Of a DNA stretch of 64,000 nucleotides, positions 1 through 64,000 are shown piece after piece. The notes beneath the pieces were generated by a model, which worked only from the letters and a program-made list of their open reading frames with translations, was not told the DNA's origin and searched no databases. The stretch lies in NCBI GenBank assembly GCA_045566075.1, contig JBJLEE010000005.1, forward strand, positions 1 through 64,000. The letters are read 5' to 3'. Position 1 is the stretch's first letter; each line of letters begins with the position of its first letter. The DNA is from Pirellulaceae bacterium. Lineage in GTDB: Bacteria > Planctomycetota > Planctomycetia > Pirellulales > Pirellulaceae. The position numbers and the translations under genes were made by a program.

Positions 1-3000
1 CGAATTCAGTGAGTTTGACTTCGATGCCATCAAGCAATACGAAGATATATTCTGGATGGTTGGCTATACGGTTGATGACCCTGGCCCACTCGGCTGGGAA
101 GAAGATAAGCTCTGTTCTGATCGAAGAACGGGATCCTGTCTTGAATGGAGGCTGCCGGAAGATCTGTTCCATCGACCGTTCGGTTATCAGGATAATCGCC
201 ACGAAGGAATTTACCTTGATGACTTTGTAATCGGATTTGCCGAACGTGGTGAAATTGTCACCAATACTCCGGCTAATGACGCAATTGTTGGTTTGCCAAG
301 TGGTATCTTCGAAGGTACATATCAACTAGAAGTCCGTCGATCATCAGTCTACGTTGCAGAAGGTACATCCTTACTGACTCGCTCATTTGATACAAATGAA
401 CGGCATGCAACTGGATATAGTATTACCGCTCCAGAAGGTGCTGAAATTTATGACGGCGAGACCTTTGATCTGACAGACGGAATCGACTACGTCCGATTTG
501 AATTCGACGACACCGAACTCAATGACGGAGTCCAGAGCGGAAACTTCCGTATTCCGTTTACCACTCAGGATGATGACTTTGAAATCGCTCAAAGCATCCG
601 CGATGCCGTCAACCATTCATCTGTACAGGCGACTCTCAATGTAGCTGCAGCCTCGTGGGATGGTAAAGAAGGTGTTCGATTCCCGGATGCTATTGATAGC
701 GATACATTCCCGGATCTAAGAAATGGACCACTCAATACGTCCAACGTGGTTGATCTGTTTGGTGAAGTCTACGTCTTAACAAATTCGGGTGTCTTTGGTG
801 CAAATAACTTTGATCGTCCTCATACGATCGCGGCCGAAATCAACGATACAACCTTGACGGCTACCGCCACTGGTATCACAGGTTTCAACTCACCAAGATT
901 TATTAGTACTGGTTACATCGGCGACAATGCTGATTATCCACTTCAGCCAGGTCATGATGTGGATCTGTTTGAATTCGAGTTGGATCCAGGCGAACAAATC
1001 TCAATTTCGATTGAAGCACAACAGCTTGGTACCACGCTTGACGCCGTGGCAACGATTTTCGATTCGTCGGGCAATTTTATTAGCCAGGTAAATGACACGA
1101 TTGGCACAGACCCATCGTTTGCATTTACTTCGCCCGCTGCCGCCACGGATACGTTCTATTTGGGCATTAGTGGTCATCCGGTTGCCGGAGCCTTGAGCGG
1201 AACCGGAAGTGAATATGATCCAACGGTTTACGAGTCTTCTGTCGAAGGCGACACTGGATCCTATCGTGTGGAATTATCCTTTGGTGTGACGGTCGATACG
1301 ACGTTTACGATTTTTGATAACCCGAATGACTTCGATAAGCTCAAGATGTTCGGCGATCAAAACCACTTCCGTGATCAAGGTCAGCTTATCCTTGATTCAA
1401 ACCGAATTGCACACTCCCGTGGCTTTGGTATCGAGGTGGATGCAGGGGCACGCGACGGTGGTGATGGCAATCAGCCGCATCCCGGTGGCGTCCGGCATCT
1501 GGACGAGATCAATAACGAACGTCTCGTACCTGGCGTTGTAGTTAGTAATAACCTCATCACGTATAGCGGTGGCGGTGGTATCCACTACAGCGGCGATTCA
1601 AATCTACCCGGGCAACCACTCAGTGCGATTCCATACGGCCGAATTGTGAATAACACGGTTTATGGAAGCGGTGCCGGTGATACAGGTATTCTCATAGACC
1701 AGTTTGCCAGCCCAACAGTGCTTAATAACATCGTGGCGAATACCAACACGGGCATATCGATTGATGCAAGCTCACTGTCAAGTGGCACGGTCGTTGGTGG
1801 TTCGCTGTATCAGGGTAATAGCACTAATACGAACTACACGAACGAAGACTTCGCTATCAGCGTTTCAAATAATGATCCGCTGTTCGTCGATCCGAGCATT
1901 GGAATTGAAAATTTCTATCTCGCTCCAAGTACCAATGTGTTTCCAAACCGAGCTATTGATAGCTCGATTTCATCCTTGGAAGATCGGTTTGATCACGAGT
2001 TAGTGAAGGAACCGATGGGAATTCCTTCGTCGCCAATTCTTGCACCTGAGAGAGACGTTACCGGACAACTGCGAGTTGACGATCCGTCTGTTGAGCCACC
2101 AAATGGGCTTGGTGCCAACGTTTATATCGATCGTGGTGCGATGGATCGTTCTGACTTCTCCGGTCCGATTGCTTCGCTGATTCAACCAAAAGATAATGAC
2201 TCAGAGAATATCGATCTGAATCGTGGTTTGACGATTGTACATGTTGGACCAAACGATGTGGTCGGAAGTTTCCAGATTCGATTGTTTGACGGATTGGAAC
2301 CAACAGATCCTAACGAAGGTGTTGGAATCTCAGATGGTTCTGTTACGACCGATGCTGTAATCGTTCGACGCAATGGTGAATTGCTGGTCGACGGAATTGA
2401 CTATTCCTTCTCGTACAACGGTACAAGTGACACAATTCGGCTGACACCGCTTGCCGGAATTTGGACACCAGATCGACTCTACACAGTTGAGTTAATCAAT
2501 AAAGACCACTGGCGTCTTGAAGCTGACAATGGCTTTAACATCGCCGATGGTTCCATGTTCAGCGTCACAGACAGTACTGGCAAAACAGCTGACTTTGAAT
2601 TCGAACGCGGTTACACGGTAGTCATTCCAAAGACGTATGAAATCACCGTACCACCAGAAGGTGGCGGGCTCGGTGGTATCACCGATGGTGAATTCTTTAC
2701 CGTCAGGCGCGGAAATGAGCCGCCGGTGACGTTTGAATTTGATCGAGATGGAGACTACGTTGCCAGTCGAGTCCCGATTGTGTTTGAAGTGAATGAAGAA
2801 GCCGACAGTATTGCTCAGAAGGTACGCGATGCGCTCGAGAATATAGATCTTGACTTCAATCCGGTATTCCTTGGAGAAGGCAAAATTCATGTTGGAAGCA
2901 ACGCAACACACAATATCGACGTTAGCTTAACGCGACTTAGTATTGATGGCATCTCAGGTGGCGTTGCCGATGGTGACTACTTCAGCGTTGACGATGGCTC

Positions 3001-6000
3001 GAAAATGTTGATCTTCGAATTCGAAGACACAGATATTGCTGATGGCATCCAACAGGGTGACATTCAAATTGATTTCAGTACTGGTGATACCAATGAAAAT
3101 CTTGCTGATATCCTTGTTACTGCCATTACAGATGCTGACCTGGGACTGACTCCTAGAAATCTCGGTGATGGATTAGTACACATCGGCGGTACGGTTAATC
3201 ACGAGTTGATTACATCCAACAGCAACTTGTCTCAGTTTGGTACGCCAAGTGTTCGACACGAATTTGGTCTTCGAATCCCAACACGTGCTGGACAGATATT
3301 CAATGTTCAGGATGCAGAGACATTCGTCTTGAGAAAAGGTGCTGGCGTCCCAGTTACGTTTGAGCTTAATAATTTGAACGAAGATTCAGATTACACGCTC
3401 GGTAATATCAAGATCGACTTTACAAATACGACAAGCGTCGAACAGTTGGCTAACTCAATCGTCATTGCTATACAGGGTGCCGGACTAGACCTTGATCCGC
3501 AAATCGTTCCCGGTACATCTATTATTGATCTTGGTAGTGACGGAACGCATACGCTCAATGTGGCAAACACCAACATCGAACAAGTTGGTTTGCCGGGCGT
3601 GGATGGTGCGAATCCGGTATTTGTGCTGCCTGTGGAAGAATTTGATGCGATTCAAACAGCCGTTGCAATCAGAAGTGCATTTGAATTGGACGAGCTTCTT
3701 GCCGGAGTAACGGTGCGACAAGCTGGCGGCGCTTCATTGATCGTAAATGGTGCGAGCGTTGTAGCAGATCAAAGCGGTGAATTCCTAGTCGATGAATTCG
3801 GACGGCTGACACCATATCAGCTCTTTGAAATCGAAGATTTGGCCACGAACCCGCTGAAAGCAAATCAATTGTCTGGTGAAACGATGTTCACCATTCAACT
3901 GGATCGCGTGGATTACGATCTCGGTGATGCTCCGGATGGAGTAGGTGTTGCTCCGCAGAATTCCTATCCAACGCTCACCGGTCATAACGCGGCGATTCAC
4001 ATGACCATTGGAACTGGTCCGATCCTCGGTGAGCGACGTGACCGTGATATCGAAGGTCAGTCAATTGCTCTGGAAATGCCCGCCGGTGCGGACCTTACTG
4101 ACGGAGAGCAATTCTCTATCACTGCTGGGACGCGAACGGTAGTATTTGAATTCGACGATGATGGATCCGCGACCGCAGAGACTGTCGTCATCCCATTCAC
4201 CGCCGCAACGACCGCTGATGCACTGGCTCAGTCAGTAGTGGATGCAGTGAATACATCCGGCTTGGGATCAAACCCAAGAAACCTGGGAAGTGGCGTAGTT
4301 CTATTCGAAACGAATCAAAAATTCGATCTTTCAGCTGCCGATAGCCTAACTGAATTGCTGTCTGTCGGAGACGATCTGGATGGTAACAACTATGTTGTGG
4401 ATGCATCCGGTGTTACCGATGTGTCGACATCTGTCGGTGCAACTCCATTGTCAATCGTTGTTGCTGCCAATCAGGCAATCGCGCAAGGTGAGATATTTAC
4501 CATTACAAGCGGTTCTGACGTCTATACGTTTGAATTTGATAACGATGTTCTTGCCGTTGGTGTGACGGATGGAAATATACGTGTTCCATTTACACCTGGT
4601 GCAAGTGAAGACGTGGTTGCACAGAATATTGCTGATGCGATTGTTGCAGCCGATTTGCCATTGAATCTCAACCCAGTCGTGCAATCAGGTGGTGTTGTTG
4701 CCTTAAATGGCGATGATGAAGATGGTGTCACCGGTGTTGGCGGTGCTGCAATAATGCCACTAAACGCATTTACAGCAACCGAAATCGAAGTGTCAGCTTC
4801 CGGTGATGGATTGCTCGACGCATGGGTCGACTTCAATCGCGATGGTGATTGGGACGATCAGGGGGAACAGATCTTTGCGAGCGAGCAGGTTTCCGCAGGA
4901 GTTAACTCGCTGTCATTTAGTACACCACTTGAGCCGGATTCAAAACCGGGTGAAACTTATGCTCGATTCCGAATCAGTAGTGAAGGTGGTCTGGCACCTA
5001 CCGGACTTGCCAAAGATGGGGAAGTAGAAGACTACGTACTTACCATCGTTCCTGGGCATCCACCCGAAGCCAAGAATGATCCGGATGTTGGTGCAGATGG
5101 TTTTGACACTGATGAAGACACACCGCTTCCAACAGGTGGAAATAACCCGAGCTTGCTAACCAATGATCTGGATGCGGATGGTAATGATTTCCGCGTCAAT
5201 GATTTCGATGCGTTTAGTGCTCTTGGTGCCGAAGTCACGGTAAACACAGGATGGAAGATTGCTGATGGTGCAACTGCAGGTACCTTCACATATGATCCGG
5301 AATTTGATGATCCGAATGACGGAGTTGATAACCTGATTCAGGAGCTAGCCGCAGGTGATATCGTTACGGATACGTTTAGTTATTCACTTATCGAAGCTGC
5401 GACGGATCCACCTGGTGATCTAGGATCGGCACACTCGTTTGAATCTCAAACACGTGCAATTGTTGCTATCACACTTACCGGTGTGAATGACCAGCCAACA
5501 TCTGAAGATGTTGCACTTGCAGTAAACGAAGACGGTAATACGATTACCGCTTCATTCGTTGGTGATGATGTTGACCGCGATGACGATATCGACACGCTTA
5601 CCTATACGGTTATCAATGGGTTACCGGCAAACAGTGGTGGCTTGACAAACAACAACGACGGAACATTCACGTTTGATCCAAAGGCTCAAATCGATTTCCA
5701 ATGGCTGGGTGTTGATCCTATTACTGGACCAGAAACAACGGATGTAACGTTTACATATAACGCGACAGACAGGCACTCAGGTGTCAGCGTCGATAGTACT
5801 GTAACGATTACGGTGTCCGGCGAAAACGACCTGCCTGTGGCAGCAGATGATTCCTATAGCGTGGATCAGGATTCAACTCTAATTGAGACGGCTGCTAACG
5901 GTGTCATCCTTCATGATGATGGTGACAGCGTTGTGGATACGGATCCGGATGTTAATGACGTCCTTCTCGTTACTCAGGTTGATGGCACTGATCTCGTCGC

Positions 6001-8212
6001 AGGCGAGGTTACCGTGCAAACCGCCAAGGGCGCACAGTTAATCATGTTCTCAGATGGTAGCTTTGAATACGATCCTCGTGGTTCAGCTACTCTGCTGGCA
6101 CTGAATGATGGTGAATCTGACAGCGACTCATTTGAGTATAAAATCGAAGATCCTCACGGAGAGGGTAGTCTCGCCACAGTTACGATCGCTGTCCAAGGTG
6201 TCAACGATCCTCCTGTGGCAGCAGATGATTCATACACCGTCGATCAGGATCAAACCTTGGTAGCACCATTGATCGACCCTGCTCTCGCCGGAATTCTGGA
6301 CAACGATACCGATGCTGATGCTGGTGATTCGTTTGAAGTTGCGACGGTACAGGGAGTTGCACTTACCGGTGGCACAATCACAATTGGTACGGCTCAGAAT
6401 GCAACGGTTACTATCACATCGGATGGTAACATGACGTATGACCCGACCACGGCAGTTGACTCGAATGTAGCGTTTACGCTGCCAGATATCGCCCGCGGTG
6501 ATTCCGACAATGATACTTTCACCTATACGATCGAAGATTTGGAAGGAGACACTGCCCAAGCGACGGTTACGATCTCGGTGATTGGTGTTAATAAGGATCC
6601 AATTGCTGAACCCGATCTGTATGACGATGTAACGAATACTGAAGACTCGGCGATAATTATTGATGCGGCAAATGGTGTCATCAACCATGATGACGGTGAC
6701 GGCATTGTCGATATGGATCCGGAAACTGACAGTATCGAGGTTTCAGGTATCAATGGCACGACCAGCCGAATCGGCGTGAGCGACATGGGTGCGACTATAA
6801 ATGTAACTATCTCCGGTGTAGTTATTTACGATCCAACGCAACGAGATGCACAGACTGGCGAATTCCTGTCACCACTTGTTCAGGCTCTTGATCCGGGTGA
6901 AATCGCGACGGATGAATTCACCTACACAATCGTTGATTACATCGATGATGGTAACGGTGGAAAGATATATCAGGGTGGTTCGTCGACCGCGACGGTACAG
7001 ATTGAAGTACAGGGTGTAAACGATGATCCTGTCACGGTGGACGATGTCGTCCGCATGGAACGTAATACAGTTGCGAATCCGAACATGATTTCAATCGACG
7101 TAACTGCGAATGATACAGACGCTGATAATTACGTCGACGAAAACTCCGGTTCACCAATTAGTGGTACAAGCACAGTGACAATTGTGGGAGTACTGGCAAA
7201 TGGCACAGCGGTCGTTAATGGACTGAACATTGAATACACGCCGGACCTTGATTACAGCGGCGGCGAAGTTATTTCATATACGGTGACTGACGAACACGGT
7301 GCTGTAAGTGATGTGGCAGTTGTTACGATCGAAGTAAATGATCATCCGGTCGCTGTCGATGACGCCGAAACGGTCTATCAAGATATTCAAAATACACCGA
7401 AAGAGATCCAAGTGCTTGGAAATGATTCAGACACGGATGGTGTTGTTGATGCTACAACAGTAGTCATTGTTGATTCACCAACAAATGGTGTGATCGTGTC
7501 TGTTGAATCAGATGGTAGGGTTGTCTATCGACCAAACGATGACTACATCGGTCCGGATTTGTTCACCTACCAATTCCAGGATGATGATGGCGATTGGTCC
7601 AATGTTGCTACGGTATCAATCGACGTAATCGACGATCCATACCCATGGCAAAACAAGGCCAATCCGCTGGATGTCAACTGGGACGGTGAAGTCTCTCCAA
7701 TCGATGCTCTGTTGATTATCACGTACATGAATGACCATCCAGGGAACCCCACGCTACCGACTCCAACGCCAGGCAATTCGCCGCCTCCGTTCCTGGATCC
7801 AAACGGCGACAATTCTGTCGATCCAATTGACGCTCTGATGATCATTAACTATCTCAACGCCAATGCGAATGGTGAAGGTGAAGATGGACCTGAAGGTGAA
7901 TACTTCGCTCCGGTTATTGCTCAAGCTACGGCACCAGCAGTGATCTACACTGATGCCATACTGGATGGACAGCAACTGGCCGAACGCAATGTAGAAGTTG
8001 CAACGGAATCTGTACTGGAGTCAGCAACGGCTGACGTCCTCGATACAGTTGATAATCGATATCAGTCACAAAGCGTAACTGATTTGCGGTCGCAACGAGC
8101 GGTTGGATTGAGTACAGTCCGCGGCGATCTACTCGAGGATCTTCTCGACGACATTGCCGGCGACATTTCCGATAACCATGACGACGGCCTAGGGCTGGAC
8201 GACTGGATGTAG
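1..8212 (+). CDS. Giant secreted or surface protein, 5'-truncated by the window edge. It has a parallel beta-helix region, about six repeats of a roughly 100-aa 'FEF(D/E)' module, about six cadherin/VCBS-like 'VND-P-A-DD' repeats, a Pro-rich linker and two C-terminal dockerin type I repeats
   Basis: The frame is open from nt 2 (no stop before the listed ATG at 56). The continuous ORF is 2718+ aa and ends in TAG at 8210-8212. Beta-helix-like repeats are NNLITYSGGGG..., NNTVYGSGAG..., NNIVANTNTG... Six modules follow the pattern DGE-F-...-VxFEFD..., for example VRFEFDD, VTFEFDRDGD, LIFEFED, VVFEFDDDGS and YTFEFDND. Repeats of the form VNDxP(V/T)AxDD occur at about 5480-7620. Dockerin-like Ca-binding repeats are NPLDVNWDGEVSPIDALLIITYMN and LDPNGDNSVDPIDALMIINYLN, at about 7650-7860. 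Confidence 0.75.
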   Translation, partial: EFSEFDFDAIKQYEDIFWMVGYTVDDPGPLGWEEDKLCSDRRTGSCLEWRLPEDLFHRPFGYQDNRHEGIYLDDFVIGFAERGEIVTNTPANDAIVGLPSGIFEGTYQLEVRRSSVYVAEGTSLLTRSFDTNERHATGYSITAPEGAEIYDGETFDLTDGIDYVRFEFDDTELNDGVQSGNFRIPFTTQDDDFEIAQSIRDAVNHSSVQATLNVAAASWDGKEGVRFPDAIDSDTFPDLRNGPLNTSNVVDLFGEVYVLTNSGVFGANNFDRPHTIAAEINDTTLTATATGITGFNSPRFISTGYIGDNADYPLQPGHDVDLFEFELDPGEQISISIEAQQLGTTLDAVATIFDSSGNFISQVNDTIGTDPSFAFTSPAAATDTFYLGISGHPVAGALSGTGSEYDPTVYESSVEGDTGSYRVELSFGVTVDTTFTIFDNPNDFDKLKMFGDQNHFRDQGQLILDSNRIAHSRGFGIEVDAGARDGGDGNQPHPGGVRHLDEINNERLVPGVVVSNNLITYSGGGGIHYSGDSNLPGQPLSAIPYGRIVNNTVYGSGAGDTGILIDQFASPTVLNNIVANTNTGISIDASSLSSGTVVGGSLYQGNSTNTNYTNEDFAISVSNNDPLFVDPSIGIENFYLAPSTNVFPNRAIDSSISSLEDRFDHELVKEPMGIPSSPILAPERDVTGQLRVDDPSVEPPNGLGANVYIDRGAMDRSDFSGPIASLIQPKDNDSENIDLNRGLTIVHVGPNDVVGSFQIRLFDGLEPTDPNEGVGISDGSVTTDAVIVRRNGELLVDGIDYSFSYNGTSDTIRLTPLAGIWTPDRLYTVELINKDHWRLEADNGFNIADGSMFSVTDSTGKTADFEFERGYTVVIPKTYEITVPPEGGGLGGITDGEFFTVRRGNEPPVTFEFDRDGDYVASRVPIVFEVNEEADSIAQKVRDALENIDLDFNPVFLGEGKIHVGSNATHNIDVSLTRLSIDGISGGVADGDYFSVDDGSKMLIFEFEDTDIADGIQQGDIQIDFSTGDTNENLADILVTAITDADLGLTPRNLGDGLVHIGGTVNHELITSNSNLSQFGTPSVRHEFGLRIPTRAGQIFNVQDAETFVLRKGAGVPVTFELNNLNEDSDYTLGNIKIDFTNTTSVEQLANSIVIAIQGAGLDLDPQIVPGTSIIDLGSDGTHTLNVANTNIEQVGLPGVDGANPVFVLPVEEFDAIQTAVAIRSAFELDELLAGVTVRQAGGASLIVNGASVVADQSGEFLVDEFGRLTPYQLFEIEDLATNPLKANQLSGETMFTIQLDRVDYDLGDAPDGVGVAPQNSYPTLTGHNAAIHMTIGTGPILGERRDRDIEGQSIALEMPAGADLTDGEQFSITAGTRTVVFEFDDDGSATAETVVIPFTAATTADALAQSVVDAVNTSGLGSNPRNLGSGVVLFETNQKFDLSAADSLTELLSVGDDLDGNNYVVDASGVTDVSTSVGATPLSIVVAANQAIAQGEIFTITSGSDVYTFEFDNDVLAVGVTDGNIRVPFTPGASEDVVAQNIADAIVAADLPLNLNPVVQSGGVVALNGDDEDGVTGVGGAAIMPLNAFTATEIEVSASGDGLLDAWVDFNRDGDWDDQGEQIFASEQVSAGVNSLSFSTPLEPDSKPGETYARFRISSEGGLAPTGLAKDGEVEDYVLTIVPGHPPEAKNDPDVGADGFDTDEDTPLPTGGNNPSLLTNDLDADGNDFRVNDFDAFSALGAEVTVNTGWKIADGATAGTFTYDPEFDDPNDGVDNLIQELAAGDIVTDTFSYSLIEAATDPPGDLGSAHSFESQTRAIVAITLTGVNDQPTSEDVALAVNEDGNTITASFVGDDVDRDDDIDTLTYTVINGLPANSGGLTNNNDGTFTFDPKAQIDFQWLGVDPITGPETTDVTFTYNATDRHSGVSVDSTVTITVSGENDLPVAADDSYSVDQDSTLIETAANGVILHDDGDSVVDTDPDVNDVLLVTQVDGTDLVAGEVTVQTAKGAQLIMFSDGSFEYDPRGSATLLALNDGESDSDSFEYKIEDPHGEGSLATVTIAVQGVNDPPVAADDSYTVDQDQTLVAPLIDPALAGILDNDTDADAGDSFEVATVQGVALTGGTITIGTAQNATVTITSDGNMTYDPTTAVDSNVAFTLPDIARGDSDNDTFTYTIEDLEGDTAQATVTISVIGVNKDPIAEPDLYDDVTNTEDSAIIIDAANGVINHDDGDGIVDMDPETDSIEVSGINGTTSRIGVSDMGATINVTISGVVIYDPTQRDAQTGEFLSPLVQALDPGEIATDEFTYTIVDYIDDGNGGKIYQGGSSTATVQIEVQGVNDDPVTVDDVVRMERNTVANPNMISIDVTANDTDADNYVDENSGSPISGTSTVTIVGVLANGTAVVNGLNIEYTPDLDYSGGEVISYTVTDEHGAVSDVAVVTIEVNDHPVAVDDAETVYQDIQNTPKEIQVLGNDSDTDGVVDATTVVIVDSPTNGVIVSVESDGRVVYRPNDDYIGPDLFTYQFQDDDGDWSNVATVSIDVIDDPYPWQNKANPLDVNWDGEVSPIDALLIITYMNDHPGNPTLPTPTPGNSPPPFLDPNGDNSVDPIDALMIINYLNANANGEGEDGPEGEYFAPVIAQATAPAVIYTDAILDGQQLAERNVEVATESVLESATADVLDTVDNRYQSQSVTDLRSQRAVGLSTVRGDLLEDLLDDIAGDISDNHDDGLGLDDWM

Positions 8213-8250
8213 TCAAGGTTGAGCTAGACACCAACGCACCCGGAGGGCGT

Positions 8251-8347
8251 GGCGCAGCCAAACCCGCAGGGCCAAAACAGTTCAAAAAACCAGCAAGCTA
8301 AACACCATACCCAACCGCGGGGCTTGGCGCAGCCAAATCCGCAGGGC
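8251..8347. repeat. Imperfect direct repeat in the 310-bp intergenic region upstream of the ECF sigma factor gene: ggcgcagccaaaCccgcagggc and ggcgcagccaaaTccgcagggc, spaced about 75 bp apart
   Basis: Read directly: 8251-8272 and 8326-8347 differ at one base. Each copy is preceded by a similar GG(G)CGTGG or GGGCTTGG lead-in. Confidence 0.7.
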
Positions 8348-8522
8348 TCCAGCAAATTCGCCCGCATCCTCAACGCATCAATAAATACTTTTGTGTTTCT
8401 AAGAGAGAAGCGTTATCCTGAAACGCTGCTATCACAGGTGGCTATAAATTACTAGTTTTTTCTAAAAAACACCGCCCAATCGGTTCGGAATACGTATCTC
8501 TTAGGTAAAGCACAGCGCTGGA

Positions 8523-9143
8523 ATGGAATCGAAAACGAATCTGGAGTTACTCGAACAAGCCAAACAAGGCGATAAGAGTGCACTTGGTGAATTGCTGATC
8601 AGATACCGGCCGTATCTTCGTATTCTAGCTCAGCGTCACATGGATGCAGCGATTCGAGTTCGTGTAGATCCATCTGACGTCGTGCAACAAACTAGTTTAG
8701 AGGCACATCGCGGAATTGACAGTTTCCGCGGAAATAGTGAAGGGGAATGGGTAGCCTGGGTACGAAAAATCCTTGAAAACAATGCAGCGCAAGCGATCAG
8801 ACTCCATCTTCTTACGCAGAAACGCAGTGCTCGTCGTGAAGTCTATCTGGATGAATCCAATTCAGCGGTTCACTCAGTAAAAGGTGGACTACGATCACGC
8901 GAAATCTCGCCGAGTAAGCGGGCAATGAATTCCGAACGAGCTGTGAAACTGGCATTGATGCTCCATCATTTGCCGGAATCGCAACGGGAGGCAATTCGGT
9001 TACGGTATCTGGAAGGTCGATCGCTTCAGGAGTTAGCTGAGAGCCTCGGTCGTAGCGAAACCGCCGTGGCGGGATTGCTAAAACGTGGCTTGCGAAACCT
9101 CAGGGATGATTCGGATGTCGGCGCTATGGACTCCCGGTTTTGA
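8523..9143 (+). CDS. ECF-family RNA polymerase sigma-70 factor
   Basis: Sigma-70 region 2-like segment LLIRYRPYLRILAQRHM...DPSDVVQQT. Region 4 HTH is LPESQREAIRLRYLEGRSLQELAESLGRSETAVAGLLKRGLRNL. The protein is 206 aa and a Ser/Thr kinase gene follows 55 bp downstream. Confidence 0.85.
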   Translation: MESKTNLELLEQAKQGDKSALGELLIRYRPYLRILAQRHMDAAIRVRVDPSDVVQQTSLEAHRGIDSFRGNSEGEWVAWVRKILENNAAQAIRLHLLTQKRSARREVYLDESNSAVHSVKGGLRSREISPSKRAMNSERAVKLALMLHHLPESQREAIRLRYLEGRSLQELAESLGRSETAVAGLLKRGLRNLRDDSDVGAMDSRF

Positions 9144-9198
9144 ATTAGACTACCGGAAATCTTTTCTCATTCTCCATCGGATATGTATTTGAGGGAAA

Positions 9199-11433
9199 AT
9201 GTCTGACGACTCTATGCGGGAATTTACAGACGAACCATCAGACCGAGAGCTCCGCATCAGCGAGTTACTGGCGCAATATCTGCGCGACCGTGATGAAGGT
9301 GAGTCCGACGACGAGGAGAAATTCCTTGCAGCAAATGAAGAGTTTGCGGACGATCTGCGAATGCTGCTTGACATGGGTCGCATCATCGAAGATATGGCGG
9401 GCCCGCTGGTAGAAAAAGACTCTGTGTACGACGAACAGGTCATGGAACTGTCCTCATCTAATCCGGCCACCGATGATTTAGATGATGATTCTCCATCTGC
9501 AACGGGTATCGATACTGGGACCGTGGTGTCCATGTCAGCGCGTGATCCGAATCAATCTGGTTCATTACCGGGAAAGGAACCAGCTGAACCTGAAGGTTAT
9601 CAATTTGGCGAATACGAGCTGCTCGAAGTGATTGGGCAGGGCGGAATGGGTATTGTTTACAAGGCAAGGCAACGCAATCTAGACCGCATGGTTGCCGTAA
9701 AGATGATCCGTGTTGGGAGCCTAGCACTTGATGATGAGATCAGCCGTTTCTACAGCGAAGCTCAGAAAGCTGGCAGAGCGGTACACCCCAATCTTATTTC
9801 GGTGTACGAGATTGGCGAACTGGACGACCGACACTACTATGCAATGCAATTCGTTGATGGCACAGATCTTGCAGAGTTGTTGCGACATGACAGAATCTCA
9901 AATAATCGCATCGCTGAAATACTCCGAGACGTATCCGAAGGCATGCATGCTGCTCATACACATGGTGTACTGCATCGAGACTTGAAACCGGCCAATGTTT
10001 TAGTACGCTTTTCCGATGGGTCAGCACTGGTCACTGATTTCGGACTGGCGAGGCAGGTTACAAACCCGGAGAATCTTACTCGTCCGGGTGACACGGTCGG
10101 TACTCCGAGTTACATGTCGCCAGAACAAGCGTCAGCTAAGACAGACGCCCTTTGTGCGGCTAGTGATGTGTATTCCATCGGTGCAATTCTCTACGAGATG
10201 CTATGCGGACGGCCTCCATTTCATGCAGAGTCCGCGGCCAGTACCGTGATGGAGGTGCTCAATCTCGATCCAACACCGCCGAGTCAATTACGGAGTAAGG
10301 TCAGCCCGGAACTAGAGGCCGTTTGTCTTAAGTGTCTCGCAAAAAATCCGGCGGACAGATATCAAACGGCAGAGGAATTGGCTGCGGAATTTAGCAGATT
10401 TCTGTCCGGTGCGCCTGTTCTGGCGGAATTGCCAAACAAGATGCTTCAGGGCCTTCGCTGGTTCAGAAATGTCCCGGCGATCGGGCGTATTACTGGAAAT
10501 ACAATGATTCGGCCCAAGTCAGCTCATCGTGTGGTCAATCATTGTTTGTGGGTCATACCTCTGCTGGTGATGCTTGGGATATTTGGCTGGGGCATTGTTA
10601 GGAATACTCTGGTACCTGCAGAGATCATGCTTGCGTCCGGTCAGCGTCATCATTTCTATCACGAGGTAGGCGAGAGCTTGCATCGTGCCGTCGCTCTCAG
10701 AGATGCCCGTGATCTGATAGTACGAAACACGGCAGGATCTCAGGAAAACGTCAATCTGGTGGTAGACGGTTCGGCACATCTGGCAATTGCCCAATGGGAG
10801 ACAATTCCCCAAACGGAAGAAATCGCCATTGTAGCGCCGTTGTTTCTTGATAAGGTCCACTTTGTGGTAAAGCAGGGTAGTGACATACGGTCGCTGGAGG
10901 ATCTCGAAGGCAGAAATGTATCACTTGGACTACCGAATTCCGGAATGCGCCTCACTTCAGAGAGGATTTTGAGAGTATGCGGAGTGGATACTTCAACGAT
11001 CGGCGAGAAGGACAGGTCCTTTGAGGATTTGCTAACGTTTCCACAAATGGAAGCGGCCATTATCACGACAAGCAGTTCGAACCCGGTGTTACATGGTTTA
11101 TTGGCCGATACACGTTTTCAGTTGATAACATTTTCACTGGAACAAATCGAAAAGCTACTGCAAACGGGCTACCGTCGAGATCGATTGATATCGAGGGACT
11201 TCCCCGATTCGGTTGGTCCCACGGGAATCCCAACCATTTCAACGATGGCATTTCTCATCACGCGAGTCAACAGCTCAGATGCGCTTGTAGAATCGACCTT
11301 GCATGCGTTGTATGACGAAATCGACAATCAGTCAGTAGCCAGTAAACTCGGATTAATAAAGCGTTCATTAGCGCGAGAGTTTTCTGTAAGATTTCACCCA
11401 TCGGCGGCACGCTTTTACTTGATAGCGGAATAA
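9199..11433 (+). CDS. Ser/Thr protein kinase, 744 aa. It has an N-terminal acidic domain of about 130 aa, a kinase core, a transmembrane segment and a C-terminal periplasmic solute-binding-protein-like domain
   Basis: Gly-loop IGQGGMGIVYKA, VAVK lysine, HRDLKPANVLV, DFGLAR and GTPSYMSPEQ. Hydrophobic stretch VVNHCLWVIPLLVMLGIFGWGIV. C-terminal IAIVAPLFLDKVHFVVKQGSDIRSLEDLEGRNVSLGLPNSGMRLTSERIL resembles TAXI/PhnD-type binding proteins. An SD-like GAGGGA lies before the ATG. Confidence 0.85.
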   Translation: MSDDSMREFTDEPSDRELRISELLAQYLRDRDEGESDDEEKFLAANEEFADDLRMLLDMGRIIEDMAGPLVEKDSVYDEQVMELSSSNPATDDLDDDSPSATGIDTGTVVSMSARDPNQSGSLPGKEPAEPEGYQFGEYELLEVIGQGGMGIVYKARQRNLDRMVAVKMIRVGSLALDDEISRFYSEAQKAGRAVHPNLISVYEIGELDDRHYYAMQFVDGTDLAELLRHDRISNNRIAEILRDVSEGMHAAHTHGVLHRDLKPANVLVRFSDGSALVTDFGLARQVTNPENLTRPGDTVGTPSYMSPEQASAKTDALCAASDVYSIGAILYEMLCGRPPFHAESAASTVMEVLNLDPTPPSQLRSKVSPELEAVCLKCLAKNPADRYQTAEELAAEFSRFLSGAPVLAELPNKMLQGLRWFRNVPAIGRITGNTMIRPKSAHRVVNHCLWVIPLLVMLGIFGWGIVRNTLVPAEIMLASGQRHHFYHEVGESLHRAVALRDARDLIVRNTAGSQENVNLVVDGSAHLAIAQWETIPQTEEIAIVAPLFLDKVHFVVKQGSDIRSLEDLEGRNVSLGLPNSGMRLTSERILRVCGVDTSTIGEKDRSFEDLLTFPQMEAAIITTSSSNPVLHGLLADTRFQLITFSLEQIEKLLQTGYRRDRLISRDFPDSVGPTGIPTISTMAFLITRVNSSDALVESTLHALYDEIDNQSVASKLGLIKRSLAREFSVRFHPSAARFYLIAE

Positions 11434-11483
11434 ATTGTCGGCTTTTTATTCAATATTCTTTACTCAACGGCGAATAGCACGAT

Positions 11484-12167
11484 ATGGATCAGAATCAAAT
11501 TGATGATGTCTTGAAGCGAACGCTTAGTGATTTCCGGGTTTCCCGGGGTGAACGAAAGCTGCTTGAAGGGCTAATTCGACAATATGGCGACGCAGATCAT
11601 CAGATTGGAGTTTTGCGAAGCCGGGCGTTTGATGTGGCACGGGGTGAGACAACCGACCCACAAACGCTTCAATTGATCGATTGGCTTGAGGATGTCGTTA
11701 AGGTGTTTCAGATTCGTGACCAATCAGCGTTACCTGATGTGGAGGCTTATTTCAGCCCTGGAAGTGAGTGCTTAAATGCCATTCGCCGCCAGTTTGAAAA
11801 GGCCAGACATTCGGCAGACGTGTGTGTGTTCACGATCACAGACAACCGAATTTCGGATGCTATTCGTGACGCGCATGCAAGAGGGGTCAAGATCCGTGTT
11901 ATTAGTGATAATGACAAATCTCACGATGAGGGATCTGATATCCAACGTCTTGAGAACCTCGGCATTGCTGTAAGAGTAGATCACACGAATTATCACATGC
12001 ATCACAAGTATGCGGTTTTCGATGAGAAAACAACTCTCACTGGCAGTTATAACTGGACGCGTAGTGCAGCCGAGTACAACGAGGAAAACATCGTTATCAC
12101 CGCTGACAGCAGGATCACCAGGCAGTTTCTCAATGAGTTTGAGAAATTGTGGAAGTCCCTCTCTTAA
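11484..12167 (+). CDS. Phospholipase D-family (single HKD, Nuc-like) nuclease or phosphodiesterase with an N-terminal extension of about 90 aa of unknown function
   Basis: Exact HxK(x)4D(x)6GSxN motif: H-H-K-YAVF-D-EKTTLT-GSYN, at about nt 12000-12050. The protein is 227 aa. Confidence 0.8.
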   Translation: MDQNQIDDVLKRTLSDFRVSRGERKLLEGLIRQYGDADHQIGVLRSRAFDVARGETTDPQTLQLIDWLEDVVKVFQIRDQSALPDVEAYFSPGSECLNAIRRQFEKARHSADVCVFTITDNRISDAIRDAHARGVKIRVISDNDKSHDEGSDIQRLENLGIAVRVDHTNYHMHHKYAVFDEKTTLTGSYNWTRSAAEYNEENIVITADSRITRQFLNEFEKLWKSLS

Positions 12168-12270
12168 GCACGTCATTGCTGAATTTCAGCCGATCATGCG
12201 GATTGGTTACGTGGTCTCAGGCACTGCCTGAGCTCCCATGCGGGTGAAATAACCCTCACAACCAGTATGA

Positions 12271-12297
12271 CTGGAAAAGGAATCTTATCTTTTCCAG
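12271..12297 (+). promoter_or_regulatory. Perfect 9-bp inverted repeat with a 9-nt loop (ctggaaaag-gaatcttat-cttttccag) in the 210-bp gap between the PLD-like gene and the NfeD-like gene
   Basis: Read directly. There is no U-tract after it, so it is more likely an operator or RNA structure than an intrinsic terminator. Confidence 0.5.
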
Positions 12298-12377
12298 ACT
12301 TTGTAGCTTGCTATGAATCGGATTTTCCGACTGATTGCGTGGGGTAATTCATACTAAATGAGGAAATTAGGAACCTT

Positions 12378-13046
12378 ATGGACGCACTAACCCAATTTGC
12401 AGAAACAGCTCTTAGCGGTGAATTGATCCCGGCTACGTCGGTGATTCTATTCATTCTCGCTTACTGGCTGTTTTCACTCGTCAGCGGAATCGGATTCGAT
12501 GCAATCGATTTTGATTTTGGCGTAGACGCTGAATTGGATGCTGGCGACATGTTTATGGGGATCGGCCTGATGCCACTTCGTTGGCTTAATTTGGGTGCGA
12601 TTCCTGTAATGCTTTGGTTGACTATTTTTGGAATCTTTTGGTTTATCGTTTCTTATGTCATGCGTATGGGATTCGAGCATTACACAGATACGTCGACGAA
12701 TTGGGACGTAACACTGCTGAGTTTGCGAAACGCGGCCTTTGCACTGTTACCGACGAAATTTCTGACTAATCCAATGCGGGACTGGTTCAGAATTGACGAG
12801 TTTGATCCGAATTCTTTCGTTGATTTGACAGGTATGACACGTATACCTATGACACCATCGAAAGTTGGACGCGTATCGGTACGACAACCAAAAGACAATT
12901 CGGATGTAATCCTCAGGGCGGTTACGGCTGAAGGTGAGATTAAATCACGCCAGCCTGTGCTGATTGTGGGTTACGACAAATCACGTGGAGTTCATATTGT
13001 CGTTGAGTCGAGTGAAAACCGAGACACAGCGACGGATGTTTCATAA
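12378..13046 (+). CDS. NfeD-like (YqiJ/YuaF-type) membrane protein, the usual partner of flotillin
   Basis: N-terminal hydrophobic helices LFILAYWLFSLVSGIGF and IPVMLWLTIFGIFWFIVSYVM. C-terminal beta-rich segment GRVSVRQP...VILRAVTAEGEIKSRQPVLIVGYDKSRGVHIVVES resembles the NfeD OB-fold. The stop lies 8 nt before the flotillin start. Confidence 0.55.
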   Translation: MDALTQFAETALSGELIPATSVILFILAYWLFSLVSGIGFDAIDFDFGVDAELDAGDMFMGIGLMPLRWLNLGAIPVMLWLTIFGIFWFIVSYVMRMGFEHYTDTSTNWDVTLLSLRNAAFALLPTKFLTNPMRDWFRIDEFDPNSFVDLTGMTRIPMTPSKVGRVSVRQPKDNSDVILRAVTAEGEIKSRQPVLIVGYDKSRGVHIVVESSENRDTATDVS

Positions 13047-13054
13047 ATCGTAAT

Positions 13055-15229
13055 ATGGGGTTTAGTACGATGTTTACATCAAGCCTGTTTGCTAATCTGG
13101 TTGATACGTTAACCAGTATTGGTATTGGAATTGGAGCAGTGTTCCTTTTCCTGATCATTCTGGTAGCGATTTTTTCGCGATTCTATGTCAAGGTGGGACC
13201 AGAACGTGCGGTAATTCGTACAGGATTCGGCGGTATCAAAGAAGCCGTTGGAAAAGGTATGATCGTGATTCCTGTCTTCCACAAGAAGGAATTCATGGAT
13301 ATGTCCGTCAAGCGTATTGAGATTAAGCGCTCAAACGAAGACGGTCTAATCTGTCGCGATAACATCCGTGCTGATATTGAAGTTGCATTCTATGTGCGTG
13401 TTTCAGAAAGTGGCGTGAAAGACGTTGCTAAGAAACTCGGTGCTGCCCGTGCTTCAGATCGCAACGCTCTTATTGAGTTGTTCGACGCTCAGTTTTCAGA
13501 AGCACTTAAGACCATCGGTAAACAATTTGATTTCGTAGAACTGTATACCGAACGTGATCGCTTCAAAGTTGAGATCATGAACATTATCGGTTCGGATACG
13601 GAAGATTTGCAAGGCTATGAAATGGTCAGCGTTGCAATCGATTACCTTGAACAAACACCGCTCGAGATGCTAAACCCCAACAACATCCTCGATGCGGAAG
13701 GTATCAAGAAGATCACCGACCTTACTAGCCGTGAGGCAATTCGCTCAAACGACATTGCACGAGAAAAAGAAAAAGCAATTACAAAGCAGGACGTCGAAGC
13801 ACGAGAAGCCATTCTCGCACTTGAGCGTCAACAGGTTGAAGCGGAAGAACGCCAAAAGCGTGAAATCGCCGAAGTCACTGCACGCGAAGTTGCTCAGGGA
13901 GAAGTCGTTGAACACGAAGAACTCCTGCGTTCAGAAAATGCACGACTTGCTACTGAAGAAGAAGTTGCTGTTCGTGAAGAAAACAAACTACGACAGATCA
14001 TTGTTGCTGCCAAGAACAAGGAACGTACCGATGCGGTCGAAACAGAACGCGTTGAACGGGACCGCGGCTTGGAATCAACTGAACGCGAACGAGTGGTTTC
14101 TCTGGCTGATATCAACAAAGACAAAGAGATCGAGGTTGAGAAACGAAATATCCAGGAAGTAATTCGCGAACGTGTGATCGTTGAAAGAACGGTCGTGGAA
14201 GAACAAGAAAATATCCGTGACGTTGAAGAATTCAAACGGGCAGATCGTGATAAGCGAGTTGCGATTACCAACGCAGAACGCGATGCAGAAGAAGCTTTGG
14301 TTAAGGACGTGAAAGCGGCGGAAGCAGAGAAGAAAGCTGCTATCTTTACCGCTGATCAGGTTGTAACTCTCGCTGAAGCAGATCGTCAAAAAGCTGAAAA
14401 AGAAACGCAGGCTACCAAGATGCTTGCTGAAGCAAAGCAAGCCGACGTGGCAGCTGATGGTTTGGCAGAAGCACAGGTCCAGGAAGCTAAAGCAACCGCC
14501 CTTGAAAAAGAGGGCTTTGCAGAAGCAGCCGTTGTACAACGTACAGCCGAAGCCGAAGCAAAAGGATTGGAAGCCAAGGCTGTTGGTGTCGAAAAACACG
14601 GTACAGCTGAAGCAGAAGTCATGCGTCTTAAGTACTCAAGTGAAGCGAATGGTATCGAAGAGAAAGCTGGTGCGATGAAACTCTTCGATGCAGTTGGCAA
14701 AGAACACGAAGAGTTCAAGCTGCGACTCAACAAAGATCTCGAAATCGAACGAGCTGCAATCGATGCTCAACGTCAGATTGCAGAAGCCCAGTCGAATATC
14801 GTTGGCGAGGCTCTTAAGTCCGCCCGTATCGATATCGTCGGTGGCGAAACCACATTCTTCGATAAGATCGTTGATTCGGTCAAGGGTGGTAAGGCCGTTG
14901 ATAGATTCGTCTACAACAGTCAGGTTGCTACCGATATCAAGGACACGTTCTTTAATGGCGATCCGGAATACTTTCAGACTCGAATTCTAGAACTTACGGA
15001 TACGTTCAACCTAAGCACAGACGACGTGAAGGATCTCTCCATCGCTGCTTTGATAGCCAAAATGCTTGGCCTGACGAGCAACAACTCGATGCGGGAAGAA
15101 CTGCAACGAATGCTCGGATTAGCGCACACCTCTGGTGTAGCTGATAACAAGGCTTCGTCTGTTATCCGAACGGTCACAGCTGCCTCGGCTCCAACCAAGC
15201 CGGCTGCTGATGAAAGCTCGGACAGCTAA
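13055..15229 (+). CDS. Flotillin-like SPFH/band-7 protein (FloT/YqiK family), unusually long at 724 aa
   Basis: N-terminal TM IGIGIGAVFLFLIILVAIF. SPFH core ERAVIRTGFGGIKEAVGKGMIVIPVFHKKEFMDMSVKRIEIKR...DNIRADIEVAFYVRV. A long Glu/Ala/Lys-rich coiled coil (AEAEKKAAIF...EAKATALEKEGFAEAAVVQRTAEAEAKGLEAKAVGVEKHGTAEAE) is typical of flotillins. Confidence 0.85.
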   Translation: MGFSTMFTSSLFANLVDTLTSIGIGIGAVFLFLIILVAIFSRFYVKVGPERAVIRTGFGGIKEAVGKGMIVIPVFHKKEFMDMSVKRIEIKRSNEDGLICRDNIRADIEVAFYVRVSESGVKDVAKKLGAARASDRNALIELFDAQFSEALKTIGKQFDFVELYTERDRFKVEIMNIIGSDTEDLQGYEMVSVAIDYLEQTPLEMLNPNNILDAEGIKKITDLTSREAIRSNDIAREKEKAITKQDVEAREAILALERQQVEAEERQKREIAEVTAREVAQGEVVEHEELLRSENARLATEEEVAVREENKLRQIIVAAKNKERTDAVETERVERDRGLESTERERVVSLADINKDKEIEVEKRNIQEVIRERVIVERTVVEEQENIRDVEEFKRADRDKRVAITNAERDAEEALVKDVKAAEAEKKAAIFTADQVVTLAEADRQKAEKETQATKMLAEAKQADVAADGLAEAQVQEAKATALEKEGFAEAAVVQRTAEAEAKGLEAKAVGVEKHGTAEAEVMRLKYSSEANGIEEKAGAMKLFDAVGKEHEEFKLRLNKDLEIERAAIDAQRQIAEAQSNIVGEALKSARIDIVGGETTFFDKIVDSVKGGKAVDRFVYNSQVATDIKDTFFNGDPEYFQTRILELTDTFNLSTDDVKDLSIAALIAKMLGLTSNNSMREELQRMLGLAHTSGVADNKASSVIRTVTAASAPTKPAADESSDS

Positions 15230-15357
15230 TTAGAACTTGTAACGAATCGTCGAGCCTGGTGGTGCAAACGGCCAGGCTTCGACGTGGTTACCAGCTCTGG
15301 TAGTAGTAGCCCGGGGCTGGTTATTGTCTCAAACACGTTGGTGAAAGAACGGTCTCG

Positions 15358-18300
15358 ATGTCACAAGCAGATCTCGACCAAACACCTGAACAACAGCCGG
15401 ATGGCGAACCGCAATCCCAGCAATTGGAGAGCGGAACGTACGAAATCATTCGAAATCGGCTGGCCAATCATGCATCTGACCTACGTGATCGACTCAGTAA
15501 GCTTAACGCTTCCCGTAAAGACGTGTTTGGTGCAATTGAAACGACTCTAAAGGGAACCGACCGGGTAACCACAGAGCACAATTGTACACCCCGGGATATG
15601 ATCGCCATCGGCGAGCATTTTATCTTTGGGTACAACATCCATTTTGGGCTCAAAGCAACGATCCATCCGGACGATGTGTTTGCTACGTACAAGTTCGACG
15701 GTGAGCACTTTCAGGCCATCGAGTCGGAATTCTCACAAGACCCGCAGTTTCAACGTGACTTTGCAGAGATATACAAATACTACAAGAATGCAGAGTTTGC
15801 CAAATTCTTCGTAATCGGCCCCTTCCTTTATATGGCCTTCCAAGTGGGGAAGAGTGTCACCGAGCTGAAAAGTTTAAAATGGCGAATCGAAAGCGACTCA
15901 CTGGTCTACGTCGACAACCGAAGTGATCATGAAGTTCGATTTCCTGATCAACACGACTTCAGTTGGAAACGTGTGTCACGCGACCTGTTTGTAGAAGGTG
16001 CACACCCCCACGTCTCGATCGAAGATCACGTCTTCGTGGAGACGATAGGTGGGGATTTGACGATCAAAGTTGAAAACAACACCTCTGACGGAGTGGGGCT
16101 ATATTCAGAACCTGTTCAGAACGCCGACCAAACGCTTGATGATTCAGAGATTTACTATGCAATCGTTGGCAGCCTGGTATTACTCAAGATTAAACCGTAC
16201 CAGGAAGATGCGTATCGCTACTTTATCTTTAACGAGAAAGTGCAATCGGTTTATCGTGTTGATTCATTAGAAACAAGCTGTGTTTTGTTGCCCGATGATC
16301 ACGGCGTCATTTTTTCCAATGGGTATTCTCTGGTCACCGGAGAACATAAGACTTTTGATACCGATTTGCAGGGAATGCTGTTTGATAGTCGACTAGAAGC
16401 ATCAAATGGCGAAGACTTCCTGTACGTGTTCTACAATCCCGAATCCGGTGTGTATGTTCAACTGAGATATAACCTGATTAATCAGGAAGTAGACACACCA
16501 GTGATTTGCCATGGTGCGGCATTTTTCCCGGCCGGCGAAATGATCTGCTTCAGGGCGGAACCCGATGCCCAAAAACATCACACGCTTCAGATCTGGCAAA
16601 CCCCGTACGTGGAAGACGGACTCGGCCCGGAATCTCAATCCGACTCTTTTCTGTTTAAGATCGGTAACAAAGAAATCGTTCGCGGAATGGCTGAATGTCA
16701 TGAGGTCATTGGCCTGATCGAGAAGGATGATACGTACGCAGACCTCTATGTCGACCTGGTGAAGAAGTCTGGTGATATTGTTGATAGTTACTTTTGGGCG
16801 TCTGACGACCAATGTGCGAATCTCTCAGCACCGCTTGCAGAAATTCGTATTGCTGCTGAATCCGCAATAGATGAATTTGAGAAGGTCGTCCGTGTTAAGC
16901 AAAACACCGTCAAGCAATCTGCCGAAATAGAACAGCGATCGGCCGAAGTGCTGCGTGAAGCCAAGAACAAGCGATTCGATAATATCGATGACTTCGTTAA
17001 GTCGCTTGCCGAAATGCGTACAGTTCGGGGTGAGATCATTTCACTAAAAGAACTGCGCTACATCAATATGGAATTGGTGGAGCGACTTGGTGAAGAGATC
17101 GCCGAAGCCAGTGATCGTCTGGCTACGCGTTGCGTGGAGTTTCTTCTAAGAGATGATGCCCTGGCGCCGTATGAAACTCGCATTAAGGAGCAAACAGCCT
17201 CCATAGACGGCCTCAAGAAAGTGACAGATGCGCGTGATCTCGAAGAAGACATTGCCGATGGTGCTGGCGAGTTGGAAATGCTGATCGATATTGTCAGTAA
17301 TCTAAACATCGAAGATGCGACACATCGAACTCAGATCATCGATAACATTTCCGCCATCTTTGGCCAGGTGAATACCGCCCGTGCCACGCTAAAGACGAAG
17401 ATCAAAGACTTGATGAGCGTTGAAGGCGTGGCCGAATTTAATTCGCAAATGAAGCTGCTCAACCAGGCGGTCGTGAATTATCTAGATATATGCGATACAC
17501 CGGACAAGTGTGAAGAATTCCTCACCAAAGTAATGATTCAGCTTGAAGAGTTGGAAGGCCGCTTCGCTGAATTTGATGAATTCGTTGTGCAATTGACGGA
17601 TAAACGTGAGGAAATCTATAACGCGTTTGAAACACGAAAGCTGTCACTGATTGAAGCACGCAATAAACGTGCAGAAGCTCTAAGCCGGGCAGCGGACCGA
17701 ATCCTTGGTGGTATTAAGTCGCGGATTGATAGTCTTGAATCAGTAAACGACATCAATGCGTATTTCGCTTCAGACTTAATGATCGAAAAAATCCGTGATT
17801 TAGTCGATCAGCTTAAGGATCTGGAGGATACGGTCAAAGTTGATGATATTCAAAGTCGTCTAAAGTCAATTCGCGAAGATGCAGTTCGACAACTCAAAGA
17901 TCGAAAAGAGTTGTTCGTTGACGGCGAGAATGTCATTAAGTTTGGCAAACACCATTTCTCCGTGAATGTTCAGGCATTGGATCTCACGACAGTCATGCGT
18001 GACGACGATATGTATTTGCATCTGACGGGTACGAATTTCTTCGAACGACTTGTTGATGAGACGCTCGACTCAACGCGGGATGTATGGGACCAGGAGGTCA
18101 TATCAGAAAACCGCGATGTTTATCGGGCTGAATATCTTGCATCAAAGATGTTTAACCATTTGTCTCAGTCTGCTGAGATGTCCAAGTCAGGTTACGGACG
18201 GCTTGCCGAAGATGAACGCCTGTCTGCACTGCAGAAATTTATGGGGCCGCGGTATACAGAAGCCTATGCAAAAGGTGTTCACGATCTCGATGCTGAGAAG

Positions 18301-20643
18301 ATCTTGTTTGGCCTGATCGAAATGGATGCAACGATCGGTTTGCTCAGATACGACTCGAGAGCTCGTGCTGCAGCCCGATTGTTCTGGAATTACTTCTGTG
18401 ATCCGACTCAAAGAAACCTGATGACAGCACGACTCAGGGGTGTAGGTACAATTGGTCAACTGTTCCCGGATGTAAAGGAACAAGCACAATATGTTGCCGA
18501 ACTCCAGCCACTCGTGGACGAGTTTGTTGAGTCGACAGGAGTCATTGATGCGAAATTCGCATCACAGGTGTCAAACTACCTGTACGAAGAATTGACGACG
18601 AACGATTTCTTTGTCATTGCACGTCAGGCTATCGATTTATTTGATGCATTTGAACGTCATCTGAAACAAAACAGCTTTGTCGGAAAATTCCAGGAATCGC
18701 TGAAAGGTGTAAAAGGTGATCCACTAAGCCAATTCGTGCTCATTTGTGACTGGATCGAAGCATTTCTGGCTGCACATCCACAGCATGAACGTGCTGAGGA
18801 TTATATCGCTGAATTGGCCGTCATTCTGATGGCTGGACAACCGGATCGTAAACACGTTATCGATGGTACGGTTGATAAATCGATTGACGGTATGATCGGA
18901 TCGCACGCCACAATCGATGGCGGTGTTTACAAGCTGAACTTCAATGACTTCGTAACAAAGCTCAATCAATACAACAAGGCGGTCGTACCGCGATACCGGG
19001 ACTACATCGACATTAAGAAGTCGGTTGTGGATGTTGCACGTGATGATATGCGTCTCGACGAGTTTACGCCGAGAGTCATGACGTCATTTGTTCGTAACCG
19101 CCTGATCGATGAAGTCTATTTGCCACTTATTGGCGACAACCTGGCAAAGCAGATGGGTGTTGTCGGTGAAGACAAGCGAACGGACCTGATGGGGATGTTA
19201 CTGCTCATCTCGCCACCGGGTTACGGAAAGACGACATTGATGGAATATGTCGCTAATCGACTGGGTATTATTTTCATGAAGATCAATGGCCCGGCCATCG
19301 GTCATGCAGTCACTTCATTGGATCCGGAACAAGCATCCAATGCGGGCGCACGAGAAGAAGTTGAAAAGCTGAATCTGGCGTTGGAAATGGGTGACAACGT
19401 CATGATTTATCTAGACGATATCCAGCACTGCAATCCGGAATTCCTGCAAAAGTTCATTTCATTGTGTGATGCCCAGAGAAAAATAGAAGGTGTATATAAA
19501 GGTAAGACAAAGACATACGATCTGCGTGGACGTAAAGTCTGCGTTGTCATGGCTGGAAACCCGTATACAGAAAGCGGTGAGAAATTCCAGATTCCAGACA
19601 TGCTTGCAAACCGTGCTGACATTTATAACCTGGGTGAAATCATCGGTGATAGCGCAGAGGTATTTGAGCTCAGTTATCTCGAAAATTGCTTAACAAGTAA
19701 TCCGGCGCTAAACCTGCTTGCCAGTCGCAGCCAGAAAGATGTTCACGGTGTTATTAAGATCGCTCAGACGGGCAGTCGTGAAGGTATCGAACTTGAAGGA
19801 AGCTACTCTGCTGTCGAAGTGAATGAAATGGCCGAAACCATGAAGAAACTCATGACAGTTCGAGACCTCATTCTCACCGTAAACCGTGAGTACATCAGAA
19901 GTGCTTCGCAAGCGGATGAATACCGTACAGAGCCACCATTTAAACTTCAGGGTTCCTATCGAAATATGAATCGCATTGCTGAGAAGGTCGTGCCGATTAT
20001 GAATGACAAGGAACTCGAAACCCTGATCCTCAGTAATTATGAAAATGACTCTCAGACGCTTACGTCCGACACCGAGTCTAACATGCTCAAGGTCAAGGAA
20101 ATGATGAGCCTCCTATCGGAAACGGAGCAACAGCGCTGGGAAGATATCAAGAAAGCATTTGCTCAGGCGGTCAAGCTAAAGGGAATCGGATCTGACGATC
20201 AAACTGCTGCTGTCCTTCTACAATTACAGGAATTCAGCAACGGTTTACAGGATATCAAGGATACGATTTCCGGTGGCATCTCCAAGATGGCAGATCAATC
20301 CGGTGTTGAAACGGAGAGTGGTGGAGAAACCGCAGAGGCACTTCGATTGCTAGCAGAGGAATTGAGGGCGTACACCACCGGAAGTGTACCAGTTGACACG
20401 AATCAGGCTGTGCAGCGTGTTGCGGTAATGCACAAAGTGCCGAAGTCCATTCTGGGTGTTATGGAAAACCAGTTTGACATTATGCGAGGCTGGTTAAAGC
20501 CGCTGATGGATGTAAGCCAGGCAAACCAGGAAGGTGTTTCTGAACTGACAAGTGCCGTGGAGAAATGCCTGACCTCCTATCAGCAGCTTCTTGGAGAACT
20601 TGAAGATTCCGATGATATTCGCAGTGCTGATGAGGACGACTAA
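15358..20643 (+). CDS. Giant (1761 aa) protein with a single McrB/MoxR-like (AAA_5-type) P-loop NTPase module embedded at about residues 1270-1450. It has an N-terminal beta-rich domain, a coiled-coil region of about 800 aa and an acidic C-terminal tail
   Basis: Walker A LLLISPPGYGKTT (nt about 19219-19236). Walker B VMIYLDDIQ (nt about 19411-19419). Asn-Pro sensor segment KVCVVMAGNPYTESGEKFQIPDMLANRADIYNLGEI. N-terminal beta-rich region HFIFGYNIHFGLKATIHP...LQIWQTPYVED. Tail DSDDIRSADEDD. Confidence 0.8.
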   Translation: MSQADLDQTPEQQPDGEPQSQQLESGTYEIIRNRLANHASDLRDRLSKLNASRKDVFGAIETTLKGTDRVTTEHNCTPRDMIAIGEHFIFGYNIHFGLKATIHPDDVFATYKFDGEHFQAIESEFSQDPQFQRDFAEIYKYYKNAEFAKFFVIGPFLYMAFQVGKSVTELKSLKWRIESDSLVYVDNRSDHEVRFPDQHDFSWKRVSRDLFVEGAHPHVSIEDHVFVETIGGDLTIKVENNTSDGVGLYSEPVQNADQTLDDSEIYYAIVGSLVLLKIKPYQEDAYRYFIFNEKVQSVYRVDSLETSCVLLPDDHGVIFSNGYSLVTGEHKTFDTDLQGMLFDSRLEASNGEDFLYVFYNPESGVYVQLRYNLINQEVDTPVICHGAAFFPAGEMICFRAEPDAQKHHTLQIWQTPYVEDGLGPESQSDSFLFKIGNKEIVRGMAECHEVIGLIEKDDTYADLYVDLVKKSGDIVDSYFWASDDQCANLSAPLAEIRIAAESAIDEFEKVVRVKQNTVKQSAEIEQRSAEVLREAKNKRFDNIDDFVKSLAEMRTVRGEIISLKELRYINMELVERLGEEIAEASDRLATRCVEFLLRDDALAPYETRIKEQTASIDGLKKVTDARDLEEDIADGAGELEMLIDIVSNLNIEDATHRTQIIDNISAIFGQVNTARATLKTKIKDLMSVEGVAEFNSQMKLLNQAVVNYLDICDTPDKCEEFLTKVMIQLEELEGRFAEFDEFVVQLTDKREEIYNAFETRKLSLIEARNKRAEALSRAADRILGGIKSRIDSLESVNDINAYFASDLMIEKIRDLVDQLKDLEDTVKVDDIQSRLKSIREDAVRQLKDRKELFVDGENVIKFGKHHFSVNVQALDLTTVMRDDDMYLHLTGTNFFERLVDETLDSTRDVWDQEVISENRDVYRAEYLASKMFNHLSQSAEMSKSGYGRLAEDERLSALQKFMGPRYTEAYAKGVHDLDAEKILFGLIEMDATIGLLRYDSRARAAARLFWNYFCDPTQRNLMTARLRGVGTIGQLFPDVKEQAQYVAELQPLVDEFVESTGVIDAKFASQVSNYLYEELTTNDFFVIARQAIDLFDAFERHLKQNSFVGKFQESLKGVKGDPLSQFVLICDWIEAFLAAHPQHERAEDYIAELAVILMAGQPDRKHVIDGTVDKSIDGMIGSHATIDGGVYKLNFNDFVTKLNQYNKAVVPRYRDYIDIKKSVVDVARDDMRLDEFTPRVMTSFVRNRLIDEVYLPLIGDNLAKQMGVVGEDKRTDLMGMLLLISPPGYGKTTLMEYVANRLGIIFMKINGPAIGHAVTSLDPEQASNAGAREEVEKLNLALEMGDNVMIYLDDIQHCNPEFLQKFISLCDAQRKIEGVYKGKTKTYDLRGRKVCVVMAGNPYTESGEKFQIPDMLANRADIYNLGEIIGDSAEVFELSYLENCLTSNPALNLLASRSQKDVHGVIKIAQTGSREGIELEGSYSAVEVNEMAETMKKLMTVRDLILTVNREYIRSASQADEYRTEPPFKLQGSYRNMNRIAEKVVPIMNDKELETLILSNYENDSQTLTSDTESNMLKVKEMMSLLSETEQQRWEDIKKAFAQAVKLKGIGSDDQTAAVLLQLQEFSNGLQDIKDTISGGISKMADQSGVETESGGETAEALRLLAEELRAYTTGSVPVDTNQAVQRVAVMHKVPKSILGVMENQFDIMRGWLKPLMDVSQANQEGVSELTSAVEKCLTSYQQLLGELEDSDDIRSADEDD

Positions 20644-20670
20644 CCCTCTATCTGCTTATATAGGGCGAGA

Positions 20671-21576
20671 CTAATCGCGGTTGGTAAAGAATAAACCGCT
20701 CGCAATCATGGCTAACGACACAAACAGCCATGAACTCATTTCATCATTTCTAAACATTGCGGTAAATGCGATACCGAAAACAGGTGTGAGAAATGAGAAC
20801 ATCGATATTTGACTGGCGGCATACGTCTTAAGTAACACGGCCTGTATGGCAAAGCATGCGCCTGCCACGAGTACACCCTGATATACCAACCCAAGAACCG
20901 CCGGTGTTGTGAATTGGTCTGGATTCACATCTTCGGTTAATGCTGCCACGATAAAAAAGAACACGACGCCAACCAATTCATGCCATGCCATGAACGAGCC
21001 CGTCTCCATTTTGTTTAGCGCATATTTTGTAAACAGAATTTTGACTGCCAGAACGAATCCACTGGCCATCAACAATATGTCGCCGAGCATGGTGGCTTCG
21101 TCAACCGACGGCGTTTCTCCCGCAGATTCTGGTTTTGTCAGTATGACCAATATCGCGCCACCGGCCGCTAATCCGATTCCGATCAATCGTGATGCACTGA
21201 GCCTGTGGATTCGTGAAACGTAGTGATCTGACAGCACCACCCAAAAAATGAACGTGTTGATTAAAAGACTGGTGTGAGATGAGTTGGATTCAGCCACACC
21301 GATCGTAAAAAGTGCGATTTGGCTGAACAGCAATAGACCGCCAATAATTATTAACGGGAGCTGTTCTCTGGAAATGCTCAGTGAGCACTTTTCAAAACGA
21401 CACCAAATGAACATAACAACGACGGCCATCGAAAACCGAATACCGGAAACGGTAATGGGCGGTATGGTATCGACACTGTATTTTGCAGCGACTGCATTAC
21501 CTGCCCATAAGACGCAGGTAAGCAATGTGAGCATGACGGCCGCCGCCGACATTCTGGGCGACTCGAGTTCCCTCAT
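20671..21576 (-). CDS. DMT-superfamily (EamA-like) 10-TM transporter
   Basis: Hydrophobic protein with two internal repeats of about 140 aa (AAAVMLTLLTCVLWAGNAVAAKY... and ...LLMASGFVLAVKILFTKYALNKM...). The listed ORF extends to 21693, but its first 40 codons look non-native, so the start was placed at the internal Met (MRELESPRM). Convergent with the giant ATPase gene, 27 bp away. Confidence 0.55.
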   Translation of the reverse strand: MRELESPRMSAAAVMLTLLTCVLWAGNAVAAKYSVDTIPPITVSGIRFSMAVVVMFIWCRFEKCSLSISREQLPLIIIGGLLLFSQIALFTIGVAESNSSHTSLLINTFIFWVVLSDHYVSRIHRLSASRLIGIGLAAGGAILVILTKPESAGETPSVDEATMLGDILLMASGFVLAVKILFTKYALNKMETGSFMAWHELVGVVFFFIVAALTEDVNPDQFTTPAVLGLVYQGVLVAGACFAIQAVLLKTYAASQISMFSFLTPVFGIAFTAMFRNDEMSSWLFVSLAMIASGLFFTNRD

Positions 21577-21771
21577 ATTCACGCTCGATTTGTGCTCAGA
21601 TGATGCGTTCAATTGACTGTCGTGGTGTAAATCAAAGCTGACAACAGAGAATGAGATGTGCTGACTATAGGATGCGTGCATCCTAATCCACATTGTCGGA
21701 GGTGACTATACGAGGATTGGTGTTGTCATGATGCCACATGATGGTGATTATGAAACCTCTGCATTTCTTTA

Positions 21772-22971
21772 TTGCCACAAGAACTTATGACAAACGATCA
21801 ACCACAAATGGCAGGCGCATCCCTAAAGTTGCCATTGCATAAGCGGCTGCTATTCGGCTTCGTGGCACTTTTATGTTGCGTTGGTATTGCGGAAGTCTGT
21901 TTTCGCGTGATCGGATATGACTTCAATCAGACGTCGGCTCGTCTCGAGGCGATCCCACCCTTTTACCGTATTCCAACGGAACCCTTCGCCAGATATTTTT
22001 TTAAGCGACCGGCAAAGACATCCTGGAATGGTCAGGTGATTCGATCGCAGATGGATGTGCTGGGAATCGACTCAAACGCATACAAAGATGAAGCAACGGT
22101 GGATCTCAATTATGACTCAGATGGATTCCGGAATTCTGATGCGTTGGATGATTGGGAGATCGTGGTTGTAGGAGATTCATTCACTGAGTTGGGGAATCTA
22201 TCTGACGAGCAGTTATTTACATCGCTTCTAGCTACTGCCACGGGGAATGGGGTTAAAAATTTAGGGGCGTCATATACCGGAACAAGAACTCAGATCCAAT
22301 ACCTTTCATCTTTTGGAAAGTCTGATTCGACCAGAATTGCAATGCTTGCGTTCTTTGAAGGCAACGACATCGAAGAGACTGTCAGTGAAGTACACCGTAA
22401 AGTAAATATTGACCTTGGAAAGTTATCGTTAGATGACTTCTTTGGAGATAACCTAATTCAAACCTCTCTGGTTGGATTTATCTTCGACCGAATAACCAGT
22501 GCATCAGTTGCGGATTTGGCGATCACGCGTGACAACGCGAATGTGCAACTTCCAAATGGAGTTACAGCTCGAGTTGGCATCAACTACATGCCGCTCAATG
22601 AAAGTCAGCTTGGTGAAGCAGGTGCCATGATGCAAACAGCTATAAGTGACTGGGCTGATGTGTGTCGCAGTCAGGGGATCGAGCCATGGCTTGTGTATTT
22701 ACCGTGCAAACATCGCGTGCTGCATCCGCTTGGGTTACGGTTTGATGTTGATGCGAATCCTCTGCTAAAGGCGTGGATGCCGTCTGACTTGCCGCAGTGG
22801 ATTAACCGCGAGTGTCAAAAAAATGATGTGGTCCTTATCGACACCACTGCTGCATTGATTAAGTCTGCCAAGGATGGTGAAATGCCGTTTAATCTCATAT
22901 ACGACACACATCTAAATGCTCAAGGTTCGGCGGTCGTGGCCACGGAACTTGCAAATGCGCTCGCGCAATAG
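21772..22971 (+). CDS. Membrane-anchored protein with an SGNH/AlgJ-AlgX-like hydrolase or acyltransferase domain (tentative)
   Basis: N-terminal TM LLFGFVALLCCVGIAEVCF. GDS-type motif IVVVGDSFTELGN. The protein is 399 aa. Confidence 0.35.
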   Translation: MPQELMTNDQPQMAGASLKLPLHKRLLFGFVALLCCVGIAEVCFRVIGYDFNQTSARLEAIPPFYRIPTEPFARYFFKRPAKTSWNGQVIRSQMDVLGIDSNAYKDEATVDLNYDSDGFRNSDALDDWEIVVVGDSFTELGNLSDEQLFTSLLATATGNGVKNLGASYTGTRTQIQYLSSFGKSDSTRIAMLAFFEGNDIEETVSEVHRKVNIDLGKLSLDDFFGDNLIQTSLVGFIFDRITSASVADLAITRDNANVQLPNGVTARVGINYMPLNESQLGEAGAMMQTAISDWADVCRSQGIEPWLVYLPCKHRVLHPLGLRFDVDANPLLKAWMPSDLPQWINRECQKNDVVLIDTTAALIKSAKDGEMPFNLIYDTHLNAQGSAVVATELANALAQ

Positions 22972-23041
22972 GTCAAGGTGCCGCTTCAAAGTTGATATCA
23001 TACGGGTGTACGCGGAAACCGATAAGATTTGGATTGCAACC

Positions 23042-24163
23042 ATGACAGAAGCCTTCTCACTAAGCATTGCTGATACGTCAGAGATAATCTCTCCTGGACT
23101 CGTACTTTTTCGAGAGATCATGGAATCTAATTTAGATGAAATGACTCGTCAGGCAGGCGACGTAAGTCGTTTAAGACCGCACTGCAAGACCCATAAAATG
23201 CCGGAAGTGATCAAGATTCTTCTCGGCCGTGGGATTACGAAACACAAGTGCGCGACCTTTGCTGAGGCAGAAATGCTGGCTGAGTGTGGGGTGAAGGATA
23301 TCTGCCTTGCATATAACCTGGTTGGCCCCAATGTTGACCGCGCGATCCAGTTCAGACGTGCTTACCCCGATGTGACGTTTATCATAACTGCAGACCATGC
23401 CGTTCCCCTGCAACAACTCTCTGATGCAGCAGTAGCAGCTGATCTGGGCGTAGAGGTTTTAATTGATCTGGATACCGGGCAGCACCGAACGGGAATCGAA
23501 TATGGCGCAGGTGCTGTTGAGTTGTATCAATTGATGGGCGAATTGCCGGGAATCATTCCAGGTGGCATTCACCTATACGACGGACAAAACCACCAATCGG
23601 ATTTACAGGAAAGAATCGAAGCGGTCAACGAATGTTGGCGACAGGCCGTCGCCTTGAAAAGTGATGTTGAAGCAATCGGGCTTTCAGTCCCGCGTGTGGT
23701 TGCTGGCGGAACCGGATCATTTCCAATTTATGCTTCACTTGCTGATCCGGTAATTGAGGCAAGTCCGGGTACGAATATCTTCTTTGATTCAAACTATGGA
23801 CGAATGTTCCCGGATCTACATTATGTCCCGGCGATGCGAATACTCTCGCGAGTGATTAGTTGTCCGAGTAACGGACGCGTGACCTTCGATCTCGGCTACA
23901 AAGCGTGTGCATCTGATCCTCCTGCAGGTAGTCGTGTTGTGATACCGGATATTGGTGATGCCGATGCCGTGCTTCAAAACGAAGAACATTTGGTGATTAA
24001 GACGGATGCACATGCGGAATTCACTCCGGGAGATGAAATACTCGCGATCCCGGCACATGTCTGCCCGACGTCTGCGTTACACAAGTCCGTGTACGTGATC
24101 GAAAATGGTGAGGTGGTCGACCAATGGGAAATCACAGCACGAGACCGTAAAATCAGCATATGA
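23042..24163 (+). CDS. PLP-dependent enzyme of the D-serine dehydratase / D-threonine aldolase (alanine racemase N-terminal fold, D-TA family) type
   Basis: Alanine-racemase-like N-terminal region HCKTHKMPEVIKILLGRGITKHKCATFAEAEMLAECGVKDICLAYNLVGPN with the PLP-binding Lys in KTHK. C-terminal D-serine-dehydratase-like domain. The start was placed at MTEAF (the listed ORF starts 126 nt earlier and overlaps the previous gene). Confidence 0.6.
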   Translation: MTEAFSLSIADTSEIISPGLVLFREIMESNLDEMTRQAGDVSRLRPHCKTHKMPEVIKILLGRGITKHKCATFAEAEMLAECGVKDICLAYNLVGPNVDRAIQFRRAYPDVTFIITADHAVPLQQLSDAAVAADLGVEVLIDLDTGQHRTGIEYGAGAVELYQLMGELPGIIPGGIHLYDGQNHQSDLQERIEAVNECWRQAVALKSDVEAIGLSVPRVVAGGTGSFPIYASLADPVIEASPGTNIFFDSNYGRMFPDLHYVPAMRILSRVISCPSNGRVTFDLGYKACASDPPAGSRVVIPDIGDADAVLQNEEHLVIKTDAHAEFTPGDEILAIPAHVCPTSALHKSVYVIENGEVVDQWEITARDRKISI

Positions 24164-24229
24164 GTACACAGACAGTTTAGGCGATTCGAGTTTTTCGGAG
24201 TGGATGAGTTTGCAGTTTAGGATTGAACC

Positions 24230-25042
24230 ATGAATTCAGAACACGATACATCAGCTGAAGTGGCTGAAGATATTGAAGCAGCAGTTACCGAGAGTTCAGA
24301 AGTCAAAGAACCGATGAGTGATCTCGAGCGTGAGCGAATTCTCGATCGTGTAAAGTTGGTGACCTACCCGAAAGTTATTTTTCTGTATCCAACGTTTATC
24401 GTCTCCGTCATTGCAGCCATTTGGATGACCGTTTCGGGTGATGCATACTCCGTTTCCGGAGAATCTCAGTCTCTTGTTCCACGTGGCGGGGCAGTCACCG
24501 TCTCCATTATGTTTCTGGGTATGTTCCTCACGAACATGATCGTCATGGCGTTTGATTTTCCAAGAGCGAATTCACTGATTCTGATTCTCGTAATCGTGCT
24601 CGCCGTTATTGGATTGGCCGTTCTTGCGAGTGCTAATCCAGATGTTCTGCCATTCCTTACCGGTTGGTTGGAAAACCTGGAACCGATTGCCAATGCTACG
24701 TTTTACTGGGTCTTCTCCAGTATCCTTTTGTTGATTTGGATTGCCATTCGATGCAGTCGATTCCTGGACTACTGGGAAGTGCATCCAAATGAGATTCTGC
24801 ACGTGCAGGGTTTTCCCAGGAATGTAAAGCGGTTCTCTGCTCCACATGTGAGAATCGACAAAGAGATTAACGATGTTTTTGAGTTTATGTTGCTTCGCAG
24901 TGGTCGCCTTGTTATTCATCCAAGTAACGAGGCGCGTGTGTTCATTCTGGACAATGTACTGTTCGTTGGTAAAAAAGAAGAACAGATTACAAGAATGCTT
25001 GGTGCCTTGCAGGTGCAGGTAAAGGCCGATATTGAAGTCTAA
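24230..25042 (+). CDS. Hypothetical multi-pass membrane protein with a C-terminal bacterial PH-like domain (tentative)
   Basis: Four hydrophobic helices, for example IFLYPTFIVSVIAAIWMTV and LILILVIVLAVIGLAVLA, followed by YWEVHPNEILHVQGFPRNVKRFSAPHVRIDKEINDVFEFMLLRSGRLVIH. Confidence 0.4.
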   Translation: MNSEHDTSAEVAEDIEAAVTESSEVKEPMSDLERERILDRVKLVTYPKVIFLYPTFIVSVIAAIWMTVSGDAYSVSGESQSLVPRGGAVTVSIMFLGMFLTNMIVMAFDFPRANSLILILVIVLAVIGLAVLASANPDVLPFLTGWLENLEPIANATFYWVFSSILLLIWIAIRCSRFLDYWEVHPNEILHVQGFPRNVKRFSAPHVRIDKEINDVFEFMLLRSGRLVIHPSNEARVFILDNVLFVGKKEEQITRMLGALQVQVKADIEV

Positions 25043-25135
25043 GCTCTTGAAAGTGTTTTGCGACTGGCAGTTGGCTTGCGTGTAGCATTCATGTGTTGTG
25101 CTCGTAGGTGTTCATGATTTTCTATCGAAAGTGTT

Positions 25136-27322
25136 TTGTTGATGCGTGCTTTTCATTTTGTTGCTTACTTGTCCATTTTGATTTTCCTTACCACTTCGGT
25201 GGATGCTGCGGAGACGGTTGCTGGTAAGTCACTCGACCAATGGTCTGCCGATTTGCAATCAGAAAATCAAACGACGCGTTTGCGAGCCGCCAAGACACTG
25301 GGAATCTTTGGTGAATCTGCTGGCGATGTGTTTAACCGAATGCTGGATCATGCTGATGTGAGCGTTATTTATCATGCAGCAAGCCATATCGGAGATGCCA
25401 AAGTTAATTCTGCTGCAGTCGTTGGGAAACTCACTAAGCTGCTTGCCCATGAACATGCATCCGTTCAGGTTGCGGCTGCATATGCGCTTTGCCGGATAGA
25501 GGGTGTCAAAGAAGAGTATGCGGCTGTTTTGAATTCAGCTTTGGCCTCGAAGGAACGCGGTGCAGCATGTAGCGCTGCAGAAATGTACCAACGCATTGGA
25601 CCTGCTGCAAAACAGCATGCCTTGGCCGCATTAAAGGCTGCACAGCAAAGCAAAGACTACCACGTAAATGGTGCTGTTATAAATGCCCTTAGGACCGTTG
25701 AATCTAATCCGTATAAGCCGGAGCCAGCTGTGCGTCCGAAAATGGGTGGTAGATATCGTAATTGGTTAAATGCTACATCCATACCACGACCGGAACTTGC
25801 CGGTGATAATCAACGCCCAAATATCCTCTGGATCAGTTGTGAGGACATTAGCCCAAATCTCGGTTGCTATGGAGATAAGTACGCATCAACTCCCAATCTG
25901 GATAAGCTCGCTGAACAAGGTATGAGATTTTCGCAGGCCTTTACGCCAGCGGGCGTTTGTGCGGTTGTTCGCTCCGGTATCATCACAGGAATGTATCCCA
26001 TTTCCATTGGGTCACAACACATGCGGTCGCGTATCGTGACTCCCAGTGGAGTGCGTTGTTTTAGTGAATACCTGAGAGCGGCCGGCTACTTTTGTACGAA
26101 TAAATCGAAGACTGACTATCAATTTGATGCACCGGTTACTGCCTGGGATCGACAAGGTGGCAATCATCAGGATTGGAGAGATCGCGCACCGGGCCAGCCT
26201 TTCTTTAGCATTATCAATCTTACGGTTTCACACGAGAGCCAGATCCGACATAGCCATGAAGTGCATAAACAGGTACTGGCTCAACTTGATTCTGCGCAGC
26301 ATCATGACCCGGATAAGGCTGGGAAATTCTTACCGCCGATTTATCCAAACACTCCGGCGACGCGAATGGATTGGGCGTTCTATCAGGACAATATCTCAGC
26401 GATGGATAAACAAGTCGGACAAGTGCTCAAGCGACTCGAAGAAGATGGCCTAAGTGAAAATACGATTGTGATCTTCTGGAGTGATCATGGACGTGGATTA
26501 CCTCGTGGAAAGCGTTGGATATACGATTCCGGTACGCATATTCCTTTTATCGTTAGATGGCCGGGACAGATTAAATCATCCACGGTGAATGATGAATTGG
26601 TGAATACAGAAGATCTGACAGCAACGACACTCGCTTTGGCAGGCATTGAAAGACCCGATTACATGCACGGCCGTGTTATCGTTGGTGAACAAAAGGAAGC
26701 TGCCCCGGACTATATCTACTTTCACCGTGATCGAATGGACGAAGCATATGAACTAATGCGAGGCTGCAGAGATCATAGGTTTAAGTACATCCGGAATTAT
26801 GAACCTCAGAAACCCTATGCGCAGCACATCAGTTATATGGACAAAATGCCGACCCTTCGCGAATTAAGGCGGATGGATATCGAAGGCACTCTCAAGGGTG
26901 CAGAAGTGGCATTCATGCGTAAATCCAAACCGATTGAAGAATTGTATGACATAGTGAACGATCCTCATGAGACGGTAAACCTTGCTCAAAAAGCTAAATA
27001 CAAAGAAGTGCTCGCCAAAATGCGGGATGAAACGATCGCGTGGCAGGACAGTATTGGTGACTTGGGACTAGTGCCGGAGCCAATCATGATGGAGAACATG
27101 CGACCGAGTAATCAAATGCAGCAAACGGCCAAGCCAGAAATCGTTCGTGACGGTGACACGGTGACGGTGAAGTGTGCAACACCCGGTGCCTCGATCCAAA
27201 TAACACAGCCGAATATGCCAGCCAGACTCTACAGCGGATCATTCAAGGCAACAGGGCAGGTGCGGGCAGTGGCTACACGTATAGGGTTCCAGACCAGCGC
27301 AGCAACTGTATCCAATCCGTAA
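25136..27322 (+). CDS. Secreted sulfatase-family protein with an N-terminal HEAT-repeat domain
   Basis: Signal peptide MLMRAFHFVAYLSILIFLTTSVDAAE. HEAT-like repeats AAKTLGIFGESAGDV... and VAAAYALCRIEG. Sulfatase core NILWISCEDISPNLGCYGDKYASTPNLDKLAEQGMRFSQAFTPAGVCAVVRSGIITGMYP and ...IVIFWSDHG. The formylglycine motif reads C-A-V-V-R rather than C-x-P-x-R. Confidence 0.75.
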   Translation: MLMRAFHFVAYLSILIFLTTSVDAAETVAGKSLDQWSADLQSENQTTRLRAAKTLGIFGESAGDVFNRMLDHADVSVIYHAASHIGDAKVNSAAVVGKLTKLLAHEHASVQVAAAYALCRIEGVKEEYAAVLNSALASKERGAACSAAEMYQRIGPAAKQHALAALKAAQQSKDYHVNGAVINALRTVESNPYKPEPAVRPKMGGRYRNWLNATSIPRPELAGDNQRPNILWISCEDISPNLGCYGDKYASTPNLDKLAEQGMRFSQAFTPAGVCAVVRSGIITGMYPISIGSQHMRSRIVTPSGVRCFSEYLRAAGYFCTNKSKTDYQFDAPVTAWDRQGGNHQDWRDRAPGQPFFSIINLTVSHESQIRHSHEVHKQVLAQLDSAQHHDPDKAGKFLPPIYPNTPATRMDWAFYQDNISAMDKQVGQVLKRLEEDGLSENTIVIFWSDHGRGLPRGKRWIYDSGTHIPFIVRWPGQIKSSTVNDELVNTEDLTATTLALAGIERPDYMHGRVIVGEQKEAAPDYIYFHRDRMDEAYELMRGCRDHRFKYIRNYEPQKPYAQHISYMDKMPTLRELRRMDIEGTLKGAEVAFMRKSKPIEELYDIVNDPHETVNLAQKAKYKEVLAKMRDETIAWQDSIGDLGLVPEPIMMENMRPSNQMQQTAKPEIVRDGDTVTVKCATPGASIQITQPNMPARLYSGSFKATGQVRAVATRIGFQTSAATVSNP

Positions 27323-27476
27323 CTCTCAAGTGGCACGCCGTGTTCGGAGTGTTGCCTGTCATGTGATGTCACTTCGGTAAGTATGACCTCGCAATTCCCT
27401 CGCCAGAATCTCAGACTGTGTCAAAATACGGACAAGATCCATCAGGGGCAGATCTGAACGACAGGCATTTGACGTC

Positions 27477-28718
27477 ATGGAACTAGACATGAGTGCCGAG
27501 AACACTCCAAGTCAGAGGCACGGTCTCGTTGCGAATCTGATTAACAGTTGGCGATCCGGTATCAGACCGGATGCCAAACAGTGTATTACCGAATTCGATT
27601 GGCTGCGTGATGATAAGTCAGCGGTGATTGATTTGGCTTACGAGGAATACTGCTTACGCACGGAGGCAGGTGAGTCCATAGACACCAGCCAGTTTTGCGG
27701 TCTCTTTTCTTCGGTGTTTCAGGAATCACTTTACCGACGAATTGATGTCCACTGCATGATATCGGAAGATCTGCAACCGGAATACGGCCTGGAAGATGAG
27801 CTGATTCCGGGGTTTGAAATCGTGCGGCAAATTGGCCGTGGTAGCTTTGCAGTCGTATACGAAGCACTGGAATTACGACTCGGAATGCGACGCGTAGTGC
27901 TCAAGGTGACATCACTCGGTGATCGTGAAGCACGCATTCTCGGGCAGTTAGATCACGTTGGCATTATGCCGGTACACAGTGTCTTTGATATTCCAGATGG
28001 GCGGTCTGCAATCTGCATGCCCTTTCTTGGCACCGAAACTCTCGGAAATACCATTCGTAGAATCGGGCCTCTTCCTGTGTCGACAGCGTTGAGATTTGCC
28101 ATCGGAATAGCCATTGCCCTCGAGCATGCTCACTCCAGACATGTACTTCATCTGGACCTTAAGCCGCATAATATCCTGATCGACGAAAATGATCACCCTG
28201 TACTGATGGACTTTAATTTGGCTTCCGACAGGCTTACGAAACACTCCCATGTTGGAGGTACTCTCCACTACATGGCGCCCGAACAACTCAAGTCACTCGT
28301 ACTCAAGCATGGCAAGGTGCGAGCCTTGTCTGAGAAGAGTGATGTTTATTCGTTTGGTGTGATGCTCTTTGAAATGATCATGGGACACCGTCCGTTTGAA
28401 TGCACTGATGTGATGGCCGATTCCTTTGAACAGGCGCGCATCCTTGTACAGCAACAACTTTCCAGTGAAAGAGTGGTCAACCTCTTACACAGACATACCA
28501 CACATGCTGTGTCTTCTGTCATTTCCAGATGTTTGTCGTATTCACCTGAGGATCGGTACCGGACGGTTGGTGAATTGTTAGTGGATTTGAATCGCCAGTT
28601 TTCGATCACTGCACGAATTGGTCGGTGGCTCAATCGAAAGCCGTCACCACCTGTTCCCAATAATCTTTGTTCCAATCACCCAACGATCAAAATCCAGGAT
28701 CATGGAAATAAACCGTGA
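27477..28718 (+). CDS. Ser/Thr protein kinase-like protein (non-RD, DFN variant)
   Basis: IGRGSFAVVYEA...VVLKV, HLDLKPHNILID (HRD replaced by HLD), DFNLASD (DFG replaced by DFN) and HYMAPEQ. The protein is 413 aa with no TM segment. Confidence 0.7.
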   Translation: MELDMSAENTPSQRHGLVANLINSWRSGIRPDAKQCITEFDWLRDDKSAVIDLAYEEYCLRTEAGESIDTSQFCGLFSSVFQESLYRRIDVHCMISEDLQPEYGLEDELIPGFEIVRQIGRGSFAVVYEALELRLGMRRVVLKVTSLGDREARILGQLDHVGIMPVHSVFDIPDGRSAICMPFLGTETLGNTIRRIGPLPVSTALRFAIGIAIALEHAHSRHVLHLDLKPHNILIDENDHPVLMDFNLASDRLTKHSHVGGTLHYMAPEQLKSLVLKHGKVRALSEKSDVYSFGVMLFEMIMGHRPFECTDVMADSFEQARILVQQQLSSERVVNLLHRHTTHAVSSVISRCLSYSPEDRYRTVGELLVDLNRQFSITARIGRWLNRKPSPPVPNNLCSNHPTIKIQDHGNKP

Positions 28719-30606
28719 ACTTAGGTAGGCGTCCCGGTGAACTTGCTGACTTGCGGTAACGAGATGCGAGTATTCGCGGGATAAGCTCTGGTATTTCACT
28801 CGAAAATTCCGGGATCCTGTTGATGATGACGACAGCTGGCTGGTGCTCGTCCAATAATCCAATGTAATAGTCTTCAATTTCGTCAGTTGTCATCCCGGCT
28901 GTACCAAAGAAGTCATACATCACAGCCGTGGGATTCTTCTTCTCTGACAAGAAATATACTTCCGGGCAATCCGGGAATGCCAGAATCGTGTCGTTTTCAT
29001 TTGTTAAGGATCTGACCAAAGTTTTAAGGAATTGATATTCAGCGAGATCTGACGTGTCGACAGTGAGTCCAAGTCTCGGAATATCATCGCTTTGCATATA
29101 ACTGGCGACGGGAGTCTGGTTGTGTCGCACCCCGAAGCCACGAATGTAACTCGTGTTGAGCCACAGTACACCAAATAACAGCAGCAGTATTTGTGCGGCC
29201 CACCACGTCTTGTTTGGTTTTGGATCGGTGGTCGCATCAGGGTCTGCATGCAAGAGGACAATCGCGGTGAGGAGAACAATTGGAGCGGTATAACAAAAGT
29301 AAATTCCAAATGAATACGGGTACTGAATGAGAGATATTAAACCCGTCATAGCGCAACCAACAAATAAAACGTAACGCTTGCTGTTCGTCCTTTCATGTTT
29401 GATCACGTGAACGGCTAGAAGAACACACAATGCCGGTACGATCATGCGAATCGAATGAAAGGTCCAAACATAAACACTGTTAGCGAGTGTGGTGCCGGGA
29501 AATACGAAATAGGCAATGAGCAATAACAGTGAACCGGCAGTTATCAATCCTATGGCAAGCAATCGGTCATTTTTATTACAGCTCCCGTTGCTCTTATAGA
29601 AACAGAACAATGACAGAGCGCAGGGAATCATATAGAAGAGCGGTGGTAATGCCATTTCCGCATGTCCAAGTCGTTGTTGAGGTAGTACCAGAACTCCGTG
29701 GAGTAAATCCCCAACAGCGTTCTCAGATAAATACGGTATCAATAGCACCAAGATTGGAATGGCCGTACACCCCAATGCGATAGAGAACGGCTTAACGCAT
29801 CGAACGATTAATACACGAAGGTCCATGTCCGCAGAAATTGCACCATGGAACAATATTGCACTGGTTATTGCGACCGGTAGAACAAGCATCACACACTCGT
29901 TGATCCCCAAGTGATACTTGATCAATGCGATTACCAGCCCAACGAGTGTCACGCCAATGACAGCCACAGCTAGATTTGTTGGAAGTCTACTGTTGCTTGT
30001 TGTACCCTCCGGCAGACTTTGGCAGTGCAGTTGTCGATAAACGATGCACAACAATGTGGCAGCAAGCGGGTACAAGCCGACAATCTTAATGCAGATGCTG
30101 ATGCCGCACATCAACCCGGCTATCATGAGCCACTTCGATGACAGACTATCGCCATATTTGAGAAGTGCGAAAAGTGTCCAACTTGCAAATGCCAATGTGT
30201 ACCACGTCGGAAGTGCGGCAAGGTAGTTTGGGAAACTCCAGGTCAGACAAACAAGCGTTGTTGTCGCAGCAGCAATTGGGGTGATAAAACGCGCAGCCAC
30301 AAGATACCACGCCGGAATCGTGAGCAATGCTGTGATGAATAAGCAAAGACGGATGGAGTACAACGAAACTCCGAATGCAGACATGGATGCCGCATGCAGG
30401 TAAGAAAGGCCTCCGGTGTATGCATCTTGAAAGTCATGATGAGGTAATTCACCGTTTAACACTCGGTTGGCAGACTGTGCCAGTAATCCTTCATCATGAG
30501 GGATCCACTCATACGGTAGTTTGCAAAATAGATAGATTCCACCAATGACCATTACGCATAACAGCGGCAGAGCGAGTTTAGGCACATTGTATTTGTTTGA
30601 GTGCAC
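28687..30606 (-). CDS. GT-C fold glycosyltransferase of the ArnT/PMT (GT39/GT83-like) family, multi-pass membrane protein
   Basis: N-terminal YEWIPHDEGLLAQSANRVLNGELPHHDFQDAYTGGLSYL, then 12 or more hydrophobic helices. The start codon directly abuts the stop of the upstream methyltransferase gene at 30607. Confidence 0.6.
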   Translation of the reverse strand: MHSNKYNVPKLALPLLCVMVIGGIYLFCKLPYEWIPHDEGLLAQSANRVLNGELPHHDFQDAYTGGLSYLHAASMSAFGVSLYSIRLCLFITALLTIPAWYLVAARFITPIAAATTTLVCLTWSFPNYLAALPTWYTLAFASWTLFALLKYGDSLSSKWLMIAGLMCGISICIKIVGLYPLAATLLCIVYRQLHCQSLPEGTTSNSRLPTNLAVAVIGVTLVGLVIALIKYHLGINECVMLVLPVAITSAILFHGAISADMDLRVLIVRCVKPFSIALGCTAIPILVLLIPYLSENAVGDLLHGVLVLPQQRLGHAEMALPPLFYMIPCALSLFCFYKSNGSCNKNDRLLAIGLITAGSLLLLIAYFVFPGTTLANSVYVWTFHSIRMIVPALCVLLAVHVIKHERTNSKRYVLFVGCAMTGLISLIQYPYSFGIYFCYTAPIVLLTAIVLLHADPDATTDPKPNKTWWAAQILLLLFGVLWLNTSYIRGFGVRHNQTPVASYMQSDDIPRLGLTVDTSDLAEYQFLKTLVRSLTNENDTILAFPDCPEVYFLSEKKNPTAVMYDFFGTAGMTTDEIEDYYIGLLDEHQPAVVIINRIPEFSSEIPELIPRILASRYRKSASSPGRLPKFTVYFHDPGF

Positions 30607-31356
30607 TTAGTCTTCCATCACGTGATTCACAGTGGCGGAGATCATTAAGGAACTGCCAAACGGAATTGGTAGTGGCGTAATCAGGGCCTGCTCGATTCGA
30701 GAAAGTGTAAAACAGCATGTGTTCATGATGGCGTTTGGCACTTCGGCCGGTTTCGGATCACTTCGGAAAAGTGCTTCTTTTGCACGAACAAGCACCTTGG
30801 CCGGAAACGTCCAGTGAAAGAAGTACTTCATCTTGTCGATTCTTATGCCCGTACCATCGGCCATGCCTGCAAAAGTCTTTTTGTTGTATCGCGTGAAGTG
30901 ATGGTTATAGTCGTCATGCCTCGTCCAGAGGGAATTGAACGCTGGTACCGTCATTAGAATCTGTGCACCTGGATTCACATGCTTGCAGAGATGACGCAGA
31001 ACATCTGCTGGTTGTTCGATGTGTTCAAGTACATCCAGCAGTATTACCCAGTCAAATCTCTTCTGAGGTGCAAACGTCTCGTCGATATTTCCGGTATAGA
31101 TGTCGGCGCAGTTCGGATTGTCCGGGTTTATTAATTCCGTATTGGGTTCGACACCAGATACAGTTCCGAACTGTTTGAGTTTGGGGAAAAACAAAGCATC
31201 ACCACAGCCAATATCCAGAATCTCTCTGGTATGGGAATCGAGATCACTTTGCTCATGCCAGCGCCGGAGTATTTTTAAGATGAAGCGTTCGCGGCTTCGC
31301 CACCACCAGTGCTGGTCGTAGAGCTGTCTGTAATTGATTGCGTATTCTGAGTCCAC
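30607..31356 (-). CDS. Class I SAM-dependent methyltransferase
   Basis: Motif I ILDIGCGDALF and motif post-I VSGVEP. Overlaps the 3' end of the GT2 gene. Confidence 0.7.
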   Translation of the reverse strand: MDSEYAINYRQLYDQHWWWRSRERFILKILRRWHEQSDLDSHTREILDIGCGDALFFPKLKQFGTVSGVEPNTELINPDNPNCADIYTGNIDETFAPQKRFDWVILLDVLEHIEQPADVLRHLCKHVNPGAQILMTVPAFNSLWTRHDDYNHHFTRYNKKTFAGMADGTGIRIDKMKYFFHWTFPAKVLVRAKEALFRSDPKPAEVPNAIMNTCCFTLSRIEQALITPLPIPFGSSLMISATVNHVMED

Positions 31357-32303
31357 GAATCAGAGCTCGTTATTACTTGTTGCACAATATAAGGAGGGCG
31401 TCCTTTGACTTCTTCAAAGATCCGTCCGATGTATTCACCAAGGATTCCAAGAAATAGTAACTGCACTCCAGCGAAGAACGAAAGCAGGATATAGACCGCG
31501 GTAAATCCTGTCGGAGCATCTTCGGTGGCACCACAGTATTTCACTAAAATCGCGTACACTGAAAACCCAATGGCAAACAGGATTGTCAGTCCGCCCAGAT
31601 ATGCAGCAAAGCGGAGTGGTAGCAATGAAAAAGAAAAGACTCCATCCATCGCCAGTTTCATTAGCCCGCGAAAATTGTACTTGGGAACCCCCGCAGCGCG
31701 TGCATCCCGCTCGACCTCAAGACCGATTTGATTGAACCCAACCCAACTTCGGATGCCACGCAAATACCGATGGCGATCTGATGATTGTTTCAATACATCA
31801 ATGACCGGTTTGCGAATGATAGAAAAATCTCCGCTGTCAGTTGGTAACGGAGTCCGGCTGAGCCATTTCAGCATGCGGTAGTACAACCGATAGCACGCGC
31901 GTTTTAGGAAATTCTCTTTGCGTTTGACGCGTATAGCGTAAACAACATCATATCCCTCATTTAGTTTTTCGAGCATGCGAGGGATTTGTTCCGGTGGATC
32001 CTGAAGATCACCGTCCATCAGTACGACGGCGTCACCCGTTACGTAGTCCAGTGCAGCAGCATAGGCCGGTTGTTGCCCGAAATTCCGAGACAGCTTTACC
32101 ACCTTTATGCGGTCGTCTTGTTTTGCCGCATCAGTGAGTATGGAAAGTGTTTCGTCAGCAGACCCGTCATCTACAAGAACGACTTCGTGCGGACCATTCG
32201 GCAGTCCATCAATCACGGAGGTGATTCGCTGGATAAGTTCCGGTAAGACGGTTTCTTCATTGAAAACCGGAATGGCAATGGAGATCTTTTCAATTTGTCT
32301 CAT
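31275..32303 (-). CDS. GT2 glycosyltransferase of the polyprenyl-phosphate sugar synthase type (ArnC/DPM1-like) with C-terminal TM helices
   Basis: ISIAIPVFNEETVLPELIQRI...VVLVDDGSADET...VVLMDGDLQDPPEQIP and the terminus EYIGRIFEEVKGRPPYIV. The start was set at the internal MRQIEK (the listed ORF begins 129 nt upstream). ATGA overlap with the upstream methyltransferase stop. Confidence 0.8.
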   Translation of the reverse strand: MRQIEKISIAIPVFNEETVLPELIQRITSVIDGLPNGPHEVVLVDDGSADETLSILTDAAKQDDRIKVVKLSRNFGQQPAYAAALDYVTGDAVVLMDGDLQDPPEQIPRMLEKLNEGYDVVYAIRVKRKENFLKRACYRLYYRMLKWLSRTPLPTDSGDFSIIRKPVIDVLKQSSDRHRYLRGIRSWVGFNQIGLEVERDARAAGVPKYNFRGLMKLAMDGVFSFSLLPLRFAAYLGGLTILFAIGFSVYAILVKYCGATEDAPTGFTAVYILLSFFAGVQLLFLGILGEYIGRIFEEVKGRPPYIVQQVITSSDSWTQNTQSITDSSTTSTGGGEAANASS

Positions 32304-32917
32304 ACTGCCACTCCTGTAGCACGTTGTGCTCCCTTGAAGTACACCATGCTCCATAGTTTGACGCCAAGACCTCTTACCGCAAATGGTTCGCAATGGATCG
32401 TGGAAAATACATCTGAAAAGATCTCGCGCCAACGTGTGATGGGTCGCGCAAAGTCTCCACGGTCATTTCGTGCCAGCCAGCGGGCGATACAGCGTTTTTC
32501 AGGAAGGACGAGATCGAGGATATGAATGCTTCCGTTGGGCGTCAGCAAATCGTGCAGACAGTTTAGGATCTTGTAGGTATTCTCGTCATCAATGTGATGA
32601 AGAAAACTATTCAAAAAGATGTAGTCGAATGCCTGACCATCATCCGGTTGATAAGTGCACACATCGCACTGAAGGAACTCACCCGGATAACGTCGTTTGG
32701 CATTTTGGATGTATCGCTCATTGATATCCAGCCCAAGATACTTCGCGTGGGTAAAGTACTTTGCGTTCGTACCGGGTCCACAGCCTACATCCAATACTTT
32801 GACCGCTTGTGACAAGGAACTATCCTTGCGCACCGGTTTCATTTTTTGGTAGGCGAATGGAAATTGCCAGATCCTATACATGATCGGCAAGTCGAGAATA
32901 TCGCGGATTCCAGCCAT
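32300..32917 (-). CDS. Class I SAM-dependent methyltransferase
   Basis: VLDVGCGPGTNAKYF glycine-rich SAM motif, 205 aa. First gene of the minus-strand MTase-GT2-MTase-GT39 run. Confidence 0.7.
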   Translation of the reverse strand: MAGIRDILDLPIMYRIWQFPFAYQKMKPVRKDSSLSQAVKVLDVGCGPGTNAKYFTHAKYLGLDINERYIQNAKRRYPGEFLQCDVCTYQPDDGQAFDYIFLNSFLHHIDDENTYKILNCLHDLLTPNGSIHILDLVLPEKRCIARWLARNDRGDFARPITRWREIFSDVFSTIHCEPFAVRGLGVKLWSMVYFKGAQRATGVAV

Positions 32918-33101
32918 TTTTTCAGTATAAACACGGATGGATGCAACTCAGTCTGTTGTGCGAAGCAACCACAGCAATGCAGGAAAAACTGCGAACGGTT
33001 GTAACGAATATGCTACTTGGTAACCCGCACGGTCTGTAGCACAAGCAAAGCAGATGGTATCGATTCAGTTGAACCGACCCTGAGGTGTCCGTCATGGACC
33101 C

Positions 33102-33185
33102 AAAGAAGCGGAGGGCACGGGACTCGAACCCGCAACCCGTTAGACGGGCGCCTGATTTCGAATCAGGTTGCTAGCCAATTCGCCT
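33102..33185 (-). tRNA. tRNA-Ser (anticodon CGA), class II with a long variable arm
   Basis: Reverse complement reads GGAGGGT...CCTGA-TTCGAAA-TCAGG (anticodon CGA), variable stem-loop CCCGTCTAACGGG, T-arm GCGGG-TTCGAGT-CCCGT, and a 3' acceptor strand GCCCTCC pairing with the 5' GGAGGGT. No encoded CCA. The exact 5' and 3' ends are uncertain by 1 nt. Confidence 0.8.
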
Positions 33186-33564
33186 ACCCTCCGGTGCTTC
33201 TATTCATAATCTCAGCCGCGCTTTTTAACAAGATGACAGACCGTGCTAACCGCGCTGATCGGACTGCTAACGCCGTCCGCTACGGTCGTCATAACCGGAC
33301 CGTCATAACCGTACCAGCTATTACTTTGAGAACCATTTGGGTGCGACTGTACCGTTCGCTCCGTTGGCACCCGCTGTTCGGATTCTCGCAAATGGTCGCA
33401 ACGTAAAGCCAAACATGTAAATTCTGTTTTTTTGTGAATTCCATTGTCGATAGTAATCGTGCCGCAACAAGGAACAGGCCGTTGGTCTGAAATCTTATTG
33501 CATCGATCGTTCTGCATCTTGTATGAGGCTGAGCCTCGTCAAACAAGGTAATTGGATTGACATC

Positions 33565-33867
33565 ATGAAACGTAAATATCGAATTGTGACTCGAGGACGC
33601 GATGGTAGCTTGCGAATGCAGGACTACTCAAGCGAAAAGAAACTGGTTAGCGACTATAGCCAGATAGGTGTTGACGATTACAACACAGATCTGAGCATGC
33701 GTGGACTTCCCATTCTGCGGGGATTGGTTGGTCCTCTATTAGACGGCGCTGAAGCAGTTCGTTATGAGTCACCCGATGTGTTTCAGCAATTGACTAAAGA
33801 GTGGGCTTTGTCCGCTCCAAAAAGTCGTCGTCAGTCCAGCAGTAATGACATGGAGATTGCTCAGTAG
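33565..33867 (+). CDS. Hypothetical small protein
   Basis: ORF 33523-33867. A plausible start is MKRKYRIV. It is followed by a strong intrinsic terminator. Confidence 0.35.
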   Translation: MKRKYRIVTRGRDGSLRMQDYSSEKKLVSDYSQIGVDDYNTDLSMRGLPILRGLVGPLLDGAEAVRYESPDVFQQLTKEWALSAPKSRRQSSSNDMEIAQ

Positions 33868-33908
33868 ACTCTCGACTCTCTCGTTTACCAGAACATCTCC
33901 ACAATCTC

Positions 33909-33938
33909 TGGGGCTCCCCACGCGGGAGCCCCTTTTTT
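33909..33938 (+). terminator. Rho-independent terminator
   Basis: GGGGCTCCCC-acgc-GGGAGCCCC followed by TTTTTTT. Confidence 0.65.
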
Positions 33939-33991
33939 TGTGCGCCGGTATATGCTTTTCTGAATGTCGACAACGGCGTAAGATCTAAGTC

Positions 33992-35458
<1,467 letters not shown>

Positions 35459-35681
35459 GCTCATTCCCCCCCTGAGGATAGGACTGCAACGCATCCTTGC
35501 TTGCAGCTGCACATAAAACGGAACAATCCGCTCATGGCTAATGCTAGAAGGTAATCTATTTACCGTGAAATGACCTAGGTCGGTTTTGTTGAATTATTGA
35601 AATACGTCGGAAATCGCTCTCGTATCAACATGTCCAGACGAGATATAATCCCTTCTCTGGTTATGACATGAAGTCATTGAT

Positions 35682-38600
35682 TTGGACAAGGAAGTCCTTT
35701 TGATTACTCTCGATGAGTACAAATCCCGATTGAGTGCAACTAAGCGCCCACGCGTGCGCCGATTCTTGTTGACCGGATTGTGCATTTGGATCACATCTTT
35801 GATCTGGCAGCAAGCAGGATTTGCACAGCAGCCAATGAATCGGCCCATGATTCAAGGTCAGGGTCCGATGACTCGTGATGTCATTAATCGTCCGATGATT
35901 GCACCAATGCAATCTGATGCAAATAGTGGTCGAGCCGGCCCGCCTATGGCATCGCCCGCTACCTATATCGATAAGACTCCTGTTTTTGACGGCGAAGGTA
36001 ATCTTGCTAACAAAAACACGCTTTATGTGCGTCTGCGTGTTATGTGGGGAGGTAAGGCACCGAAATCCTGGACGGGTCGAGTGTCACTTGAGTCCGGCCA
36101 CTTTGCCAGGTTGACTTCGTTGTCCATGGAAGCCAACCCGTCTGCGGTTATCGAACAATCACGCACATCCATCCTTGTTAAAAAAGTGGGACAACGCAGT
36201 TACGACGGATTCGATGTGTTTATTGCCGGATCAGTGAATGCAAAAGTCATTGTCGAACTGGTGGATGAAGCCCAGAAAACAAATCGTGTGAGTTATAAGC
36301 TGGCAGTGACCGAAATTCTCACGGCACCATTTCAACGGGTAATTGATGACGAAGGTAATCGATTCAAGGTGAGGAGGTCACCCGGCGACCAAATCCATGT
36401 ACAACTGCAGCGCAATGATCTGGTGTTTTCACCAGGAGAATCACTGGTCATGAATGTCCAGCCATATGCAATCGGCCTGCGGCCCAATAATCAGTACCAG
36501 TTGGATGTTAATGTATTGCCGTATCGCAGTAGTGACGTAATCAACACACAGAGCATTTCTTTTAAACCTGCCGAAAATCAAGTCGGCGATACGATTCCTA
36601 ATGTGACGGTGCCGATTCCTCATAAACCGGGAATCTACAATATTGACGTGAGCGTACGAAGTAGCCGATTCGTCGACTCGTTTGTCAGACTTACCCCGAT
36701 CGCTCAACGACGCATTCAGTTTGTCGTTGTGCCGGACAAGCACGAACGTAGTGAGTCACGACCAGAGCAAGTTGAAGTGATGCGGTTTGACCCCACGGAT
36801 GTTAGCTGGTGGGATAAATTCAATGCCCTGCATCATTTAGATCATCTGAATGTTCTTACAGACGTCAAAATCCAACCGCGAAATAATGGTAAGACCTCGA
36901 CGCTCGCTCAATCAGAGGGTAAATGGCTCGCTCCCGAACAAGTGGAATCTGAAAGTGAATTGTTTACATCCATTGGTGTGAGTGGCTGGCAGTCATATCC
37001 GCTGCATTGCGAGGATTTATATAAGCCGCATGTATTGGAAGTCGTTCTTCCGGCGGACGTCCAGCAGAGTATTGGGATTTCGATTCTTGAACCGGATGCA
37101 TCCGGGAGCTTGCATCCGGTGCATCGTGATTTTGGGTTCTTTCAGGATTCGTCACGGTGGACCAATGCAGAAGGCCAACAGATTCAACGAATTGTATTTT
37201 GGCCGCGAACCCAAACCCCAGTGATGCTTCTTACGAATCATCATCCAACAAAATCAGCGATTTTTAAAGAAGTGGTTGTGAAACAGGTGCTTGGCAAAAT
37301 CGGTGATCTCAATCGTCAATTTGAGCCATCGGCGAGGGATACGCGTGACGTTCTGGCGATGTTAGAGAAACCCCTCTTTCCGGAACTCTTTGGAGTATCG
37401 GGTACTCTGGATGAAATATCGCGAGCCGTTCTGGATGACTGGCACACGTTTTATATAGGTAGCAATCGCCTGGCGGACTATCTTGAATTTGCCGGCTACA
37501 GTGGCGCATCCGTGGCCGTTGTTTGCGAAGGGAGTACGCTTTATCCAACCTCCCAAATTGGATCCACTCCGAAGTATGAAAGTGGTGTGCTGTTTAGTAA
37601 CGGTCAGGATCCAGTTCAAAAGGATGTTGTGGAACTGCTGTTTAAGACGTTTGATTCACGTGGTTTAAAACTTGTTCCATCGATCCAATTCAATATGCCG
37701 TTGACTCAGCTCGATACTCAGACAAGTGGTACCGGAGAACTGGCTGGCACCTTATTGCGAGATGGCGTTGGGCGAACTTGGAATCAAAGGTTCAGCACAG
37801 ATCGAGGTCTCGGTCCCTACTACAATCCACTTAACGTTCATGTGCAGAAGGCGATGATCGACGTCGTGCGTGAACTGGTTGATCGCTATGGACATCACCC
37901 GAGCTTTGGCGGAGTGATGATTGCTATGACCCCGAATGGTTATACCCATTTCCCTTCATCTCATTGGGGTTTGGACGTTGAAACCGTCAATCAGTTTGTT
38001 GGCCAGGTAGAGCCTGATAGTGCAGACGCCTTGATGAGTCATCAACAACGCGTGCAGGCGATTAAGAGTGAGTTGCGACAGCCGTGGTTAACCTGGCGCA
38101 GCCAGAAGCTAAGTGAGTTTTATTCACGTATCGCTGAAGCAGTTCAGAGTCAGGCTGCAGGAGCTAAGTTGTATTTGTCACCGGGTGAATTGTTCAACGA
38201 CCCACTGGTCAGGCGGCAGTTGCAACCACGTCTGGCAGTCGATGTGCCGTTTGATGAAGTAATGTTGGAAAAGGGTGTCAAGCCAGACGCGTTTCCAGCA
38301 AGTAGCGCGCTTGTTTGGATGCATCCAAACAAGTGTGTCCCCATTCATGATCTTGCTAAACAGGCAAGTGATGTTGCCATTCAACGCGATGCGAGATTTT
38401 CACGTTGGTCCGGAACTCACATGCAGTCCGCTTCGGTTATCCAGCATACACCTCATTCAAGATCTCTCCCTGGGTTGGATAAGGTGAGCGCGTTTGGCGT
38501 TGGATCAGCCGATACGTGGCTGATCAGTACACTCGCTGCCACGGAAGGCGAGGCAAGAAAACCATTTATCGAATCGCTCGTTAAGTCGGACACGTTTCAT

Positions 38601-39884
38601 CTGCTGCAGGGAGGCTGGCTGTTGCCACTAGGAAGCGAGGCATCATTACGGGAAATGTTCGAGACCATCAAGCGACTACCAAAGGATCGGTTTCAAACAG
38701 TGCGACTGCCAGATTCAGTTGCAAAGAGCCCAATTACGTTGAGAGAGCTGCGTGTGGATGATGTCACGTATTACTATTTGCTGAACAACTCACCGTGGCC
38801 TGTCGGAGGTGCGATCGAACTCAAGGTCGCACCGTCGGCGAGAATAGATTTGCTTGCTCAACAGGAAAGCCGCCTGAACCGTATACCGCTTGCGACGAAG
38901 CCGCAAGGTAAACAGTCAATTCAATGGAACCGAATTGGCGCTACATGGAGTTTTGACTTAAAACCGTATGACATTGTTGCAGTTAAGGTTGAACGAGGTC
39001 TTCCAACAGTGGCTGATGTGCGAGTTGTTACTGACGAGGCCATCGCTGAAAGAATTCAACAAGAAATAAGAGACGTTAGTCGCCGTGTAAATAACCTAAC
39101 TCAGCCGCGGCATATGCAAGTGCTCCAAAACCCTGGCTTTGAAGCAACGCAAACGCACCTGTTTCCAAGTGGATGGGTACATAACACATCTGCCAAGAAC
39201 AATATTCAAACAAAAACAGGCGACGCCTTCCATGGCCAACAACATCTTGTGTTACATCGGCATCCAGCAGATCGTGCAGTGACCTGGGTTCGCAGTCAAC
39301 CGTTTGCCGCGCCTGCCACAGGCCGAATTGCTGTTTCTGCATGGGTCAGAATTCCCGATGCATCCCATCAACCGTCATTTCGCATTGCCGTGGAAGGAAA
39401 GCTGTTTGACCAGGTTTATTACCGCCCACGAACAATCGGACGTAAGGAACCAGGTCAGCAAGCGAGAAATATTACAGCCATCGGTGAAAAATGGTCGCGG
39501 TATGTTTTGATACTCGATGATCTGCCAAAAGATGGGCTAAGTGAACTGCGTATAGGCTTCGATCTGATGAGTGCCGGTGAAGTTTGGATCGATCAAGTGG
39601 AAGTGTTTGATATTTGGTTTCAGCAACAGGAGTTTCACGGGCTTATTAAGGATGTTGCTCTGGTGTATTCACTCCAGGAACATGGAAATCTGCTCGAATG
39701 CGAAGAGTATTTGCAGAGTTACTGGCCGCGGTATCTGCAGCAATATGTGCCACTAGGTAATTCCAGAGTTGCTACTGTACCCGACGAACTTCGAAAGAAC
39801 GTTGAATCAGACAATTCGGCATCACCGACAAATGTGCTTGATCTGTTCAAGCAGCATATCCCCGATCAACTACTGCCGTTTTAG
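35682..39884 (+). CDS. Large (1400 aa) secreted protein of unknown function, possibly with a carbohydrate-active or CBM-like C-terminal region
   Basis: Signal or TM segment FLLTGLCIWITSLIWQQAGFAQQ. A low-complexity NRPMI-repeat segment QQPMNRPMIQGQGPMTRDVINRPMIAPMQ. C-terminal LQNPGFEATQTHLFPSGWVHN resembles the opening of CBM4/9-type modules. Confidence 0.65.
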   Translation: MDKEVLLITLDEYKSRLSATKRPRVRRFLLTGLCIWITSLIWQQAGFAQQPMNRPMIQGQGPMTRDVINRPMIAPMQSDANSGRAGPPMASPATYIDKTPVFDGEGNLANKNTLYVRLRVMWGGKAPKSWTGRVSLESGHFARLTSLSMEANPSAVIEQSRTSILVKKVGQRSYDGFDVFIAGSVNAKVIVELVDEAQKTNRVSYKLAVTEILTAPFQRVIDDEGNRFKVRRSPGDQIHVQLQRNDLVFSPGESLVMNVQPYAIGLRPNNQYQLDVNVLPYRSSDVINTQSISFKPAENQVGDTIPNVTVPIPHKPGIYNIDVSVRSSRFVDSFVRLTPIAQRRIQFVVVPDKHERSESRPEQVEVMRFDPTDVSWWDKFNALHHLDHLNVLTDVKIQPRNNGKTSTLAQSEGKWLAPEQVESESELFTSIGVSGWQSYPLHCEDLYKPHVLEVVLPADVQQSIGISILEPDASGSLHPVHRDFGFFQDSSRWTNAEGQQIQRIVFWPRTQTPVMLLTNHHPTKSAIFKEVVVKQVLGKIGDLNRQFEPSARDTRDVLAMLEKPLFPELFGVSGTLDEISRAVLDDWHTFYIGSNRLADYLEFAGYSGASVAVVCEGSTLYPTSQIGSTPKYESGVLFSNGQDPVQKDVVELLFKTFDSRGLKLVPSIQFNMPLTQLDTQTSGTGELAGTLLRDGVGRTWNQRFSTDRGLGPYYNPLNVHVQKAMIDVVRELVDRYGHHPSFGGVMIAMTPNGYTHFPSSHWGLDVETVNQFVGQVEPDSADALMSHQQRVQAIKSELRQPWLTWRSQKLSEFYSRIAEAVQSQAAGAKLYLSPGELFNDPLVRRQLQPRLAVDVPFDEVMLEKGVKPDAFPASSALVWMHPNKCVPIHDLAKQASDVAIQRDARFSRWSGTHMQSASVIQHTPHSRSLPGLDKVSAFGVGSADTWLISTLAATEGEARKPFIESLVKSDTFHLLQGGWLLPLGSEASLREMFETIKRLPKDRFQTVRLPDSVAKSPITLRELRVDDVTYYYLLNNSPWPVGGAIELKVAPSARIDLLAQQESRLNRIPLATKPQGKQSIQWNRIGATWSFDLKPYDIVAVKVERGLPTVADVRVVTDEAIAERIQQEIRDVSRRVNNLTQPRHMQVLQNPGFEATQTHLFPSGWVHNTSAKNNIQTKTGDAFHGQQHLVLHRHPADRAVTWVRSQPFAAPATGRIAVSAWVRIPDASHQPSFRIAVEGKLFDQVYYRPRTIGRKEPGQQARNITAIGEKWSRYVLILDDLPKDGLSELRIGFDLMSAGEVWIDQVEVFDIWFQQQEFHGLIKDVALVYSLQEHGNLLECEEYLQSYWPRYLQQYVPLGNSRVATVPDELRKNVESDNSASPTNVLDLFKQHIPDQLLPF

Positions 39885-39903
39885 ATTCTTCCCGTTAGCC
39901 CCA

Positions 39904-40290
39904 TCAGTCGTGGCGTCTGAGTAACCACTCGAGTATCTCTCTATTTCCGTCGGGGAAGTCAAGTTCCGCTAGTCGATCTCGTTTTAGCCATTGAAACGGT
40001 GAATCCGGTACATGAGATTCTATGACAGTACAACGTACGAAGTGTAAGCGGACTATCCCATGATCATACGTATGCTCGTGGATTGAGACGATGGACTCAG
40101 CCGTTACATCGATACCGGTTTCTTCGCGGCATTCGCGAATAGCAGCCGCTTCGACTGACTCGTTGCCTTCAACCTTGCCGCCAGGAAACTCCCAAAGACC
40201 TCCGAGCGGTTTATCAATCGGTCGTGGCCCAGCCAGAATCATGCCATCGTTCTCAACAATAGCGATGGCAATGTCTGTTATTGAGGGCAT
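39904..40290 (-). CDS. NUDIX hydrolase (MutT-like)
   Basis: Nudix box GGLWEFPGGKVEGNESVEAAAIRECREETGIDV (Gx5Ex7REUxEExGU), 128 aa. Confidence 0.8.
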   Translation of the reverse strand: MPSITDIAIAIVENDGMILAGPRPIDKPLGGLWEFPGGKVEGNESVEAAAIRECREETGIDVTAESIVSIHEHTYDHGIVRLHFVRCTVIESHVPDSPFQWLKRDRLAELDFPDGNREILEWLLRRHD

Positions 40291-40341
40291 GGCTGCATGA
40301 CTACATGGCTACATGACTGAATGTGGCAAATCACCGATGGA

Positions 40342-41166
40342 TTATTCGGCTTCAAGCTTATCTAGTAGACGCCCCGGATGACCCATGATGTTATAGCCGC
40401 CATCAATATGGAGGATTTCACCTGTGATACCATCGGAAAAGTCTGAAAGTAGAAATGCACCTGTTCTACCGACTTCTTCATGTGTGATATTTCGTGCCAG
40501 TGGTGCCATGTGTTCGTACATTTGGAGCATCGGACCCACGCCTGCTGCTGAACCAGCTAGTGTCTTAAGGGGTCCGGCACTGACGGCATTAACTCTGATT
40601 CCTTGTGGACCGAGATCATGCGACAGATAGCGGACGCTGGCCTCCAGTGCTGCCTTACAGATTCCCATGACGTTGTAACCCGGCACGCACTTCTCGCCAC
40701 CGTAGTATGTCATTGCAGCAATGGAACCGTTTTCATTGAATATGCCTTTGGCGGCGTTGGCGATGGCAATCAGGCTATAAGCGCTGATTTCCATGGCCAT
40801 CTTGAAGCCTTCTCGACTTGTTTCGATGGTATCACGACTTAGGTCGTCACGATCTGCAAAAGCAACACTGTGAAGCAAGAAGTCAATCTTTCCGAATTCT
40901 TCAACCGTCTTATCGATGGCCAGTTTAATGTTCTCGTCGTCAGCAACATTCATCGGCACAAGAAACTTGGTTTGTTCCGGGTAGTCTCTTGTGCACTTTT
41001 CGACGCGACGGCGGTTCTTTTGCTTTTCATCGTCTTCGCGATCAGGTAAATAGGTGAATCCGCATTCACCACCTTCTTCCATGATCGTACGTGCTATTGC
41101 CCAAGCGATACTTCGGTCGTTCGCTACGCCTACGATTAGACCTTTTTTGCCTTCGAACAATCCCAT
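40342..41166 (-). CDS. fabI: Enoyl-[acyl-carrier-protein] reductase (NADH), FabI
   Basis: MGLFEGKKGLIVGVANDRSIAWAIA..., Y-x6-K catalytic pair in MTYYGGEKCVPGYNVMGICKAALEA, and RVNAVSAGPLKTLA. Strong end-to-end resemblance to E. coli FabI, with an inserted basic segment of about 25 aa. Confidence 0.9.
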   Translation of the reverse strand: MGLFEGKKGLIVGVANDRSIAWAIARTIMEEGGECGFTYLPDREDDEKQKNRRRVEKCTRDYPEQTKFLVPMNVADDENIKLAIDKTVEEFGKIDFLLHSVAFADRDDLSRDTIETSREGFKMAMEISAYSLIAIANAAKGIFNENGSIAAMTYYGGEKCVPGYNVMGICKAALEASVRYLSHDLGPQGIRVNAVSAGPLKTLAGSAAGVGPMLQMYEHMAPLARNITHEEVGRTGAFLLSDFSDGITGEILHIDGGYNIMGHPGRLLDKLEAE

Positions 41167-41288
41167 GAGATGCGTTTCCTATTTGTTCTTGTGATACCGT
41201 GTTTAGTGATTCAGAAAGTTGTTTTGGTTAGCCCTTTAGGATAATCGCCTTACCCATTTCCTGACAATGACGCTCACCGTTAATTGCA

Positions 41289-42326
41289 TTATCCAGCGAC
41301 TTTGTCGGAGTGCTCCAGTATTGCCCTGGCGACGTGGTAGAAGATCGGTGCGGCAAAACACATGGAGTCAATTCGATCCAGAACTCCTGCATGACCTTGT
41401 ACTAATGTGCCGAAGTCACTCACACCTCGGTCACGCTTAATGGCAGACATAACCATGCCACCAAAGAATCCCATAATGGCGACGATTAACGAAAGTAATG
41501 CCGCTTGCCAGTACTCAAATGGAGTAACAGAGTGAAGCAGTGCCCCGACTAATGTTGTTGTGGCGGCACCACCGATGAATCCTTCCCAACTTCGACGGGC
41601 GTTAATGTTTGGTGCGATAACTCTGCGATCACCTAGTAGCTTGCCCCATCCGTATTGGAAAATGTCATTTAGTTGTGTGATCAGGACAAAGAAAAACAGT
41701 AGCCCTTCGGGCCGTACATCCGCGTTGTGAGAATTCGATAAGTCTAAATAGAGCGTTGCTGGTGCGAAACTTAGAGCATAGACACAGATTAGTAATGCCA
41801 GTTGTATTTTGGCGGATCGTTCCAGGAATTGCTTCTGATCATTGGATACCGCAATACGTGCTGGGATGAGAAGTGATGCGTATACCGGGATGATGGTTGA
41901 ATACAGACCATATTTCTCCAAGCCAACCATGACGAACTGGAGCGGAGTGATAATGAAAAAGCTCCAGAATAGCGCGCGATGATCGCTTCGCCGTGTAGGC
42001 GTCATCGTGATGAATTCACGCAGTGCCCAGAATGAAATCAAACCGAATAGCACAACGGTACATGTAGGCCCCGTGACGAAACCGACAACCAAGATGGCAA
42101 TCATCAACCACCAGGCACGGATGCGATGATTAAATGCACGAACTACGGCTACATTGACTCGATCGTCCGTTTGTCGTTCCAGCATCCTGCCAATGAAGGA
42201 CGCGATGAACAGCAGCCCAAGTACGCAACTGATCAGCAGCAATAAACTCGTATCATCGAACACGCTGCTGAGCATTTTGAGCGGATCGTCGAAGAACCCT
42301 ATCAGATTGTTAGGAATGAGTTGCAT
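41289..42326 (-). CDS. cdsA: Phosphatidate cytidylyltransferase (CDP-diglyceride synthase)
   Basis: Eight or nine TM helices. C-terminal signature SAIKRDRGVSDFGTLVQGHAGVLDRIDS. Confidence 0.85.
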   Translation of the reverse strand: MQLIPNNLIGFFDDPLKMLSSVFDDTSLLLLISCVLGLLFIASFIGRMLERQTDDRVNVAVVRAFNHRIRAWWLMIAILVVGFVTGPTCTVVLFGLISFWALREFITMTPTRRSDHRALFWSFFIITPLQFVMVGLEKYGLYSTIIPVYASLLIPARIAVSNDQKQFLERSAKIQLALLICVYALSFAPATLYLDLSNSHNADVRPEGLLFFFVLITQLNDIFQYGWGKLLGDRRVIAPNINARRSWEGFIGGAATTTLVGALLHSVTPFEYWQAALLSLIVAIMGFFGGMVMSAIKRDRGVSDFGTLVQGHAGVLDRIDSMCFAAPIFYHVARAILEHSDKVAG

Positions 42327-42937
42327 TAAGTGGTTGCTTCACGGATATCAATGATGGACTGTCTCGCTCGTCGCAGGAACTCCGCTTTACCTTCGCCGTT
42401 TTCCAGCCAAATCGGTTCACCAATCGTGATGCAACTGAGTAACGGTACGGGAAGCACCTCGCCTCGAGGCAGAATTCGATTCATGTTGTCCAGATACACC
42501 GGTACGAGTTCGAGATCCGGCCGTTTCTTGGCAAGGTAATAAAGTCCGCTCTTGAATCGTCCCATTTCATCGCTTGAATTTCTTCCACCTTCCGGGAAGA
42601 CGATTAGCGAAAACGTGTTGCCCATTTCTCTGATCATGAGATCCACTGGGCTTTGGTGTACTTTAATCTCTTTCCGGTCTATTAATAGAGCGTTAAACGA
42701 TGCGGCGACATGACGCCTAACAGGACCACCTTCCCAATAGTCTTTGGCAGCAACAGGGCGTGTAAGCGTTCGCACATCATTCGGTAATGACGCCCAGAGT
42801 ACTAGTGCATCCAAGTGACTTGTGTGGTTTGCAAAGTAGACTCGCTGGCAAGTGTCCGGCTGACAGTCCAACCAGCGCACGCTGTAGCCGCTGAGTAGCT
42901 TGGCTACTATGACGAGCAAACGGCTCATGAATTTCAT
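42326..42937 (-). CDS. plsC: 1-acyl-sn-glycerol-3-phosphate acyltransferase (lysophosphatidic acid acyltransferase)
   Basis: H(x)4D motif NHTSHLD and substrate-binding block FPEGGR. Shares one base with the upstream cdsA stop. Confidence 0.85.
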   Translation of the reverse strand: MKFMSRLLVIVAKLLSGYSVRWLDCQPDTCQRVYFANHTSHLDALVLWASLPNDVRTLTRPVAAKDYWEGGPVRRHVAASFNALLIDRKEIKVHQSPVDLMIREMGNTFSLIVFPEGGRNSSDEMGRFKSGLYYLAKKRPDLELVPVYLDNMNRILPRGEVLPVPLLSCITIGEPIWLENGEGKAEFLRRARQSIIDIREATT

Positions 42938-43044
42938 GCGGCTGGACCTTTGTTAATTGGCTTTAATGCTTCCTAACTATGGTACCTGAAAGAGGTGATT
43001 TTTTGGGTGGTACCAGCGGTGATAGCAGCTCACGCCATTTGGTT

Positions 43045-44196
43045 TTAAAACAGAATTAGGCTGTTATCCAACTCTGTGATTTTATCACTGGAGGTCGCCA
43101 GATCGGCAAGTAGCTCTCCTGCCTGTCCGCATCGATCCGAAATATCGCTGGCTTCCCATCGATCATCCGGTTTAGCAAAGATCCCGATGACTTCATGAGT
43201 GTTGAGATTATACCGCGCGTGCCAGGCCGGTGTTCTAATCGCTCTTTCAGTTGCAGATAGCAGTTGAATCACTTGATGTATCACCGGAGCGTCATGAATG
43301 TGTGGTGATACGCTGTCTGTTGATTGAAAAACGCCGCAGTTCAAATCTCGATTCTCGTTATCATCACAACTATTGATCCACTCACCGAGCTGTGTTGTTG
43401 AGAACAACCATTGATTGCGAACGAGGTTATTGCGAAATGTGTTGTCCACCAAAATGAACGGAACATGGATTACATCTTCGGTGAGCTGGCCCGTGTTAAT
43501 GCCAATTTGGCCGTGACGACCAAGGTTATAGCCGCGAGGCGAAGTGATGATGATTCGATCAACTCGGGCTTCTAGGAGAGGAATCAAAACGGACAGGCAC
43601 GAATCGATCATGGTCACCTGAGCGGCATACGCTTGTTGCAGTGCAGCCAGGTAGTCTTCATCAATCTTGTCCTCCACGCCTGAAACTGGTGCTGTTATTC
43701 CGATTTTTATTTCGGGATCCTCTTCGTCATGGTAAAGATCTCTCAGGGTTTCAGGTGCATCCCAGTTTCCAGAGAGTCCAGAGGAGTGGATCCAGAGGAG
43801 ATCTGCGCATTCACCGGATTCCAGATAATCAATTACTTCGGCAGTGAGATTCGCGAATCCCGTATCCTCCACTTCAGTAGCGGCTTCGTTGTTTATGACA
43901 GGCGTGATCGGTGTTACTGCGTCGTATCCGCCTTGTTCTGCGATGCGAGCAGCTTCAGCGTCATCCGTAATTAGGTGGCTGGTGATTGGGGTTAATGTAG
44001 TGCCGCGTTGTGAGTTGTTAATGCACCAGAGGTGTTCTAGTGAGGAATCAAGGCGAGGATCGCTGCAATATGCTGACTCAAGTACCAGACCAGAAGCCGC
44101 AAGGTCGTCAAAAGTCGGTGTTCTTACCCATGTGTTGCCGTATGCACTAATTGCAGAGGTAGATAGCCCATCGATGGTAATTACGACTGTCTTGAT
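43045..44196 (-). CDS. Alkaline-phosphatase-superfamily metalloenzyme (nucleotide pyrophosphatase/phosphodiesterase- or iPGM-like), apparently starting at a non-canonical ATC codon
   Basis: The listed ORF (43045-43872) begins at an internal GTG. The same frame stays open upstream to a TGA at about 44255. It encodes the family's characteristic N-terminus IKTVVITIDGLSTSAISAYGNTWVRTPTFDDLAASGLVLESAYC. No ATG, GTG or TTG lies in that stretch. ATC at 44194-44196 is preceded by GGAG with 7-nt spacing. Confidence 0.5.
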   Translation of the reverse strand: MKTVVITIDGLSTSAISAYGNTWVRTPTFDDLAASGLVLESAYCSDPRLDSSLEHLWCINNSQRGTTLTPITSHLITDDAEAARIAEQGGYDAVTPITPVINNEAATEVEDTGFANLTAEVIDYLESGECADLLWIHSSGLSGNWDAPETLRDLYHDEEDPEIKIGITAPVSGVEDKIDEDYLAALQQAYAAQVTMIDSCLSVLIPLLEARVDRIIITSPRGYNLGRHGQIGINTGQLTEDVIHVPFILVDNTFRNNLVRNQWLFSTTQLGEWINSCDDNENRDLNCGVFQSTDSVSPHIHDAPVIHQVIQLLSATERAIRTPAWHARYNLNTHEVIGIFAKPDDRWEASDISDRCGQAGELLADLATSSDKITELDNSLILF

Positions 44197-44370
44197 TGTG
44201 TAGCTCCGACAGTTTGCTAGGTTTGCGAGATTTTCATGACTTGCTAGTAGTCAGTCTATTTGATGTGAGGCCATTCGTCATGAGCTAGAGACCATTAGCG
44301 GTTAATAGTAGATGTTCCAGTAGAAATCTACATGCTCCTATTACACGCATTTGAGCAATGATTTCGCAGA

Positions 44371-44389
44371 GGTGTATCATTTATACACC
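44371..44389. promoter_or_regulatory. Perfect palindrome ggtgtat-cattt-atacacc in the AT-rich divergent intergenic region between the metalloenzyme gene and the sigma-54 activator gene
   Basis: Read directly. About 90 bp upstream of the activator ATG. A second inverted repeat, gtagat...atctac, sits at about 44303-44330. Confidence 0.45.
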
Positions 44390-44478
44390 AATTAGCTATA
44401 ATGAATGTTATCAAAACGATATGCAGTAAAGTCGTTTCGTTGTGTTTCACATGAATCATAGATTGAAGCAGGTGCATT

Positions 44479-46332
44479 ATGGCTAGTAGCACTATTGGGG
44501 CTGATTTACTCGCTTCTATAAATAGGAACGATTCTTTTGCAACGGATGCGATACAGATACTGAGCCGCGTGGCAAATGTAGAGCAGGTGGCATTCCTGAT
44601 TGCTGAGGTTGGTGACTGGATTTACTGTGGCGGGGATCTATCGATGGAGTCGATAGACACGGACTTGTTGCATGCGGCCATTGACAGTCAGGGGAATCAG
44701 TCAAACGGTCGGCAATTTGTTTATTCAGGCACCCAGCAGGGCGAGTCGATTCCCGTTGTCGTGTTTTCTGTTACGGAGTCGATTCCGGATCACGTTGGTG
44801 AAGAGGCCATTGCAGCATTTCAGATTTGGTGGGAGCGGCAGTGCAGTGACAAGCGGATACAGCAATTAGAAGCTGTTGTGGATATCGCAGCCCGTTGGCA
44901 GTCGTATCAGGATACCGGACAGTTATTTCAGGAAATTGCAGAAGCGTCGACTCGGTTAGTTGGTGCCGAACGGGCAAGTTTATTTTTGCGAGATGAAGCG
45001 CGTGGTGAACTCGTTGCCAGGCCGGCGTTAGGTATTGAGTCGGGGGAGTTACGCCTTCCAGATGATCGTGGGGTGGTTGGTTCCGTGATTCAAACGGGTG
45101 AGTCTGTTGTGATTAATCACGGAGAGACAGATGATCGGATCGATCATAGCGTGGATGAGAAACTGGGGTTTGTGACGCGCAGTTTACTGTGCTGTCCGAT
45201 GTTTGACCACGACGACAAGATTATTGGTGCTTTTGAATTGATTAATAAGATTGACGGCCACTTTATATTGAGTGACTTGAGCATAGCCAGGGAATTAGCG
45301 TTGCATGCTTCTGTGGCGTTAGACGAGACACAGCAGCTAGAGTCACTGGTAAGTGCGCGTGCGGTGAGAACGGAGCAGGCAGCAGATGCCATCCAGTTAA
45401 TCGGTGACTGTCCGGCAATTGAAGCGATACGTAACACGATTGATCGCATTGCCAATACGGATTTGCACATTCTGATATTGGGAGAGAACGGCACAGGTAA
45501 GGAGGTGGTTTCGCAACTGATTCACTATCGCAGTGAGCGATGTCATGAACCGATGGTGGCGGTGAATTGTGCGGCGTTGCCGGACACGCTGCTCGAGAGT
45601 GAGTTGTTCGGCCATGTGCGAGGTGCGTTTACTGATGCACATGACGACCGTGCTGGGAAGTTTGAGTTAGCAAGTAACGGCACATTACTGCTGGATGAAA
45701 TCGGTGATATGAGTCTGGCTGGTCAGGCGAAGCTCCTGCGTGTATTAGAAGAAAAGCAGGTTGTACGTGTGGGCGGTTCCGAATTGATTTCCACGGATTC
45801 ACGAGTACTTGCGGCGACCAATCAGCAGTTGACGGAGTTAGTACGAGAGAAACGTTTTCGGGAGGACCTGTATTTCCGGCTAAACGTCGTGACGATCGAG
45901 GTGCCACCACTTCGCGAACGAGGTAAGGACGTCGTTTTATTAGCGGAGCATTTTCTTGAGACGCTTTCACGAAAGGCGGGTAGGGCGGTTCCGGAACTTT
46001 CCGCTGATGCAAAGAGTAAATTGATTTCGCACAACTGGCCGGGCAATGTCCGCGAGTTACGCAACGTGATGGAACGGGTGGTGTATTTGACCGATCAGGA
46101 TCGGGTTGATGCGAAAGATCTGGAATTTGTGCTTTCGCCATCGGAGAGTACTCCGGTGATGAGTTTGGATTATTCGTTGAACGAAGCGACGAAGTTATTT
46201 CAGCATCAGTACATAACTAAGGTTGTGGAGAATTGTGGCGGAAACATGTCACAGGCATCTAAGCGGCTTGATGTATTCCGGTCGAATCTCTATCGCAAGC
46301 TAAAGCAACTTGAGGAAGATGAGCCCACGTAA
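44479..46332 (+). CDS. Sigma-54-dependent transcriptional activator (bacterial enhancer-binding protein) with two N-terminal GAF-type sensory domains and a C-terminal Fis-type HTH
   Basis: Walker A ILILGENGTGKEVV. The sigma-54 contact loop is ELFGHVRGAFTDA (GAFTDA, not the canonical GAFTGA). GKFELASNGTLLLDEIGDM...LLRVLEEKQVVRVGG. HTH NMSQASKRLDVFRSNLYRKLKQL. Confidence 0.85.
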   Translation: MASSTIGADLLASINRNDSFATDAIQILSRVANVEQVAFLIAEVGDWIYCGGDLSMESIDTDLLHAAIDSQGNQSNGRQFVYSGTQQGESIPVVVFSVTESIPDHVGEEAIAAFQIWWERQCSDKRIQQLEAVVDIAARWQSYQDTGQLFQEIAEASTRLVGAERASLFLRDEARGELVARPALGIESGELRLPDDRGVVGSVIQTGESVVINHGETDDRIDHSVDEKLGFVTRSLLCCPMFDHDDKIIGAFELINKIDGHFILSDLSIARELALHASVALDETQQLESLVSARAVRTEQAADAIQLIGDCPAIEAIRNTIDRIANTDLHILILGENGTGKEVVSQLIHYRSERCHEPMVAVNCAALPDTLLESELFGHVRGAFTDAHDDRAGKFELASNGTLLLDEIGDMSLAGQAKLLRVLEEKQVVRVGGSELISTDSRVLAATNQQLTELVREKRFREDLYFRLNVVTIEVPPLRERGKDVVLLAEHFLETLSRKAGRAVPELSADAKSKLISHNWPGNVRELRNVMERVVYLTDQDRVDAKDLEFVLSPSESTPVMSLDYSLNEATKLFQHQYITKVVENCGGNMSQASKRLDVFRSNLYRKLKQLEEDEPT

Positions 46333-46474
46333 GTTTGGACGATGTGTTGGGTGTTTGGAGTATTCCCAACTGCAACGTATTTTCAAGAAGCCGTCAGGTG
46401 ACGAGAGCTGTTTTAGCCATCTAGACTTCAAGGGACTTGTCGATGATGAGTGATTGACTAGTATAGAAACTTCA

Positions 46475-46547
46475 GCCCCTATAGCTCAACTGGCAGAGCA
46501 TCTGACTCTTAATCAGAGGGTTCTAGGTTCGAGTCCTAGTGGGGGCA
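46475..46547 (+). tRNA. tRNA-Lys (anticodon CTT)
   Basis: GCCCCTA-TA-GCTC-AACTGGCA-GAGC-A-TCTGA-CTCTTAA-TCAGA-GGGTT-CTAGG-TTCGAGT-CCTAG-TGGGGGC-A. All stems pair. No encoded CCA. Confidence 0.85.
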
Positions 46548-46764
46548 CTTGGCTAGTTTGTAGTAGGTTGCACAGAAGTGCAGACACTTGCATACTAGCC
46601 TTTTCTAATTGCTCCGGTGACTCCGTGCAGCTCTGTTGCCCACCATTCTGTGTCATATTTGTGTCAATTGCACAGGCCTGCTTCACCGCAGCTTGAAATC
46701 GTAGACTTATAATAACCATTAACACATATCGCCACTCACTGGTTTTCATTCTGCAAGGCTAATA

Positions 46765-48786
46765 ATGCTTCAGTTAACACGCTTGCTGCATTTAGTAATT
46801 GCTTCTTCAAAACCCATTGCCCAAAAGATCGCTGTCTCTCTATTGCTATTCATGGCAATGCAAACGAATTCCAAGGCAGCTAGACCAGGTGATGTTGACC
46901 GTGACGATCTTAGCGTAACCGTTGAATCCGCATTGCCGGTCAAAGACCGACCATGTCAGCTTGCCCTTGAAGTCAACGGCAGCACACCTGCAATCGAGTT
47001 ACAGGAGGCAGACGTATCGTTTTATATCGAGCTGCCTACAATCAAGACTCGCACAGTGCGATTACCGGGAATCTATGACGCCGTTAAATCTCGCATCAGT
47101 GTTCTTTGGATTCCAAAGCACACAGGTCTTTACCGTATTCACGCCAAAATCACCGGTGAAGATCGCCATGGTAAGCACGTGAGATTTAAAACGCCGAGTA
47201 CGAAACTCTACGTAACAAGTCGCCCTTTGCATTTCAATTACTGGCAGGCAAAAGACGAGCAACGCTTTGTTACTTCCGTAATGGATAACTCTGACAGCAA
47301 CGCCTCAGCTATTCGCTGGACACAACGCGGTGTATTGCCACTAGGTTACAAGAGCGGGCAATGGCATTGGGCTCATGGTTTTGACTCCGTAGAAAAGATG
47401 ACCGGCCTTTGGACGGCTATTCCTGAGAAACGTACCGGAATTGTAATTGATGAATTTGGCGGTGGAGACGATGTTGATCAACAACTTGGCGAAGCCCTGC
47501 TATTGACACGCAAACAGCACCCTAACATCTTCATTGCACCATATTGTCTCTCCGTCAGCGGAAAGCAAATGATTGCCGGATATCGTGCATCCGACCTAAT
47601 TCTTGTAGAAACCTATACGTCTGACTGGAGATGGGACGGCACAATTGTTGGTCGTTGGCAAACCGCTGTAGATGCTGGGCTGAAGGACAAAAGCATTGCG
47701 GTATTAGGACTTGGAAGCAACTGGATCGGAACAGAACGGGAATTACGCAGGGTCTTTCAGATGATCAGAGCCACTTGTCCGGAAATGTGTGGCGTTGGAT
47801 TCTTCCCAGACGTACCGCCACGTCTAATTCAAGCCGTCGACTCAGCAATCGAAGACTTCTTTCTAAGGCCAGTTGTGGAAGTTCAGATTAATAACGAACA
47901 TTTCACCCTGCGCAACATTGGCGAATCAACCGCATTTAACACTGAGTTAAGATTCAGAGATCGAAATGGAACACGCATCGCCCCAAACAAAGTCATTGCT
48001 AGCTTAACACCGTGGTCGGAATATCGAGATCGGCTTCCGCCGGGAACGTCAAATGTAGATATAAAATCTGCACCGGAGCGTTATACAGTCCTCGACTATC
48101 AACCACCACTAAAGTCTGAACAGCTCGATGTGGAAGCATCACTTGATTCAAGGCGATTCAAAAACGAAACGTTAAATGGTGATGTTTCTAATCTAGAAAT
48201 CATGGCGGACAAAATGGCCATTACTCGTGATGAAAGCAACAATGTTTCGAACGCATCAACATCAATTCACGACACTAATGGAAAAGCATTTGCTATGACA
48301 TTTGATCTGAGTCCAAGAAGATGCTGGTTCTATGGCCATAACTCAGTATCACTGGTCGGCAATGGAGAATTGACCCTGACCTGGTCGAGACAGGATCACG
48401 ACGCAGGGATTCAGGCCAATCAATCACGGCCGGTTCTCGAATTCAAAGGCGTTGATGGCTATGTTGTGCGCGAAGTTTCTACAATCGGCTTTCGAGAAAA
48501 TGAAACTTATCATGTGATGCTGTCCTATGATGGTTCAGAATCTGTACGTGTAATAATTACTAGCAACAAAGAAGAAGTAGAAGAAGTCCTCTGGGACAGT
48601 CAGCGACTGCCAGCGATTGGCGGATTCAGTTGCAATAAATTGCGATTTGACGTTAATGCATATCCAAGAAGTACAGTGACGATCGACAATAATTCATCTA
48701 GCATCCTGCTCCGAGGAGGTGGTGGAGAGTCCAACTCGCCTTATTGGTTAGAGTCAACCGTTTCTAACTTCAAGATTTTCCACTAA
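46765..48786 (+). CDS. Hypothetical secreted protein with a C-terminal concanavalin/LamG-like beta-sandwich region (tentative)
   Basis: Signal peptide LLHLVIASSKPIAQKIAVSLLLFMAMQTNSKA. C-terminal TFDLSPRRCWFYGHNSVSLVGNGELTLTWSRQDHD...YHVMLSYDGSESVRVII is LamG-like. The protein is 673 aa. Confidence 0.55.
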   Translation: MLQLTRLLHLVIASSKPIAQKIAVSLLLFMAMQTNSKAARPGDVDRDDLSVTVESALPVKDRPCQLALEVNGSTPAIELQEADVSFYIELPTIKTRTVRLPGIYDAVKSRISVLWIPKHTGLYRIHAKITGEDRHGKHVRFKTPSTKLYVTSRPLHFNYWQAKDEQRFVTSVMDNSDSNASAIRWTQRGVLPLGYKSGQWHWAHGFDSVEKMTGLWTAIPEKRTGIVIDEFGGGDDVDQQLGEALLLTRKQHPNIFIAPYCLSVSGKQMIAGYRASDLILVETYTSDWRWDGTIVGRWQTAVDAGLKDKSIAVLGLGSNWIGTERELRRVFQMIRATCPEMCGVGFFPDVPPRLIQAVDSAIEDFFLRPVVEVQINNEHFTLRNIGESTAFNTELRFRDRNGTRIAPNKVIASLTPWSEYRDRLPPGTSNVDIKSAPERYTVLDYQPPLKSEQLDVEASLDSRRFKNETLNGDVSNLEIMADKMAITRDESNNVSNASTSIHDTNGKAFAMTFDLSPRRCWFYGHNSVSLVGNGELTLTWSRQDHDAGIQANQSRPVLEFKGVDGYVVREVSTIGFRENETYHVMLSYDGSESVRVIITSNKEEVEEVLWDSQRLPAIGGFSCNKLRFDVNAYPRSTVTIDNNSSSILLRGGGGESNSPYWLESTVSNFKIFH

Positions 48787-48958
48787 CGCATGACCTATTT
48801 CGTCGTAAGCCTGAAACTCTATTCGCCAGTCGAGAGCTGTTCAGTAGCAGGTAGCTCAGTTGCAGGTGATGTGGCAATCTCATCAGAGCCACACCCAACA
48901 ACACCAATAGCCAATACCGATACTATGGCTGCAATTACTATATAGAGGGTTCCGAAAA

Positions 48959-51287
48959 TTATTTTGTGCGAAATGCGTCGCTTAACGTAATTTCGACAAT
49001 CAGGTCGCGCAGGCCATGCTGTTGACGCTGCACGCGATCGACAAGCTCGAAAACCTCCGCATACTCGTGTCTCTGCAGTGTGCCACCGGTAGCATAGACC
49101 AGTAGTTTTTCGGTCAGGCAGCGGATTTGAAGTCTGCAGGCTGATCGATGAGTGCTTGTTTTAGTTGCTCTGCCCCATCCAGCTCTCGGCCATCCGCCAG
49201 CACCACGTCGGTCTGAATCTTGCGCCGATGCGTGTAGTTCTCCCGAAAGAGTCCAACTGGGTCGAACTGTTCCAGACTGAAGCCCAGCGGATCGATTTGT
49301 CGGTGACAAACGGCACAGGATTCCTGCTCCTGATGTTTTGCCAGTTGCTGTCGGATGGTGGTCGCTCCGCGGGTGTCCGGTTCGATTGGTTTAATATCAT
49401 CTGGTGGCGGCTTTACCTGTTTGCCAAGGATATTTTCCAGAATCCAGACGCCTCGCACCACGGGCGACGTTGCCGTGCCGTTCGATGTAACGGTAAGCAC
49501 GCTCGCCTGAGTAAGGACTCCGCCCCGTCGGGAATTATCCGGAAGGTGAACGCGTCGAAATTCGTCGCCGGCCACCCCGGCGATCCGTAATGTTGAGCGA
49601 GGCGTTCGTTAAGATAGGTGTAGTTGGAATGCAGCAGGTCGAGAACCGGGCCATTCGTCTCTAGCAGCGACTTGAAGAGCAACTGGCTTTCACGTTTCAT
49701 CGCCTCCTGCAGGTTGCCCGTGTAATAATCTGCAAACCGTTTTGGATCCGGCGGCATTTCCCCGAGCTTTCCGATTCCTAACCAGTTATCCACAAAACTG
49801 CGGATGAAATCTTCCGCACGGGGATCATCAAGCATCCGATCTACCTGTTTGATCAGTTGGTCGCGTGAGGGCATTCCCTGATCAGCGAGATCTCGCAGTT
49901 GCTGGTCCGGCATGGTGTTCCAGAGAAAATATGAGAGTCGATTGACTAGGCTGTAGGAATCAAGTTCCCCTTCCGTTTCATAGTGATATAGAAAAGCGGG
50001 CGAACCCAGTATGGCCTTCAAAGTTGTGTGGATCGCTTTCTCAAAAGGATGCCCGTTTTCCCGCAACTTTTGATAGAGGTCCAGAAAAGGTTGTACGCTG
50101 TCATCATCCACTTTGCGCCGGAAAGCACGCTGTACAAACGTGTGCAGTACCTCGCTTATGTACTGCTGGCTCTGTGGCTGCATTTGTTCTCCAAATACCA
50201 GCAGGTTACCGGCCGGTGGCCACTGGTCAAACAAAGGCCCTTCGACTTCCATCCAATAAACCCGTAACTGGGGCCCGTCATATTTTTCCATGATGGGTTG
50301 GCGGGTCTGACGGGCATCGGGACCGTATCGGTGTTTCACTAGATTTTTAAACGAACCGCGATGCCCATTGGCAAAGGAGACGATGGGTACCTGGCCTTTT
50401 TCCAGTCTGGCCGTGAAATGGAACGTCGTTGGTTTATCGTCCGGTACGTCGACTTCATCCACCAGTCGCCTTGAGCCGGCTTCAGCCTGTTTCCCGGGAG
50501 GCCCGACGCGAACCTTCATCCTAACCGGCCCGTCAATCTGCCCCACTCCCTTAAAGTCAGAATGCAGCGACATGGCATGCACTCGTATGTGATAGTTCCC
50601 TTGAGCTAGTTCGGCGATATCTTTTGATCCGGGCCGGAATTGCTGAAATCCGTCCTCGGTACCGGTCACAATCTTGACATAATCACCATTTTGATAGACC
50701 GGTCGGGTTGCATCCTCAGGAAGTATCCGGTGGATCTCGCTGATCGGTTGCGGGCCGAAGCGGATCGCTCGGTGCAGCACGTCATCGGCTGCCAGCATGG
50801 CTTCCCGCATTAGGGCAGGTGAAAATACCAACGCGAAACCGACATTATCGGTTCCGGCAAATTCATTGTCTGGTGGAAAGGATCGGGAGGGATTGTACTC
50901 GATATCGACACGCAAAAGATCACGCAGGGTATGGTTATACTCTCGCTGGTTGAGTCGTCTCATCAGCGTACCGCGGGGAATGGTGGTTTCGGTCTGCTGA
51001 TCGAGTCGTCCAGAAAGGACGCCGATGATATCGATCAGCTCGGTCGTGGTAGGTTGCTTAGCCTCGCGCGGTGGCATCTGACGGTAGGCCAGTTGGTCAA
51101 AGATATTCTTCAGCTGCGACGATGTCAGCGGTTGGTTGAAATTAAGATCGCCAGCGGGATCTTGATTGCCGTGGCAGTCGCTGCAGTACTGCCTCAGAAA
51201 CAGGCGAAGCGGCGCTTCTGCCCCGAGCAGCTCCTGTTGGAATTGACAGATCAATATTAGGGCGGTCAGTAGTGGGCTCAAGAGCAT
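48959..51287 (-). pseudogene. DUF1592-group protein with cytochrome-c motifs (DUF1587...DUF1585-DUF1588 architecture) broken into three frames by two single-base frameshifts. These are either pseudogenisation or sequencing errors
   Basis: The main ORF 49413-51389 (658 aa) carries a signal peptide and YCSDCHGNQDPAGDLNF (CxxCH). The overlapping frame 49114-49575 carries CAVCHRQIDPLGFSLEQFDPVG and GGVLTQASVLTVTSNGTATSPVVRGVWILEN. The third frame 48959-49309 carries the family C-terminus LVDRVQRQQHGLRDLIVEITLSDAFRTK. The two junctions restore to one polypeptide with a 1-nt change at a short homopolymer (about 49584 and about 49126-49128). The start was set at the internal MLLSPLL signal peptide. 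Confidence 0.5.
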
Positions 51288-51309
51288 ATATGGTGATTTG
51301 AGCTTCACG

Positions 51310-52587
51310 TTAGAACAACTCCGACATATTTCCGCGGCTGCTGCTAAACGAGTCAGTTTCCACGCCCATCCACTGCAGCATGGAGACATAGAGATCGCAC
51401 AGAGGTTTACTGTCCTGCTCGTATTTCAGCGAGCTTCCGTGTTTCATGTTCCCACCGGCCAGGAGTACGGGTAGATTACGGTTGGAATGGCTGCTGGCAT
51501 TGCCCATTCCACTGCCGAAATAAATCAGCGTATGATCAAGCATGGATCCATTTTCTTCGGGGATATCTTTGAGTGTCTGGATGAAGTGTGCCAGTTCTTT
51601 GATGTATTCCAGTTCGATCTGTTTGAGTTGTTCGATTTTCTTTGGATCCTGACCATGATGACTCAGCGAGTGATATCCATCATTGATGCCATCCAGTTTT
51701 AGTACGCCGTTGCCGCCGGGTACATGCATGGTGACTATGCGGGTTGAGTCGGTGCGGAATGCGAGTGCACAGAGGTCGAACATACTGCGCATGGCAACGA
51801 AGCGGCGTTCTTCGCCGCCGGACTTGTGCTGCAGGGCATCTTCACTACCGGGGACCACCGGTTTGTCCTTTCCGATCCAGTAGCCGGCGCGGCTGAGCCG
51901 CCGTTGGGTTTCCTCGATCGCATTGAGGTATTCCTGAAACTTGTGACGATCCTGCGAGCTGAGTTTTTTTTCCAACTGCCTGGCACTGCGGGCAACCGTG
52001 TCGAGGACGCTTTTTTCAATATTAATTTCGCCGGTGGCCTGCTCTTTCTGTGAGGCGAGCAGAGGTTTGAAAAGCATATCAAAAAGCTGCGCCGGATCGC
52101 CGATGCCCCGCATTTTGACGCCATAGCGATTCCATGACCAGGAGTTGCTTCCATGTAGATCCAAGGTGAGCGATGGGAAGCGGGTGTTGTTTCCGATCCG
52201 GTCAGCAGCGTACTGGTCCATGGAGTACATGGACGATTTTGAGAAGCTGAACCGTTCTCCGGTGAGGAACCCCTGCACTCCTTTGTGGCCGCCGCCGAGT
52301 TGATGGTCGAGACCTTCGATTACGGTGAATAATTCACGGACGTTTTGGAGCGGTTGCAATAGTTCCGGAAGCCTGTAGTTCGATCCGGTGGTTGTGGGAA
52401 AAAATGCAGGCGCGTGCATCCCGTACTCCGTCCCGACGCAGACCAGTCTTTTTGGGGGCTTGGAGGATTGTGCGGCGAGTTGGTTTATGGACGGGAAGAA
52501 CGGTAGCGTGGAGCAGAGCCCGAGTCGTTGGATAAACTGTCGCCGTTGTTGTCGGTGCCGGCTGTTGGAGTTGTGTTGGTTCTGCAT
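51310..52587 (-). CDS. DUF1552-family protein (Tat-signal periplasmic partner of DUF1592-group proteins)
   Basis: Twin-arginine signal SRHRQQRRQFIQRLGL. Family-typical blocks SVLDTVARSARQLEKKLSSQDRHKFQEYLNAIEETQRRL and MLDHTLIYFGSGMGNASSHSNRNLPVLLAGG. Lies directly upstream of the DUF1592-group gene. Confidence 0.65.
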   Translation of the reverse strand: MQNQHNSNSRHRQQRRQFIQRLGLCSTLPFFPSINQLAAQSSKPPKRLVCVGTEYGMHAPAFFPTTTGSNYRLPELLQPLQNVRELFTVIEGLDHQLGGGHKGVQGFLTGERFSFSKSSMYSMDQYAADRIGNNTRFPSLTLDLHGSNSWSWNRYGVKMRGIGDPAQLFDMLFKPLLASQKEQATGEINIEKSVLDTVARSARQLEKKLSSQDRHKFQEYLNAIEETQRRLSRAGYWIGKDKPVVPGSEDALQHKSGGEERRFVAMRSMFDLCALAFRTDSTRIVTMHVPGGNGVLKLDGINDGYHSLSHHGQDPKKIEQLKQIELEYIKELAHFIQTLKDIPEENGSMLDHTLIYFGSGMGNASSHSNRNLPVLLAGGNMKHGSSLKYEQDSKPLCDLYVSMLQWMGVETDSFSSSRGNMSELF

Positions 52588-53089
52588 GGAACCGGGATAG
52601 GCTGGTGGTTTGAAGCGGGGATGTTTTGATAGCCGTTGCTATTTTAACAGCGGAAGTGAAAAGAGGCCAGTTTGCACTTATACCGGGATCATTACTTCCA
52701 TTGCCGGCACGGCCAATGCTGATTTCGCTAAGCCCAAGACGCTTGGTTATGAAACTAAGTAAAGCCAAAACATGATAACCCCTGAGAATATAGCCAACGC
52801 TTCAAGAGAACACCCAAGACACCCTAAGCCCTTATCATCCTCTTCTCCTATTACCAATTGTTGATTATCGCTTGGCTCTTTCTCGTTTAATGGTTCATAA
52901 AGCATGAAGCTAACCTCCAAAACACTGAGACGATTAAACCTGGGTTTGGCACCTTTTCTGGCTCTAGCCCATCCATTTGTTACTGCTTCTTGTATTTGTT
53001 GATGAAGGTGTTGAAGGGCTTCTGGGTACCTTAAGTTTTCGACCTGCTAAGGCTTTTGGCCAGTTCTTGAGCGATGGAATTTAAGCCGT

Positions 53090-54202
53090 TCAAGGGGATA
53101 CGTTTTTTTGACCGGCCTTGATCCGAGTCGAGACCAATTCGTGTGAGAAAACCCGCTGGCCTTTGTGAAACACTTCCATTGTCTGTTCAGTTTTATCGTC
53201 GCCAACACGGCGGCTAACGGTGACAGTTTTGTTGTCTGACGGGGACGTGGTCGGAAAGAAATAGCTGGAGGTGGTGCGTGTAGAGGGATCGTACCGCTCG
53301 TATGAAATTGTCTCCGGGTTTTCACCCCATTTTGCACGGTAAACAAAAAGATTTTCGACCGCATTGAATGTCTGGAGGCCGCGGTAGGTCACCGGTTGGC
53401 CATTTTCTAACAGATCGAACTGATACTCTAACGATTTCCCTCTTTCCTTCCAGCGAACTGTCTTGGTCATTTTAACTAGTTGGGGTTCTCCGTTTTCGGA
53501 CATGCGTTGTCCCGTAATGCTCCACTCGCCGATTTCCCAAGCCATGATTTCGGCAGCTTGCTCGTTTGTAAGTCCCACAGCCATGTCGTTAGTTTTGTAC
53601 TCGTCCCGACTTTTGTCGCTGCTCTTTTTATCAGCGGGAAGATCTGCAGTCTCTTCGGTGTTAACCAAGGGTGTTAAAATCATTTCGCGAGAAAAGACAA
53701 CCTTATCATCCAACTCGAATATACTTTTGATCAGGATTTTGTCATTACTGACCAGCTGGCACTTCTGGGTTTCCTTAGCCCCGTCGGGGTGAATATGTGT
53801 CCCCTGATAGGTCTTGGTTGCCGGATCGTAATGGTCCTGGCCTGAAGTCACAGGAAACCCTTCGTCCTCGGTACGCCATATGAACACGTCGTCCTGAGGA
53901 TCGTATTCCCGCTGCGTGACAACGGGAACTCTCTTCCCATTGATTAATGGACTAACAGTGAACTCGATATATTTCCCCTCGACCCCCAAACGAGTCTCTA
54001 ATATGTCGTCAAAAAGTTCCACGTCGCCGCCCACGGGGATGTTCTTCCCTGTAATTTTCCATTGCCCAATACCCACAAGCCGAACCACTCGGATTAAAGC
54101 TTCCTGGTCCCAGTAGTTTTGTTGCGACTTTGGATTTTCATTTTCTGAGCGGATGCCACACCCAGCCAGCACTAGCACAATCAGTATTAGAAATCGTTTC
54201 AT
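53090..54202 (-). CDS. Lipoprotein of unknown function with two internally repeated beta-rich domains
   Basis: Lipobox MKRFLILIVLVLAGC. Two related segments: WAIGEWKITGKNIPVGGDVELFDDILETRLGVEGKYIEF... and WEIGEWSITGQRMSENGEPQLVKMTKTVRWKERGKSLEYQF... Confidence 0.6.
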   Translation of the reverse strand: MKRFLILIVLVLAGCGIRSENENPKSQQNYWDQEALIRVVRLVGIGQWKITGKNIPVGGDVELFDDILETRLGVEGKYIEFTVSPLINGKRVPVVTQREYDPQDDVFIWRTEDEGFPVTSGQDHYDPATKTYQGTHIHPDGAKETQKCQLVSNDKILIKSIFELDDKVVFSREMILTPLVNTEETADLPADKKSSDKSRDEYKTNDMAVGLTNEQAAEIMAWEIGEWSITGQRMSENGEPQLVKMTKTVRWKERGKSLEYQFDLLENGQPVTYRGLQTFNAVENLFVYRAKWGENPETISYERYDPSTRTTSSYFFPTTSPSDNKTVTVSRRVGDDKTEQTMEVFHKGQRVFSHELVSTRIKAGQKNVSP

Positions 54203-54514
54203 CTTGTCATCCTTTTTCTTGATGTAAGTCTCTACTCATCATAGGTGCATTACTCGGCGATTCAGGGCGCGGATGATTAGAGTTCCGGTGATGGTGATTC
54301 ACAATCACCCACAAATTCGCCGCGCGACCTACCTCAAGACCACCGAGGAAATTCAGGCAATGCCCGTGAAGAGCGGCCGGAACACGCTCGGCCCGCAAAT
54401 CGCAATCTCTTGAAGTCGAGACAACGACAACTTTTGCCGTGATGCCTGCCATCTGATAAGATCGGCTGGCGTTGTCGCATCAGGTTAGCGTTTAGCAGTT
54501 TCATCGAGTGCCCC

Positions 54515-55105
54515 ATGAGACATATTAGCGAAATCAATCATTGCATTCCCAACAGCCGCGCTTACTGGTGTGCCAAGTGCCAGTGCCATAGCCAGTACGA
54601 GTTCAAAGCTTCTGGGAGCCGCCAAAACCAGACGGTTTCCTATCTCTGCCTTCACTGTGGGTTCCATCTCTTCCGCCCCAAGGACGTGAAACCCTGGATG
54701 AACGGCTTGCTGGGGTTTACCTTGCTGACGGCAGTGCTCACAATCCTCTGCGGAATCCATTTCTACGTGACGGCTATCCCCTCCCTCTTTTTCCTAGATG
54801 AATTCGTCGAGCGGAATGGCCTGATTGTCATGGTAGGATTGGCGATTTTCACCGCCTTGATTGGCCTGATGATGCGTAAATATCTCCGCGACTGGAACGT
54901 TTGGTGCAGCCAGCAACGGAGAAAATCCACCGCAGAACTGGAGACCGAGGCATTGCAACATCCGCACCAGCCGGTGTATGGAGATTCCGAAACTTATTTC
55001 GATGAGTGGGCGAGCCAATTTCTCAGTAAAGGGCAGGTACGCGCATTGACGCTCAAGTACCGTCCGGAGCCAGCTAGTGAGGACAACCGCCTTTTCCCTG
55101 ATTGA
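54515..55105 (+). CDS. Hypothetical membrane protein with an N-terminal Cys4 zinc-ribbon
   Basis: CIPNSRAYWCAKCQ...CLHCGF (CxxC...CxxC), followed by two hydrophobic helices LLGFTLLTAVLTILCGIHFYV and LIVMVGLAIFTALIGLMM. Confidence 0.45.
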   Translation: MRHISEINHCIPNSRAYWCAKCQCHSQYEFKASGSRQNQTVSYLCLHCGFHLFRPKDVKPWMNGLLGFTLLTAVLTILCGIHFYVTAIPSLFFLDEFVERNGLIVMVGLAIFTALIGLMMRKYLRDWNVWCSQQRRKSTAELETEALQHPHQPVYGDSETYFDEWASQFLSKGQVRALTLKYRPEPASEDNRLFPD

Positions 55106-55259
55106 TCCGGGGAAACGAAAACTTATCCCCGCCGCTCAATCAAGAGTGCCACGACCTGACAAAGTTGCATCCGCGCCACCCCCTGCGCCACCCGAGAAGT
55201 GCCTTGCTCTAACGCTGCTTCTATATATAAAGGGTTTTGACCACCACCGTTCGAGTCCC

Positions 55260-57254
55260 TCATCGCCCGCTTGCAGTTTTGACTTTGCCTAACTCACCTT
55301 GACTTGCAAAGTTGTCGAGTTGACGAACTGATATGGACAGTGCCTTGATGGCTTCTCGGCGAGAATAGGTTAGAAATTCCGGTGAGAAAGGTACGCGTAG
55401 ACTTCGCCATGCGCCTCTGTGACTGTTTACCCAACCGCAGCGTCCTTCGATTAAGGCTGACTCGTCAGTTGATTGATCCATGAGGCAGCGCGCGACCGGA
55501 TTTGCTCGAGGTCCTTTGGCGGTGTTGGCTGTGATTTCCACCCGACTTTCTGCTGAGGGGGACTCCGCCTTCAGGCCAGCCAGCCATCGCCTGGCAGTGT
55601 GTGCTATCTCAGTATCGCCAGCTTTCTCGATCGCTTGTTCCAGAGTAGTGATATAACGGACATCGTCGACTCCCTCTCGAAATCCTTCCCATTGGATCGT
55701 TCCAACAACGCCATTTATGGTTGGGTAGGAGAAGCAGTGGTCACGGAAATTCTCGCTGTCGAAATCGTTCCAGATGTGGCCGTAGGCCCATTGGTAGGCA
55801 AAGGTCATGGCGCCATCGTAGTCAGCCTTCCAGAGCGCCAATCCATAGTTGTATCGATAGAGCAACGGCTCTTCGACGCCCACCTGCGGATTGCTGTAGC
55901 TGAAGATTTCCGATCCCACGCTGTGCCACCGTTTTGCCTTCTCCGGCTGACATCCACCGGACCAGACCAGCACATTAAGCAGGCCTCCCATTACCTCGAA
56001 AGGATCTTCCTTCCAGGCCGAGGCGTACATCTTTCCGCCAGCCTTCTGTACGTTTGCCCACGACGGCTTTTGTATTCTGAGTTGGTTCCCGTGTGCTTCG
56101 TCCTCACCATACAAGTAGATGTCCTTGAAGCCAAAGCTCTTTGTCAACTTCCGCCAGCCCTCGATTTTTCCTGCGGAGTGGTGCGGCGCGCCAGCTGGCA
56201 TATTGATGAATAGTCGATCGTTGGACATCCCTGCTTCCTTTCGCAACTGCAGTACCCGTGGCACCAGGTCTTCCGAATACTTTTGCCACAGATTGGGATA
56301 GCGAACTCCGTGTGCAACCATATCGCTCAATTCGGCTCGCATTTGCTCTTCCGACTTGTAATGGGCGGCAATCGTGCCCGCGGGCTGCTCGTCACTCAAC
56401 TTGCCGGGGTAATAGATCGAGTAGATCATCTTTGGTTGAGCGAGCTCGAAGTCATACACCGTCACATCGATCGGAATATCGACCGACTTGATGCTCGTTG
56501 CGGATAGACGTATTGAGCCCGTGTATTTTCCGGCAGCAGCATCCTTGGGGGATGTGTAGCGTCAGCCAGAACTGTTTCATGGTGCCGGCAGGAATCGTCA
56601 CAGGTTGCAGCGTGGCGGCATCGACGGGCCGCAGTTCTTCCAGAGCTTTGGGATCTTTGCCACTGGCTGACAAGTACTTGGTCGAGCCGTCTTCCGCCGT
56701 GCTGCGCACGGAATTGGTTTCGTTCTCGCTGTCGACTCTCACAAGGTCGTCGTCTTTGAGAAGCAGTTCTGGAACTAATCGTTTTGACGCCGTCATGGAA
56801 CATTACGTCTCGCCCCTGCCTGATACCAACATTTGACTACATAAGGATCAAAGGACGACTTGGGAATCATGTGGCTATCGGAACGCAAGTCGCGGATCTC
56901 CAGCCGCAGGTTCTTCAGGTCCTGCGGAGCGAAAACAGCGAACGAAGCGGACTCATATTCATCACGACAACCAGCCAGAGTCAGTTTGCCCCCCGCCTCT
57001 CCCAGCGTTTTGGGAGACGAATGAGGAAGGATGCGATTGTTTGCCAGGGGATCAAGGCGGTAATAGGCGAACGGCTTGTCCGCCTGCTCGTTGGCGGCTT
57101 GCGCGGATGCAGACAGCAATAGGAGCAGGAGCAACACGGTTTTCCAGCGATTCCTGGAAAGGAAAGTGGAGGTGAAATACGCCCGCCCTTGTAAGCTAGT
57201 GCTGTATGACATTAGAAGTTCTCCCGCAGTGCGTGACTTATGGCGTAAATTCAA
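55260..57254 (-). pseudogene. Secreted protein (DUF4091-like putative glycoside hydrolase, tentative) split into three frames by two single-base frameshifts
   Basis: Frame A 56793-57254 has the signal peptide KTVLLLLLLLSASAQA. Frame B 56452-56796 reads ...KQFWLTLHIPQ. Frame C is 55260-56465. Removing one base from the GGGGG run at 56547-56551 gives the continuous read ...FWLTLHIPKDAAAGKYTGSIRLSATSIKSVDIPIDVTVYDFELAQPKMIYSIYYPG. The A/B junction at about 56795 is also a 1-nt shift near a short CC/GG run. Confidence 0.45.
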
Positions 57255-57596
57255 TTTTACAGGAAAGACTGTTTAGGCATAACGGTGTATCCACTTCATC
57301 GGAAAAGTAGGTTATGTATAGAAGTTGAAGGTAGGGGGCCTGTTTTCTGGCACCGTATGGATGAGTGGACTGCCACGGTATGAGCACGTGGTTTTCCATA
57401 AAAATGTAAGTTTGAGGCTTTCCCGATAGTCCCTCATCGCCCACTTAGAGATATTCTCTGACCTTTCATGACCTTCTATGACCGCTATATCTGGCACCAT
57501 ATTTTGAACAGTCGGCACCATGCAGGCAGTAGCTAAATGAGCGTCTGTTACTTTCAGATAAACTTGTTCTGCAACTCTTTCAGAGTTGCCTAAACG

Positions 57597-58425
57597 TTAC
57601 TGATTCTTGTATTTGTCAATGAGCGGTTGGCAGGCTTGTGAGATGATAAGGCTTCTAACCTTATTCAGGCTTTCTGCCTGCGCGTCAGTAATGGAGGATA
57701 TACTTTTTAAGTAAAGCATATCTACCTTACTCAGACTCTCCGCCTGTGTGTCAGTGATGGTGGTTAAGCCGTCTAAAAAAAGCACGTCGACCTTACTCAG
57801 GCTTTTTGCCTGTGTGTCAGTGATAGAGGTTAAGCCACTTAAGGAAAGCTCGTCGGAATTATTCAGGCTTTCCGCCTGTTTATCAGTGATGGAAGTTAAG
57901 CCGTCTAACCCAAGAAATTGCACCGTAGTCAGGCTTTCTGCTTGTGCGTCAGTGATGGAGGTTAAGCCGTCCAAATAAAGTCCTTTAGCCTTGCCAAGGC
58001 TTTCTGCCTGCTCAGTCAGTGATGGAGGTTAAACCATTTAACCAAAGAGTCTTTACCTTACTTAGCCTTTGGGCCTGCGAGTCGCTAATGGAGGTTAAGC
58101 CCTCCAAACTAAGAATCTCAACTTTACTCAGGCTTTCTGCCTGTGCATCGGTGATGGAGGTTAAACCACTTAACCAAAGTTCCCTAACGTTACTCAGGAT
58201 TTCTACTTGTTCGTCTGTGATAGTGGTTAAGCCTTCTAAGTCAAGGAATTCAACTTCACCTAGTCTTTCTGCCTGCGAGTTAGTGATTGTTCCGCTGATG
58301 TTAATCTGTTGAATAAGCTGTAGCTCTTCACTATTACCCGTACCACAACCAGTAATACCATTCAGGCATACCATCACGATTGCAGCAATTACTATCTTTG
58401 GACGTTCGTAATTCATTTGTTTCAC
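57597..58425 (-). pseudogene. Lipoprotein composed of about 10 tandem 22-residue leucine-rich repeats (internalin-type LRR: LxLxGLTSITDxQAExLSKVxx). It is split into two ORFs (58012-58425 and 57597-57974) by a +1 frameshift that leaves an in-frame TGA
   Basis: Lipobox MKQMNYERPKIVIAAIVMVCLNGITGC. Repeats include GLTSITDAQAESLSKVEILSLE, GLTSISDSQAQRLSKVKTLWLN, GLTSITDKQAESLNNSDELSLS and GLTSITDTQAKSLSKVDVLFLD. The upstream ORF ends ...LNGLTSITD-TGA (58012-58014). The downstream frame reads on as TEQAESLGKAKGLYLDGLTSITDAQAESL. The underlying 66-bp DNA repeats are recognisable (tcagtgatggaggttaagcc...). Confidence 0.55.
57620..58300. repeat. Coding tandem repeat array, 66-bp period, about 10 copies, imperfect
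   Basis: Recurrent ...gtcagtgatgg(a/t)ggttaagcc(g/a)tc... every 66 bp across both ORFs of the LRR lipoprotein locus. Confidence 0.65.
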
Positions 58426-58629
58426 CTTCCCCGCTATGTGATCAGAACCACCGCGGACATCGCTAATTTTCTTCCCAGCAGAACTGTTATATTACAATTC
58501 TCGACTGACTCCTGAATGGACTTTCGTATTTTAAACGACAGGTCATTTTCTCCCTCAAGATTCTTACTGAGCCTAAATACTCCGGTAGGCCGGTTCACGG
58601 CAAGATTTACATTGTGAAATGAGTAACAG

Positions 58630-61323
58630 ATGACTAGCAATAGAAGTAAACGAAGAGGATTGTTAGGAACTTTTATCTATACACTCTTGTTTGTCTTCTT
58701 GGAGACAACTGCATTACAAGCTGATCACAACAAGATGCTTCAGCAAGAGTTCAGAGCCGGGATCAGCCGACGAGTAGCATGCGATAGCCAAGGCTATTAT
58801 TACCTGCTGTTACCAACTGGTAGATCAACAGACAATAAGGGATTCACGCTCAAAGTCTCTCAAAAACCTCATCCACGAGAAATCTCACAATTCTCATCAG
58901 CACTCCCCCTCCCGACTCTGCAAAAACCAGGTGCAGAAAACACATTCTCCGCTGGCCTTAGCATCGATTCTGAAGACTTTCTGCACCTCATATGGACAAC
59001 AGACGATGGTCAAACTGCTTATAGCGTAATAGAGTCAAATCAGTTGCGGATTGATAAGGACAATGCAAAATGGCTGCATCCTGTCAACAAACAACACGGC
59101 GCCCTGATCATTTCTCCAAGTCAGTCTTGGGCCGGTGATATCTGTCGATCACCGAGTGGTGACATCTGGCTGACTTGGACAACGACCGTGGACAACTCCC
59201 AAGAGATGGCTGTTTATCTTGGATCGCTTATCAATGGAAAGTGGCAGTCATTTGCGCTTGATCGTCAAAAAAAGCTATATCCACCGTCAATGGCGATTTC
59301 TCACGACGGCGTCTTCTTTAATCTCGCGTGTGGTGACACCAATGGAGCCACGCACATCTTACACGGAAGATTCTCTGAATTGAGTACCACTCGAGAATGG
59401 GATCTGCAACAGAGTCATTCCGGCAACCGACCGGCTCTCGTGGAACTCAACGGTGAGTATCTTGCAGTACATGAATCCGGTGACTCCCTGAAATACACTT
59501 TGCTAGATCCAGAAGCAATGAGACAGCAATCGCACCCGCTAACGGACCTCGATAGTCGAATGGTCTGGGATACTATGCATTCGCCGCAAATCGTCATAGA
59601 TCAGTACGGCGTTCCGTGGATGTTCTTCATCAACTCAACACGGCAACACATATTTTACTCTCGGTGGCTAGGGACACGATGGAGTCCAATCTTGAATGGC
59701 CTTTGGCTGACACAAAACACTGCTCGATTTGAGTCTAACCAACTCGATATCGACTGGCTCGGTGTAGAAAGCGGGCTGGGATCGGATAATTCCAAAATTG
59801 GAATCACAATTGGAAACCGACATCACTCGCTCAAGACGCGATTTGACCTTCTTTCTGTCCCCGCTTTGAAGTCCAACGTTGGCAACAAGATTCTCTTTCT
59901 GGACCTAAAAGAAATACAACACATCGACGGAATCACACTGAAGGTCAACACAGTACGCAAAGTCGCTGATCCGGTAATCACAGGTGGAAATCCTGGCGAC
60001 TTTGATTCGCAGGGCGCGTCCAAGGTTGCAGTTCATAAACAGGACGGAGTATATCGGGCATGGTATACCGGAATGCACCGCGAGCCAGGTTCAGAGTGGC
60101 CGAAGAGTGGCCCGATTCCGTATGTACGTGTCGGCTATGCGGAAAGCCCCGATGGGATCCACTTTAAGAAGAAACCGCTTGGTCTTTCTCCTTTCGGGAG
60201 CAATAACAATACAAACATAGTTGCTGGACTACCCGCTACACCTATTTTCCGACCGATTGTCCCAAGCGGAATGCACATTGACGCTACAGATCCAGATCCG
60301 AATCGTCGATACAAATTGCTTACATGGACCGGCGGACGTCCTGCAAGAACATCCGAAAACTCCGCTCTGGATGACGAGCAAACATGGACACTTTGGACAT
60401 CCGCGGATGGGCTTAGCTGGAAGGAGGCAAGTAAGGGTGGCATTCGTTTTCCAGGTGGAATGCCGGCCTCTTTTTCGCCTCAATCAATGTTTCAGGATCT
60501 AAATGAATTGGATCCGGCTAAAAAGTACAAAGCCTACGGATTTATTGGGCTCAACAATGACCGGCGAGGTGCGGGATATGGCTATAGCCATGACTCTATC
60601 GAATGGACTGCTGATCCTCGAAACCCCATTTTCGGGGCCGCTGCCCGAGCTACTCCAGTTGTAAGAGGTGGCAAGGTTCAACAGATTCACGACGCGTCGG
60701 TGTTTAAATATCACCAGTACTATTTGGCTCTTTATCAGTACCAGAGAGGAGGTGATGACATGGCGGTCGAACTCGCGATGAGTCGCGATGGCGAGAACTT
60801 CATATACGTGCAGCCAGGGTCTGAAGTCATACGGCGAGGCGATGCAGGTGAGTGGGACTGCGATATGATTGGGCCATCCGTGCCGCTTATCGATGAGGAT
60901 GAGATCAAGGTTTACTACTCTGGGTATCGTTTCAGTAAAACTGACTTGATCGAGGGTGAGCATGCCTGTGGTTTGGCCACTCTTCGACTAGATGGATTCA
61001 CACATGTGAGGCTTGAAGATGGTCGAAGCGAGGGGATCGTGACAACCATACCCATTGACCGCGCCGCCGCCGACTTGCTTGTCAATGCTTTCTGCACCGA
61101 AGAAAGCCGCATTGAGGTCGAATTAGTCGACCCTAAGACTGGCAAACCAGTTCCTCACTTCACTCGCATGGACTGCACTATGATCAAGAGTGACTCTCTT
61201 GCGCACCGGGTTGCTTGGGGCGAACGAAACTTGGCAGATATTCCAGGCGACTCGTTCCAAATTCGCTTCTATCTCACCGGAGGGGAATCCTCCCCAGAGT
61301 TGTACTCGTTTGAATTTAAATAG
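58630..61323 (+). CDS. Secreted protein of unknown function. The C-terminal half resembles a 5-bladed beta-propeller glycoside-hydrolase fold (GH43/GH32/GH130-like, tentative)
   Basis: Signal peptide LLGTFIYTLLFVFLETTALQA. C-terminal blocks VHKQDGVYRAWYTGMHRE, VRVGYAESPDGIHFKKKP, HDSIEWTADPRNPIF, HDASVFKYHQYYLALYQ and KVYYSGY are typical of propeller glycoside hydrolases. The protein is 897 aa. Confidence 0.55.
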   Translation: MTSNRSKRRGLLGTFIYTLLFVFLETTALQADHNKMLQQEFRAGISRRVACDSQGYYYLLLPTGRSTDNKGFTLKVSQKPHPREISQFSSALPLPTLQKPGAENTFSAGLSIDSEDFLHLIWTTDDGQTAYSVIESNQLRIDKDNAKWLHPVNKQHGALIISPSQSWAGDICRSPSGDIWLTWTTTVDNSQEMAVYLGSLINGKWQSFALDRQKKLYPPSMAISHDGVFFNLACGDTNGATHILHGRFSELSTTREWDLQQSHSGNRPALVELNGEYLAVHESGDSLKYTLLDPEAMRQQSHPLTDLDSRMVWDTMHSPQIVIDQYGVPWMFFINSTRQHIFYSRWLGTRWSPILNGLWLTQNTARFESNQLDIDWLGVESGLGSDNSKIGITIGNRHHSLKTRFDLLSVPALKSNVGNKILFLDLKEIQHIDGITLKVNTVRKVADPVITGGNPGDFDSQGASKVAVHKQDGVYRAWYTGMHREPGSEWPKSGPIPYVRVGYAESPDGIHFKKKPLGLSPFGSNNNTNIVAGLPATPIFRPIVPSGMHIDATDPDPNRRYKLLTWTGGRPARTSENSALDDEQTWTLWTSADGLSWKEASKGGIRFPGGMPASFSPQSMFQDLNELDPAKKYKAYGFIGLNNDRRGAGYGYSHDSIEWTADPRNPIFGAAARATPVVRGGKVQQIHDASVFKYHQYYLALYQYQRGGDDMAVELAMSRDGENFIYVQPGSEVIRRGDAGEWDCDMIGPSVPLIDEDEIKVYYSGYRFSKTDLIEGEHACGLATLRLDGFTHVRLEDGRSEGIVTTIPIDRAAADLLVNAFCTEESRIEVELVDPKTGKPVPHFTRMDCTMIKSDSLAHRVAWGERNLADIPGDSFQIRFYLTGGESSPELYSFEFK

Positions 61324-61783
61324 TGCGCGACACGAAGGATGGTGAGTGGGTGATCTAGGGGATTACTCAAATTTCATTCATATATATAGAAGCAGAGAAT
61401 TAGCGTGCCACTAGGCTGGTCACCAAGTCACCCGTCTCCAAGCAACTCCCCAATCTCTACTTTTACGCTCTCGGCTAAGCTATCCCACCGATCAATCAAC
61501 ACCGCCACAACCTGACTGAGCGATATTTTTGCCCCCGTATGTGCCCCAACCGATTGGCAAGAATTGGGTTTAGACTATTCAATCAAGGGCTCGTGTTGAA
61601 TTCATGATCTGCTTGGCGTGGCAACAGGCACAGTGAAGAGTCTAGGCGTCAGATAACGTGACCGCTTCGTCGGCGTGAGCACAAAGCGGCTGCGCCAGCA
61701 CAGCCAGAACCAGATTGAATATTCCGCGCGTATTTCTCATAGCCTGAAACTCCGTGTTTCTGTTTTTACTCACAGTTACTTTC

Positions 61784-64000
61784 TCATTTCTCGTATACCT
61801 CCAACTCAGCCACACACATTTGCCCGCCTTTCTGGCCGCGCCCGTTAGGTTTGTAGCTGAGAGCGCGCACATACCGGACTTGCGTTGGGGTAAAGGTATG
61901 CTCGTATCTCCCGTTCGGCGTTCCCACCCCACGGTGAACCTCGGTCCAAGCCTTGCCGTCGGCGGAGATCGCGATCGCGTAGTCAGTGGGATAGCCTTTA
62001 GCGAAGAGGATTCGCACTCGGGAAGCGGTTTGTGCTTCGCCCAAGTCGATCTCGAGAGTCCAAGCGAATTGGCCGGCAGCCACGGCGAACGAGTTTGGGT
62101 CGCCGTCCACGGCTAGGGAGGCGAAGTAGACTTCGCTTGAAGGAACAAGACCGTGCTTGCCGTCCAGGGAGAGCAGCTTTCCCGGCTTCTGCCAGGCCAG
62201 ATTGCCGGGGATCTGCTTCCCTCCGGATCTCGCCGTCTTTTTGAACGGAGCAAGTCTCGGAACCGCGCTCTCCGGCAGCGGTTGCTTCAGCTCGATGCGA
62301 ATGATGGTGTCGGCGGCGTCTTTCTTCACTCCCGTCAAGTCGATGGACAGGCCGTCATCCCGACCGGTAAACTTGAGCGGCCGGTTCTCGTTCATCCAGA
62401 CCACTCCTCGGACACGGGAGGCAGCGAGGGGGTTCACATTAAACTCGCCCTTGGTGGGCAGGCCGGTCTTGCCGCGAGGGTTCTCCAGCATGTGCAGGTA
62501 CAGGTTCCTGCGGTCGGTAGAGATGACGTTGTATCCCCACTCGGCAGTATGCAACGGTCCGGGATCCACGTTGGTGAACGCTGGCTGCAGAGAAGGCAGC
62601 CCCTCAGGAGTTGCCCATTCGGCGATCTGCCGATGGATATGGACGGTGGAATTGTCGTGCAAAGAAACTGGTGGAAACGGTCTTCCGGCTAGCTTTGCCC
62701 AGGCCTCCGAGCTGCTGACGGTGTGATCCAAGTCCGCGACGTATCCTTCGCCAACCAGACTGATGATCTCCTTCACATAGTCCGGCCACTGCCGGTCGTT
62801 TGTCGGGGTCGGCGTCACCGTGAGCCAGCTATCGACATTCCACGTCTTTGGCCAGTCGGCCAGCATGGGATAAAGCCAGCTTAGGTACTCTCCGGGCCAT
62901 ACCTGCCACACGGCGGAACGGGATTCCACGCAGAGCATGTCCCAGTCCCCGTTCTGGGGCATGTTCGTGCCGTTCAGAATCAGTGTACACTCCGGATTGT
63001 ACGTGCGGATCATGCTGTACCAAGCATCGGTCTCCGGATAATGCTGCGTAGGGCCGCGCCAGTCGAAGAAGAAGCTGGCCGGTTCGTAACGCCGCATCGC
63101 GTCTTCTAGGATCAGGATCACCTGATCGTATTGGAAGAGCGTAGTCGGAATGTGCTCGAACTGCCCAACGTACATCCCGAATTTGATTCCTTCGGCGTCA
63201 AAGGCCTTTTTTAGTCCAGGGATAACGTACGCCGCGGGAGTCTTTGGGTAGAAACGCACGGGCCAGCGGAACAGCGTATCGCCGTTGCCGTACGAGATTG
63301 GCATGACGTAGCCATAGCCCTGCCGTTTCATCACCTTCGCCAGTTCCGAGTACGATTCACGCGGAATATTCTCCGGCCCGTGAATCAAGGCTGTCATTCG
63401 AGACTGTTCAACCGTGCGCGTGGGGTTCTCTTTGACATTCAGCACAAGCCGCTTTTCGGCGGACACGCCACCGGCATCAGTCACCTGAACCACCAGCGGA
63501 TACTCGCCCAGACGAACCGACGGATCGACACGCCCCAGGATGCGGCCATCGGGTGTGATGCTCAAACCCGCAGGGAGTTTCCCCTCCGAAAGGTTCCACC
63601 GAAACGGCGCCTTTGTTCCTTCCGCGTTCAACTGAAATGCAGACGCCTGGGCCCATGCGTAACTGAATCGGGACAATTCAGGTACTCTTTTTTCCAGGGC
63701 CTCGACGCCGGGAACTTTAAACTCCACGTACGACCAACTTCGCCACGCGGTGGGGAGAGCCTGTGTCGTCACAGCCGGCTTTTCGGTCGGTCCGTTGACG
63801 GAATACACCAGGTCAGGGATCGCATTTCCTGCGCCATCAGAAAGACGCGCATAGAATCCCAGCAGACCTTCGGCGCGGTTTCCCACCTTCAGTAGCAGCG
63901 AATTCCACCCGGTCCGCAGAGAGACCTTGCGCATCATCGCATCCTTCAACCGGTACTGGACTCCCGGCCGGACAAGGGCTTTTTGGCGAGAACCATTCGG
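61784..64000 (-). CDS. Putative glycoside-hydrolase-like protein with a C-terminal F5/8 type C (discoidin) domain. The 5' end lies beyond the window
   Basis: The frame stays open upstream of the listed start to nt 64000. C-terminal FAWTLEIDLGEAQTASRVRILFAKGYPTDYAIAISADGKAWTEV is discoidin-like. The N-terminal part GWNSLLLKVGNRAEGLLGFYARLSD resembles a glycosidase beta-sandwich. Confidence 0.55.
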   Translation of the reverse strand, partial: PNGSRQKALVRPGVQYRLKDAMMRKVSLRTGWNSLLLKVGNRAEGLLGFYARLSDGAGNAIPDLVYSVNGPTEKPAVTTQALPTAWRSWSYVEFKVPGVEALEKRVPELSRFSYAWAQASAFQLNAEGTKAPFRWNLSEGKLPAGLSITPDGRILGRVDPSVRLGEYPLVVQVTDAGGVSAEKRLVLNVKENPTRTVEQSRMTALIHGPENIPRESYSELAKVMKRQGYGYVMPISYGNGDTLFRWPVRFYPKTPAAYVIPGLKKAFDAEGIKFGMYVGQFEHIPTTLFQYDQVILILEDAMRRYEPASFFFDWRGPTQHYPETDAWYSMIRTYNPECTLILNGTNMPQNGDWDMLCVESRSAVWQVWPGEYLSWLYPMLADWPKTWNVDSWLTVTPTPTNDRQWPDYVKEIISLVGEGYVADLDHTVSSSEAWAKLAGRPFPPVSLHDNSTVHIHRQIAEWATPEGLPSLQPAFTNVDPGPLHTAEWGYNVISTDRRNLYLHMLENPRGKTGLPTKGEFNVNPLAASRVRGVVWMNENRPLKFTGRDDGLSIDLTGVKKDAADTIIRIELKQPLPESAVPRLAPFKKTARSGGKQIPGNLAWQKPGKLLSLDGKHGLVPSSEVYFASLAVDGDPNSFAVAAGQFAWTLEIDLGEAQTASRVRILFAKGYPTDYAIAISADGKAWTEVHRGVGTPNGRYEHTFTPTQVRYVRALSYKPNGRGQKGGQMCVAELEVYEK

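Follow-up and report, generated by a model that had tools for sequence, protein, structure and literature searches.

A run of plus-strand genes in a stretch of Pirellulaceae DNA of 64 kb (the window) raises the question whether an HKD-family enzyme, an NfeD-like protein, a flotillin and a giant ATPase that are encoded side by side act together and, if so, in what kind of process. The first-pass annotation of this DNA had described four co-oriented ORFs with gaps of 210, 8 and 128 bp, followed by a 27-bp convergence with a minus-strand transporter gene, and had proposed a functional cluster. The ORF coordinates (Table 1) agree with it on every one of these points, and the broad domain labels of the four proteins are borne out by Pfam and PDB profile matches and by the HKD motif. 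With moderate confidence, we read the locus as an abbreviated, PspA-less envelope-stress module of the type "YqiJ/NfeD-like - flotillin - beta-propeller AAA+ ATPase", in which the ATPase would drive the remodelling of a scaffold. This copy adds an accessory HKD enzyme of the PLD family and a clade-specific ECF sigma factor and Ser/Thr kinase.

Table 1. Genes and domains of the locus (coordinates within the 64-kb window).
Feature	Coordinates	Strand	Product size	Remarks
ECF-type sigma factor	8523-9143	+	206 aa	Sigma70_r4_2 4.8e-13, Sigma70_ECF 4.2e-7; outside the region first noted
Transmembrane Ser/Thr protein kinase	9199-11433	+	744 aa	Pkinase 1.4e-52, NMT1_3 1.9e-22
Single-HKD phospholipase-D-superfamily protein (PLD)	11484-12167	+	227 aa	Accessory component; PLDc_2 at aa 101-223
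YqiJ/YuaF-type short NfeD-like membrane protein	12378-13046	+	222 aa	Core component
Flotillin-like SPFH protein	13055-15229	+	724 aa	Core component
Giant AAA+ ATPase	15358-20643	+	1761 aa	Core component, signature gene of the module; soluble
AAA+ nucleotide-binding module of the giant ATPase	19075-19767	+		About aa 1240-1470
EamA transporter	20671-21693	-		3' end 27 bp past the ATPase stop (convergent)

The case for a functional unit is built on the conservation of gene order. The census of loci encoding the DUF3686 ATPase comprised Planctomycetota, Verrucomicrobiota, Lentisphaeria, Bacteroidota, Clostridia and Desulfobacterota, and 63 loci had sufficient DNA upstream of the ATPase gene to be informative. 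In 61 of the 63, the ATPase gene is preceded on its own strand by a flotillin gene; in 55 a YqiJ/NfeD-like gene is present as well, directly upstream of the flotillin gene. The triad was also found in Vibrio, Halopseudomonas, Saccharothrix and Myxococcus, as well as in another member at only 29% identity, and the linkage holds for ATPases that are 28-29% identical (Vibrio, Saccharothrix, Myxococcus). The same order and strand in 61/63 loci from many phyla is an arrangement far beyond chance. The proposed association of flotillin, NfeD-like protein and ATPase is thus substantiated, and the finding that had been named as speaking against it, ATPase homologues usually encoded without flotillin and NfeD neighbours, is clearly not what the census gave. 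In 17 loci a PspA gene (9e-41) is located directly upstream, commonly with a CesT_Tir_1 gene (1e-56) before it, and in Halopseudomonas the module has a divergent DUF2170-PspA operon as its neighbour. No PspA or CesT homologue was found in the 64-kb window, so any link to PspA at the Pirellulaceae locus is indirect.

The first-pass annotation was right in assigning a single AAA module to the giant protein, but it overlooked DUF3686 (PF12458; aa 41-479, Pfam E=7e-182) and DUF7902 (Pfam; aa 600-683). Modelling places an N-terminal helix (aa 25-57) before a beta-propeller (aa 63-414) within DUF3686, and helical or spectrin-like bundles, DUF7902 among them, at aa 431-699; the remainder comprises a long uncharacterised helical middle, the AAA+ module and a helical C-terminus. 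No transmembrane segment is predicted in the protein. Pfam matches of the AAA+ module (AAA, AAA_5, RuvB_N) fall at aa 1270-1405, with AAA (9e-7) and AAA_5 (2e-5) at about aa 1281-1405, and matches to Cdc48/p97 among the PDB sequences (E about 3e-5) cover the Walker A region only. By fold the best matches are MCM, RuvB and NorQ, all of them weak. The Walker A and Walker B cores show no variation, and the sensor motifs very little, among 28 sequences with identities as low as 30%; from these motifs the ATPase is predicted to be competent for nucleotide use.

Databases call this protein an "ATPase involved in DNA repair" (Pfam DUF3686) or a "DNA repair ATPase" (NCBI), and its flotillin neighbours would then be incidental. 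Besides the names, such a role has in its favour a weak resemblance in fold to RuvB and MCM, which at an E-value of about 1e-6 and a query-normalised TM-score of about 0.2 is generic to AAA+ proteins. Domain searches detected no nucleic-acid-binding domain in the ATPase, and our literature searches for DUF3686, PF12458 and DUF7902 yielded no papers, including any behind the name. Since two membrane-protein neighbours are kept in 61/63 loci, incidental association is excluded, and we regard the repair reading as extremely improbable.

The N-terminal anchor at aa 22-40 is the one predicted transmembrane segment of the flotillin-like protein. Behind it come an SPFH/Band_7 domain (about aa 46-200) and a long coiled coil rich in E and A, and the C-terminal region is conserved. 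The full-length protein has no match in Pfam, probably because of the coiled coil; residues 1-248 alone match Band_7/SPFH at 1.5e-12. It is 63-66% identical to the orthologues of Symmachiella and Gimesia and 24% identical (E=1e-20) to that of Vibrio. The NfeD-like protein carries two to three N-terminal hydrophobic segments, of which aa 22-40 and 73-91 are transmembrane-like, and a beta-rich soluble domain at the C-terminus. Its match to YqiJ_N is weak (E=2e-4; 21.9 bits, under the 23-bit cut-off), and the same family is matched by 3 of 11 cross-phylum orthologues, at best with 3.6e-8. Similarity to the YuaF soluble domain (2k14) is non-significant (E=0.39), and no solved structure is related to either of the two proteins by detectable sequence similarity.

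The HKD enzyme is an accessory and not a core part of the module. In the ATPase-centred census it is present in 6/82 loci and absent from about 93%, and the four-gene cluster initially suggested has the flotillin, NfeD-like and ATPase genes as its core. The protein matches PLDc_2 (Pfam, E=5.3e-33), contains the invariant motif HMHHKxAxFD...GSYNWTRSA...NEEN with the HKD intact, and has no predicted transmembrane segment. Roughly the first 95 aa form a helical extension that is conserved across the subfamily, and a domain search found no known domain in it. The earlier description as a single-HKD protein is correct; the label "nuclease" was premature, since the nearest PDB relatives are MitoPLD/Zucchini (5e-29) rather than Nuc (1e-10).

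A rival idea is that of a membrane-anchored anti-phage defence or abortive infection system: the flotillin/NfeD scaffold would sense membrane perturbation by the phage, the giant NTPase would pass the signal on, and the effector would be the HKD protein as a nuclease. Zucchini-type HKD enzymes can indeed act as nucleases, the PLD weakly matches the defence HKD proteins DrmC (1e-10), MkoC (2e-9) and DpdK (2e-8) in PADLOC, the distribution of the ATPase family across taxa is sporadic, and the Vibrio copy of the module is surrounded by HipA, RNA-ligase/kinase repair, TelA and NAD-salvage genes. However, the PADLOC run, a check that the first-pass annotation had proposed, returned no defence-system match for the NfeD-like protein, the flotillin or the ATPase, and with fold matches to MCM, RuvB and NorQ that are all weak, the McrB-like flavour suggested earlier finds no support. 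The putative effector is the component that most loci lack, whereas the core triad is constant. The neighbours of the module in the window are ordinary chromosomal genes with synteny kept among relatives, and the recurring partners, PspA and CesT/Tir, are envelope-stress genes. Even the induction by phage infection of PA3728-PA3732, in the presumed Pseudomonas aeruginosa counterpart discussed below, is equally classic for the Psp stress response. Defence is thus a distinctly unlikely function, and the evidence favours the alternative offered alongside it, a machine for membrane remodelling or repair.

The genes were found to cluster as first noted, but the cluster probably extends further upstream in this planctomycete clade, to the ECF sigma factor and Ser/Thr kinase genes at 8523-11433. 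The kinase consists of a kinase domain (aa 139-395), one transmembrane segment (about aa 445-467) and a solute-binding-like NMT1_3 C-terminus (aa 486-740). In related clusters the order is either sigma-kinase-PLD-NfeD-flotillin-ATPase (L096, L112, L128) or PLD-sigma-kinase-NfeD-flotillin-ATPase (L085, L111). The sigma factor is probably a dedicated regulator of the cluster in the clade, and the kinase probably a stress or ligand sensor paired with it.

Alternatively, the PLD and the sigma/kinase pair may be mere lineage neighbours, with the three-gene core as the sole functional unit. The rarity of the PLD in the census fits this, as do 11 well-flanked loci of the PLD subfamily without the module, the 210-bp gap before the NfeD-like gene, in which a promoter element of its own may lie, and the Symmachiella and Gimesia clusters, which lack all three extra genes. 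Against it, the PLD, which by its sequence belongs to a specific MitoPLD/Zucchini-like subfamily, is repeatedly recruited to the module, in at least three gene orders in different phyla and with the N-terminal extension retained, and 19 metagenomic loci of the subfamily are linked to it. Along its full length the window PLD shares 45-46% identity with PLDs encoded downstream of the ATPase in Verrucomicrobia, and in two loci the PLD gene begins right at the ATPase stop or overlaps it. Two different gene orders have the sigma/kinase pair within the cluster, and by rough estimate the probability that a particular small family comes to lie beside a given 10-kb locus of a multi-megabase genome by chance is well below 1%. 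HKD proteins are also part of proteobacterial versions according to Ravi et al. (PMC11237479). We consider a merely neighbourly relation unlikely.

How could such a module work? To judge from the sequences and the solved SPFH cage structures, the flotillin with its one N-terminal transmembrane helix and the polytopic YqiJ-like protein would form an SPFH scaffold or cage at the inner membrane, on its cytoplasmic side; all later steps are what we infer. For cooperation between an SPFH scaffold and an AAA+ enzyme, HflK/C-FtsH is a precedent. The beta-propeller and the long helical arm would let the soluble giant ATPase dock on the scaffold, and ATP hydrolysis would drive assembly, opening or disassembly of the scaffold or extraction of clients, a role analogous to that of Vps4 on ESCRT-III or FtsH inside HflK/C. 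In lineages with an operonic PspA, the ATPase would also act on PspA polymers. Where present, the soluble MitoPLD-like HKD enzyme may modify a local substrate, most plausibly an anionic phospholipid such as cardiolipin and less likely nucleic acid, although lipid and RNA cannot be told apart here by sequence. Under envelope stress the cluster would be turned on by the ECF sigma factor together with the kinase, which carries an extracytoplasmic solute-binding-like domain.

The same components could serve membrane-protein quality control, where the ATPase, as an FtsH-like unfoldase or extractase without a protease, pulls damaged or unfolded membrane proteins from a flotillin microdomain and the scaffold itself is not remodelled. 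SPFH cages around AAA+ proteases are established (HflK/C-FtsH, prohibitin and the m-AAA protease), a beta-propeller suits client recognition, the ATPase motifs are conserved, and flotillin microdomains of Staphylococcus aureus are reported to stabilise unfolded proteins (PMC11222466). Yet neither a protease nor a partner chaperone is encoded as a conserved neighbour in the census loci, and no classical pore-loop, substrate-threading or Cdc48-like signature is established, the similarity to Cdc48/p97 being that of the Walker A region. Present data fit both quality control and scaffold remodelling; we hold the former to be possible but doubtful.

Scaffold remodelling, the preferred reading, can be set against known systems. 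The window PLD resembles MitoPLD/Zucchini and Nuc/NucT in its single HKD domain, size class and intact HxK(x)4D...GSxN motif; it differs from them by the N-terminal extension, and from MitoPLD by the missing transmembrane anchor. The NfeD-like and SPFH two-gene core, with its 8-bp gap, is shared with yqiJK of Escherichia coli and yuaF-floT of Bacillus subtilis, and the flotillin is N-terminally anchored with a long coiled coil like the solved SPFH cages (HflK/C-FtsH, QmcA-YbbJ, Flot1/2), but the giant DUF3686 ATPase is missing from these pairs. FtsH is an AAA+ protease with a membrane anchor; the window ATPase is soluble, bears a beta-propeller and is devoid of a protease domain. With Vps4/ESCRT-III and archaeal CdvB/CdvC the module shares no more than a functional analogy: a membrane-remodelling polymer has a dedicated AAA+ ATPase encoded next to it, and PspA, of the ESCRT-III superfamily, shares the module operon in Bacteroidota. 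The window ATPase has no MIT domain, its N-terminal beta-propeller and helical arm are entirely different from Vps4, and the constant partner of the module is flotillin, not PspA.

The experimentally studied counterpart appears to be the six-gene operon bacABCDEF ("biofilm-associated cluster", PA3732-PA3727) of P. aeruginosa (PMC10948618). BacA is a DUF2170/CesT-Tir protein, BacB is PspA, BacC a short NfeD and BacD the flotillin PaFlo3; BacE, annotated like DUF3686 as "ATPase involved in DNA repair", would be the giant ATPase, and the uncharacterised BacF may be a PLD. The operon gives a single transcript by RT-PCR, and BacB-F are up 6-13-fold in a bacA mutant. The biofilm, rhamnolipid and virulence phenotypes stem from bacA and bacB mutants, not from the ATPase, and deletion of paFlo3 lowers biofilm by only about 20%. 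That operon depends on sigma-54 and includes the CesT/PspA dyad; the window shows neither of the two and encodes an ECF sigma factor and a kinase instead.

The gene set that the first-pass annotation did not recognise, including an optional HKD hydrolase reported for "some Proteobacteria", is already described as a PspA-associated operon in the relevant passages of Ravi et al. (2024, mSystems; PMC11237479), along with widely distributed abbreviated operons without CesT/Tir-PspA. Our census recovered the PspA/CesT-containing form in its 17 loci, and the window represents the form without either gene. Those passages do not contain the embedded ECF sigma/Ser-Thr kinase pair, and compared with them the HKD gene is here planctomycetal and upstream of the YqiJ-like gene, and downstream of the ATPase gene in Verrucomicrobia and other metagenomic lineages. 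The module, biochemically uncharacterised, is thus already linked by comparative genomics to the phage-shock (PspA) response, which makes the Pirellulaceae locus a further member of a known system.

Bacterial flotillins are widespread, and their molecular function is still debated. In the window a flotillin gene belongs to a cluster of four co-oriented genes, the others encoding a single-HKD protein (PLD), a YqiJ-like (NfeD-like) protein and a giant AAA+ ATPase (see the table). The four ORFs lie exactly where the first-pass annotation had placed them, with gaps of 210, 8 and 128 bp, and the convergent transporter reported there is an EamA ORF on the minus strand which ends 27 bp past the ATPase stop. 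The domain labels were mostly upheld, except that PLD is nearer to MitoPLD/Zucchini than to Nuc and that the DUF3686 and DUF7902 domains of the ATPase had been missed. The locus represents an already described kind of system, the lineage-specific variations being the placement of PLD and the presence of a sigma factor/kinase pair.

Coordinates of the cluster genes and of other features of the window
Feature	Position	Strand	Remarks
Giant ORF, at least 2718 aa	56-8212		Possibly continuing beyond the window start; cadherin-like, Big_9, GEVED and dockerin domains
ECF sigma factor gene	8523-9143		Directly upstream of the four-gene region
Ser/Thr kinase gene	9199-11433		Pkinase, one TM segment and C-terminal NMT1_3 solute-binding-like domain; directly upstream of PLD
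PLD gene (single-HKD PLDc_2 protein)	11484-12167	+	PLDc_2 E=5.3e-33
'cATACt'-like element	12351-12356		5' of the YqiJ-like start
YqiJ/NfeD-like gene	12378-13046	+	Weak YqiJ_N match, 2e-4
Flotillin gene, 724 aa	13055-15229	+	Band_7 1.5e-12, aa 1-248
Inverted repeat, 7 bp	15253-15278		AGCCTGG ... CCAGGCT, 12-nt loop; within the flotillin-ATPase spacer
Giant AAA+ ATPase gene, 1761 aa	15358-20643	+	DUF3686, DUF7902 and one AAA+ module
Sigma-54 enhancer-binding protein	44479-46332		GAF, Sigma54_activat and HTH_8; 24 kb from the cluster
Region of higher G+C	62001-64000		G+C 0.59, against about 0.48 in the remaining window

For the ATPase family there are at least 4,499 close matches and 972 clusters at 50% identity, and a relative is present in at least 584 species-level genomes. 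Linkage was surveyed in 80 reference-genome loci and two loci from complete genomes, the ORFs being annotated with profiles of the window proteins; the 63 in which the ATPase gene was preceded by at least 3.5 kb of sequence were informative. The functional linkage proposed in the first-pass annotation is borne out, in that homologues of the giant ATPase are not usually encoded apart from flotillin and NfeD-like genes: a flotillin homologue is found upstream on the same strand in 61 of the 63 informative loci, usually as the adjacent gene, and a YqiJ-like gene lies just upstream of the flotillin in 55. These loci come from Planctomycetota, Verrucomicrobiota, Lentisphaeria, Bacteroidota, Clostridia and Desulfobacterota. 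The triad is also encoded in Vibrio (where the ATPase is 28% identical and the flotillin was confirmed at E=1e-20), Halopseudomonas, Saccharothrix, Myxococcus and with a 29%-identity member of the family, and the ATPase is next to the flotillin/NfeD pair nearly always, in at least nine phyla. Since its neighbours are kept at these frequencies and in such distant genomes, the three core genes make up a genuine, conserved module.

Some loci deviate from this arrangement. Two (L017 and L035) are the sole exceptions among the well-flanked loci, with neither a flotillin nor a YqiJ-like gene upstream of the ATPase. In six others (L030, L054, L060, L068, L073 and L078) flotillin and ATPase are present and the YqiJ-like gene was undetected; in L030 and L068 its position is occupied by an unannotated gene of 335-381 aa without a Pfam match, which may be a divergent or replacement partner. 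Five Bacteroidota loci (L010, L019, L034, L041 and L051) have one to four small, variable and mostly unannotated genes between flotillin and ATPase, one of which is DMP19-like (L010, 8612-9241; 7e-28). The triad of Vibrio chagasii (L087) is located in an island-like region (4022-23691), preceded by RNA ligase, HD/KTI12/AAA_33 kinase and R2K genes, an RNA-repair-type set, and followed by HTH-HipA, TelA, NUDIX and NAD-salvage genes.

The full-length flotillin has no Pfam match, probably because the composition filter acts on its long E/A-rich coiled coil, a region evident in the translation, and SPFH/Band_7 is recognised in the first 248 residues. Hydropathy predicts one TM segment (aa 22-40). 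No Pfam match was obtained with aa 201-479 and aa 480-724 scanned separately, nor for the Flot domain in any of 11 orthologues, although the composition-bias filter may mask a Flot domain in both cases; the C-terminal region is strongly conserved among orthologues. The YqiJ-like protein, with two to three hydrophobic/TM segments, matches YqiJ_N just under the cut-off, and 3 of 11 cross-phylum orthologues match it clearly, the best at 3.6e-8. Pfam NfeD was matched neither by the whole protein nor by aa 121-222, and the profile aligned with the equivalent region of the YuaF soluble domain (2k14) at a non-significant E=0.39. Sequence searches of the PDB returned nothing significant for the YqiJ-like protein or for the flotillin, the latter queried at full length, as the SPFH fragment and as an 11-sequence profile.

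The ATPase contains DUF3686 (aa 41-479, E=7e-182), DUF7902 (aa 600-683) and one AAA+ module; Pfam scans of its middle and C-terminal sub-regions gave no match. Neither the ATPase nor PLD has a TM segment by hydropathy. The AlphaFold2 model of residues 1-700 (pLDDT 81) consists of a helix (aa 25-57), a beta-rich part (aa 63-414) and helical bundles (aa 431-699). With Foldseek, the beta-rich part retrieved only generic beta-propellers (WD40, Kelch, and the six-bladed CyRPA and paraoxonase) at E about 1e-5. The C-terminal model (pLDDT 71) has a generic AAA+ fold, for which the best matches, all weak, are MCM, RuvB, NorQ (MoxR-type) and dynein. Among PDB sequences, similarity to Cdc48/p97 is confined to the Walker A region, so the AAA+ clade cannot be assigned; AAA_5 scores 2.1e-5 (25 bits, cut-off 22) against 9e-7 (29.8 bits) for classical AAA. 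Across the 28 sequences compared, which reach down to 30% identity, Walker A (SPPGYGKTT) and the Walker B core (DDIQH) do not vary at all, and the GNPYT, NR and LQGSYR motifs are nearly invariant. Because these Walker and sensor-region motifs are kept, the AAA+ module looks catalytically competent.

Nine members of the ATPase family (P0470, P0479, P0488, P0492, P0494-P0496, P0498 and P0514) have an extra PilZ domain (PF07238). The one bearer with an organism name belongs to Myxococcota, a lineage in which the ATPase may thus be under the control of c-di-GMP. In databases the family is named 'ATPase involved in DNA repair' (Pfam) or 'DNA repair ATPase' (NCBI), and the name appears to spread via annotations, for example to PA14_16190. 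The name is very likely misleading, and a role in DNA repair was rejected, as the name is its sole basis. Literature searches for DUF3686, PF12458 and DUF7902 found no papers, and the ATPase does not come up in two papers on SPFH proteins.

The closest solved relatives of PLD are MitoPLD/Zucchini (5e-29), well ahead of Nuc/NucT (about 1e-10). It is a single-domain HKD protein, and its HMHHKxAxFD...GSYNWT motif is intact and does not vary among 11 members of the subfamily. A Pfam scan of the roughly 95-aa N-terminal extension gave no match. Viewed from the ATPase side, PLD is present in only 6 of 82 loci. Over its full length, extension included, the window protein is 45-46% identical to the PLDs of two Verrucomicrobia loci, where the gene is placed two genes downstream of the ATPase. 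In PLD-centred planctomycete contexts the module is present in all three informative cases. Among 80 metagenomic loci fetched with a profile of the PLD subfamily, 19 contain the module: PLD lies upstream of the YqiJ-like gene in 16 of them and directly after the ATPase in the other three, with a start that abuts or overlaps the ATPase stop in two. In 11 well-flanked loci of the subfamily that lack the module, no other conserved neighbour was found. PLD is therefore accessory but non-random, being rare and yet linked to the module in several positions. Its membership of the cluster, as proposed in the first-pass annotation, stands in the sense of a recurrent accessory component drawn from one specific MitoPLD/Zucchini-like subfamily, and not of a core gene.

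The sigma factor and kinase genes accompany the cluster in other loci as well. The gene order of the window, sigma-kinase-PLD-NfeD-flotillin-ATPase, recurs in three loci (L096, L112 and L128), and in two others (L085 and L111) PLD precedes the sigma factor and the remaining order is the same. The closely related loci L083 and L084 have no such pair and keep the flanking synteny, with D-serine dehydratase and EamA genes downstream; a homologue of the giant cadherin-like protein of the window occupies the same position upstream of PLD in both, and is thus syntenic with the cluster. Judging from the gene order, the pair is probably the dedicated regulator of the cluster in this planctomycete clade. 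When the regions upstream of the YqiJ-like gene in the window cluster and in L001, L002, L023, L083, L084 and L085 were aligned, the 'cATACt'-like element was the sole block common to all seven; it may be a promoter, as a candidate too weak to call. L001 and L002 additionally have GGTTTTCGTGATCCGT in common. A scan of 8.2-21.9 kb for consensus promoters, which does not cover planctomycete promoters, found promoter-like sites to be less frequent than in shuffled sequence, and the terminator scan of the same interval found no convincing terminator at gene ends. The inverted repeat in the flotillin-ATPase spacer could be a putative attenuator or RNA-processing site setting the flotillin:ATPase ratio.

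Unbiased clustering of neighbour ORFs revealed lineage-specific additions in 17 loci. In these, the gene next to the YqiJ-like gene on its upstream side encodes PspA/IM30 (E=9e-41); a CesT_Tir_1 gene (E=1e-56) commonly comes before it, and the loci often have a divergent HTH regulator as well. A phmmer search (E<=10) of every ORF in the 64-kb window detected no homologue of PspA or CesT. In Halopseudomonas (L169) a DUF2170-PspA-ion channel-DUF2491-DUF350-DUF1190-GSP_synth operon, a polyamine-type Psp context, runs divergently from the triad, and a rhomboid protease gene (5430-5987) on the same strand as the YqiJ-like gene precedes it by about 260 bp. The first-pass annotation did not recognise the system; its gene set is, however, already described in a comparative study of PspA-associated operons (Ravi et al., 2024; PMC11237479). 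The authors place CesT/Tir-PspA and three further genes, one of them for a 3TM YqiJ/YuaF protein, in one operon, with an HKD phospholipase D added in some Proteobacteria, and report a wide distribution of abbreviated operons without PspA. They also point out that the way in which PspA homologues lacking an AAA ATPase partner control their assembly is unknown (PMC11237479).

The bacABCDEF operon of Pseudomonas aeruginosa (PA3732-PA3727; PMC10948618) is apparently the full form of the module on which experiments have been done, the link through BacE and BacF coming from annotations and operon composition. BacA is a DUF2170/CesT-Tir protein, BacB is PspA, BacC a short NfeD and BacD the flotillin PaFlo3; BacE is annotated as 'ATPase involved in DNA repair', and the supplements call PA3728 and PA3727 'hypothetical protein'. 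The operon is a single transcript by RT-PCR, and loss of bacA raises BacB-F 6-13-fold. It is also reported to be sigma-54-dependent, the sole reason for listing the sigma-54 enhancer-binding protein of the window in the table. When homologues were sought with the Vibrio ATPase as query, no P. aeruginosa entry was among the best 120 matches.

The first-pass annotation had seen in the cluster either a defence module with an McrB flavour or a machine for membrane remodelling or repair. An anti-phage defence system would accord with the island-like context of the Vibrio triad, with the induction of PA3728-PA3732 in all phage-infected samples and with weak matches of PLD to the generic HKD models DrmC, MkoC and DpdK of PADLOC, where the window kinase likewise matches generic Pkinase-containing models. 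Its probability is nevertheless low: PADLOC-DB v2 gave no match for the YqiJ-like protein, the flotillin or the ATPase, and PLD, the presumed effector, is usually absent from the loci. The McrB flavour is likewise unsupported; the locus has no McrC-like gene and no McrBC-type match in PADLOC. The recurrent partners PspA and CesT are envelope-stress genes, which speaks against defence. The reading as membrane remodelling or repair is the favoured one.

Starting from what was observed here, namely that the genes are linked, how their products are predicted to lie in the membrane, which domains they have and that the ATPase motifs are conserved, membrane remodelling can be sketched as follows. 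The flotillin and the YqiJ-like protein would together form an SPFH scaffold at the cytoplasmic side of the membrane. There the soluble ATPase would dock via its propeller and helical arm and spend ATP on remodelling either the scaffold or its clients, much as Vps4 acts with ESCRT-III or FtsH with HflK/C. The MitoPLD-like enzyme would alter local lipids, nucleic acid being a less likely substrate, and the kinase and the ECF sigma factor would induce the cluster under envelope stress. A model in which the ATPase extracts clients, as in membrane-protein quality control, stands alongside scaffold remodelling and cannot be separated from it with the present data. The specific mechanism of scaffold remodelling is tentative, its chances falling just short of even; identity with the module of Ravi et al. 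together with this mechanism is, as an overall reading, slightly favoured. A more far-reaching version would make the DUF3686 protein a dedicated ATP-driven remodeller or disassembler of flotillin (SPFH) cages in many phyla, a counterpart of Vps4/NSF, joined in some lineages by a MitoPLD-like cardiolipin-type hydrolase that locally rewrites membrane lipids in envelope repair, and switched on in this clade by the ECF sigma factor and the transmembrane Ser/Thr kinase; this we regard as speculative and rather unlikely.

To a specialist in Psp comparative genomics the module will be unsurprising, and it is a good starting point for studying what bacterial flotillins do: an ATPase so widely encoded beside the flotillin/NfeD pair gives experimental access to the assembly or recycling of the scaffold. 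What is added here is the occurrence of the module, together with its HKD accessory, in Planctomycetota and Verrucomicrobiota, the assignment of the HKD enzyme to a subfamily that has been recruited repeatedly, and one clade in which the module has probably been wired to an ECF sigma factor/Ser-Thr kinase pair.

With respect to known systems, the likeness to Vps4 is one of functional analogy. The ATPase has no MIT domain, its N-terminus being composed of a helix, a beta-propeller and helical bundles, and its similarity to the classical-clade AAA proteins, to which Vps4 belongs, is found only in the Walker A region. The resemblance to the module of Ravi et al. is much closer, as the window has a TM segment followed by a band-7 domain and a coiled coil, a propeller joined to an AAA+ module, a YqiJ/YuaF-type partner and the conserved same-strand order. 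Compared with the full form it is without the CesT/Tir-PspA dyad and fits the abbreviated form plus an HKD gene, and the window cluster is very probably a member of that module.
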